The notes beneath the pieces are model-generated. The model searched no databases, was not told the DNA's origin, and saw only the letters and a program-made list of their open reading frames with translations. From Trichoplax adhaerens (taxonomy: Eukaryota > Animalia > Placozoa): a stretch of 64,000 nucleotides of DNA. The position numbers were made by a program, and so were the translations under genes. This document shows, one piece after another, positions 1 through 64,000 of this stretch. Position 1 is the first letter of the stretch. Each line of letters opens with the position of its first letter. The DNA is taken from positions 186,001 through 250,000 of the forward strand of contig NW_002060973.1 in the NCBI RefSeq assembly GCF_000150275.1. Direction: 5' to 3'.

Positions 1-3000
1 TAACAGTGAAGAGTTTAAGAGACGTATATCTAATGGGATAATTAGTGTTTTGATATTATCGCTTAGTAGTGTTGATTAAAATTCAGTTACACTTCCTTTA
101 AGCTGACAGCCTCATATGGAAATAGAGAAAGTTATTCTTTTCGTCTATAGAATTACATCCTATCTTTGCACCATCCCTATCCTGAATTTCTTCTTTGCCG
201 CTGTGATAATATGAAGAAAAGTTTATTACATAATCATTTGTAGCACACTTTCCCCTAGTGCACAATTTGACGGATTCTTCAGCTTTTTGAAGTGGCTATG
301 GCCTTCAGAACATAAGGCGAATAGATGTTATACTTTATATAATAATAATTGTACTAGTATCACAAGCTAGCTAGAAAGAGATCTAAGACAGACGTAAAGT
401 ATTTGCCGAGTTAACTTTGTGCTTTTGCCTTATTCGATGCATAAGTATTAAGAAACTACGGTAGAAGCAAAGTAAGATTACTATCGGTTAATTGCATCAA
501 ATGCGGGTGGAAGAGAGTAGTACATTGGCATTTAATTATTGTATCTAGCTATTGATGAAGTATTTCTACTCAGTTTTGACGTATATACTACAATATTTCA
601 TACTCATGGAAGTATTTCTATTAAACTGCCTTACAGCAGTTTTGTTGTTTGATCTTACTGTAATAAAACTAATTAGCAGCTTTTCGGATATCTGTCGAAT
701 GATTACGACACATTATGTATCCAGTCAAATCTTGATCCCTTTCAATAGCGGCAAAAAAATAGCGCCTAAATACGCTTAAAAACATTTTTCACTTTTTTTA
801 CTATTTTCTCGTTATAACAGGTAAAATCACTCGGACTTTCGTACAGTACCGGTGGCCCATTCTTCTCTGCTGCCGTTGATGAAGGCGTTTCTGCTATATT
901 ACTATAATCTATTCGTCGAGTAACAAATGCCCGCTAAGCAATGACAGTTTATTAGCGGCAAGTTAATCAATAATAAATTAAAGGTTGATAGTAATTACTA
1001 TTTCGAACTCTGTCCTTCGCTGATCGTATGACTCATTTAGTATTATAAAGGAGATTGAAACACCCAAGCATAATGAAATAGCCAAGCTGTGAAGATATCC
1101 TTCCTTCTATCGTTGTCAATCGGCTGTAGTTTTGCATAGCGCCGCAGTCGATCAGCAAGAAACAAAGGCTAAATAGGAGGACAATTAATTCTGAGCTTCT
1201 CAGAAAATGAGACTCCTGCTGTCGACAAGACATTCATCATGAAAACATTCACTATGAATCGAATTATATTGAAATTCGCGCTTCCTAATTCTGAATTTGA
1301 CATAGTTGCAATGAGTCATAACTAGATAAAGAAACAAAATTAAGGCAAGCTAATGACGGCAACAAATTTCACCGATGTCAGAAATGGTGAAAATGACTCA
1401 ATTGCAATCCTGCTGCTCAATCTATAGCACAATCGTTGATATTCGAAAGAGGATAGCTCTGTAGAATTCTACCGCTAAAACCGATGATGAGTGATCAAGT
1501 TATATGGGCTATAACGAATTTAAATGTCTCTATAAAACAAGAGGATCATTAAAATTTTGCCATATTATTCATTTACTACAACTATTATTATTTTATTGTG
1601 TAGTAATTATACATAGAAAAAACGTTTATCAATCTGTCTACCTAAAACGTCTTCGGTGAATATAAGTTAGATTGGAAAAATTAAATTGGATCTCATCTAA
1701 TTGGGTTTTATTCCATTGGAAAGAGAAATGAAAAAGGTTCAAGTCAGTTCGATTGCATACGATTATACGAAAGATAAAGCAGTAGTATGGCTACAAATAA
1801 TTTACATGCGGAAGAAATCTACATTTAGAGGTTCGTCATCCACTTGATTGGCTTCCTGCTTGTGCTATAATCGTCAAATTTGAAAGCTGTCCGACATCAT
1901 TAATTACCTCAGTAGGTAGTATTTTCCTTTTGTTTAATTTCTGCTTAATGGAGAAACATGACGCCTGCATGTCTGCATGATGGAAACAAAGCCATTGAAT
2001 CCTTGGTGGATAAATCCATCCTACTTTTAATTTTTTTAATATGCCAGTAAGTGGTCACGGAGGTATTTTTAGTGTTATAGAATGTAGACTCTATTATGGT
2101 ACGAAATAGAATATTCATACTAAAATATGTAGTCACGGTTTAACTCTGTAGTCAAAATATTGATATGGTAGATTAAAGATTATTTTCCTCCGCTATAATT
2201 GATAATGAAAGCTATCTTAACCTATCACAGTATCAGTTATTGCTAGTTATCCGGTCTACCATTAAACCTTTAGCGCTTGTTTGATCATACTGGATTTGAA
2301 AGATTCTTGCTCAGATTCCAATAGAAATTCTAAATCGAAATTGATGTGGGAAAGAAATGTTAATCATATCGTTGATATTAAACGCAGGCACATTCTTTAT
2401 CGTTCTTTTCAACTATAAAGAAACGGTTTTCTTCATGAGTAGTAGCGGTCATGGTTTATTCGTGTTAGATAACAGATTGCACAAGTGTAATATATGCCAT
2501 ATGCACTCATAGTAATGAAAGTTTGCGTAACGTTACATTTGCTTTTGTTGATTGCATAGTAACTAGAGTTTATGCAGAATGAGTACCGCATAATATCGTA
2601 TGCCTAACTGTAATCTTAATACCGATGCAAATTAAGTTTAATTGCCTAGCTATACGTAGCTTGGCCTGGTCAATCTGTTGGAATATAATGGAATATAGGA
2701 AAAATGAAATTACTGAAGAATTTATTGTTGATAGAGTACACGATGGAAGGTTCGATGTGCCCCTCCAAGTTGAATGAGTTACTATATCAGAGAATTACAC
2801 AAATATCTTAGTAGAAATAAGATACTATAGTGTAGATTGCGGTAGTTGCTTTAGAACAGCGTATAAATTATCGTACAGTAACGTGCACAATACTAGCATT
2901 GTAACTAGGGCCAGTATCAGATTCTGAGGTAGAAACCGGTTATATTTATAGCTTGAAGCTAGAAGACAAGCAGAGGGTAAGATTCTAGAATTCAACGCAA

Positions 3001-6000
3001 CATATTATACTATCAAACTCTTCAAACTAGTGAGGACTGAAAGTGCTATAAATAGCGAATTATAACAAGCTTTGTTAATATCTTGCTCGGAAAACTATAA
3101 ATAGTAGCCAGAATTATGAATAACTTAAAAATGTTTCCATTTGAAAATATGCTAGAAATCACAATACTCTTTAATGTACCAGTACTAAGCTTTTTACAGG
3201 AGGTGATAGCTTAGCATAATCGTAGCCAAAGGCTTTGCATAAATGGTTAACAAAGCGGTGCTGATAAATTACTTTGATTTCGGTTAAAATAAAATGGGCG
3301 AAATTCTTGTATAACTGTTATAATTTTAAGTATTGTTTTATTCATACACATGCAACGATTATTAGTAAATTATAACATTAATAGTAGGAATATCAATAAT
3401 CCCCCTAGCATACAATCAAACTATAAAGCCAATGGTAGCAATAACGATCCCTAATTGGAATTAAAATGCAATAAATCTTCTACTATATTAGTTCTTTACC
3501 TAGATTGTAACATGTTGCTTGGCTAATCGAAGGATATCCGGCTGATGCAACCTTTGCACTTTATGTGTTTAAACGCTATAGTATGAAATTAATACTATGA
3601 TAAATTAAGCTATTAGTAATCAATTTACGGGCGTACTTCTTCAAGAAGCACAGTTTATAACAAAAAAGTGATTTTAGAAAGGCGTTGAAACGTTTTCTAT
3701 AAAGCAGCTCTTTGTGAGACTATTGGTAGTCCGATAGTGCTAGATACTCTCTGAACTATATCATGATTTAAAAATTATCAAGTGATAAGATATTTCCGTG
3801 TATTTGCATAGTTCTATTTCAAGGATGGAGCGTATAAAACTTTTCCTTATTTCATATTAAAACTAGCTACAAAACTTAACGTAGCCGAACTTTTTTGTAC
3901 AAAGCGTGTAATATATATTACTAATCGTAAATATAAAAAGATCTATAGTCTCCATTGAGCCGTGATAAGTATCAATAAAGATTTTGTTACTGTAAAACTT
4001 GATTACTACATTATCCGTTTAGATCTACATAAGATTTTTGGTACTTGGTCTTATGAAAGATAATACTTTAAAGAATTTTTTTATTATTGACTAATGCTAA
4101 TACAGAAAGATGAAAGCGTTAAAAATAAAATTTAGAGGTGTAAGATATCATTTCTAAAGCTCGGTAGCAGGCTCCAGCATTAAGCCGATGAGTTGATAGG
4201 AGATTAACAGATATATATATATCTTGTATAACCCGATAAAATTTTAGCCAATAGTCCAGATATCATTCGTTGTTGCCAATGTAGAAAATTATTTAAATCG
4301 AAATCGACAAGTGATCGGATGTTTTACAAAAAAGAAAGATCAACCAGTACGTGCGGTGAGTAGGAAATATATGCTATACATTAACTACGGTAGATGCGGC
4401 TAAAAAAGTGTAAATTCAAATTATGATCAGTTCCTATGAATTATTAAGTAAATAAAACACGTTATGCAGTGTTTCTAAAGGTTTGCTATTTATTAGATAT
4501 TATACAATTTCAACAAATATATGAATAGAGTCTACGTAATTGCAATCTATACGGCAGTTGCCTTAAAATTAAAAATATAGACACTTTCAGTAATAATAGC
4601 ACTGGTTGACAAGATGACCAGGTAGTCCATAATTATTACACAGATACTCGTACACCTGACATTATTCACTTTGGAAAACGTAAAGAATCGATTCAATCAA
4701 AATCAGTACGTGATTGCTTTTCTTCTAAAAAGAAAAGTAAAGTAAACTCATCTGGTGAGTAGAAAATCTGAAATATAAAGTATTATTGTTATATCTTCAC
4801 TTTTTTGTTAACTACATACTAGAACCGATCATATAATATTTACAGTAGATGCAGCTGAATTGCGTACAAAAATATAGATATTATAGTTATATAAGTGTCT
4901 TACCATAATTAAAAAATAGTTATACTATATTAACCCAGTATAATAACCATTGGATTTGTATTATTTCAGCAAGGGTATTCGAATGAATAAGTACAGCTCT
5001 CAATTCTGTGCTATATATTCACCATCTTTAGAGAAAGGATATGATCATTACAAATATCATTAGAAAGTACCAGCAGTTTAATGCTTCTATGGCTTACAAA
5101 ATTAATTCTAAGACTAGCCACCAACTTGCTCTTGCTTGATTTGAGTAGATAACATTAATAATAATTTTCTTTAGAACTTGACACGTGAATTTAACGTACA
5201 GTTATCCTGAAATATGATCGTAGAAAATATTATTCAATTATCGGTGGTGATTCACCTTGGATAAAATTAAACCTTGAAGAGTAAGATAACGAATTGTTTC
5301 CAATGCAATTAATTTTATTTTAATGTAGGATTATTTGCAACATGCTTCAATATATATCTCTAGCAAACTCCTCATGTGCAAATAACTACATTTTGGGAAT
5401 CTTATTAAGTTTATCATACGAGCAGGTTGATGAAATTAAATTAAGCAGTAAATTTCATAGTTCTTACGATAAAATATATCGACTGCTAACACTGTAGAAC
5501 GATAACGCCGGTGAAAGTGCTGATACTTTTGAAGTTGTTTCAGATTTATTTGAGATTAGTATCAACACTATCGCTGAACAAATCTAAGGAAGAATATAAG
5601 AAGATGAAAGAGCTGAATGAGAGATACTAGTAATCAGTCAAAGATAGTTTCAGGTCTCACTTGGTTTGTGTATATTCAAGATATGAAATATTACTTGAAA
5701 AATAACTTGCAGATTGAGATTAATATATCAAGTCTTTGATTTTTGATTAATTCGTTTCTGATTTATTTTCTATCGCATAAAATTTATATTTTTAGTTATT
5801 TATAAATCTTTCTTGTTGATATATAATATAAATATTAGCCTTAATTGAAGCACTCCGGTTGTAAATTACTTACAAAAAATGTCCAACAAATATCAAAGAT
5901 GCAATAATTAAAGTCAGAATATAATAATTTGGCGCAATGAAATCTTAAAATATAAATAGAATTCCCCACTTATAGACGTTGAATACTTAAGGTAATATGA

Positions 6001-7370
6001 TCGAATTATTATAAATCTGACCCCCATAATAATATTTTACGAAAATTTATTAATTTTGATTAGATATAAGTGTTCTCATATAGCTGAATGTATAGAGAAT
6101 ATATGCTACCTGTGCGCTACTACCAAGGATCATAGCTGAAAATATTGTATTTATATACTGTATTATTGTGCAAATGTGAGGCAATCAAGTAGGTGTAGCC
6201 ATACCAAATCAGAGTAATGTCAGTTATTGAGCTCTTTAACCTATAGCTGCTTTCGATGTGTACATATTACCTGAAGTAATCAACTCATGAAATGTTACGT
6301 ATAAATTTTTACTTAATTAAGGTTTTACCTAAAGCATAATTGGTATGCAAGTTATGCATATTATAACGTGCAAATCCAAACCCGCTCAAGCTTAGCTGAA
6401 TACCGATGAAAGATCAAAGCACTAACAAATGCCGCTATCTTAATCATCAATGACTAAAGTAACTGCGATATCGCTTTGATCGGAATACTGACAGTAGTAG
6501 ACATTAGATGCTAAGTAAAACTTTTAATATCATACTGCCATGATGTACGAGTATACGGTAGTATTAGTTGTCTTTGTTAATAATGGTGATTGCAAGCTTG
6601 CTATTATTAGCAGTTATAGCTCGAAAATAAAGATCACGCTCTTTACAGATAGAATAGCTATACTTATTCTTGATAACTACAATATACTATTTATAATGTT
6701 CAGTCTGGAGAAGCGTAGTAACATTATATTTTTCGAACGTTTGCTACGCCTCGATTTCACTTTTTTCAGAATCTCAGGGCTGATGAACTTTAAAGTGAAT
6801 GTTAGACCACGATTAAAAGACAAGGTAAACTTGTTCAGTTTTGGATGATAGTATAAATGTTAACATGGGTGAGGTTATTCCGAAAATTTTATTTAATTAC
6901 GGAACAGGAGACGCAATCATTTAGTGATCGTAACTTCCTGTTAATAATAATTTAAAACAATCGACATTAACTATTATCACATTTTCATTCCATAAGCCAT
7001 TGGAGTGGCTTAGAAATTTTAAGTTATTCATTTGACGTGTTGAGCTAATTTGGAATGCTACAATTGTAACTGAACCCTTGGTTGCTCTTTTCTATCTTAC
7101 TAGAGCAGCATTATCACTGCCTTGGCAAATCATAGTCGATCAAATTGCAAATTTCAGATCTTCATACAAGAAATATCGCTCTTGTCATTATTAAGCTAGT
7201 ACTATTTATAATATCAATCTAATGGAGTCATCTTCTTTGCTAGCGAGTTGTAGTTTATATCTGAAACAATTCTGTACTATTCTTATTGAAATTAAAATGA
7301 ATAGACGTCCTAGTGGCATTTCGATTTCGCAATTTCAATCTTAGCTTCTTTCTGTATCCAATTTTAAAAT

Positions 7371-7700
7371 GACTAACAATTAAAATACAGGTAATGACAA
7401 AGTACCATCTTCGGTAAAGTTATCTAAACCTTCTGTTACTATTTTAGGTTAATAGCAAAGTAATTAACGGTTTGCACGTAAAACTAACAATCTAATTACA
7501 GATAATGACTAAGTACCGCATTAAGAGTTATCTAAACTTTCTACGTATTATTACAAGTTAACAGCAAAGTAATGAAAGGTTTCCATGTAAAGACTAACAA
7601 TCTAAACACTGGTAATGATTAACTACCGTCTCTGATAATATTATCTTAACTTTCTATTTACAATTACGGGTTCAAAGCTAATTAATGAAGAATTTCCATG
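7371..7700. repeat. Degenerate tandem repeat, ~110 bp x3, about 300 bp upstream of the catalase ATG
   Basis: Unit 'taatgac.aagtacc...gttatctaaac.ttct...gttaa.agcaaagtaat...ggttt.ca.gtaaa.actaacaatctaa' recurs at ~7392, ~7503 and ~7613. Confidence 0.8.
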
Positions 7701-8000
7701 AACTGATCTAGTAGCGACCAATCTATAGAATAGAAGGTGGTATATACTTCCTATTGACAAAGTTCGCATCCAATAATTTTCAATTCATTACCATAAGAAT
7801 GTGAACATTTGATTACAAATTGTTTACTGATTTAATTTGGTAGTCGCTGATTGGATTAAGGCAAGAATAAACTATGTAGGTTATAGCATCTTTGGTGACT
7901 ATTTTTGAACAGTTATTTCCGATCGTGGAAAGCGTCACAATCATTCTTACTTCCTAAAGGATTGCAGGGTAGAACCTTCATCCTTAGCTAACTGATCAAC

Positions 8001-11000
8001 ATGTCTAATTCTGATAAAGCATCACAGCAATTGCAAGATCACGCCGCATCGCAGGTACCTTTTTCTCTTTTATTGTTTGCCTAGTCTAGTGCATTTAAAA
8101 CTTTCGGTTAGGACCGTTTCTCCACTTTTTAAAAAGATCCTTCAAGGTTTTGCAATAATTCATTTACATCTCAATAAGAGATTCACCATGGATCCGTTAC
8201 AATATTGATAGGATAAATGATCGTGTAAATTGATCCGTATAATGATGGAAGAATTTTATTCTCCGATAAAGGATATCCTTTTTATCTTTAATTCGATATC
8301 CTAGTATGGCTTGCATAGCATATCATTCTAGAAGAATCTGCTGAGAATTTAGTTCTAAAACGAGAGAAGCGAATTGTTCTCCGATAGAGAATCATATTTT
8401 TATAGCGTATATTCGAAACCAAATGTTATGTTTTGCAATCGTTGTATCCTCGTTCTCTACTATTTTTCACTCAGTACGGTAGTAAATCCATAGACTACAG
8501 ATTAACAAGCTAAGGAGGTAAGTGTCGTTCTCAAAAAATGAGGTTATTTCTCGTAGAATAATATTTTCATCTAGACTCAGGATTGAAATAGATCAACTTC
8601 TTCATTTCTCAAGATCTTTACTAATAAGGAAATAATGGGGTTGAATTTAATTCCATCACTAAATGGGTTCCTTCTCAGGGAAAAAATGACGCTATTTTAT
8701 ATTTGGAGTGATTGCTAATATACTTTTAGTATCAGCAGATTTCAATTTTAGTCTCTTCATTATAACGTAATTATAGTTCTTAATGAAGCTGTACCATGAA
8801 GAGAGCGAGTTTTTCTAATCAATGATGTCATTTCTTTACTTAGAGCGCTATCCTACTATAGGCTTGTCCGTTGCCTTTTCGGTAGTCAACTCGTCATTAA
8901 TTAGTCGTCATTAATCGGTAGTCAACTCGTCATTAATTGTATCTTTGCGCACGAATAGGGATATGGACTATTAGTTATCCCCTCTATACCAAATACAGTA
9001 TGAAAAATGAAAACATTTTCTCTCAGCATGATTACCTTACTATGCTATATCATTCTGTCACAGATGTCAATATTAAATAATTCCATTGGCCTTTTTTTGG
9101 TATAGTTTTTTAAGGATCGCCTGAGTTTTATGACATGCATATTCATGTTTATTTACTTTAGATGTTTTATGACTGCGCTTGCTGTCACAATGGAGTTGAT
9201 CGCATTGATATTTTTTTACCCAATTTCATTATGAAACCTATCCAATTATTTTACAGATTGCTGTTGCGATCCTAACCGATTGATCTTTATTTACGCGTTG
9301 ATCATCTTCTGCGGAGTTTTTAATTACCTTTTTGACTTTGGGCTTGATTCCTAATCGATGCTAATCACCTGCTGCATATTTACCCATTCAGTAAGAAATG
9401 ATACTGATGGACACTTGTATTGAGATCATCTTTGACCTATTGATAATTTAGTGACATCATTACAGCTTATTTAGCACGGAACAATAAGCTTGTACTTCAA
9501 ATATGCATAAAATTGACAACTTAATTCAAGATTTCTAAAGCAGACAGGCAGCAGCGAGTACCATTATTTCCTCCATTTTATCCTTTTTAAAATAACAACA
9601 TCGTTAAGCATGCGCATGGTGGATGCCATCCACGGTAATAGCATTACATCATAGGTCTCTTCGATTTTCAAATGTTGAGCTATTTTTATGCTGATAGCTA
9701 AGAAAAGTTCTACTATTGTATTCCGCTTAATCAAAGTAATGGACAAACTTGTACTATAATTTAATCCATTGCATTATGGATTGCATTTTGGATTGCCTTT
9801 TGGAATAGATTAATCATTCCTTCTATTCTAGCATGCCAAAAAGTATTCTCAAATTAAACTAAAGTAAATTGTAATATATCATATCTCTTTGATTTTACAT
9901 ATTGAGCTATTCTTATGCTGCTAGCTAAGGAAAGTTTTTTACGTATTCTATTTAAACGACATAATTGATAAACTTATACTATACTTTACTCTATTGCATT
10001 TTGGAATAGGTGAATCATTCCTTACATTCTATTACGCTAAATAGTATTCTCAAATTGAACTATAATAAATTGTAATATATCGTATGTTTTCCCTTTTAAT
10101 ACTGAGGAATTTACAGCAGAAGATAGTTGGGTAAAGTCTTTCTATTATGTTTAAAAGATGCTATGGCTTAACTTGTACTATAATTTACTTCATTACATCT
10201 TGGAATAGGCGAATCATTCCTTATTTCATCATGTTAAATAGTATTTTTAATTTGAAATACACTAAATACTGCGTCATTAATATATCAATATAAATGATCA
10301 AAGAACGCTACATATATGGTTAAAATTGCTATTTATTAAAAATTAATTTATAATTAACTTCGCATCGGATAATTGTAAACAAGATTTTGTATTTTAAATT
10401 TGACCATCAAAGATTAGTAAATCTAGAAAATCTAAAACTAGATTAGTTTAGTAGGACTGTTCCAATACTTATTACAATCTTATGACAATTAAAATAAAAA
10501 AAATAAATTTCATATCGATAGTATAGTTATCTTACACGATTAAAGTCGTCTATATGCTGGCTATGAATCTTATCCTAATTATATAAGTAAGTTTAAGCTG
10601 GTAAAAAGGCATAGGACAGTCCTGTAAATTGAAATTAAAATTTTTACTGGCAATAACCTTACTGTAAATTGGTATCCTTACGCGTAAACACCAAGCCTTA
10701 CTATCGATAACCTCTATAAAAATACCAAACATTCCATCGTTGAGAAATCGTTTTAAGCTGTGAGAATCTATACAAAAAAGATGATTTGCTATAGTAATGT
10801 ATAATTTAATAACTATAAGTAATGGTGTCGATTCTGAATAACGGATAAAGATTGTTGAACACACTACTCTGTCAAGAGTAGAATATCCATCAAGATTGAA
10901 TGTAAATTAACAAAATGGAATTATAGGGAAATGCGCAAACAAATAATCTCTGCAAAGCAATTTCCTGGCTTGGGCATCCTTGCTACCTAAATGATCACGT

Positions 11001-12867
11001 AAACAATTTTAGTTATATTATATTATTACAGATATTAAATTGCCAATGATGGCCAATAGCAGATTTTAGTGATTCAATTTAAATATTGAAATTATTACTG
11101 AACGAGTACTTTTTATTTTATTTGCTTTATCAGAACTCTGATATTTTAACAAATAGCGGAGGTGATCCTGTTGAAAGCCTTACAAATCTGCAAACAGTTG
11201 GCCCACGAGGACCAGCGCTGTTCCAAAATATCACCTACCTAGATAATCAAGCACATTTTAATCGAGAACGTATTCCAGAACGAGTTGCTCATGCTAAAGG
11301 AGCAGGTTACTATTTCATCTAACATTTGCAATATTTAAAATAAGGACTATGCACTGTGTATACCTGCTAAAGCGTATCCAAAAGCTTGCATTAGGATCTC
11401 GAGTTTGTACGCTAAGCGTTTAAGTTTGCCTCGTTAGTAATAAAGTCATATTATACAGTATCAGCTTAGCACGCAATTTTCATTTGCTTTTATAGGTGCA
11501 TTTGGCTACTTTGAGGTAACCAATGATATCACCAAATACTGTAAAGCAAAAGTATTTGCAAAGCTTGGAGACCGTACACCAGTTGCTGTGCGCTTTTCTA
11601 CCGTGGGCAAGTCAACAGAATTTCAAAACTCTTGCTTGACATAATATTATTAATTTAGACGTTTACAACAAAAATAAGCTACTCTCCTATCGACCTAAAA
11701 CTTAATTTCTGTTTCGCAGCTGGTGAAAAGGGCAGTGCAGACACGGTACGAGATGCTCATGGATTTGCAGTCAGATTCTATACTGTCGAAGGAAATTGGG
11801 ATTTGGTCGGAATCAACTCACCAGTCTTTCTTGTTCGAGATGCAATCTTGGTAAGAGCGTTCATACTAATTTAAATTCAGTAATTTCTGTAATACCTTGT
11901 TGACTGTTGCCTTAATTTTAATGTAAATATATAATTATCGTACTGGATCATTTTCAAGTCTTATCGATGCAGAAATAGATAGTTATTTCGGCTTGTACTT
12001 TACCTACTCTTTAATTTAACGTTTTAGTCCTTCATTGACAATATTCTATTATTACTGTGCTTATCCAATTTTGTTGTAGACCAATCAAGGTGTCAAGAAT
12101 CTATCAGCACAACAAGCCGCAGCATTAACGGGAACTGATCCAGATTATGCCATAAGAGACTTATATAACGCTATAGCCGCAGGCAATTTCGTAAGTTGCC
12201 GCAAAAGCTGAGATATCAATTTCTTCCTCACGGCCAACGATTACTAATTTTAGATCGTACAACCTTACAGCCAAGTTGGAATATGTTTATCCAAGTCATG
12301 ACTTTCGAGCAAGCCGAAGCTTTCCAGTTCAATCCCTTCGATGTGACAAAGGTATTTCCCTTTAGTACCGTACCATCTAGCATATCTCTAAATAATCAGG
12401 AAAATTGCAATAAGCCTCCGTTTCCATGATTTAGATATGGCCCCATGCAGAATATCCTTTGATTCCTGTTGGCAAACTGGTACTAAATCGTAACCCTACC
12501 AATTATTTCGCAGAGGTTGAACAACTTGGTTTTTCACCAGCTAATTTAGTACCTGGTATATTGCCATCGCCGGATAAAGTTCTGCAAGTAAGCGTAATCT
12601 AGAGATACTTTGGAATAATTCATTTAGTCTCCTCAAAATGATACCAATTCTAGCGACGAACTCTGCTGTTACTCTTACATAATTAAATAAAAGCAATAAT
12701 CTTGTTAATTACTGCACGTTCTCTAGGGTCGCTTATTTGCCTATAGCGATACACAACGACATCGTTTGGGAGCTAACGCTACCCAAATACCTGTAAATTG
12801 TCCCTACAACACAACTGTTAGTAATTATCAACGCGATGGCCCCATGACTGTGATTAATCAGGGTTAG
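8001..12867 (+). pseudogene. CAT: Heme catalase (small-subunit monofunctional type), internally deleted and 3'-truncated; probable pseudogene or misassembly
   Basis: Exons read by eye: 8001-8054 (MSNSDKASQQLQDHAASQ), 11134-11305 (..VGPRGP..HFNRERIPERVAHAKGA), 11496-11606 ([27 protein letters not shown]), 11720-11850 ([43 protein letters not shown]), 12080-12190 ([26 protein letters not shown]), 12271-12351 ([19 protein letters not shown]), 12435-12587 ([29 protein letters not shown]), 12727-12862 ([23 protein letters not shown]). Distal His and proximal Tyr motifs are present and splice phases are consistent. No FPSFIH/GYGSHTF segment or C-terminal exons were found; read-through stop TAG at 12865-12867. 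Confidence 0.85.
9661..10265. repeat. Degenerate tandem repeat, ~200 bp x3, in catalase intron 1
   Basis: Recurring blocks 'ttgagctatt.ttatgctg.tagctaag.aaagtt', 'aactt.tactata.ttta', 'ttggaatag...aatcattcctt' and 'agtattctcaaatt.aacta' at ~9675, ~9900 and ~10100-10250. Confidence 0.8.
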
Positions 12868-13220
12868 ATAGGATTTTTAAATGCGATCAAACTGATTTAT
12901 GCAGAATTGCTCAAATTAAAAATGCACTTCAATGAATAAACCCCCAAAATTACGCTAAGGCCAATCAAATATTTTAAATAGAGAGAACAATAAAATATGT
13001 CTAGGTTATAATTATCTCTATGCTACACTAGTGATAGAATGTAAAGCTACTTGCAGTAATTCTATTTCAACTTATGCTGTATCGCTCATATTAATAAAAA
13101 TAAACAAAGATTTAATTTAAATATATTCATTTAAAAATAATATCCAAAAAACTTTAAAACAGGCTAAAGATGATTCATATTAACGAATAGTAACTCAGCA
13201 CTTAATTTTATTACGTAAGA

Positions 13221-13574
13221 TTAGCATTCGATTTTCTTAAACTGTAAGTGTAATATCTTAGCGACCTAAGAATGATGCAGCTATGAGAATATAGATAAAT
13301 TGTGTTAGCATTTATCAATCTTAGACTGTAAGTGTACTGACTTAGCTATCAAGTAATGATGCAGCTATTAGAGTATCAACTAAATTGGACTAGCATTTGT
13401 CAGTCTTAGACTATCAGTGTAATGTCTTAGCTACCGAATAATATGTCAGCTATGAAAATAGAGGCTAAATTAGAAAAGCATTTGTTGACCTTAGCCTATA
13501 AGTGGAAAGCTTTGACTCCCTAATTATGACACAGGCAAACGCAGCTATGAGAATATAGACTGAATTGTGTTAGT
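13221..13574. repeat. Tandem repeat, ~85 bp x4, just downstream of the truncated catalase
   Basis: Unit 'tagcatt....tcttagactgtaagtgta...cttagc.a...a.taatgatgcagctatgagaatata...taaattg' starts at ~13221, 13305, 13390 and 13475. Confidence 0.85.
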
Positions 13575-15209
13575 GAAGCTAAGACTAAACATAGATAAGC
13601 GTATTCATTATTTCAATAATAAATTGTCTTAAAATTGTAATGTCTGTTTATTCACGCCTACACTCGATAATTTATTACTACAATTCTCATCTTTATCAAT
13701 TGGTACCATCCAAATGTTTTTATCCCTATTTTCGACTACCCGCTAGCTATAGTTCAATTATTATCCTCATCTATGATTTTTAAATCATTAATCTTCTCGT
13801 GTCATTCTTCTATATGAGTAGTTCTAGGTACAAGTTAGAAAGCCCAGCTACTGTACTGATATGATTACTACAACAAATAAGACATTATTTTCGTCAAGAG
13901 TATAAATCTTCAGTTAATAGATAAATCCGATTGAACCGAAATGATGATAAGACAATTAGAGTAATAGTGTTTTATTACACATATAGATATATATTGACGT
14001 ACGTATGTATCCATATCCGCTGCTCAAATAAATGAGATCAGAACATGAATATCAAGCATTCCTTAAATATGAAATACCCGTTAATTTACCGTACGGTGAT
14101 AAAGGTATTTATTGCAGTAAACATCGATAAAAGTAATAACTCAAAATACGCATCGTAACAAATTTGTTTTCGATTTAAATAAAATGTACTATCAAATTCT
14201 ATCTACACTGGAAATAATCGAGTCAACGCTTGGGTAAATATAATAAAATTTCTTAACCCTGTTTATATTAATTGTTATTATCACCATCACATATACATAC
14301 ACTGGGCTGATGAACCTTAAAGCGTAGTATATTGGTGAATATACAAATACATATGATACATACAGTGTAGCAATTGTATTATGTTACAAGTGAACTAATT
14401 ATAAACATGTCCAATCGCAAGTGATAATATAGAGTTGAAACAACGTATAAAAGAAGTACATGTACAATGTACATGTACTTATAGCCAACCAACAACAATT
14501 AGTATCATTAAGTAAAGGAAGAATCCTTTAAATTCGATATCATGTCAAGAAAAACTGAACACTATGAACTTATAATTGTAAGAATGACAAGTCTAAAGTA
14601 GAATTGAGCATCAGTACAAAATAGTATAGTAGTTATCATCAGTACTATTACAATAAACACAACATAGTATTTTACATATTAGCCAAGTTTACTTATGTAC
14701 TTTATCCAATTTCACTATTAAATTACAGCAGAAATATTTTCTCTGTATAATACAATTCCTATAAGCTTTCTTATCAAGTCACAAGTCAACAGCAATATGG
14801 TCATTTCTCAGTATAACAAAACATTTTATGAAAATGTTAATACGAAGAAATGAATATTTTAGAAAGAGAAAGCATAAAATTATAGCTGTACTAATACAGC
14901 TATAAAAGCGAAATAAAACCGTAACTGAAAATTTGACGTTCTAATGCAATATGAGGGAACAACATTGCGAAAATTGCGATCTGTAATTAGTTAGGACTTT
15001 TAGGAATGAACCTATTTTCCATTTAATGCGGTTAGAATCGGATACATTAACAGATATGAAAAAGATTTCAAATAGCTCATCGATAATTTTACATTATAAT
15101 AATACAATAATCGAGTCATATTGTGGAATCATTTACATTAATTGTTTTTATCTCAAAGTACAAGTACTTTTCATAAAATATTATCTTTTAATACAACTTC
15201 ATAAGAAAT

Positions 15210-18200
15210 TTAATTCATCCAACCACGACAATTTGGTGCCCCACACATGCAAGGAATCTTGTTTAGATCATCTTCGTATTCAAACTTGTAATCATAAGTT
15301 AGCTATAACAGAGAACATGAAATATTACTGTTAAGATCCTATATAAATTTAAATTTCCGTAATTAAATATAATTGATTAGCTGTCGTATCAAAATCATTA
15401 CCTCTTCCCCTTTATCGATTCTGCGATTAGATATTATAATAATTCGAGGTTCACTATCAAAGGTGACTACTTCTGCCACACAATTTGGCTATAAAATTAT
15501 TTCAAAGAGTTAGAGTTAATCAATTTTTAGATATTTATTTAGCACTATGCATTGTTTAAGCAAAGAAAACCTTCTAATCAATATCGCATACAGTATTAAT
15601 ACGAACTACAGTGAAGTCAGTTAGTAATGATAATTGCGTTGGTGCTTACCTGACATGAATGATTAATATACCTATCCATATCAAGAAAACAGACAAAATG
15701 ATGAGTTTAAATTAGTTAAAAAGTTATTATTATGGTGAGAATAATATTCAACATTTCCAATAATTTTTTATTTGTTAAAATTTTGAATATTAATTGAAAG
15801 CAAAGAAATATCTTGACTAAAGTTATATATAACTACTGTGACCATGATCAGCAAATACTATTAACTGAAATACATAATCTTTTCCATTCTTTCAACCTTG
15901 CTAATCCTCCATCTTCCGTAGCGTCAACAACAAAGTCTGGATCAATACGAAACATGTAAATGCCATGATTCTATTGGCAATGGTAAAAAGTCAAGCATTA
16001 ATTTCTATATTCCACACTATTGACATATTAAAAGCAATTCATGCGTCTATGATAACTGAGGAGATATTGTTGAAAGGCATCGAAGCTAATCAAAATAATG
16101 CTTTCATTGCATGGAATTTTTTGCCAATCGAACAATCGAAAGTTACAGATACATTTTAAAAATCTCAAGATCCAACAGAGCAGAGCAATAAAATAATAAT
16201 TTACCGCTTTTTGGTAGATTCTTTCTCGCTTATTTGCAACTTCATTTCTAATCATAGCACCAATATATTCGATAACCATTGTATTCTGTTAATAATTAAA
16301 AAAACCTAGTTATTTCGCATCTCTATAACTATCTTAACAATTATAAATTCATAAGCAAAACCTTCTCAATGTTTTTCCTTGCAAAGAGTCCAAGACCCTG
16401 ATTAATAATTTAAATTAGATTTTATGAGACTTTAACTGACCATATTGAAATTGTCGCCACGTTTATGCATAATATATCTATATATATGTCTAACATAGTT
16501 CGTAAAGGAGACATAACGAACCTGTATCAAAGATCTGCCTAGGTATATGTTACTCCTCCATTCACTTTTCAACTTTCTATATTGGGCAGTTTTGGAGTGA
16601 ACAAAGAGTTTAGTATAAGATTGATGTGTATCAAAAACGCCACCAGCAGGTGCTCTTGCTGATATTGCCGTGGAAGTACAAAGCGTATGGCGCCTACATC
16701 AAGTAGAATAAATCTGTCAAAATGTTACATCATTGAGCACTATTTATTAAAGTCATACCTTTTAAAACGACTTCTTACTACTAATTCAGTTCGAGCACAC
16801 CCAGAAGGATTAATTGCAAGTGGTAATTCCAAATAAGGACAACGACCATAACGAATTTTATAATTTTTCATCCCGTCAATCCCAGGTAGCTGAAAGAGTT
16901 AGCAATAAACGCAAAAATTTAAATAAATGTAACACTTTAGCAGATACTATATTCGTGATATATATCTATAACTCACCGATTCAAGCAGCCGAAGAATCCA
17001 GGGATCGAGTAAACCAAATAAGTCCTATTGGGTAAATTATAAATCATTACTATCAAATTAAAGCAATTGGTATTTTCACTGTATAATGTTATCTTTAATA
17101 GTAAGGATCTATTATAAACTAACTTCTCCTGTGATATAATCATCAAACAACTTTATTCGCTTGTTGTTTTCCCGTAATTGCCTAATTGATTTTAGTGATT
17201 CCTGCCACACATCTACATAGAAGCAGTAACATAGTATTTTAAATTGAGTGACAATAAGGTATAAAATTGCACTAGCACAGTTAACCTTTAGGACAATCTT
17301 TCTCGACAATTAGATGCGATTCATCTTTATGTTCAACATTGATGCTAAATTTCGGGGCACCAAAACTTTCAGTTATCTTGCAGGTGTAAAAACATCTAGT
17401 GTTATCACCATTTGGGCTCCAAAATATTCGTTTAACTTGGTATCCAGGCTAGATTTGTATTGTAACAATTGGAATTAGTTTTATAAACCAATTATGAAAT
17501 TACTGTGGGCATTATAACATTAATGTACAATCTATTTATTATTAACTGACCGGGTAAACTGCAGTTGAACTATGGAAACCACTAAGATGGCGAGGCATTA
17601 ACTGGCCCAAAGACTGAAATATTAAGCTACCGACTCTTAAGATATATCCTTTGTCAACCTGATCTTTCAAGACTCTGGAAGAAAATTTAATTCATAATAA
17701 ATTATACCTTCGTTCCTTTTCGCTAGTATTTCCAGAGTACGAAATTTGAAAGTGAAATCACCTACCTAGATATTTGCATCAGTTCGTCACGCTTGATAAA
17801 TACTAATCTACTAATTTTAAACGATTCCAAAACGATCTCGCAAGAGGCAGATTCTAAATGCTTCGAACAGTAAACAGTCTAAACCGAACATACAATAAAA
17901 AACATTCCCGTATATAAGTCGAATTATGTAATACATTTTAGCCCTCGTAATAACAAAAACAATCTCACTTTGTCAGCAAAAAATCGGCATTTGCTTTCTA
18001 CAGCGCAATAAAAGTGATAATATCGATTACAATTACGCTGATGACATTTGATCGTAGCCCCCAGTTTCTTACAAAAGAAGCAGTTCTGCAATTTAAATTT
18101 TGATATTATAATTAGATGTTTAGACAAATCGGCATCCGCATTTGAGTGTACAAATTTTGGTAAACAAAAATACTGCAGTGGCATAATGAAGCTAATTTTT

Positions 18201-21200
18201 ATACCGTTTTTTTGCCTTTAGCATAGGCATCTTGAACCATGTGTAATGCTCCATCGCAGGTTTCGTAAACATCGCAAGACCATAAAGCGCAATTGATATG
18301 TACCCATTTATCGATATCGAGGTTTAATAATCTTTCAGAATCGAGACGAAAAAGTTAAAATTTTAAGTTGTTGTATACATTTTAACAATGTCAATTACAA
18401 TCAAACACCTAACAAACCAGTAACTGTTACCTTCCTCTATATTCTGGAGCCCCGTCACCAAATTCGGAACAAAATTCACAGCATCTTTTATCACAGATAT
18501 GTTCGGGAGGAGATATTGTTGACTTTAGTTGTAGGTATAACTGAAATTGAAGTGAAAATTGGCATTTTTATGCTAGGTAATAATACTATGTAAAATATCG
18601 CAAAGATTACATATTAATTAATGATGAATACCTTATAAGACAATGACTCATTACGATCCGCTTGTGGTTTCTTTTCAAACGATTGCTTCCAATGTTTCCA
18701 ACGTAACGATTTACGTCTCCTCTAAAAATTTACAGATGTAGTCATATTAATAGTGTAAGGTAAGGGAGTTACTGTTAAACAAGATATGTTAAATAAAATT
18801 AAGTTCAAACTAACACTTGCATTCAATTTTGATAGTGTGCCAAGTGTGCTAGATTTAGTCCCTCCCTCTTCATATTGCTTATCTGTTAAAAGGTCAGTAT
18901 TAAAATTAGCTACACCTTCGCTATCTCCACATAAACTCTTCTATAAATAAAAAAATTTTTAAAGTGTGCCCTACTGTAATTACCGAAACTATTATCATGA
19001 ATTTCCATGGCTTGGTTACTATCCCGGATCTCGTCCTTTAACTCTATAAATATCAAATTGTAGGCGATAGTAAATTTTAAGCTATTTCTATTATTTGCTG
19101 TTACAATGTCGTAGGACCTTAAGTTAGTTGGCAAATCTGTATAATTGAAAACTGATGTAATGCTAATAAGATTATTTTATTGAGCTTCGGAAAAATTTCA
19201 TTAAATTTAATAACAATTATTTTACACACCTTCTTTTAAGGTGCTAGCAGGTTCTATTGCAGCATCATTACCTGCTCGAGAAAGAATCTCGTCAGTGTTG
19301 GTCGCTTGGTCACTTTCTTCTAATGGGAACTCCACATCTGAAATTTGTGGCGAACTTATAAAATCATCTTCAATATTTGTTTTTATTTCATTTGCGCCAG
19401 TAAGTCCATCATTGGATTTTAATTTTGGAAGAACGGGTTGAAACGCTAATTTATTTTCTCCACTTCCAGATATATCTGTTACGATGGATTCTTCTGTATC
19501 ATATTGAGTTTGAAGAGGATTGGAAGTACGTGGGCTCCTACCGTGTGCTAATTTTTCGCCTTGAATTGCGTCAATAGGGAGAAGTATCGGAAGTTCAGAT
19601 GAGATATTAGACGAAAGACTCGATGGAATACGAGAACGAAGTTCAGGCGGCGTGCTAGATGAGCGATTTGATGTTGGTAGATCGGATATCAAAGGATCAT
19701 CGTTTATCAGTACTTTGTCTACAATATCTTCTGGAGATGAATCATGCTGAACAAAATCTGCAGTGGTTTTAGAGCAGTCTTGCATTGTGCTATCTACGGG
19801 AGACTGAATAGAGGCATCTTCTATTTTTATCTCCGTTTCTTCCCTTTTCATTATGTTGAGGACATCATCATTGCTGTTCTGATATCCTTTACATTCATCT
19901 CCATCCGTCGACACATTAGTCCTATCTTCAGTTTTAGTTCTTGTGTCTTTCAATTCATGAATAGCCAATACACAATCTTGCGATTCATTTGGTTCAGCTA
20001 ATATAGAGTTAGATGCTTCATATTTATTGACAAATGAATCTAATTCATTGTCTTGGTGTGCACTATCGCTCATGTGACTTATTGTCGAAAAGTCTTTTTC
20101 CTCACTTAAAATAAGTGAACAACCTTGAGATTCTGATAGATTAATCATTATTGGTTCTGAAACTTCAGGAAGCTGTAGACCTTCAACTGCAGTATCCATA
20201 ATACAGTCGTCATGCTCTACTTGTTGGCAGTCGTTAGTTTCATTACAATCGTTTTCTTGGATGGCATTGTCCTTTTTTGGTGAGCTATTGCCGTCATGTT
20301 GTTTTTTACTATCGTTCATGGCTTGATTGTCATGTTCAGTTTCTATATTTTCATCTCCATCTGTAACATCGTCAGGAAGAGGAGCCATAATATTGTCAGG
20401 TAATTCTAGATCTGCTTCGTTAAATGGCGCTGTTAAATCATCCACTAGAGAATTATTTTTCTTAGTTTTACTATAAGCGATTTCCTCCACAATAGGATCC
20501 TTTATATTTTCCTTTTGATAACTTTGTAAATGTTCTTTAGCTCCCACTAAAACTTTTTGTCGTAAGTCCGTTGATTTTGCTTGTTCTGAAAATTTATTTA
20601 ATGCTTCAATCTTAGCTCTAGTAATCGGATCTGTAACACTCGTTGGATCGATCGAGGCTAGGCTATCTGCACTCTCCTTTCCTTGTTTACGACTTCTATT
20701 GCGCTTAGATTTCATTTTATTGGAAGTCATACCGCCATCGTTGTTATGGTCTCCAGCGGTGGAAGAATTCACATATACTGTTGGATAAGTTGGACTAAAT
20801 GGGCTAGTGGCTTGCATACCAGTATTATTGCCTCTATTGTTGTTAATAGGATACATGACGTTCATATTCTGCGGAGGGAGGATTTGATTTCCAATCATCA
20901 TTCGAGGAGAATTCTGAATGATAACATTATTTGATGGATTGACGTGAGCCATGGGTACAAATTGTTGCGGTAGTTCCATAGTGCGCTGATTTGGAACTGG
21001 TACCCAAGCTCGTATCGTTGGAGATTGATTGTAAGCGGGACTAATCTGTTGATTCCATTGATTGTTACTATTTAAAGTCCGTTGATTTGTGGGCGATGGT
21101 AAGACACGCGGTGGAAATGTAAATCGTGGTTGCATCGCAGCTTCTGTCCTATTCGGAGTTGATGGCAAATTCCTAGGCGTAGTATCATCCGTTCCTATAG

Positions 21201-24200
21201 CATGCATATTATTTGGCACTGGCATTACCATGTTTTGCTTTGGTAATTGCGTAGGAAATCGAATGGGACCTGGCGGCTGATTATGACTTAGCGGTGTCGC
21301 GAAAAAACCTTGCTTTACTTGTACCATGTTGTCACGATTAGGCGTCGAATTATTAGTTGTAGTAGATGGAACATTATGATATGGAACAACACCTTGAGAA
21401 TTATTGCTTGGCCAAGCTGGACGCACAGGAATTTCATTATTTGGAATGGCCTGAGCTGGATATCGATAAGTAACTATACCAGGCCTAAGTTTGGACTGAT
21501 AGTTGTTGGCATTCATAGCAGGGCGAATATAAAATCCATTGGTATTAGGCTGATTTACTGGTATCAATTGATTGCCGGTATTTGCCTGATTTTGTGGCCA
21601 TGGCTGTTGCATTGGCCGGATACCACTAGGTTGTGGAGTACGATAAGGATTCATACCTTGCTGAATATGCATTGACTGGTTATAACCATTTTGTTGATTT
21701 ACAGTTTCTTTATAAATACCGACAGGAGATTGATTGCGAGGTCTAATTTGCTGTTGATACTGGTTAAATACAGGCACAGATTGATCGCGTTGTGATGCAG
21801 AGCTTACTGTAAAGTTGGAATTGTCTGCTGTATTGGAATTCATAGTCCTAGGAATAGTTATCGTTTGTTGCTGATATGTATTTGTAACAACGGGTGCTTT
21901 ATGACATACGATCGGTTTAGGAACTGGCGTAAGATAACCATTGAGCTCTGGATGCCCTCCATTCAATTTGTACTGACCACTCTGAAGACTTTTCTGATTA
22001 CTGTTAACGCTTGTGGTCGTACCAGATACTTCATTCTTTGCATTGGCAGTAATAGCCCAGATATTACTTAAACGACTCCATGACGCAGTGACGTTTACAG
22101 GACTATCTCTCTTAGGGATAAGAGAGTTTGGTAATCGATCACTAATTACAGGATGAGAAATCGGCGGTGCTTGAGGGATTAGTATTCCCTCATCTTCTAC
22201 TTCTTCAATTTTGACGGCTGTTCTATCGTTTGTTGATTTCGAAGTAGTGTTCATTAATTTCCGATTTTCTTTAGCTTTTGATGTATATTTAGCTCTCTCT
22301 GATGGCTCTAACTTACGCCATAACCTTTCCATCACCTTAATCCTAGCTGTTATTTCTGGGTATTCACTCTTTAAATTTGGATAAATCAGATTTGCGTACA
22401 GGATAGAAGCCATCGTAGATTTATTTCCTAATGCTTCTTCGCGTTGGCACTTCATTATTTGACTGGTTTTTGCCATCTGGTTGTGTAAGCCAGATACAGA
22501 ATGAGTGGCATCGGTTTGTAATTCGGTATGATGCAGGTTATGGGGATAATTAATGTCATAAAAATTTTGAATATGAGACGTTGTTGCAGCAATGACTCCG
22601 TTGGTTTCATTGATATTCTTTGCTTGGATGGATTCCTTAGTATCGGAGCAATCTTCCAAAATATTAAATACATCATCTACTTCTATGCTGCCATTTAATA
22701 TGTCTTCGCCAATATTACCACAGTTATTGAGAATACTATCAATAATTTCATGAGGAAATTCGTCACTACCTCTGGTCGATTCTTTACTACTAAAGCCACT
22801 GCTACCAATAGAAGGAAGATGATGCGGTCGAAGCAATGGATAATTTGGATCATTACTATCCTCTAAAAAAGAATTTGGAAGGTAGGCTACATTCTGATGT
22901 TGGTGATCTTGCGGTTGAAGGTAGTGATGATATGGTAAATTATGACCTTGTTCTCCATTAATTTGATCATTGTATCGTATTGAAAAATTGTCGTCTAAAA
23001 TAGGCGATAATGTCTGATCATTGTCATTCATACTTTTCTTTATTACTTTTTTCTTCTTTCGCTTTTTTAGTAATCCATTATCATAACCCCTTTTCGATTT
23101 TTTAGTATTGATTAAGTAGGAATTCGAATCAAGGATATTAGACTTCTTCGCTTTATTTGTATGCTTCAATTTAGCAGCCAGTTTTTTCTCACGGATAAGT
23201 TTTTTCTTATCTACTTTCGCCTTAAATGTCTTTATGGTAGGAGTATCGCTAGTGTTTTCCTCACCCCATGCCACTTTTCGCTTCTTTTCTAATTTTTTCA
23301 TGTATGTAATCCCGTTCTTCGTCAACACAATTTTCGATACGATGAATCTACTCTTTGTAGATTTTTTTAATCGACCGCTACTTGGACTGTTATTTCCATT
23401 ACTGCTTTTTAAATGAATAAAAGGTATATCTTCAGATAACACCGATCCAGCACGTATTGGATTAAATTGGTCGAAATCGCTGGCTTCATAGCCTGCTTTA
23501 CGGTTTTTAACTTTATTTCCTTCATAAATATAATAATTTACTAATTTGTTGCACAAGAATACGTTAGGGTCACAAAGGGAGCATATAAAATCAATATCAG
23601 AGTACATTTTAGCATCATTTTCGTTATGGATACCTTCACAACTACCATGTAACCACCTAGTACGTGAAATAAAATGTAGGTAAGTAGTGGAAAGATATTC
23701 AGACAAAATCTGCATTAAACAACGTAATTAAATACTCTGCTTTTTTAACTACTAATCTGGTACGCTAATTGATAATTAATTAATACTAGCTAGCAGTCAT
23801 ACCTATCACAGTTGTTACATTGAACAATTATATCATCATTAACATATTTTTTGTTGCATTTTGGGCAAACGGATGTACTGGCACATGGACCACATTGAGT
23901 ATAGTTGGATGTCCACTGACAGTTAATCCCAGGAAAGTTGCTACCGCAATCATGGCATGAAACACAACTGAAAAAGCGATATAAAAGTATAATGTTATCG
24001 ATATATGACATTTTAATTAAATTCCTAATAGTTTACAATCTAAGATAAATATAATTACAACATATCCTACCGATGGCATTTCCATTCTCCTTCCGGAACC
24101 TTGTCCAATTGTGGGTTCAAACAATATGTATGATAGCTAATATCACACTCATCACATAGTAGGAGACGATCTTCATCGCCTGCCTTACCACATCCTTCAC

Positions 24201-27200
24201 ATACGGCACAGTCTAGGCATCGCCAACCATTCACGATCACAGATCGTGTCAGCTAGTTACAAAATTTTATGTTGTCGATAAATTATCAAGTTTAGATTGT
24301 AATTTAAAGTAAAAGCTCAAGGAAATTTAGTCTCACCTTAGCGGAAACGCAGTAGTGGTGGTAGGATTGTCCACATTGAAAACATGCAATTAAGGAATTA
24401 TCTATTCCCTTACCAATACTACCGCAACAGAGGCACATATCCTAAAATAATTAGTTACCAAAAAGAAACTGGTTGTTAATTAAGATTTTCTAAAACGTAT
24501 TTTTTCGAATAAACTTGATTCCTCTATTAACGATTAATGCGTCATGCTAATATTAGGTACATCTAAAATAAACAATTAAAAATTTTTTTATTTTAATCGT
24601 CAAACCTGGTGAAGAGTAAACTTGTCACGAATGGAGATTAGTACTGCGACACGATGTAGACTTTTATCACTTGATCGCTCGTTCTCAACGATTACAGGTT
24701 CCGCAGACTTTTTTTCAGGCTATTTTAAAAAAATTAAATATCGAAATGGTAGAATCATCATTTCGTTGAATAGTGGTTGGTAAATCGCAAAGATGGTACC
24801 TTTACAATTGGATGTAAAGCAGTATTATCCTCTAAAATTTTCTTTTGCTTTTTAACATATTTCGATTTCTTAGTATTGAATCGTTTACGCCGTTTATTCT
24901 AAAAAGAAGGTTCATCAAAAGATATAAAATTTGAAATTGTACCAATAATTGAATACTAAGCGTTATTTCATGGATTAGAATAAAAATAATAGTTATGTAA
25001 AGACGTAATATAGCGTTAAAATATCCACAATACTGTATAGGTTAAAGGCAATCATGATCAACAGCAGACAGTTTTCAAATAATGTTTCATTCATCCTAAT
25101 ATTAACAATACACAGCAACATACCTTGGAATTGAAATCATCATATTGCTTTGGAGAATTATGATTACTTTCAGCTACGGGTTGTAATCGATCAGTTGTTG
25201 TCGTAGATACAGAGTCGATCGGTGAAGGAACTCCACTTGTTGCTAATTTATTAATTAAAGATTTAATCCGTAAACGCATATAATGGTTAGGACAATATAC
25301 TAAAGAATTTTGTCCACTTAAATAGTTCAAAATCATATGAAAGGTCGTAAATTTGCAACAATAACAATCATTTACCGGCAATAGTTGCCGATTTTGAATC
25401 CATCTCATCTCCAACTGATAAAGTGCTATTAACGTCGTCATTTAATTTTTGAGAAGACTCGATCGGATAGTGATGACCATTCAGGGGTAATGTTGGTAGC
25501 AAAATTCCATGATCATCAATTGACTCAATCCTTTCTACTAATTGTTGCTGATCATTAACATCATATTTCTTGGGCGCGAATTTTTTGTTGATGCGTTCAC
25601 TGTGTATGCAAAAATTAAAAAACATCAATCAAATTTGCTCATAAGTCTTAACATATTCAGTACAGAATTTAAAAAAAGTGTTACTTAGTGATATAACGAA
25701 TATGAATATTTTGAAATTATAATTTAAAACTATACACCATTAAAAACAGAAATACACCCAAAAATATACAACGAAATCACAATATAAAGCGTTGAAAACA
25801 TTTCATAATTCAACCTACTTCTGTAAAGTTGATAACCTAGAATGCATAGATAAAATGAAAGGTATTATTATCTATTGATAAGATATGGCTTACCTAGGAG
25901 AGTTTTCCTCTGTCCAATAGTGTTCGCATTTTTCATTCATCTTGTCGTAATTCTTCTAATGTAGCAAATAGATAGGCGTAAAAGACAAGTTACTAAATTT
26001 GTTATGACGAGCAGTAACCTTAAGCTTAAATTAGTAAAAGACCATTTCGTTACTAGAGATATGTCAAATAAAAATTTTAATGTTTGCTATCGCCAGATAG
26101 ATGGATAAATAATTTTGGCTTGTTTTGCAAAAGCAAACAAATACTGCTATCAAGGATACTACGTTATAAGTACTCTATATTGTAGTGCATTAAATTTCTA
26201 ATTATACAAGCAAAATTATCATAGCAGCTTAATCTAATAGTAATTATAATAGAAACGTCTAGCAGATGTTTTTATATAGCTCTAACTTACTGTGCTATCC
26301 AACTTTCTTTTACCATCAGATTCCTCATCATCTTCAACAGTTTTAATTTGCCTAGTTGACTATTTAGATAACAACGGACAATCAGTATTCATTTATATAA
26401 GGATGAAATAACATGGATTGATTTTGTAATTGCGATAAGCACTTGATGATTAAAGTAGAACTACATATACTCGTATTACCCTACTATTGTATAAATCAAG
26501 CAAAGACAGCTACTGTGTAGCACAACATTCAATATGCAAGAATAAGAAACTGATATAATTAGTGATGGAAAATTACGGTATAACAACAAAAGAAATGATC
26601 ATGTTTTTGTTATCGTTATGTACCTGTTTTGCCTTTTTCGATATTCGTTTACGACCTATACATATCAATGGATAAGAATTAGTAATATATTCGTTCTATT
26701 GCTAGGCTATCTACTGTACGTTTTACAGTATTATTGTGTAGAGAAATAGTCGATATGTACAGCATTATCGGCGTAATTTAAGTTAAATTTTTATATTTGA
26801 TACTACACGCATATTCATAGTTCAGCAGTAAGGGCTTTGAGATATATCATGATTTAGAATTTTCTTTAGCTGCAACTATTAGTATGCTCTATTTGTTAGC
26901 GGATAGTGAAACGAGAAATATTAACTACAGTACTGTACAGTTGGGATCCACTACAGTGCAGTGATGTTTCGGGCCGTGTCATGAACCCCTTTGCAATATC
27001 TACGAGTATATCGGATACTCTCGTAGGCATAATTGTGGTTACTTCTTGACCGTGTATTTTCAATTTTAGAAAGTAAAATTATTGTGATCGACGATGTAAG
27101 TCATAAAATATCAAGCATAGGTAGAACAAGTTCCAAGATATTAAGAGTCATTTTCAATTAGATATGGTAGCATTTGAAGCTAAAATAAGAATTATACATG

Positions 27201-30200
27201 CAGTACATCTTTCGGACTAAAGAATTTATGGTAGTATTGAAGAAATGATCCATTCGGAGAACCACGATCGAATCTCTTTCGCCGTTATGTTGTTGGTTAT
27301 TATATGGATGTACTGTAAATTGAGCTTTCAGTTTCTATACAACTTGTTAGGCAACTTCAAACCAAGAAAATTATCAGAAGCAAGTGTAAATTATAAAGAA
27401 ATTTTACCAACTAGAATGCTTGATGCGGTCAGATGACGAAATTTACTAATCTATGATGGGCAAACGGCGAATCTTTTAATCATATCACAATTTGTCTCAA
27501 TTTGACATTTTTACTTGGCAAATTCGAGACAATGCGGTAGAGTGAAAAGGATTTTGACCAAGTTGTCAGCCCAGCCCGATTCCAGCCCTATCGCATCTAA
27601 ATTATCCTGGCACTCATTACAGTTCCCACACCGTTCCTTGTATTGGTAATTAAAATATAGATATATTTCTAGGCATGAATTACTAAATTTTCCTTGTCAT
27701 TAGCCTAGAACATGGACGGTAAAATTTTAGTAGTTGATGTCCTAGGCTAATTACGGTAACATCCAAAGTCTACAATTTCTCCCCACCACCGTTCAGTATG
27801 CAGTATGTTTTACGCATATGCGGATACTACAGTAAGTAGTATCCCATTAAGCAGCAAATTATTATAAATATGGAGTACAGTATGGACTAATGCGTAAAAT
27901 AAAAAGAAAGAAAATGGGGTGAAAATTGGTAACGGTCGGAGAATAAACATGAAAAACCAGTGGTAATTTAAGCATTAACTCGTCCTGTGTATATGTAGTA
28001 CTACCGTGTAAGCGTTTGCTGGTTATATCAATGTAATCCAGTGTGATTAATGGATGTGCCCAGGATTGTTAACCTTCAAAACTTATTCTACGATCAAATA
28101 AACTTTAAATAATTTAGTACGATCAAGTTCCAAAATTGTTAAGTTATTGTTTCATTTTTGTGTTACAAGTCAAAGAGGGCGCTGTAGATGTATGGGCAAC
28201 AGAAAAGAACAAGGTTAAAAACTACGTAAACTACTGTTACATCGTCGTTAACAAATTGGAAAAGGTAGTAGTGCATTCTAGTGCTTACCTCGATCTGTTC
28301 TCCATATAGTGTATAGTATTTGGAGAGTAACAAGCATTAACACTACTGTACACTAGCGTACATGAGAGACTGTTGACGTAGTTGTCGATGGTAAAGCATA
28401 GGTTAAAGTAAATTGTTTTCATTTTGAACAGAAATTGAATATCAAAAGCATAGGAGAAAACTTCTTTGGATTATTTTTGTCTTATATTATTACTGTATAG
28501 AATCGTTTGATCAAACTACGATGGATTCATATAGTCCATGATAATTTTAATTGAATAAAAATCACGTAAATTACGCATATTTAACCTAGTGAAATCAATC
28601 CAATAGTAACGATTGTTGTCTGCTGAGATAGAATCAATACAAATAGTCGATATTATTATTATTGACAGGGAATATGCTAGGATTGAATTTTCTTATACTG
28701 CGGTTCGAAATCATGGATGAGTAAGTACTCCTAGAGTATGATGTAGTCTATGTTTAGTTGTAATGCCGTTAACAGAATCAATACAAGTAGTTGATATTCA
28801 AAGGCAAAGAATAAGTTTTCTTATACTGGCGTGCTGAATCCTGGACTAGGAGAATTACTCTTAAAGAGTATTGGGTAGTTCACAGTTGGACTTAGTACGA
28901 GTACAGTAGTTTGCTTTCTTAGCTTATTGATTCCAAGACAGTATTATCGGATGGTAAAGCGGCACTACTCGTATAAGGCGGTTTACTCTTGTAGTGTTCA
29001 TTTTTACAAGTGGGGAATATTGTTCAATAACGCTACGGATTATTTGACAAAGCAAAAATGGCGTAGTTCATCGCATGTCCGTTGTACAGTACCTTAAAGT
29101 CCATACAGTATTGACTGCTATCAGTTGTACAGGCCAGAAAATTGTAATTATCAAAGATACACTAGATCACTAAAAGGTGCCGGCTACTATTTATCTGTCC
29201 TATCCCCAAAATGACAACGATAACATTAACAATTTTATTGATGCATGGCTTCTGTCGATGGCTTGGATATTGTGTACATCTTCTCTGTCAATGAGTTTAT
29301 TCAGTACGCGAAGAGTTCAACATCCATTACAGTAGAGTGTATTTGTTATCGAGATGATTGACTGTCTTTGATATCAAGCATAAGCAGTAGAAATAGAAAG
29401 TGGAACAAATCGATAGGTGATATCGATAAAGAATGAGATGTTAAACAACGTATGTAAAATGATGTCCATCTAAAGTATTTAGCTGTTGATCAAAGTCTAA
29501 ATTTTATGCCAGTCTAGTAAAATACATAAGAATCAACTATTACAGTTCGAATCATTTTGTAGTCCAAGTAGCTAGCCTACTTGGAATTGCCTGAATAGCG
29601 ACTAGCATCCTTTGAATTCGATCGTAATAATCTCTGTGTCTATAGTAATGTGAGTTAGCAAATATCACAGTTGATACTAAAAGTCAGGAATATCCCACAA
29701 TAAACTGGAGTTTATTGATTGATCGATGCGATCCATCTTGAAACTCTTGTCTACTGGCATGCCAGTTGAGATGATAGCATAGACAGCCCAATTGTAATTA
29801 GTGTAAAGTCATCAGTTGATACATGAGATTGAATTGCATTTGTAAGTTTCTTGTTCGATAAGACGAGATGAAAGAAAAAAAATAGACACGTACGTCTCCT
29901 ACTGTACCCGTATGGAAGTAGAATACAAGGTAGTTTCATTTTGTTTTCATTCAGTCATGGTCGCCTCTTTCAGGCATCCATGTTGACAATTTTCAACATC
30001 AAGACAGTAAGCTACTGTGTGTAGTACAAGTGGTTTGATGTTGACCGTCTCATCCTCCATGTTGATGATGATGGATATATTGTGCCATTTAGACTGGAAT
30101 TACACTATACCATTTGTTTTATATAACCTAAATTATCATCTTGACAACCTTGCTACTTTCCATCCATGATAACAAGAAGAAAAAGAAAGGAGAATAGTGA

Positions 30201-31296
30201 TTAAAATTACTATAACGGTAAAATTGTCATGGTCATTGGATATCGATCCAATCCGATGGGCTGATTAGGGGGTATATCTTTCTAGCGTATATAAACAATT
30301 TATCAAGACTAAACTATCAAGGCAACTCGTATCGACTGTTTATCCACTTCATTTGGACTATCATGGATGAAAGGCATCATTCAATGACTCATCTTCTCCA
30401 AGGCTAAACTACAATCACTTTTCAACCTCTTTTTTTATCATTCGCCGTACTCTAGTTTACACCATGATAAAAGACAAGCAAGGCGTAGATGAATATGAAA
30501 AGTCCAAATTATCCTCCATGTTGGATCGATGTATATCGACTCCATCTCGACGTACCCCTTGCATCCATCGATCAAGCAATACCATCGCTAATATGCTATA
30601 TAAGCTATTCAACGTGCCATTTTATCCATGCTAACATGTTGAAAAAACCCCCAACTCGCATAACCTACTCAACTCAAGACAACCAGTTCTCCTAGCCAAC
30701 AACAATATCCTCCTATTGCCTACTCAAATGTAATCAAGAAGCCATCGAGCGTCGGGACGATTGCAGAGTGTCCATGATGGCTTTCGTCTAGGCAAAGGTA
30801 CTCTGGAGTGCTACGTCGACGGCAAAGCCAAGCTAGGACAAGACTAGCGACAAAAGTGGCGCTAGTCGTGTGTTTAGTGTAAGACTTGGCAGTAATAGCC
30901 ATACACTCAATCTTCATCGTGTTATCATGGCATGACTAAGTTGGTCAAGTTACGTCAGACAAAGGGTGTAGTAATGGTGGCTAGCGATTGGATCGATGGC
31001 AATCTCCACTAATGCATTCTCTCTCATTTCGACATCGATTGCAAAACGATGACCAGTATTGAAATGCAGTGGATTGATCGATGATCGCCTTTAGCACCTG
31101 ATCAAGACCATGAAATGACAGTAGCCGAGAGGCAAAATAGGACTTGGGATAAGTGTCTATGAGAGTCTCCATTGCAGGCTCAACTACGCTGAAGGACGAG
31201 TTTTACTGAGTGGACATGGCTGTCTACCATCATCGCCTTTGGAGAATGCAACAATTCAAATCGATCATTCTTGTATCACATTTTCTTACCTGACAT
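15210..31296 (-). CDS. KMT2C: Histone H3K4 methyltransferase KMT2C/D (MLL3/MLL4, trr+Lpt-like): PHD4-6, HMG box, ePHD, FYRN/FYRC, WIN, SET/post-SET; about 30 exons
   Basis: Phase-consistent exons: 31296-31290 (ATG TCA G|gtaag; start inferred), 26655-26624, 26359-26291, 25955-25894, 25599-25376, 25242-25124, 24898-24800, 24719-24606 (..DKFTLHQ), 24441-24337 ([22 protein letters not shown]), 24252-24071, 23967-23803, and the large exon 23656-19230 (WLHGSCE; HMG EEALG..LYAN..PNLK.EYP....RIK....LWRK). Several exons at ~19136-16760 carry the ePHD ([16 protein letters not shown]), FYR (DLFGL) and WIN ([10 protein letters not shown]) motifs. Then 16693-16522 ([16 protein letters not shown]), 16397-16362 (GLGLFA), 16285-16205 ([17 protein letters not shown]), 15970-15897 (GIYMFRID), 15671-15650 (YINHSC), 15488-15402 ([10 protein letters not shown]) and 15302-15210 ([22 protein letters not shown]). 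KMT2C and KMT2D cannot be distinguished (co-orthologue). Confidence 0.93.
28630..28880. repeat. Diverged direct duplication (~145 bp period) in KMT2C/D intron 1
   Basis: 'agaatcaataca..tagt.gatatt...ttttcttatactg.....gaa.tc.tgga....g.a..tactc.ta.agta' occurs at ~28630 and ~28774. Confidence 0.6.
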
Positions 31297-32269
31297 GACT
31301 TGAATGATTTGGATGAAGTTGCCTCGGTGAACTACATTGACAATCAGATGCTTTTCCAAGGAACTTGTGTCCAATAATGAGAATGATTATGATCAAGAAC
31401 AAATTCAAAGTCGCACAAATCAACTGTTTACACGCAATGGATGCCCAACCAATACTAAAGTGGATGATATGCCGTACAACAACGTTGATGACTGACTGCC
31501 AGTATGTTTTGAACTTATGATGATACTCATCACAGTGTTCAACTGGCTTGCGTTGGCCTTCTTTTGTGCTTGGTGAGTCATTGCGCAGTACAATCAATAG
31601 GGCGGGTTGCCAGTTGTCCGTCTCATCAGTCCCTAGTACAGTTACAGTATGGATCGCAGAGTGAAGTTTGAGGTCCACTTTTTGATGCCAGTGTCTACAG
31701 TAGACAGTACTGTAGACAGAAGACCTTCTTCTGCTGCATTGTACTGTAGCGACGTCATACCGTGCGTTTTTCATGGTCCTCTTTGCCCTACCAGTAAGCT
31801 CTTGGCTGGATGACAACAATTCTGCTATGGGTGACGTACAGTATGACTCATTGTTTAGACAATGCGACGCCGTGATCGATGTTGGTCCTTTGTGATTTTG
31901 TTGGACTCAAGTCAAAGTCGCGGCATAGTTGGATGAAAAGCTCAGCCCGGACCAATGAATGGTCTCATGGACCAGTTGACCATGGACGGTCACTGACAGG
32001 ACCACGGATGCAACGGACGATCCTGGATTCCCAGTGCTACAGTGTACAGTGTACAGTACATTGCTGAAGTCGAACTGTCCACCCTCGGTGTGAGCCAGTT
32101 CTCTTTAGAGTGCTATTAGGCAAAATAAATTGTAGTAAAGTTGCAAAATTTGCCTTAAATTCTATACATACAGATAGATGAATATTCAGCTTTATATTCG
32201 TATAATTCTTATTACATTTTGATTCACACTCGTGATTTTAGGATACCTTAAAGTACTCTGATTCGAACT

Positions 32270-32420
32270 GGTTCACATTGTACAGTATAAAGTAATTTAC
32301 GGTACAGTACTGTACTGTACTGTCCTGTACTGTCCTGCATGCAAAAATGGCGAGCGCCAGAGTTACACTATGCAAATGTACAGTCAGGTACTGTACGACA
32401 GTAGTACAGATACTACCAGT
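32270..32420. promoter_or_regulatory. Putative KMT2C/D promoter region: dense TACAGTA/TACTGTA motifs, YY1-like AAAATGGCG (32344-32352) and octamer ATGCAAAT (32370-32377)
   Basis: The motifs are seen directly, about 1 kb upstream of the inferred ATG at 31296. The promoter role is inferred. Confidence 0.4.
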
Positions 32421-32422
32421 TG

Positions 32423-33275
32423 TCCGTCTTTCCATCAATTTTACCCTGTTCCTTTGACGACGAACAATTGTACTGTTAAGCCATGACATCGACCTTCCAT
32501 TCCGTCAAATTAGATGACGGACTTGCACAATTTTCGATAACTTAACCGTCCTCTTACTTCGCTGACAGCAATACTATAGTTCTCCGTCTTTCCATCAATT
32601 TTACCCTGTTCCATTAATTCTACCTTGTTCCATTGACGACGAACAATTGTACTGTTAAGTCATGACATCGACCTTCCATTCCGTCAAATTAGATGAGGGA
32701 CTTACACAATTTTCGATAACTTAACCGTCCTCTTACTTCGCTGACAGCAATACTATAGTTCTCCGTCTTTCCATTAATTTTACCTTGTTCTATGGATGTT
32801 ACTGTAGTAACGACTGTACCGTTAAGTCATAACAACAACCTTCCATTCCATCAAATTAGATGAGGGACTTGCACCATTTTCGATAACTTAACCGTCCTCT
32901 TACTTCGCTGACAGCAATACTATAGTTCTCCGTCTTTCCATTAATTTTACCTTGTTCTATGGATGTTACTGTAGGTAACGACTGTACCGTTAAGTCATGA
33001 CAACAACCTTCAATTCCGTCAAATTAGATGAGGGACTTGCACCATTTTCGATAACTTAACCGTCCTCTTACTTCGCTGACAGCAATACTATAGTTCTCTG
33101 TCTTTCCATTAATTTGACAGTGCTCCGTGGATGTTACTGTAGTAACGACTGTACCGCTAAGTCATGACATCGACCTTCAATTCCGTCAAATTAGATGAGG
33201 GACTTGCACTATTTTCGATGGCTTAACCGTCCTCTTACTTCGCTGACAGGGATACTACAGTCCCCGTCTTTCCAT
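32423..33275. repeat. High-identity tandem array, ~160-179 bp (mode ~167) x5
   Basis: 'tccgtctttcca' anchors (some with a mismatch) at 32423, 32583, 32762, 32929, 33097 and 33263. The core 'cttaaccgtcctcttacttcgctgacag' is invariant in all five units. Confidence 0.95.
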
Positions 33276-35796
33276 TTCATCGACAATTCAATATTAAAAT
33301 TGGAAAAGAATGTCCTGATTCATTTTAATTATAATCGCAAGTAGTGCAAACTATACCGTACAAGGGACAGTCAACAGGTGGAATGGACGCAACATTCAGT
33401 GAACAGGTCGCCGAATCACCTCCAAAGTACTAGACAACGTAGACACAGAATATCTCGCTACGATACCTAGTCGCTAACTCTCGTTTGCAAGATCGAGAAA
33501 CACTTAGAAACGGAGTAAAATAGTCCATGAATGATTGAACCTTTATTAAGCTGGCCTAAGGCTCAGCAGCTTCGGCTACTATCGATTTCTGCTTCATGAA
33601 TATGACTAGGGCTACATACTGCAGTGATATTGCATTAACCGGTTTCATTTCTTACCATGATTCATCGAATACACTACTGCACTTACAGTACAGTGAACAA
33701 TAAAGTGCCTATGAGACTAGGATTATTGTGCAGAGAACTACTTCATCTGCGCCAGAAAATACTGACTGGTTCGCTTTTCAAAACGGTGTATTGTACAGTA
33801 ACTACCATAGCAATCCTACTGTTTTTGAAGCCGCATTATGACTTCTTGTACGTACGCGTATACCACAGATTTTAGAGAAAATACTCTAGTCCGTGGCGAT
33901 ACGCGCGTTAACATAAATAATAGTATAGGACTGTTGTAGCAAATCACTACTACTGCAAAAGAAGATATTCTCAATTTATCTTCTTCCAGTAGTCCTTATT
34001 GTTGCGTAAAGATTTCCCATGAGAGGGAAAACGCAATTTCTGCGTGCAAATCAGAAATTGTAAATTGTACTCTTACATCATGCGAAAATTTTCCCAATTA
34101 GGATGTTGTTGGGTTAGAGTTAGGGTTAGTAGTCGAGGTCATTGTCGATACTAGAACAGGGAGACAGTAATTGACGCAAAAGATTGTCACGGAATGACTC
34201 GTACATCAAAACGTTGAAAAGAAATCCTGTACGACATAATCTTCCCAAGACTTCTCACTTCTCATTCGATGTTCACATATAGATCTTTCCCCACTAACAA
34301 TCTTCTAATTTACGCGTACAGTATATAGTATACGAGTATGTATCAATCAATATCTTAAAAAGGTACACAGACAGACTTGTGGTACAACTCCTGTCAAGAC
34401 TCTTGCTTCTCTTGATCATCTGCTTAAAATGATATATAGACAGACGATGTGCAATACTGTTGTATCACTATCTTAGATGAAAATGCAGCACAGCACCCGC
34501 GGCAGAATTTTGAAATAGAGGATACACATCGAGAGAAGAATCTACACCAATTTTGGCCAAGCAAGTACACCTTTTATTCATAATCTACGCACATACGGTT
34601 ATAATTACAGTAGTAATGGACGGTAAGATAAAAATGAGGTTCACTTTATCCACCTTGATTGGTAACTGATACAATTAGGTCAATTAAAAAAAATTTAAAC
34701 TACAGTCTCCATGTTACCACTTTTTCAATCAGTTCAATAAAAAATAGCATCGACCGAGTTGGAAATGCTCTAATTTCAAATACAGATGAGACGTAAAGAC
34801 ATTATTATGAGTATTAGGATGATAACTGATATAACAGTTCGGTCGATGAGATAGTCGACTCTTGATCACACCATCCTTTCCAGATTGAAAAGAGACAAAA
34901 TTTCACGAAATGTATGAAGAACCATGGTTAGCATTATGGTATCATCAACTACAACATTTGTGGCAGATATTATACGCAAATACAATAATGACTACAGATG
35001 GACTACAAATATAGTGGTATGATCTTCTCAAAGTTTAACTTGGAATTAAGAAAATTACTAAACATATTGTTGATGCATGGCAATAGCCACAGATAATAAA
35101 ACGTTATTTTCCAATTTTTGATATATCAATAGATAGCTGAATGGATAGCACATTCTAAGATGAAAAAGACATATCCAGTCAGAAAAAAAAAATGACAACA
35201 TGAGAAAAAACACCCAAAATAAAAAATGGCTATTACCAATTTTACAAGGACTACAATTAAAAGATATAAAATTGCTACAGTTATACGATAACATAGATAA
35301 TAGTGATTGATTGGCTTAAACTGTATCCAAAACATGTCAATACGGCAGGAAACACCGCTTATAGTTCTAGAGAATGCAATAATGATAAATTATATTATAA
35401 GACTGAAATGACGTATTTTGTAAATTTCTTTTTAGCAATTTCAAGAAACTAAGTTTGTTCAAGCAATCGTCTATCAATCCTAACTGCCAAGATTACAGCG
35501 CTAAAGATTGGTCAAGTTCTGAAATGAATCATTGGGACATGATAAAATAGCGCATACATGTATTACTAATAAATCTTATTCAATATCAAGGTAAGCTACT
35601 GAAACATTTTTGGATATTCATTAATTTGACTGTAATCAGAAATTATTACAATAACAGTAAGTAATGACTACAAACTCAAGCCACCAATGTTACTTTCTTT
35701 TTTCAAATTACGTATGGGTGAATAATATGTTTGCTTAATTGTAATTCAATAGGTAATCTTCCCCCTAACCCATACAACTGAATCATGGGTTGCTTT

Positions 35797-38700
35797 TTAA
35801 ACAAAGGTGGAAAATGCAGAATTATTGGGGTTAATAGTACTAGCCGGACTTCCAGGACGGCTACTTCGTAATGTAGGAGCATAGCTGTTGTTACCATGAT
35901 AAGAAGCTGCTCCGTCATACCGTACATCGCTATAATCACCCATAAACGAGTTAACATCGACGTTACTTCTTGCAGCTTTCAATTCACCATATTCACCAAT
36001 GAAAGAACCATCTTCATTAAATTTGGATAACTGAGGTAAGTCTGCGTATTGATCCATACTATCCAGACTGTCCATGTCGACATCGCTATGTCGAAAATGA
36101 TCGTCTGCATAATGACTTTCTTCAGGCAAAGGTGGTCTCTTGACTTCTTCCTCAGGTTCATCAGCTGGCAGTGGAGGAACATCAGGCTTCTTTTCTTGCT
36201 CATGAGGAGTTACGTAGCGGCCAGTAGACTTCATTGTATTCCTCTTTCGACCAGATCGAACAAAGCATACCAGAATTAAGATCACTAGCAGTCCACCTAC
36301 TGAACTAACTAAAGCGATAAACCAAATTTCTTCATAAAACGGCTTTTGCTCTGCTACCACTGACCTTGTCGTCACGTTAACCTGATTACTTGGCACACTG
36401 ATTATATTTCCACCTACAGCAACAATGTGGAATGCATAAGTTGTCGATGCTTTCAAATCACTTGCTGTAAAGGCACGAACTGTTGGACTAAGTAAAGAGG
36501 AAGTATTTTGATGAGGATCATTCGAAGCTAACAGCTTGTGTTGAACGACAAATCCTTCGGTTGGATTCTCAGTGGCTTCCCATTGAAAGCTAACAGTAGT
36601 TTGTGTCACTTCCGTTGCTTTTAAATTTTGTGGTTGCTCTGGACCAATCCCATTAACCTGGAACTGAACTGTTGTTGGAACTCCATACCCGTTAGCATTT
36701 TGTGGTGTCACCGTGAATCGATAAACACCAGTCTTCATATTGTAAAAGGTAAATAGAGTCTCGCTTCCAGCAGTTGTGTTAGCAGTATATGAACCAGGGA
36801 GACCCTCGACAGTTAAGACGGTATAATTCACTTTATAATGTGTAATAGCACCATTAGAGGCACTAGGTGCGATCCATTGCACTACCACTTGGCTTCTGAC
36901 CGGTTCCGATGCAACTAAATTGGTAACTTCATCTAAAATTAATGATAATAATCGCATTTCAGTCACTAATTTCTAAACTAGGATAGCGAAAAGTTTCAAA
37001 TAGGAAAGAATCTACTCTTGACTGAATAAGCCGGTATACCACTGAATATGTCACCATCAAGTAGAATGATAGATTGTATAAAAAAGTAACTTGGATACAA
37101 TTTTGTATTTTATTTTAAGTATTACCTGGTACTGGTAAATGGATGTATTTAGAAACTGTCGGTGAGAAAGGACCGTCTCCACCTTCAGTAAATGCATTTA
37201 TCCTGAAGTTATAGGTCATATAACGTCTTAAATCATTTATTGAAGCTTCCGCAACATCACCGAAAGTACGGGTAGTAGCGACAGAATTATCATATGTCCA
37301 AAAAGAAATCTGTAAGGCAAATGCGAAACCAATACATTATTTTAGTCAATGTACTTAACAAATGGGAAAATTGTTAAAACTATTATTGTCACCTACACAT
37401 TACTAACTACACTATAACCCTATAAATAAATATTAACTTATTATAGCCTTATTAACATTTACTGAGGTTAAGTAGACGATTAAACGAAGTAGTACGGTAG
37501 TTTTTTTCAATTTCAAGATAAATCAATTACATTCCAAAGAATTAACCATTAGCTACATATTTTGCACCCGGTTCATCAAACGTTTCTTTGATTTTTATAT
37601 AAAACATATATTATACAGTCAAAATATTGAGAGATTAACAAAACTCACTCGGTATCCGACCGCTGTTGCTCTCGCCGATTTTGCTACTGCAATTTTAGAC
37701 CATCTTAACTTAACTGAAGTAATACTGGTAAGATAAGCCGTAACATCTTTAGGAGCCGCCGTAGGTGCTGTGCTACCTGTGGTAGCAGTGATAATCTCGG
37801 TTGCTGCTCGCCCAAATCCGGCGTTATTAAACGGTTGCAATCGTAGCTCATAGCGAGTGTTTTGAGCTAAACCTGCTAGACGATATGTACCAGTAGTACC
37901 AGTATTGACATTCGACCAAGATTGTGTGGGTCCTTGTTGTCTAAAAGATAACCTATAATTAATACCTGCGTCATTTTGTTCTTCTCGCGATAAGGGTACA
38001 AAGCGGATATCCAAGGCCCCAGAATTGCCGGTTACACCACTAACCCGAAATTCGCCCGGTGCGTTATAAGGTACGTCTCCAAGTGTGGAAAAGATCTGAT
38101 ACGTGCTATCTTGACTTGCTCCTACAGCATTAACAGCGACTATCCTAAAGCGATAGGTATTAAACGGTGAAAGAGCAATTCGACGGAATGTAGCCGAAAC
38201 CGGAATGTAATCTTCTGCTATTCTCCATGAATTAACATTATTGACGCGATAATGAATTGCAAATCTTAGCAATGGGCTATTATTAGGATTACCAGGTAGC
38301 CATGAAAATAGAACTGACGATCGTGTCAATTCGCTATAAGTAAAATTAAATGGTGGATTGGGTACGTCATTGACTGTTAATGTTGCTAACGATGGATTAG
38401 CTACGTAGCCAACATAAGGTACGTTAGTTGCCGCTACACAGGCAAATTGGCCCGAATCACTTAACGTACTATTGTAATAACTTAATGTTGAAGTCAAACC
38501 GTTGGTTCTTACAGTAGCTCTACTAGTAGTGATATTTTTGCCTTCCCTTTGCCAATAAAGTACGACATTCAAGCTATCAGCCTTCTGAACGGTACAAGAA
38601 ATAGTAAAGTTTTTAGGTCGGCGTATAAAAGTCGCAGCTAATGGCTTAGTAAAGACGGTCGCACTAAGCACAACGGCTGTACCAGTAGCGTCGGTTGTTC

Positions 38701-40171
38701 CATACCGATTGGTAGCTGTACACTTATATTCTCCAGCATCACTATCTACTACATTGTGTATCACTAAATTTCCATTCGGTTTAACGGTATATTTGTTGTA
38801 CAATAATTTATCAACAAATCCTCCGTCTTTAGTATAAGTCATGTCAGGCCTCGGACCTCCGGTAACAGTACAACGGATGGTAGAACTTTGTCCTCGAAAT
38901 AATGTCGTTTGTGTATATGGGACTTCAACAAATTTGGGCGCTGCTACGGTAACATTCAGCCAGCCCGATGATACTATATTGGAATGCTCATTATAAGCTA
39001 GACAAGAATAGACTTTGGTATCTCCTCTAACAAGACTACGTATGGTCAATGAGCCATTCGCATTGAGAATGTATTTGGTACTTTGGACAATGCGTTGACC
39101 ATTCATATACCACCTATAACCAACGGTAGATCCACTAGCGACGCAAGGCCAATTAAAATCTGATTCGACAGGTTGATCCGTATCACTTATAGCGGTTATC
39201 CATTTAGGATCAACATGAACCTTAAGTCGAGCACTTGCTGTTACTTGACTACCACCAGAAATGGCTGTGCACTGATAGACACCATCATCGACTTCTGCAA
39301 TGTCTTTTAGGACGAGATGGCGACCATATTGTTCAAATGAATAACGATTAATAGGGAGTGTGCCTGTACTTTTTTGCCATATGATTGTTGGTATAGGATA
39401 ACCGACTGCAATGCATTCTAATATAACTCGTTTTTGGTTAAGATTAGCTATAGTATCATTCGGTGGGACTATGATTGAAGGAGCAACCGCTGGAACAGCA
39501 TTAATAGTAAAATTCAAGTATTGTTCACCACCCGTGTTTCGAGTTTCTGATGACGAGCTACTCTTAGGATCGAATACATTAAATATGGTATTGCAACGAT
39601 AAGTCCCAGTATTATTCTTCCAACCTGATATAAATATTAAATCTCCTGCATATATACTTAGTGCAACACGTTCACTTTGAGCAATAACAGAATTATCAGC
39701 CATAGTCCAATAAATTAGATCGGGTCTTGGTGATGTTTCAGATGGGATTTGACAATGCAATCTAGCATTTTGGTTAATTTTGCGATAAAATTTTTCAGAA
39801 ACACCAGGCATAAAAGGTAAAAATCGAATTTGTAAAGTGGCTTCACGGCTGATACTGGTACCAAAGGCATTGGTAGCTAAGCAGACATACTGGCCCGCAT
39901 CCGCTAACACAATTCCGGAAAATGTTAAATTACCACCAGATAATTTAATACGGTTGTCGAATTGGAGATTTTGATCATTATGTCTCCATGCATAGGTAAT
40001 TGTTCCATCACCAGTAGCGGCACAAGGTACAATTACTCCTTCATCATGTGTGCGTGATATTGCGAGTGCATCAACATAATCGATCGGTTGAACAGTAATT
40101 TCAGGAGCTTTTAGTCCCAAGGCTGTAGCGATAATGCTAGTTAACATGAGAAAGATGAAAGATCGATTCAT
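35797..40171 (-). CDS. L1CAM: L1-family cell adhesion molecule (neuroglian/L1CAM/NrCAM-like), copy A: signal peptide, 6 Ig, 5 FN3, TM, ankyrin-binding tail
   Basis: Three exons: 40171-37649, 37309-37126 (ISFWTYDNS..YNFRINAFTEGGDGPFS) and 36932-35797. Signal peptide MNRSFIFLMLTSIIATALG; six Ig domains with C..W..DxGxYxC-type patterns; FN3 repeats; TM WFIALVSSVGGLLVILILVCFV. The tail DSMDQY..FNEDGSFIGEY matches the L1-family FNEDGSFIGQY signature; C-terminus STFV. The symbol denotes the family, not 1:1 orthology. Confidence 0.93.
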
Positions 40172-43100
40172 TTCTATTTAGGTAAAATTAGAGATTGGAT
40201 CGGAAAAAATAGAATAAAAATTTTTCAAGCAGCGAGAAAAAAAATGAGGGGGTGTCGGGTCAGGATCCAGTTATAAAAAGAATATCGGATAAGATACACA
40301 GTTGAAATTTCTCTTATTAAACTTTAGATATTAAGTGAGAAAGTTGTCAATGTGCGGACATATTGTTACAGTTTTCAAGATGACAATGTAGCAAGATGGA
40401 TCGATTTCGACAGGGCGGTAAAGCCACAGTATTAATTGTTTGTCCGCAAAAAGAAAAAAATGGCCGTAATCTGTAATTTAGGACAATTGCAATTTTGATC
40501 AATTGTGTCTATTTTTCCCGTTCTTGATGGTAATCGTTAGCTTCAATTAAAATTCTCCTTTTTTTGGATAGCTTGTTATAACGATTGGACTATCCAAAGA
40601 TGAAACACCAAAGCTGATGAATGTCGTTAAGACTCTTTTTTTGAAGTTGCTTTTGCTGAAATGATATTTTCTTGGATTAGTGAAAATGGACCATGAGAAA
40701 GGTTACTTGTGTAGAGGTTGAGAAGAATAGGCTTTTTTTCTAGATAAGAAAATAACTGCAGGGTATATTAATAGGGATAGGCTCTTCACTGCATACTAAT
40801 CGTTTTGTATGGTTGCTAATAACGCATCTCCATTGAAATTTGATTGATGGATATTAATGAATTATAATTAATTATTTATTTGACAACAACAAAATTGTTC
40901 AATTGTTGATTGACCGCCTTCACTTCAATTTCGTTTATTCTGATGAAATCTAAAAGTCTATTATTCATAAGTATGGTATGCGGCAGGTGACACAGAATAC
41001 TTAAAAAAACAAATGGAGTAATTAGTTGGGTCAAAAGAATGACGAGAGTAATGACTCAAATGATGCACAGCTCCTAATTCTTAACCCGTCAATGCTACTC
41101 CATTTGACGTCAAATTTTTCACACCTTCTATCAGTTATGCAAAGTACTGTAGTACTGAGAAGCGATGACTCGTCTTTAAACCATGCTAAAGAGAGTTTTA
41201 TTTATCATTTATTACACTACAAAGTGCCAAGATATCAAGATTACCCCGGAAGTATATGCTATTTGCTATATGATTCGATTCCGTTACATGATGTTATGAT
41301 AACTCTTCCTTAACCATGCAACCTTGAAAAATATCAGAAGATCTTCGTAATTAAAGGAAGGTACTTAAATTCATTAGAAACTGACTAACAGAACTAGCTC
41401 ACTGCACTACTCGTTAGCTTTCACTACTAACCCTCTTATATTAAGGCATTTTCAACTGTCATTCTTTTTATTGCGTTCGATCTCTCTCCACCCATTTTTT
41501 GAGTCATTGCTAAAGCAAAAAAAAATCATAATAGCTCTTGTATACGTAAAAGTGGATTCTTTGTTACCATCACTTAATGTTGATATTGTTGGTGCTAATG
41601 ACGGTAAATAAAAGAAAGGGATCATCTTCAATTGATTGGCTAGTCATGCATCTTGGTCCTCCTGCTAATATTTCAATAAAGTTGGAGTTGATTAATGATT
41701 TGAAGTATTCTTTTAACTCCATGGCCACATTTGTTAGTCAAAAGAAATAAAGTTCACCCAGCTAAGAATACAATATACTTTCTTGGGTGTATTATTATAA
41801 CATAAATTTTTCGGCTATGCTCAAAGCAGTTAACTCTGCCCTAGTGAATACTGGAAGTGTTTACCTATTTTTCTATATCAAATTAGGAATAGAAAAGAAA
41901 ATACTAATGAAAGACGAATTTTAAAAGATATATGTAACAAACGCTCATTCATTCTCCAAGTTGGATAGTTACCTTCGTATAAAATAAATACTTGGAAGGA
42001 TTAAATGTAATTTAAAAATTGTTAGTCGTAATTTTACTATAATGTAATTGAGCTCCATCATTATTATCTGCATCAGCGATATATTACTGCTTCTTATTGT
42101 TTTCATAACATTTTTTTTCATTATTTTAATATTTATAATAGCTATAATGGCCCGATTGCTGTATCTATCTCCTTACTATTGTATGCAGCTACATGATCAA
42201 TTTTGATTACTACGGTAGTCATTCATCAGATTGGAAGTAAGACTTTTTGATCCAAATATTAGACTGTAGTAATAAAGTTTTATTTGCTAATAGAGATATA
42301 AGGAAATATGGCTATCGTCTTATGATACCTATCGTATTTTAACTTGTTTTATAATTAACAAGAATCCTTTTTAATTTATGGTAAATTAGCAACAACTCAA
42401 GAAATGACAGTCAGGGCGATACTAGTGCAGGCATTTTCTAAATTCTCATCTTCCGACTAATTATATGTATACTGTATTATCAACATTAATTTCGCTTGAC
42501 ATTATTGTTCTTCTCCTAAAAAATTTTAGTCGTACGATTCCATGGATCTTCATTACCAATCGGGATCATTGCCAATAGAACTAGCAAGACTTTTGCTTGA
42601 CAATGAATGAATGATGGGCGCTTACATGTCCCCACAATTCTATCCATTAGCTTCCTACTTGTGCAATCCGATTAGAACATAAAGGTTCATTGTCCTTAAT
42701 GGATTACTCTAAATCGCTGTTATAATTAGATTAATCAGGAAGAACAAATTAACAGTAAATTGAAATTAATGGTCAAAACATCCGACGAAATTCCGGGATA
42801 TTCATTTCAATAAAATATCTTTATGGGGTAATTAATGCCACTAAATGACAGCATTAGATATTGAATTTAGATAATGAATACATTCGGATGAATTGATAAA
42901 TTAAGCTCCATCGATGGTATCAAAATGGATCCGCGATAGCTAAACTCGAAATGTTTGATAGCGTAGCGTATCTGCAGATTGATTGGCAGTTTTCAAACTC
43001 AATGAGCAGATATACGAGTAATCAATACAGCGATGCTAAATAGAAGAATCGTCGAGATTTATAGCCGGAAAAGCGTCTCTTTCATAGAGAATATGCTACT

Positions 43101-46069
43101 ATATCTAATCCATTCTGTAGGCGATTACTGACCGATTTGGAAGTAATTTCCCACAGATAATCTGATTTACTATGATAATAGCTTAACGATTTGCACATTA
43201 CATTCAGAATTGACCAGATAATGACTAAAAGCTGCCAGAATTAGACCTCCATCGATAAGAACTTTTTATTGTCACTATAACAATTGATAGATAGTAACGA
43301 CTCCTTGGATTAGACTGTACAATAATGAATGACAAGATTGCTGCGATTTCATCGCTAATTTATTATTAATTAATTTGTACTATCTAGCCCTAAGTTTTAC
43401 TGTTAGAGTTCTATCACGATGATTGAGGCCACTCATGACTAGCTTTAGGATAGCTTTCCGCGATTGAGTTAACCAGCATTATCGAATCATTCGCTGCTGT
43501 AATTGAATAACTACAACAGTTTTCAATACTAGTAGTCATAAATACAGCCTTTAAATAGTGATGAAAACATTAGATGAAGTAACACCTATCTCACTAAGAT
43601 CGAGTAGCAATGACGATTAAAGCCAAGACTAACATGCATGACCTTTAAAGAGTCAACATTACTCTCGTTCAACATTGATTGCAATATAAAAGAGTTGCAG
43701 CAATCAAGTTGCTTTTTTATGATGATAATCTGGAATTGATACGTGATGAGAGAGTAATTATGATTTAATAATACGTCAAGAAAATGATGATGGCTCCGCC
43801 TGTTCTCATTCAGTCAATAAGTTGAAGGCGGATACTCAAAAGACAGTTGGAGTGATGGTTCCGCCTATATCTACCTGATCAATACGATAAAAATGGATAG
43901 TGAGAGTTAATAATAAGAGAAGTCACTATCATCGTGGCCATCAATTCGATGCTGATCTTAGATCCGAGTAAGATAAAACAAAGTTTGATGATTAGATTAA
44001 CTAGCGAACAGTATGGACGACAGTCGTAATTCTATATGTTCCGTTTGATTTAAAGATTGATCCTAAGATTGATCCAATCATCGAGGACGCAATAACCAAT
44101 ATCTGCTAAGGGGGACGATAGAGTGCTCAAACTCTCTGCATTGCTTATAGCAACTGTGTGTAGAAAATTGCATCATCAATATCATTGCGACGATAAAGAG
44201 TTTTTTTCAATTATAATTCTACCTAGGAATGGTGCATTAATGTTATGACTAAACGTGGCGATAAATAATATTGATTTAGAACTGTATCAAACTTACTCTT
44301 TCTCAGAAATGGAGACAAAGCATATAGTGTCCGTGATCAAGAGAATTCAATTTAATTCTAGATTGGTTATATTTCTTTTGTTGAAGAGTTTACTTATTAT
44401 TATTAACAAACGGGCAATGGGTCAAGTTGTCATGAATTCTTTAGTAGTCTCTGGTACAATAGTACCTGGTAGACCATGGTTGCATTGCTCAATCAACTAA
44501 TGAATATTTTATGTGTAATTTTTTTAATTTATTGCTGATTGATAAAGAGTATTGTTCATGATAAAGTGTTGAACAATGTTATCCAATAAAAATCACCGAC
44601 GGTTGATGAATCATATCTAATATTCGGTGTATCAAAGAATCCATTCTTATTGAAGGTCTATTAATTTTAATAAAGTTTATTTCTCTATTTTAGTTGTACC
44701 CTATGTTGTGTTATGATACTATTATATTATTTAGATTGCTCAGTTACCTTTACTTTTGAAATGTATAGAACACTCTTATCCTTTCCAATGACCCTGATGA
44801 CCATGATCGCATGGGAGGGCGCTTACATTTATCCCTCTATGCTTGCTTTAGATCATCTTACTTTCATACTGCTATATATCGCTAGTGCTATATAAGTAGA
44901 AAGGCCAGTCATCACTTCGATAGCTTACGCGTAAAGTAATTTGTACCATTACCTTATATGGGTAAATCTAGTTGTTGCAGGTTTTAATGATGTCAGCTTT
45001 CATCTTTTCCTGTGCCAGATATGTAGGCATATTTAATCACGTAGTATGAGTTGAGAAAATTAATACCGAGGAAAAACTTGAAAGTTACTCGATTATTCAT
45101 ACTTTGCAAGAAACTCAGTTCTGAATAACATGTAATACGACAAGATGGAAATGTACTGTAGATTTAATTATAGTATACCAACAAATTAATTCTATTGTCA
45201 GCTGATCATCACTTCTATTCTACACTCTTCTGCACTATAACATGAAACTATTAAATGGCTGGCCTAATATTTATGCCTAAACACAATTCATCATACAATA
45301 GTAGGACTTATCCTATACGTTCCGTAGCATTTATGTATTGCATACGAGATAAGTTCGATCTACGAGCATTCTGATAGACTTGCCTTAGATTAATCGTTGA
45401 ACTCTACAGGTAGCCGGGCATTAAAATATAAAATAAATTATGCTTCTGGACTGATAAAAGACTATAGGATTAACTTATTCAACTAGTCTAATCTCTAAAT
45501 CAAAAACCCGTAAACTCATCATATTTTGCATATAGCTTCAGTCTATTCAGTAATCTAAGCATTTACTAAAGCAAATTTTGTATCCTAGTTTAGAACTCTT
45601 CGCTCTCTAGAATTAACAATAGTACACAGCTAATCTCTCTATTCTATATATAGAAATCCAGTCAATCAGTTCACTTTCAAAATTAAATGTATAGGTCTAA
45701 TACATAATCTCAGAGTCACATTTGTTAGTTGCAATAGATCAAAGCAAGGTAATAATAAACAATTACGCATTTCTGTAATCTGATCATTTATTGAAACAAG
45801 ACTATTGAATTTTTATACATTCACAATCCTTTAATAAGGATTCTGGACTTTTTCGTACAGTTAAATTTTCAGTAACATAAAAAAAGTCAATTTTGGGTCT
45901 AAAAGTGGATTAAATGGCTTTGAGTTATTCCTAAGTTGTCTAGTTGTAGTCATATCATCGACTGCGATTAAAATTTATCGTCAAGGCATTGGGTTTCTTC
46001 CTATTTCATTGATGTGAAAAAGTTTTTCGTAGTGCTCAATTCCTTATTGCAAGAATATCCTACTATATA

Positions 46070-49000
46070 TCAGATTAGGTGGCGCTCTTTTCGATTTTGG
46101 TTTATCTGAACGACACGAATATAAGCAAAGTAAATCACTGATATAACTATTAATCCGCCAAATGAAATTAATAAAGCTATGAACCAAGTTTGGTGATGAA
46201 GTATCGGTCCCATGCTTTCTGAAGGCTTTGTTATAACATTAATTTCGTTACTGTATAAATCTAAATGACTTGCACTTAAAGCGAAAATACGAAATGTATA
46301 TGTTGTTGATGGTGCTAAGCCAGTTACTGTATAATAGCGCACTTCTGGCCCTAACATTCCGCTCACATTTTTAAACAAATAAGAGGAGAGTTTATATTGA
46401 ACAACAATACTTGACCGATAATGTCTCCAACAGTCCAAGATAAATGAATAAAAGTTCGTTCAATAGCAGTCGCTGCTAGCCTGATCGGTGCTAAGATATT
46501 AGCAACTTTATGCCGAATAGTTACTGGAACACCGTAACCATGGATATTGCGTGCAGCAATAGTAAATTGGTAAATGCCTAATTTCATGTTATTTAAAATG
46601 GCTGAGGTCTCGTTTCCTGTAGTATTCTTGGCGATAGTTTTTCTTGAGTTGCTTTGGTTACCAATTAATTTATAATTAATTTGATAAGATTGAATGATGC
46701 CATTAGTAATAGCGGGTGCCAGCCACTGCAGAATTAGCTGATGTGATAACATCTGGGAAGATGTAAAGTTGGATATTGAATCTGTAAAAACAGGATGATG
46801 CTCTTCAATATTTAGGAATAAAGTTGTAGCTTTTAATGCAGTAATTAGTCACGATATCTATTTGATAGAATATATTTAATTAGCATAATTGAGTAACTTA
46901 TTATACTATTCAATTTAATAGCTCTTGTTATTCACGCAATTTCTAGAGAATATCATTCTAACTTGCAGTGTTAGTCGGTTCCAACAGATATCATAGATTA
47001 TTATTTATCTCACTCTCTCAAATCATAATTTTAATTCTTTTTATATCTCTGTATGGAATAAGGAAATGCAACCTAATCTCTGATTCTACTGCTGAACTTT
47101 AATTGTATCCTTTTACAACAGATATCATGAAGCTACTTATATTAATTTTATTTTAGAGAATATCCATTCCACCTATTAAATTGCCCTATTTCATCAGATG
47201 ATGGATTATTAATTATAACTTCTTTTAACTGTATTAATATTATTTTACCTGGGACTGACCGACTAATGTATTGGCTAACTGTTTGCGAAAGCAAGCCATC
47301 ACCACCACAGTTAAATGCATTTATTCGAAAATGATAGCTAAAGTTATGCTTTAAATGATTCATAGTTGCTACGTTGACATCGCCTAAAGTTTGGGTCTTG
47401 GCAATGGATTGATCATACGTCCAATATGAGATCTAAAAGGATTCGGTAGTAGAATAAAAATGACTATCAACTAATTAGTCAGTGACAACTATAAACTTAA
47501 TCGATATCGTCATTAAAGACCTTGATATACATCTATTAAATAGTCTTGAATGCGCTACCACTTAATAACATCTTCGCAAAGGGTACAGGTAGTATAAATC
47601 ATTAAATGCGGTAACCTTGAATATGCAAAGGCAATAATATTTTTGCTACGGACAAAGCAAGTATGATATTACGGTTATTACTTAATTACTATTGCTAGTT
47701 CATCAGAATTGCTATTTAAGACTGTGATGTGAACGTATTCAATGATCTCGAATGTGCAGATCTATAGAAATTATAGTAATTGGGTAGATATTAATATCAA
47801 TTTTATTAGCAATCCTATTTACGGCATCTATACTTGTATATGTTATAGGTGAAATATCTATAATTCTTGAATGTGACTAAAGATGACAACATTTTTGCAA
47901 GGTGCTAAGCATGTATCATAGCCTTAGATACAAAATTTGCAATTAGAAACGAAATCATGATTTACAAATGATAGTCAAGATTTACCATTTCTATGAATAA
48001 GAGAGAATATTATATCGCTTACTCGATATCCTATAATTTTCGTGCCCATCGAGTTTCCTAAGGCATCCGTTGACCAAACTAACTTTACGCTATCGTTACC
48101 AATAACATAGACCTGAAAGTGTTCAGGTATTAAGGTAGGTGCTGCAACACCTGTCTTAACAGTAACAGTGTGCGTCCATTCTTTCCCCAATCCAATATCA
48201 TTAAATGGCCGCAATCGCAGCTTGTAAACAGTATTCTCCAATACACCCGTTAGACGATAAGAGCCATTATTGCCAATATTAATAAAAGACCATGATGATG
48301 AAATTGCTTGTGGCTTAAATTCAAGTAGGTTATAAATATGTGGACCGTTCATTTCGTCTCGTGATAATGGCTTATAGCGAATTTCGATAATAGCTCCATC
48401 TGCTGTTCCACTGCTAGCTCGAAATTCGCCTGGGGAATGATAAGGAATATCCACATCAGTATGAAATGTGAGACTAGGTGTAATTTTGCTAGAACCTACG
48501 CCATTGATAGCAATTAGTTTAAAATGATAATAATTATATGGCGATAGATTTACTCGATGAAATGTAGCCCAAGGTGGTACATCATTTATTGCTACTCTCC
48601 ATGGATCATTGCTCAAGCGATTCGAATTGACTCGATAGGTTAAGCCATATCTTAATAATGGACTGTTATTAGAATTACCAGGCAGCCATGATAACACTGC
48701 CGATGATGCATTCACCTGGTTATATCTAAAATCGCTTGGACTATCTGGTATATCATGAACCGTTAACATAGCTGATGATGATTGCGTTTCATAGCCAGCG
48801 AAAGGCACGTGAGTAGCAACGAAACATGAAAATCGTCCCGAATCACCCAGCGAACTGCTGGAATAAGTTAATGTTGTGGTTAAACCGTGAACATTTAATA
48901 CAGCTTTCTGTGTTGTAATGTTTTTACCTTCTTTTTGCCAATAAAATACTACATTCAGGCTGGGATCCTTTTGAATTTGGCATGATAAAATAAATCCTTG

Positions 49001-50569
49001 TGGCCGACGTACAAAAGTCTTGGTGAGAGATTTTGTAAATGTTGTTGCAATCTTGATCACAGCACTACCCGATACTTCAGCAGTTCCATAACGATTGCTG
49101 GCGATGCACTTGTATACTCCAGCATCGCTATCTTGCACATGATGGATGATTAAATTGCCATTTAGTTGGGCCGTATACTTATTATGTAATTGTCTATCTA
49201 TGGTTCTTCCATTTTTAGTGTACTCTACAGTCGGGCGAGGACCACCAGTCACTGTACAACGAAGAGTGGCATTTTGTCCTCGAAAAAAGGTTGCTTGCGT
49301 GTATGGACTCTTAATAAAAGTAGGTGCTGCTACTATGACGTTAAGATAGCCCGATGAAACAATATTGGAATGGTTATTGTAGCCTTGGCAAGAGTAAACT
49401 GCAGCATCTGAAGGAGAAAGGTGGCGTATCGTTAAGGATCCGTTGGCATGAAGGTTATATTGCGGACTACCACTAATACGTTGACCGTTACGGTACCATT
49501 TATACTTAATGTCGAATCCACTCACTGAGCAAGGCCAAATAAAATCCGATCCAATCGGTTGATTTGTATTTGTAATGGAAGCTTTCCATCGAGAATCGAT
49601 TGCAACCCTAAGTTTAGCGCTAGCACTAACTTGTTTGAAGCCCGAAAATGCTATACATTGATATTCTCCTGCATCGGCTTCTTGGATGTATTTGAGTACA
49701 AGATGTCGACCGAATTTTTCAATCGAGTAGCGGTTATTAGGTAAAGGACCCAATTTCTTTTGCCACAGAATTGTTGGAATAGGATAACCTGTCGATATAC
49801 ATTCTAATATAACTCGAACCTGGCCAAGTATGGCTATAATATCAGTCGGTCCTTCTTCAATTTTAGGGGCAAAACTAGGCGTAGCAGACGTGGGGATTTT
49901 GAAATAAACATGTTGAGCAGCACCAGTAAGTTTAATTTTTGTTGAAGATCCCGTAGTTGGATCGAATAATTTGAAAATTACATTACATTTATACGATCCA
50001 GTGTTGTTTTGCCAACCTGCAATAAAGATTAGATCGCCATCGTATTCATTTATGGCGATAGAAGTTGTTTCTGGTACTCTACTGTCATCACTTGCAGTCC
50101 AATAAATTTGACTCGGTTTGGGCATACGCGTAGTTTGATTGGAAATTTGGCACCTTAAACGAGCACTGCCATAACTAGATTGGATGATATTTTCAGAAAT
50201 ATTGCGAAGAGAATGTACAACGCTAACCTGAAGAGTAACTTCACGACTGATACTTGTGCCGTAGAGGTTGCTAGCCAAACAGATGTATTTACCATCATCA
50301 CTTGCAGTAATATTCGCCACGCTTAAATTTCCATCAAGAATTTTAATACGGTCATCTAATTGAATAGGATTACCGTTATGTCGCCAGGCGTAGGTAATAT
50401 TGCCACTTCCAGTAGTTTGACAAGGGATAACTACTTTGCCACTACCGGTGGAATAAATTGCGTGCTCGTTCATAAAATCAATTGGTTGTATAGTTATAGT
50501 AGGAGAGTGCAATGCAAGAGCAAGGGTACTAGTAGCCAGAACGAAGGCAAGCAGAGATCGCTTCATCAT
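46070..50569 (-). CDS. L1-family paralogue, copy B: 6 Ig + FN3, 1-nt frameshift in the last FN3 and no FIGxY tail (possible pseudogene, secreted form or sequence error)
   Basis: Same three-exon layout as copy A: 50569-48023 (MMKRSLLAFVLATSTLALA...), 47432-47249 (ISYWTYDQS..HFRINAFNCGGDG) and an exon starting at 46781. Similarity to A switches frame at ~46410 (ORFs 46363-46752 and 46070-46438). The TM WFIALLISFGGLIVISVIYFAYI is followed by only ~14 residues before the stop. Confidence 0.85.
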
Positions 50570-51529
50570 TTGATTTTCTCTTCTGTAAAGGAAAATACGC
50601 GTATACAGAGAAGGTAACCGCAGAAGGTATGCCACGCTTTCCAGCAATATTGGCACTCAATCAACCTAGAAGATTACGCGATAATGAAGAAACTTGGATT
50701 CTTTACATTTTTCCTTAATTCATTTCGAAGTAAAAACTGTAGTTTTAAAAATGGTGCCAATATTATTTATTAGAAGACACAAGCAGATATAGAAAAGCTA
50801 GATGATGATGATATTCTTTTATGTAATTAGATTAACGCGAGCATAAGAATATCTTGTCAGTTCTAAAAATGATCGATGATCGATTTTTTGTAGGCCGTAT
50901 CGATCCCAGGCTGACAGAAAGTAGTGGATCAAGATCAGTTATTGGCGGTTTTCAGTTACTAATGGCAATTAAGGATTAGATTGATGGAACTCGAGCTAAT
51001 ACCTATAAGAGCTGATTTTAAAGATACAAAATCATTTACTCTTTAAACTTCCTATAGTTTAGTCTAAGACAGTTCTCAATTTAACAATTGAAGGCGATTA
51101 TTGTTGCCTACCAGAACTACAGCGAAAGCAATTGTTAGTAACCACCTGTTAAGGTAGCATAAAACCAATCTTGAAGATGCATTCAACAACCGTCCTTCTT
51201 CAATGCCTTAACTAACCGAATTCGCATTGATCGTGTTGACCCAATTAATAAATACGTATAAATTTAAAATTTCAGTGCAACATGCCTAAGATTTATGTAA
51301 ATTATAAAATGCTGTTTTCTTCCACGTGAATGGTACCTTCTTTCTACAATCTACTACTTTCTTAATTAAAATAATCACTATTGTTTTACGATTCAATAAA
51401 GTTGTTATTACTTCTAGTTTCCGCGTATGTACAGGTACAGCAATGCTATATGCATATGTAAAAGTTGCTCCTTTATCCAATACAAACCGAAAATTGAATT
51501 CATATTGCAGTAAATTTCAGCCGTTTGAT

Positions 51530-54270
51530 TTTTAGAATTGAATAGTGCCATTGCTAGCCTAGGGGTATAAATCCGTTGAAGCCATTTTGAAATTTCAGTA
51601 AATGTAACAATTAGTTCTTTATTTACGATTAAAGTAAACTGCAGGGATCTTTGTTTTTATCATCTATTTCTTTATTCACCTTTGCTATTACAGTACAGAA
51701 GTATTCAATGTAATAATTTCTTAGAGTTATGTCTGCGAAACTATCTTCCAAAATAACTAATCGTATTAAAATCGCACTTAAATCAATATTAAGTAAAAGT
51801 ACAGATAAGTCTGTCTTTTTCGCATAGGATATCTATCAATCTTGAGATTTTTGCCCTCTTGATAGCTTAAAATTTGTTATCCAATTACTGTAATTCTGTT
51901 ATAACTGCATCGTCGATTAGGGCTAATTCGCTATAATTATGGAGATTAAGACATTACCCACCTTAATAGTATTTATTTCTCAATTGTATTTATTGCTCGA
52001 GCTCATAGAGGTGTTAGAGTGTGCCTATAAATGTTTAAGATAGGTTGGATTTTGAATTAAGAAAAATCAAATCATAGTTAAATGAAATTGATCATACTTT
52101 TGTTCTATACTAGATTTCTATGGTATGAATTCAGAATGATTTGAATAGTGTCGCATAGTACGCAAATTTAGCTTAAGATCAAGTAATAAGATTCTACGGG
52201 AATGGTTCAAAGGGTACTTTGGTTGTATGATTATGTGCAAGTATCTTAATGTACTGACAATGGTGGATTGTACTATAGACAGTTTTCAACTAAAGGTAAA
52301 TAGTTCTTGGTCATTTGTTCGATCAATTAATGTAATAAGTAATTTTATTATTGTATAATATATTGGAAATACTTAATGAGTTCTTCGATACCTTAAAAAA
52401 GACAATTTTCATATCATAAGAGGAAATTTATTTCGAACGCCTTCTACTTTCAAATCGTTATCTTCAACCGAAAATAAGAAAGTTTACACGAATTATCATA
52501 TTTAACTGCATCAGAACTTCAATTTAAGGGCAAATGCTTTAGTACATAGTCGATGAGAAAGGGCCATCTCCTTCCGTAATCGCATTAATCCGAAATCGGT
52601 AAGTAATATAACTCTTCAAGCCAGGGATAGTGGCTTCGCTAACATTGACAAAAGTACGCGTTAAAGGGATGGATTTATCGTAAGTCCAGTATGAAACTTA
52701 CATCGGCGGAAATAAATCATGTATGTAAAACTTGAACTTGACTAGGAAACCATGAAAATAGATAGAAAAAATGGCATTAATTTGATGAATGTAAAATTTA
52801 TTGGAGAATCTTGTATATCATAAACTGTTAATAAAGCCGACGATGATTGAGTTGTAGAAGCACCGTTAAGTAAACTGGTCGTGGCTAAACATACAATTGT
52901 ACCTGAATCATGGAGAGTCGCATTGTGATAAATTAAAGTAGTGGTTAAGTCACTGATCTTCATGGACAAGTAGGATAGGACAGGACCAGGAAAATATTAG
53001 TTAGTTTTACGATTGCTTCACCTTGAGAAAGGTTCACTGCTCGAGTCGCCGTTGATAAATTGAAGCTGTTATTAAAAGAACGAGTCGAAAGACTGTTTCA
53101 AATGAACAACTGCTATATCCGTACTCGATGATATGATTAATGATTCAGTAGGTAAGGACAGGGCCAGGGAATCGTTAGTTAGCTTTATTATTGCCTTACC
53201 TCGAGAAAAGCGTACTATTTGACTCATCGTTGACAAATCTAAATTATTAATTAAAGAGCGAGTCGACAGCTCGTTTCAAATAAACTGATACTATATCCGT
53301 ACTAGATGACATGATTAATGGCCGAGAACCGAGGAACCGTTAGTTAGTTTTGCGATTGGTTTAGACTAGGTTTGGTCTAGAGAAACGTATACTGTTCGAT
53401 TCATCGTCAGCAAATTGCAGCTATTTCTAATAATAAAAGAACGAGTCGAAAGCCCGTTCCAAATGATCTACCGCTATGCCCAACCGGATGACATGATTAA
53501 TGATCCAGTAGGTAAGGACCGGATCAGGAAATCGTTGAATAGTTTTACGATTGTTTTACCTCGAGGAAGGCGTACTGTTCGATTCGTTGTTAAAAAATCG
53601 AAATTATAGTTATATATCAAAGATTGAGTAGAAAGCTCGTTTCAAATAAATGGCTACTATATCCATACTGGATGGCATGATTAATGGTCATGTAGGCGAG
53701 GATTACTTGGAGTAGGTAAGGATAGGATCTGGGAATCGTTAGTTAGTTTTATGATTGTCTCACCGCGGGAGAAGCGCACTGTTCGATTCATCGTTGACAA
53801 ATTTAAACTGTTAATAAAAGAACGAATCAAAAGCCAATTCCAAATGAAATACCACTATATCCATACTGAATGGTATGATTTACAGGTGCGAAATTTCTGG
53901 CATCTCCGAGTTTGCTAATATAATGGTAATGTATCAGCGACACCTGATACTAACTTTACTAGCACCAGTGGAGCGATTTTAAGTGTTTGGTCAAGAGAGA
54001 AATGTTTACGCACTGTATTAAAACAGTGATTGCTCTCCTTTGCGAACTCGTATAGTATTTAATAATCAATCTCAAATCTCTCGGTGCTAAGTATGCAGTT
54101 TGTTCATGCTGTATAGATACTGAAGAGACGCTATTTGTTTAAATCTGGTAACTGTTGACCATTTCTCTTCGTCCTTACGGTTGTTTATCCTATTGATTGG
54201 CAGCGTGATATACGTACAATCTTATTATTACGATTAGATCCCAGGCTCTACGATGACAATATTTCTGAAA
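51530..54270 (-). pseudogene. Decayed third L1-family copy (copy C), fragmented and interrupted by a tandem array
   Basis: 52742-52960 encodes an Ig6/FN1 junction (LTTTLIYHNATLHDSGTIVCLATT..SSALLTVYDIQDSPINF). ~52540-52698 encodes VSYWTYDKSIPLTRTFVNVSEATIPGLKSYITYRFRINAITEGDGPFSSTMY*, homologous to exon 2 of A/B. ~51530-51560 encodes ASNGTIQF* (cf. A ASNGAITHY). 53885-54270 has only weak similarity to the 5' part. Confidence 0.8.
52970..53880. repeat. Tandem array, ~180 bp x5, moderately diverged
   Basis: Unit 'taggtaaggac.gg..caggga atcgttagttagttttacgattg...acctcgagaa..gcgtactgttcgattcatcgttgacaaat...ttaataaaagaacgagtcgaaagc..gtttcaaatgaa....ctatatcc.tact.gatgacatgattaatg' starts at ~52970, 53149, ~53325, 53509 and 53713. 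Confidence 0.9.
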
Positions 54271-55138
54271 GAGACTGAAACACAGACTGTTCAATTGAAA
54301 ATTCAAGGGACATCCTATCAAAAGATTATAAAATTATCGTGCAAAAATACAATATCCCTGCAAGTAGACATACTGTATAAGCGTAAATTACAAATAAAGA
54401 TAATGATGGCAAAATAAATTAACATTTGATGTTGTAGTAATATTGTATTCATAGTGTTATAGTCCTTTTTTTGCTTCTTTTAAAGGTGATTAAAGTAATT
54501 ATAAATGCACCTATAGTGATCAATATCCTTTGGAGGATACTAGTCTACTCATGATAATACAGGATAGATATTTCATTAAATAAATTGGATGCACTCTACT
54601 TTAGCAACTGAAAATTTGTGGTAATTTGTCAAAGTATATTCATTTCTAGACTACACATTTCTAACTTGCTTTTGTAAGGTTAATTATTTGTCATTACTTC
54701 AAGATAGTCATGGCTGCATCAACGATTAGGCAGGCCTCTATTAAGCGATCAATATGGACTGTGGAAGTGTACACTGGTGCATAGTACGAGTGAAGGATAT
54801 TTATCAGCGGCTTATAAAATCATATTATACCGCTGAAAATATTGATAAATAACATTTAGTCATGTTAGAGTGAAAAATTACAGCGTAGTGGCCTTAAATA
54901 TGCAAATTTCTTCGATTTTTTTATTTCATGTACAGTATATAACATATATAAATAAGCGCAGATAAATCGATTCCAAGTAATTGTTTAATAATATACAATA
55001 CGAAATACCCTTTATATCAACGATTACAGTTTCGCTAGAATAGAATGAACAGATCGCAATTAATTTTTCAATCTCTAAATACTTCTTATTTAAAAATAAT
55101 AATTATAATGTAGAATATATCATAAAATAAAATCCTTT

Positions 55139-55401
55139 TTATCTTAAAGTAGAGCTAATAACCGAAATAATATCATTCCGATCTATCCGTTGCAAAGCTG
55201 CCGTCAGTTGATCATAGGTATTGGTCTTATTTATACAAGTTTTTCGATACCACTTATCGAGAACTTTCTTTGCTCGATCGAAAATTTGATGCTCTTGACT
55301 TCTGATAACATCAACATCAATGGATGGATCTAAAATTGTAGCTAATCTTGTCCAATCAGTACCAATTTTATCTGCAACTTCGAAAAAGTGTTCCTTGGCA
55401 T
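55139..55401 (-). CDS. Death-domain exon (not in ORF track)
   Basis: After acceptor 'attatag': DAKEHFFEVADKIGTDWTRLATILDPSIDVDVIRSQEHQIFDRAKKVLDKWYRKTCINKTNTYDQLTAALQRIDRNDIISVISSTLR*. It shows the Death-fold hallmarks (V/I)AxxxGxDWxxLA, an LxxW helix and T..L..AL..I.R.DI. Confidence 0.85.
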
Positions 55402-58400
55402 CTATAATATAACATTAATATTGCAAATAAATTGAAATGAAAATAAAGAAACAAGGCATTCCTGATATAGGTGCACTCCTACTCTTTCATGAGGCCCGTC
55501 GTGATTTTAAATGATGGCTTGTCCATACAAGGACGTTGCTACATTTATAGACTGCGAAATATAGCATAAAACCAAATTGAGCTGTCTATGCGTTGAGTAT
55601 GAGGAAGTGGTCGGATACAAAAGCACAATAAAATAAAATACATATGGGTTGGTTGGCTAACTTCATAAGTAATATTGTAAACCATGCAAACATTAAAGTA
55701 CTCCTGCTTTCCAATGCTATTTACGAGATCATATCCTTTTATTAAAGGTAGTGAGTGTATAATGAGAATTAAGAACTAGATATTATTCGTGAGTGTATCT
55801 TTGCTGATGTTTAACAAAATCCAACAATGATTATACTGTATGTACTTGTATATAGGGGGTATAACATTGGTAGTAAGACATTTTTATAGAGCGCTACTTC
55901 ATGATATATATTTTTGTATATATGCAGTTCAGCAGCATTTGCATTAAATATTGCATATTTGGTCCTCGTATTTAGTTAACAAAAACTGGATGCATAGCAG
56001 CAACACCCCTTATACTGCCTATATCTTCCACTCACCGCATGCATTTGCTATTCTTTTCTTTTTACGAGAAGTGCAATCATGTAACGAATTTGATTCAATC
56101 GGCCCTTTACGTTTGTCAAAATGAATGTTATCAGGTGCTTCTGCAAAATAATTATAGACACACTGTATCATCTTGTTTTACTTAAATCACTCAATCAATT
56201 TTTCTACTTATTACCAACCATTAAAATTTTCAATTGCCCCTTTTCCTTTATTGATATCTTTGTTAGTCGATTTATCTTCAGATTCAGATTCATAGTCATT
56301 TAGACTAAGATCTACTAGATAGTATAATGGCAGTTTTATATTATTTATTCCGCTATATTCTTTTAAAGCGTAATTTGCTCGGCTTTGTCGATTCAATCAT
56401 TTTAAAACGTAAATTGACAGGTTAAAAATAATAGTATAGTTGTTACGGTAAGTTTTCTTTTCTAAATTAGTACAATAATTTAAAATCATGTAGCCATCCT
56501 GTTGGTAGGAGAGTTTTAATCAAATAGCGCTACGTTAATGCTAATGCTGCATTTTATTTGAAAAAGAGGCGTTACAACGCAAACAATAAAAGCCATTCGA
56601 AATAATTTATTTTTTTGTCAATGATGTTCTGCAAAGACGCAGATTTGTAGTATTGAGTGATATATTATCGATCTAATAATCGTACGGTTGAACGGATTTA
56701 AAATGATGTCCTATTTTGACAAATTTTTTTCAACATTTTTATCGTAAAACAAAGATAGTAACCTAAAGCTGTCGCTGTTCAATTATATCACCAACTTGCC
56801 CTTAAGCTGCACCATATAGCATTAGCTTAAGCTACTATCCTTTACCTTATATGAACATTATGAATAAAATTCTTGAAATGAATTGAATTGTTCTTTTTAA
56901 TTTAGATGCATTCACGAATTTGGGTCAATAAGTCAGCATACAGGATTATCCTTCAGTATTTAGTGACCTGATTCAATACTGTGTTTAGACTTACCATAAC
57001 GTTGTTTGCTGCTATTATTTTGTTTTCTACTTTGACTTTCTTGTCCATTTTCTATTGCTAATGACCAAAATAAACCGATCAGAATGAGGCAAAATGGATC
57101 AAAAATGGGCTAGAATAGAGTTAAAATATACAAGTCACCTGAAGACGATGTGAAATGGGAGTGAATGACTGGTTGATTGACTATATCTTGTTGCAAAGTT
57201 CGATGGATGATGTTAGCTATTTCTGATCGATTAGTCTCCCTCTCTTTTTCTTGTAATTGATCGCGGCATTGGGTAATTTGTTTTTCATCTTCTGCAATTT
57301 GAGGGTAATTTTCTCCATAGCGATTGCGTAGAATTTTGATAGACTTTTGATAGAATGAAATTGCTTGAGGATAATTCGACTGGTGATGATTGACTACGGC
57401 TTGATTTCGATAGCATTGCGCAGTATTAGGATGATTCTCACCTAATGTTGCTAAGAAAACCGTCAATGACTTCTTATACATCGATAGAGCATCCGTGTAT
57501 TTCTCTTGCCCATGATAAACATGCCCAATGTTACTATAGGTTGTAGCAATATCAGGATGATTGTTAACAAAGTGTGCTTGTTGAATCTTGAGTGCTTTGT
57601 TACACATTGATAGAGCATCATCATATTTGCGTTGATAATCATAAACGCTTGCAATATTGTTATATGTTGTTGCAATGCTTGGATGATTGTTGCCAAATTG
57701 TTCTAGTCGAATATTCAGCGATTTATTTAACGAGGACAGAGCATCATCATGCTTGCCTTGATAATGGTAGATTTGTCCCATGGTGTTATAAGTTATAGCA
57801 ACATCGGGATGATTGTGCTTAAGTTTTACTAATTGAATCTTCAATGATTTGTTCAATATTAATAGAGCCTCATCATACTCACCTTGATGATAATAAATAC
57901 TTGCAATCTTGTTGCGTATTTTTGCAATACTTGGATGATCGTCATCAAGTTGTGCTAGTTGAATTTTGAGTGATTTGTTATACATTGAAAGAGCGTCGTC
58001 ATACTTGCCTTGATGATGATAGATACTAGCCATATTGCTATATGTTGCTGCATTATTTGGATGATCGTCACCAGGTTGTGCTGGCTCAATCTTAAGCGAT
58101 TTGCTCAACATGCTTAGAGCTTCTTCATAGTTGCCTAGATGATTATAGGCACTTGCAATATTGTTATAGATTGTAGCAATATTTGGATGGTTGTCATCAA
58201 GTTGTGCTAGTGCAATTTTTAACGATCCGCTCAATGTTGATAGAGCGTCGTTATACTTGCCTTGATTGATATAGACTTGCCCAATGTTGTTATGTGTTAT
58301 AGCAATACCTGGATGGTTGTCACCAAGTTGAGCTAGTTGAATCTTGAGCGATTTATTATACATTGATATGGCCTCATCATACTTGCCTTGATGATCATTG

Positions 58401-61400
58401 ACAAGCGCTATGTTGTTATATATTGTAGCAGTACTAGGATGATTTTCACCAAGTTGTGCCAGTTGAATAGTCAGCGATTTGTTCAATATTGACAGAGCAT
58501 CATCATACTTGCCTTGATAATCATAAACTTTTCCGATGCTGCTATATGTTAAAGCAACATCAGGATGATTGTCACCAATTTGTACTATTTGAATCTTAAG
58601 CGATTTATTCAATATTGATAGAGCATCATTATACTTGCCTTGATGATAATAGACACTGGCAATGTTGTTATACGTTGTAGCAATATTTGCATGAATGTCA
58701 CCAAGTAGTGTACGTTGAATATTTAGCGATTTATTATACATAGGAAGAGCATCATCATACTTACCTTGACTATAATAGATTTGCCCAATGTTAAAATATA
58801 TCATAGCATTATCAGGATAATTGTCATCAATTGCTGCTGGTCGGTTCTTCTGTGATTTAGTGCACATTGACAAAGCATCATCATACTTGCCTTGATGATG
58901 ATAGACATTTGCAATATTAATATATGTTGTAGCAATACTTGGATGATTGTCACCAAGTTGTTCCAATTGAATCTTCAGCGATTTGTTATACATTGCCAGG
59001 GCCTCATTATACTTGCCTTGATGATTATAGATTAGTCCAATGCTGCCATATGTTGTAGCAACATCGGGATGATTTTCACCAAGTTGTGCTTGTCTAATCT
59101 TGAGCGATTTATTATGCATGGATTGAGCATCATCATACTTGCCTTGATGATCATAGACAACTCCAATGTAGTAATATGTTGCAGCAACACTAGGGTGATT
59201 TTCACCTAGTTTTGTTAGTTCAATATCGAGCGATTTATTCAATATTGAGAGAGCGTCATCATACTTGCCTTGATGACTATAGACTTGTCCGATGTTGCTA
59301 TATGTTATAGCAACATCGGGATGCTTGTCACCAAGTTGTGCTAGCCTTATATTAAGTGATTTATTATACATGGATAGAGCATCCTCATACTTTCCTTGAT
59401 GGATATAGAAGCTTGCAAGGTTGTTATATGTTGTGGCAATACTTGGGCGATTTTCATCAGGTTGTACTGGCTGAATCTTAAGTGATTTATTATACATTGA
59501 TTGAGCGTCATCATACTTGCCTTGATGATCATAGACACTTGCAATATTGCTGTATGTTGCAGCAACATCAGGATGATTATCACTAAGTAGTGGTAGTTGG
59601 ATCTTTAATGATTTATTATACATTGATACAGCATCGTCATAATTGCCTTGACGATCATAGACAAGCGCAATGGCGTTGCATGTTTTAGCAATACTTGGAT
59701 GATTGTCACTAAGTTGTACTTGTTGAATCTTCAGTGATTTATTAAACATTGATAGAGCGTCATGATACTTGCCTTGATGATCATAGACACGTGCAATAGT
59801 GTTATAGGTTGTAGCAATACTTGGATGATTTTCACCAAGTTGTGCTAGTCTAATCTTTAGCGATTTGTTATATATTGATAGAGCATCTTTATAATTGCCT
59901 TGATGATCATAGACACGAGCAATATTATTATATGTAGCAGCAATATCAGGATGGTTGTCACCAAGTTGTGTTTCCTGAATCTTAAGTGATATGTTATGCA
60001 TCGATAGAGCATCATCATATTTACCTTGATGATAATAGACACTTGCGATGCTGGTATATGTTGTAGCAATACTCGGATGATTGTCACCGAATTGGGCTAT
60101 TCGAATATCCAGCGATTTATTCAATGCTGACAGAGCATCTTCATATTTGCCTTGATAATCGTAGATTTGTCCAATGCTGCTATAGGTTTTAGCAACATCA
60201 GGATGATTATCACCAAGTTTTGCTCGTTGAATCTTCAATGATTTGTTTAATATCGATAGAGCATTATCATACTTGCCTTCATGCTGATAGACACTTGCAA
60301 TATTGTTGCGTGTTATTGCAATACTTGGATGGTCGTCATCAAGCTGTGCTTGTTGAATTTTGAGTGATTTGGTCAATATTGAATGAGCTTCATCATATTT
60401 GCCTTGACTACTATAGACTTGTCCAATGTTACTACTTGTTACAGCAACATCGGGATGATCGTCACCAAGTTGTACCTGTTGAGTTGCGAGTGATTTGTTA
60501 TACGTTGATAGAGCATCATCGTACTTGCCTTGATTCCAATAGACACTTGCAATGTTGTTATATGATGCAGCAACATCAGGATGATTGTTACCAAGTTGTG
60601 CTAGTTGAATCTTGAGTGATTTGTTTAATATTAATAGAGCATCCTTATACTTGCCCTGCTGATTATAGATAAGCGCCACATTGTTATTGATTACAGCAAT
60701 ATCAGGATGATCGTCATCAAGATAAGCTTGTATAATCTTCTGCGATTTATGCAATGTTGATAGACTCTTACCATATTTACCTTGATGATAATAGGCACTT
60801 GCAATGTTGTTATATGTTGTAGCAATACTTGGATGATTATCACCAAGTTGTACTAGTTGGATGCTCAGCGATTTATTTAACATTGAAATAGCATCATCAT
60901 ACTTGCTTTGATGATTATAGATTTGTCCAATGCAGTTATATGTTGCAGCAATGTAAGGATGATTATTACCAACTTGTGCTCGTCTAATCTTGAGTGATTT
61001 GTTACACATTGATAGAGCATCATTATACTTGCCTTGATGATGATAGACAGCTGCAATGCTGTTATATGTTATTGCAATACTTGGATGATTGTCACCAAAT
61101 TGTGTTTGTCGAATACTCAGCGATTTATTCAACATTAAGAGAGCATCTTCATACTTGCCTTGATAATGATAGACTTGTCCAATGCTGCTATAAGTTATAG
61201 CAACATCGGGATGATTGTCACCAAGTTGTACTAATTGAATCTTTGATGATTTATCTAATATTAATAGAGCGTCATCATACTTGCCTTGATGATAATAGAC
61301 TTTTCCAATACTGTTATACGTTGTAGCAATGCTTGGATGATTTTCACCAAGTTGCACTTGTTGAATCTGGAGTGATTTGTTATACATTGATAGGGCGTCA

Positions 61401-61870
61401 TTATACATACCTTGATCATCATAGACATTGCCAATATTAAGGTATGACTGACTAATATTGATATCTTCACTTTCTAAGCATTTTAATTTCATTTCAAGCG
61501 ATTTCTTAAAATCATCTAAAGCTCCTTTCAAATCGCCTTGCAATCGTTTATTGCACCCCTGCCTATCTAAGCACTTTGAAATTTTCACTTCGTCTTGTGA
61601 TTGCTCGGCTAGTTTCTCTGCTTTTGAATTCCATTCATCGGCTTCATTCGATTTGTACTGCTTTAAATAGCAATCAGTAATGTCGAGAATAACATCGTAT
61701 TCAAGCTGATGCTTATCATCATTCTTGGATATCGATTGGATTTGAGTAACAGCTTCTTTGTAATAGAATAGCGCTTTTTCATAACTCCCTTCCTGCTGAA
61801 GTGTTAGACCTTTTTTGTAGATAGATTGGATATCGTCGATGACAGTCAATTCAGTTGACTCATTCGCCAT
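55139..61870 (-). CDS. TPR-repeat (42-aa, kinesin-light-chain/nephrocystin-3-like) protein with C-terminal Death domain
   Basis: Exon 61870-57139 carries 3 degenerate TPRs plus 33 x 42-aa repeats; donor TCA G|gtgact. Phase-1 exons follow: 57057-56995 (AIENGQESQSRKQNNSSKQRY), ~56312-56219 (DLSLNDYESESEDK..ENFN), 56140-56036 (EAPDNIHF..RKKKRIANAC) and 55401-55139 (Death domain, stop TAA). The TPR part is certain; the splicing is inferred from splice signals and phase. Confidence 0.85.
57314..61471 (-). repeat. Coding tandem repeat, 126 nt x33 (42-aa TPR units)
   Basis: Consensus DNHP(S/D)(I/V)AxTYxxI(A/G)xVYxxQGKYDDALS(M/I)(Y/L)NKSLKIQLAQLG. The period is exactly 126 nt from 61471 to 57314 with no indels. 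Confidence 0.97.
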
Positions 61871-62625
61871 GTTTCAATACATAACAAGACTGAAGGCATG
61901 GAGTTCGAGAAAAAATTACCAACAATCTACAGTATTCGATGGAGATTACAACTCTATTAACTGTACGAACGATCAACTCGATAGTTCGTTTAAAGTTGTT
62001 TCATTGTCGATATATCATCCGGTAACATCAATCTAACTTATCGCAATATGATCTAGGCAACACTAATACTGAGACAATATAGTTACAATAGTAAAGCATG
62101 ATAATGGAAAGATTATCTATTTTTTTAAGTTTTGTAATCCTAAATTATTCAGTAGTTCCTAGTACACAACATGCACTTAAATAAATAAACAATTTATGAC
62201 GCTGTAGAATAGAAGTCAAGATTTCTTTCTCTATAACCTATTTAAATGCTAACTGCTGCATAAAGTTTGATAAGTCTACGTATTATCCAAGTAGAAAAAT
62301 AATAGTTTTCTTGAAGTGGTAATCGTAAAGATCATGTGTTCATCACATTATCAAAGAACTGCCAAGAGTAATTAATGCTACTGGAGAATTATTATCTAGT
62401 CTTAATTGTACGGTAATTATTATCGTGGAAAACTCGCCTAAGATTATACGAGCGAAAACAACGGAGTAGAGTCGGGCCACTGTAATAAAGTACAACAAAT
62501 AAAAGCACACAAGTTTACAAGATGAAAACAGGATATAAATCTCTGTTCGCCATTTTTATACCAACTTTTCATATTTAAAAAAACATCCATCATTTTCATA
62601 GATTGATAGATCATATAATCTCACA

Positions 62626-62853
62626 AATCCATTTCCATAGAATCGTTAATACCGTCATAGCCGATTAAATCTCGTATTTACTTAACTTTCCCCTTCCCTT
62701 TCCCAGTCTACTTTGGAGACGATAAACTATAGATCATAGAATCGCACGAATCCATTTCCATGGAATCGTTAATGCAAACATAGCCGATTCAATCTCGTAT
62801 TTACTTAACTTTTTCCTTCCCTTTTCTAGCTTACTTTGGGGACGATAAACTAT
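62626..62853. repeat. Tandem duplication, 123-bp period x2, upstream of the TPR-Death gene
   Basis: 'aatccatttccat.gaatcgttaat.....catagccgatt.aatctcgtatttacttaacttt.ccttccctttt...g..tactttgg.gacgataaactata' occurs at 62626 and 62749. Confidence 0.9.
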
Positions 62854-63519
62854 AATACTAACTTGATCCAATCAATTACCAAGTACGTTACTTTAAGCGT
62901 AGTTGAAGGCAATTAGAGATTTGATATGCGTCGGAAAAGATCTTAAGGCTTGATGATAGCAAAGAAGATCATCAGACATCAGCTTCTAGTAGGGCAAATT
63001 AGCTTGAGGCAGTTTATGACTTTGATTAGATAGTATCGATGAACAATTACAGAATTTCTACTATAGAAAGATTTCACGATAAAAAACATTTATAACCGAA
63101 ACTAAAGCGCTGATGACTAATCGAAAAGTTCAAGGGACCTTCTATCGCGAGAACATTTCTGGGTAGTATGAAAATATAGTAGCCCACCATTAAACGCGCC
63201 GAAAAGCATAAATTAAGTAAAGAGTAAAATAGCAATAAATTGCTATTTTATTATAAATTGTGTTCGTTGGGCTTTAATACTTCTCTTGCAAATATTAAAA
63301 GATATTTTAATGCATATGTATGGATAACTTGACATCAAGAACAACCATATCTACGGAATGTCTTTAAATTGCTTTTAATAATTATTTGACATTATTTCGG
63401 ATGATACTCGTCTATTTATTATATTTATTAGCAGCGTGATAGTGTCTAAAAGTTTTTTCGACACCGAGATTGCATCAAAGTCTAACCTTGATTATATGAG
63501 ACGCATCCCACTATACAGG

Positions 63520-63660
63520 ATGGAGCATTTCACTTTAGTAGCTTAAAACTTGTGGTAATTTATCAAAACATGTTTATTTTTATGCTGTTTTTCTCTAACT
63601 TGCGTAAGTCCGTGATACATCATTCCTTCAAAATAGTCACTATTACATCAGCAGCCAAGT
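63520..63660. repeat. Diverged direct copy of 54590-54725
   Basis: Both sites share 'actttag.a.ct.aaaa.ttgtggtaattt.tcaaa..at...tctaacttgc..gtaag...tcatt.cttcaa.atagtca....t.catca.c'. Confidence 0.7.
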
Positions 63661-64000
63661 CTGTAAATAAGCCAGCCTTGATTACTGTTCAGTATATCTC
63701 GTTCATGAATAGCGATCTATGAAGTAAGATCATGCAGCTGGAACCATAGCCAACAATATTGAACCAAATTAGAATGTAATGATCTTATCATCCTACAATA
63801 GCTAAGCATTTAACTTTCTTGATTGATTGTATTTGGTTACAAATTTGCATCGTAGTCATTAATAGTGATTTAATCAAAATAGCTATGCAATATGTGTATC
63901 GTTTACGGTATATTAACTACAGCATACAGTATGACGATTTGTTGATCGTTTAGGTGACAGGCAGGTAATTAAGCTATTATGATTTATAGAATTTCTGTGA

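What the first reader, a model, noticed from the sequence alone, without database searches (positions are those of the whole stretch)
55139..61870. Hidden TPR-Death domain receptor: a 33-repeat TPR sensor spliced to a Death domain with no NTPase in between
The ORF track shows only a TPR protein ending at 57110. However, a donor at 57139 and four downstream phase-1 exons extend the frame through a charged linker into a Death domain (55401-55139). A repeat sensor plus death-fold effector is the logic of innate-immune and cell-death receptors: NLRs, Apaf-1, PIDD, and fungal NLRs with TPR sensors. Here there is no NACHT/NB-ARC domain, and the order is reversed (sensor N-terminal, DD C-terminal). 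This may be a minimal sensor-adaptor type of placozoan intracellular receptor that recruits DD partners such as FADD/RAIDD/MyD88/IRAK-like proteins. The exons and motifs are seen in the sequence; the immune function is inference, and I cannot confirm novelty without a search.
Basis: partly seen in the sequence, partly recalled or inferred. Interest (0 to 1): 0.85.

Follow-up and report, generated by a model that had tools for sequence, protein, structure and literature searches.

The report
Switch-less TPR–Death-domain gene, Trichoplax
This is a real, expressed Trichoplax gene that joins 33 TPR repeats to a C-terminal Death domain, but it is a member of the already published placozoan TPR-Roc-COR-Death family that lost its GTPase exons by a 3.3-kb deletion, not a new receptor class.

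Summary
The minus-strand ORF 61870-57110 (33 in-phase 42-aa TPR units) has a donor at 57139. Spliced transcript contigs from three studies join it to a 63-nt linker exon and to a Death-domain exon (55401-55139; Pfam Death 52.4 bits; model TM 0.80-0.85 to ankyrin and FADD death domains). Two further phase-1 exons (56314-56219, 56140-56036) are optional cassettes. The form present in all three runs skips them (1685 aa; long form 1752 aa).

No NTPase lies in the gene or anywhere on the contig. However, the closest paralogues (TRIADDRAFT_61714 and its tandem twin) have the same exon plan with an internal Death exon, a small exon and a 2.2-kb Roc-COR exon between the counterparts of exons 3 and 4. 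Here that 3.27 kb is missing, and the 78-nt intron 3 is the fused scar. The gene is therefore a GTPase-less deletion derivative of the published placozoan ROCO expansion.

Other ROCO-less copies exist: two on C1402, and H2 protein RDD37135.1. Some relatives carry decayed Death exons. This scan already described a similar switch-less gene on other DNA (s1-739330). Immune or adaptor function is inference only.

The parts
61478..61870 (-). Exon 1, start codon and N-terminal helical cap (aa 1-131), conserved as the protein start in paralogues
   Evidence: ATG is the first start after an upstream stop. Paralogue N-termini, including the H2 models, align from residue 1-2. There is a weak MIT/TPR-like Pfam hit at aa 18-70.
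57320..61477 (-). Exon 1, 33 tandem 42-aa TPR units (TPR_12/TPR_10, KLC/NPHP3-like), aa 132-1517, no indel
57139..57319 (-). Exon 1 tail (capping half-repeat plus charged coil) ending at the phase-1 donor CAG|GTGA; the ORF's own stop at 57110-57112 lies in intron 1
   Evidence: Joint 57139>57057 in X5, X6 and X9. The donor is conserved in L002, L006 and L008.
57058..57138 (-). Intron 1 (81 nt, GT..AG)
56995..57057 (-). Exon 2, 63-nt polar linker, phase 1-1; homologous to exon 2 of TRIADDRAFT_61714
56219..56314 (-). Exon 3, 96-nt acidic cassette exon, phase 1-1; counterpart of the exon that precedes the internal-DD/Roc-COR block in the paralogue
   Evidence: Joints 56995>56314 (X5) and 56219>56140 (X5, X6). 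It matches L007 9414-9321 at 81%.
56141..56218 (-). Intron 3 (78 nt), the deletion scar. Its 5' part matches the paralogue's intron after exon 3. Its 3' part matches formerly coding sequence of the exon-4 counterpart. The 3.27 kb between them (internal DD, small exon, Roc-COR exon) is absent.
56036..56140 (-). Exon 4, 105-nt basic cassette exon (KKKR patch), phase 1-1. Its acceptor lies inside sequence that is coding in the paralogue.
55139..55401 (-). Exon 5, Death domain plus stop codon (55139-55141), with a phase-1 acceptor tatag|AT conserved in paralogues
54983..55138 (-). 3' untranslated region, at least this far in the spliced contig
   Evidence: X6 record 14 runs 54983-55401 and X5 record 8 runs 54800-55402

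Best explanation
A transcribed Trichoplax adhaerens gene encodes an N-terminal helical cap, 33 TPR units, a short polar linker and a C-terminal Death domain. The protein is 1685 aa, or 1752 aa when two cassette exons are included. It descends from the placozoan TPR-(Death)-Roc-COR-Death ROCO family. A ~3.3-kb genomic deletion removed the internal Death exon, a small exon and the Roc-COR GTPase exon. It fused the flanking sequence into a 78-nt intron and forced use of a new acceptor inside the old exon 4. Because every exon is phase 1-1, the frame survived. These steps are shown. What follows is inferred. The protein most likely works as a switch-less scaffold or adaptor. The TPR superhelix would bind a protein or peptide ligand or partner, and the Death domain would join homotypic death-domain assemblies, possibly those of its ROCO paralogues, without GTP-controlled gating. 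It could therefore act as a constitutive adaptor or as a modulator or decoy of the ROCO-Death paralogues.
For: The gene structure and splicing are (three studies), with exon arithmetic. The domains are supported. The paralogue TRIADDRAFT_61714 has TPR, Roc, COR-A and Death domains and maps to C1389. Exons 2, 3 and 4 and the DD exon have homologues in that gene. At DNA level, window 56284-56191 matches L007 9414-9321 and window 56157-56020 matches L007 6051-5914, leaving 3.27 kb unmatched. That interval holds the internal DD and Roc-COR. Contig C1384 has no COR-A, NB-ARC or NACHT hit. The donor and acceptor are conserved across paralogues. The DD keeps every invariant or near-invariant family position. 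The family is published as at least 17 ROCO genes with TPR, CARD and death domains (PMC4104024). Further ROCO-less TPR>DD copies are L002 and L003 and the H2 protein RDD37135.1.
Against: Function was not tested. L009 and L013 are relatives with TPR ORFs followed by Death exons that carry stops, so loss of C-terminal modules may be ongoing decay. For the ROCO-less duplicates L002/L003, dN/dS is about 0.6 on few sites, which is only weak constraint. The strain variants seen in contigs are 5 nonsynonymous to 4 synonymous. The 5' end of the transcript was not seen in reads. No database protein for this locus was found, so there is no independent gene model.
Confidence: 0.8

Rival explanations
1. 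One reading: an independent, minimal sensor-adaptor class of innate-immune receptor (TPR sensor plus Death effector) that recruits FADD/RAIDD/MyD88/IRAK-like partners.
For: The architecture of repeats plus a death fold is real and expressed. The genome holds at least 110 Death exons and many death-fold partners. Fusions of adaptor domains to repeats without an NTPase are described in other invertebrate expansions (PMC8195603).
Against: It is not an independent class. The exon-by-exon homology and the deletion scar tie it to ROCO paralogues. There is no evidence of induction, of a ligand or of a partner. Kamm et al. found no clear IRAK in placozoans (PMC6321704).
Confidence: 0.12
2. A decaying remnant: after loss of the GTPase core the gene is still transcribed and spliced but is under relaxed constraint and heading towards a TPR-only gene or a pseudogene.
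For: Relatives L009 and L013 have stop-bearing Death exons behind intact TPR ORFs. A decayed Roc-COR-end/exon-4/Death relic lies in the same window at about 4235-5590 (+). dN/dS is about 0.6 in L002/L003. Exons 3 and 4 are skipped in the form seen in all three runs.
Against: A 5-kb reading frame is intact across three to five exons in an AT-rich genome. The DD keeps all conserved positions and folds confidently. The 33 repeats are perfectly in phase. The spliced form is found in three studies. ROCO-less copies were retained and recently duplicated.
Confidence: 0.2
3. Artefact: the Death exon belongs to a neighbouring transcript, or the missing Roc-COR reflects an assembly collapse.
For: The run type of the contigs is not on record as RNA, and contigs can chain neighbouring genes (caveats).
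Against: The joints are exact GT..AG, in frame, and found in three studies. The E3>E4 joint across the 78-nt intron is seen directly in two runs, so no Roc-COR exon sits between them in transcripts. There is only one 100% genomic copy of the tail.
Confidence: 0.03

Closest known systems
Trichoplax TPR-(Death)-Roc-COR-Death ROCO proteins, e.g. TRIADDRAFT_61714 (XP/EDV record, UniRef 'Death domain-containing protein'); family noted by Civiero et al. 2014 (PMC4104024)
   Same: The N-terminal cap, TPR_12 array, tail, phase-1 donor, linker exons 2-4 and C-terminal Death exon are the same. Identity is 53-60% at protein level, and DNA homology extends into introns.
   Different: This gene lacks the internal Death exon, the small exon and the whole Roc-COR exon (3.27 kb). 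Its TPR array is much longer: 33 units against about 14 in TRIADDRAFT_61714.
RDD37135.1 'Nephrocystin-3' of Trichoplax sp. H2 (P0048, 503 aa)
   Same: The architecture is the same: cap, TPR_12 repeats, short linker and C-terminal Death domain, with no Roc/COR.
   Different: It shares only about 37-40% identity, has about 6 repeats and belongs to a different branch of the family. It is not the orthologue.
ROCO-less paralogues on C1402 (L002, L003); probably the kind of gene in this scan's note s1-739330
   Same: Three-exon E1-E2-DD genes with no COR, equal to this gene's short isoform.
   Different: Their deletion is larger and has other breakpoints, so exon 3 and exon 4 counterparts are also gone. 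They have 873-aa and at least 1386-aa ORFs.
DAPK1 (human ROCO protein: kinase, ankyrin repeats, Roc-COR, Death domain)
   Same: The order is repeats first and Death domain last. The Death domain is of the ankyrin/FADD-like type by sequence profile and fold.
   Different: This gene has no kinase and no Roc-COR, and it has TPR instead of ankyrin repeats. The comparison with DAPK1 rests on general knowledge of that protein.
NLR/STAND receptors and Apaf-1-like proteins of placozoans (Kamm et al. 2019, PMC6321704)
   Same: They combine a repeat array with a death-fold domain, and they are lineage-specific expansions.
   Different: [quoted passage not shown] This gene has none of these NTPases and the opposite order.

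Membership tests
Death domain (Pfam PF00531, death-fold superfamily) | Sequence scores above the curated Pfam cut-off | tested here: met
   52.4 bits against a cut-off of 22.6, E 5.9e-14, covering profile positions 2-84 of 86
Death domain (Pfam PF00531, death-fold superfamily) | Compact all-helical death fold superposable on solved death domains | tested here: met
   The model has pLDDT 88.8. It reaches TM 0.85 and rmsd 1.4 A to ankyrin DD 2yvi, and TM 0.81-0.83 to FADD DD. The profile search of PDB puts ankyrin-3 DD at E 1.9e-15 and FADD at E 9e-15.
Death domain (Pfam PF00531, death-fold superfamily) | Homotypic DD-DD oligomerisation | not tested
   No complex prediction or experiment was run, because a generic DD-DD score would not name a partner
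TPR_12 / KLC-NPHP3-like TPR arrays | Tandem TPR pairs scoring above the cut-off | tested here: met
   TPR_12 scores 1268 bits in 23 stretches and TPR_10 scores 809 bits in 31 stretches. There are 33 in-phase 42-aa units.
ROCO proteins | Roc GTPase followed by a COR domain in the same polypeptide | tested here: not met
   tblastn with the paralogue's Roc-COR finds nothing between 61870 and 55139. There is no COR-A hit on contig C1384. The introns are 81, 680, 78 and 634 nt, too short for a 2.2-kb exon.
ROCO proteins | Common descent of the flanking modules with ROCO genes | tested here: met
   The cap, TPR, tail, exons 2-4 and DD are all homologous to TRIADDRAFT_61714 and its twin, with a mapped deletion junction
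NLR / STAND (NACHT or NB-ARC) receptors | Central NACHT or NB-ARC NTPase | tested here: not met
   Pfam finds none in the ORF or exons. There is no PF00931 or PF05729 hit on contig C1384, and no ORF of 60 aa or more in the 2 kb upstream.

The most novel reading that the evidence does not exclude
Placozoans repeatedly make switch-less TPR-Death proteins by deleting the Roc-COR exon from phase-1 modular ROCO genes. They retain these proteins as regulators, decoys or co-adaptors that plug into the death-domain assemblies of their GTPase-bearing paralogues. This would parallel CARD-only/PYD-only proteins or truncated plant NLRs, but on a ROCO chassis.
Probability: 0.2. Interest if true: 0.6.

Novelty: new variant of a known kind. 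Interest (0 to 1): 0.4.

Why it matters
It adds a well-documented gene model with exact exons, two isoforms and a mapped deletion junction. I found no database protein of comparable length for this locus. It shows how a phase-1 exon layout lets a large receptor-like family shed its GTPase switch without breaking the frame. That is useful for annotating the placozoan death-fold repertoire. It also frames a testable question: do ROCO-Death proteins and their switch-less derivatives form a death-domain signalling network in an animal that lacks classical NLR-LRR and IRAK components? It does not reveal a new kind of receptor.

Tried and rejected
- Exact-product look-up of the 1586-aa ORF found nothing on record.
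- Word-indexed protein searches with the N-terminal and C-terminal parts of the ORF gave no self or orthologue hit in the 872-2775 aa range, only paralogues.
- ESM Atlas look-alikes of the H2 TPR-Death protein gave only generic bacterial TPR clusters and no TPR+Death cluster elsewhere. This is uninformative about the range outside Placozoa.
- A literature search for 'TPR-Death', 'Death-TPR', 'DD-TPR' and 'TPR-DD' returned only unrelated papers.
The backbone is a polytomy and the window's gene has no supported sister. The different deletion breakpoints here and in L002/L003 fit either independent or serial deletions.
- dN/dS on L002/L003 and the variant counts from contigs rest on too few sites to decide between constraint and decay.
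- Contig depths were not used to quantify isoform ratios, following the tool's caveat. I report only which runs hold which joint.
- I did not run complex prediction, because a DD-DD pass would be generic and would not identify a partner.
- The spliced protein was not joined for any search or fold.
Full report
**What is there**

The window is G000:C1384:186001-250000 of a 105.6-Mb, 1414-contig genome. Database names of the paralogues identify it as Trichoplax adhaerens.

On the minus strand, ORF 61870..57110 encodes 1586 aa. Pfam gives TPR_12 at 1268 bits and TPR_10 at 809 bits, and no NTPase domain. Stacking the protein at a period of 42 residues gives exactly 33 units (aa 132-1517) without a single indel. 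They are preceded by a 131-aa helical cap and followed by a charged tail.

About 1.7 kb downstream on the same strand, the open frame 55399-55142 scores Pfam Death at 52.4 bits (E 5.9e-14, cut-off 22.6).

- A profile built from it and 39 relatives hits the solved ankyrin-3, ankyrin-1 and FADD death domains at E 1e-15 to 1e-14.
- An AlphaFold model (pLDDT 88.8) superposes on ankyrin DD 2yvi at TM 0.85 and rmsd 1.4 A, and on FADD DD at TM 0.81-0.83.

**Is it one gene?**

I laid Logan contigs of four runs from four studies on 54800-57600. Three runs (X5, X6, X9) hold contigs with exact GT..AG joints.

| Joint | Runs |
|---|---|
| 57139>57057 | X5, X6, X9 |
| 56995>55401 | X5, X6, X9 |
| 56995>56314 | X5 |
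| 56219>56140 | X5, X6 |
| 56036>55401 | X5 |

The fourth run (organism B) looks like low-coverage DNA and shows no joints. The run type is not on record as RNA, so the splice joints themselves are the evidence for RNA. The genome has only one 100% copy of the exon-1 tail, so a retrocopy is not the source.

The exons are:

| Exon | Coordinates | Length |
|---|---|---|
| E1 | 61870-57139 | 4732 nt |
| E2 | 57057-56995 | 63 nt |
| E3 | 56314-56219 | 96 nt |
| E4 | 56140-56036 | 105 nt |
| E5 | 55401-55139 | 263 nt, including the stop |

All are phase 1. The CDS is 5058 nt (1685 aa) without E3 and E4, and 5259 nt (1752 aa) with them. E3 starts at 56314. E3 and E4 are cassette exons that the form found in all three runs skips.

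Each exon was handled by reference.

**The 5' end**

- The ATG at 61870 is the first start after an upstream stop.
- The N-termini of the paralogues and of Trichoplax sp. H2 models align from residue 1-2.
- The 2 kb upstream hold no ORF of 60 aa or more.
- The whole contig has no COR-A, NB-ARC or NACHT hit.

**What it derives from**

The best database relative of the C-terminal part of the ORF is TRIADDRAFT_61714 (P0001, 1681 aa). It carries TPR_12, Roc, COR-A and a C-terminal Death domain and lies at C1389:277-286 kb next to a tandem twin.

Exon-by-exon tblastn shows that our E2, E3, E4 and Death exon all have counterparts in that gene. In that gene, E3 and E4 flank a single 2.2-kb Roc-COR exon.

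At DNA level:

- Window 56284-56191 matches L007 9414-9321 (81%).
- Window 56157-56020 matches L007 6051-5914 (75%).
- So about 33 nt here stand for 3.27 kb there.
- That interval contains an internal Death exon not included in the TRIADDRAFT model (L007 8822-9118, L006 6061-6360), a small exon and the Roc-COR exon.

The homology on the 3' side extends upstream of our E4 acceptor, into sequence that is coding in the paralogue (a short aromatic motif). In other words, the present acceptor is an AG inside the ancestral exon. This argues for deletion here rather than insertion there. The donor before the ORF's stop (CAG|GTGA) and the phase-1 acceptor of the Death exon (tatag|AT) are conserved in all copies examined.

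**Family context**

The genome has at least 110 Death exons and at least 49 COR-A places. Civiero et al. 2014 reported at least 17 ROCO genes in T. adhaerens with TPR, LRR, CARD and death domains (PMC4104024). Kamm et al. 2019 screened only NACHT/NB-ARC proteins (PMC6321704).

ROCO-less TPR>Death copies also occur at C1402:505-514 kb and 575-585 kb (L002, L003).

- They are 95% identical to each other, including introns.
- They have a larger deletion with other breakpoints that also removed the E3 and E4 counterparts.

A 503-aa Trichoplax sp. H2 protein, RDD37135.1 ('Nephrocystin-3'), has the same architecture but only about 40% identity. Two further relatives (L009, L013) have intact TPR ORFs followed by Death exons with in-frame stops. 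A tree of the N-terminal caps is unresolved.

All TPR-ROCO-Death hits of the Death-exon search are from Trichoplax. More distant Death hits belong to other architectures in echinoderms and amphioxus.

This scan has already reported, on other DNA of this genome, a 'switch-less TPR-death-domain gene' (s1-739330) and the TPR-DD-Roc-COR-DD pair (s1-747279). My results agree with both.

**How it probably works**

Shown: the gene is expressed and spliced in frame, it has an intact Death fold, and it has no NTPase.

Inferred from general knowledge of TPR scaffolds and of death-domain assemblies (PIDDosome, Myddosome, Fas-FADD): the TPR superhelix binds a partner or ligand, and the Death domain enters homotypic oligomers. 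Without Roc-COR there is no nucleotide-controlled gate. The protein would therefore be a constitutive adaptor or scaffold, or a modulator or decoy of its ROCO-Death paralogues.

The long isoform adds an acidic segment and a basic segment (with a KKKR patch) between the TPR array and the Death domain. Their meaning is unknown.

The main rival is relaxed constraint after loss of the core.

- dN/dS is about 0.6 between L002 and L003.
- The contigs show 5 nonsynonymous and 4 synonymous strain variants.
- Relatives carry decayed Death exons.

Against this rival stand the intact 5-kb frame, the conserved DD positions and the spliced form in three studies.

**Verdict**

- The gene is a new variant (a GTPase-less deletion derivative) of a published placozoan family, with a mapped scar and two isoforms.
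- An immune function is untested.

Noticed in passing
window 4235-5590 (+): A decayed 3' end of another family member on the opposite strand. It holds the last ~42 codons of a Roc-COR exon with a GT donor (4235-4360), an exon-4-like exon (about 4652-4750) and a Death-like exon (about 5330-5590). In the Death-like exon the conserved Trp codon reads TAG. The intron between them is homologous to the intron 4 of L002/L003. No upstream Roc-COR body was found.
   Followed up: partly
window 19222-23715 (-): A 1497-aa open reading frame with no Pfam family at E<=1e-4. It is unusually long for an unannotatable frame in this AT-rich genome.
   Followed up: no
window 35797-40171 and 47975-50656 (-): Large exons encoding Ig (I-set/Ig_3), fibronectin III and a Bravo_FIGEY cytoplasmic tail. 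These are L1CAM/neurofascin-like adhesion molecule genes neighbouring the TPR-Death gene.
   Followed up: no
L007 8822-9118 (-) and L006 6061-6360 (-) (C1389): An internal Death-domain exon lies between the linker exons and the Roc-COR exon in TRIADDRAFT_61714 and its tandem twin. It is absent from the 1681-aa database model, so the true architecture is probably TPR-DD-Roc-COR-DD.
   Followed up: partly
L009 1173-1388 (-) (C1410) and L013 5951-6151 (+) (C1407): Death exons with in-frame stops and lost acceptors lie 1-2 kb downstream of intact TPR ORFs of the same family. They look like TPR-only genes with relic Death exons.
   Followed up: partly
L002 and L003 (C1402:505-514 kb and 575-585 kb): Two ROCO-less TPR>Death genes about 70 kb apart, in opposite orientation, are 94-95% identical through their introns. 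Their TPR ORFs differ greatly in length (873 against at least 1386 aa, with an assembly gap in L003). dN/dS is about 0.6.
   Followed up: partly
whole genome G000: There are at least 49 places matching COR-A and at least 110 matching Death, clearly more than the 'at least 17 ROCO genes' in the 2014 review. Many Death exons appear in databases as stand-alone 70-130-aa 'proteins', which suggests widespread fragmented gene models.
   Followed up: no
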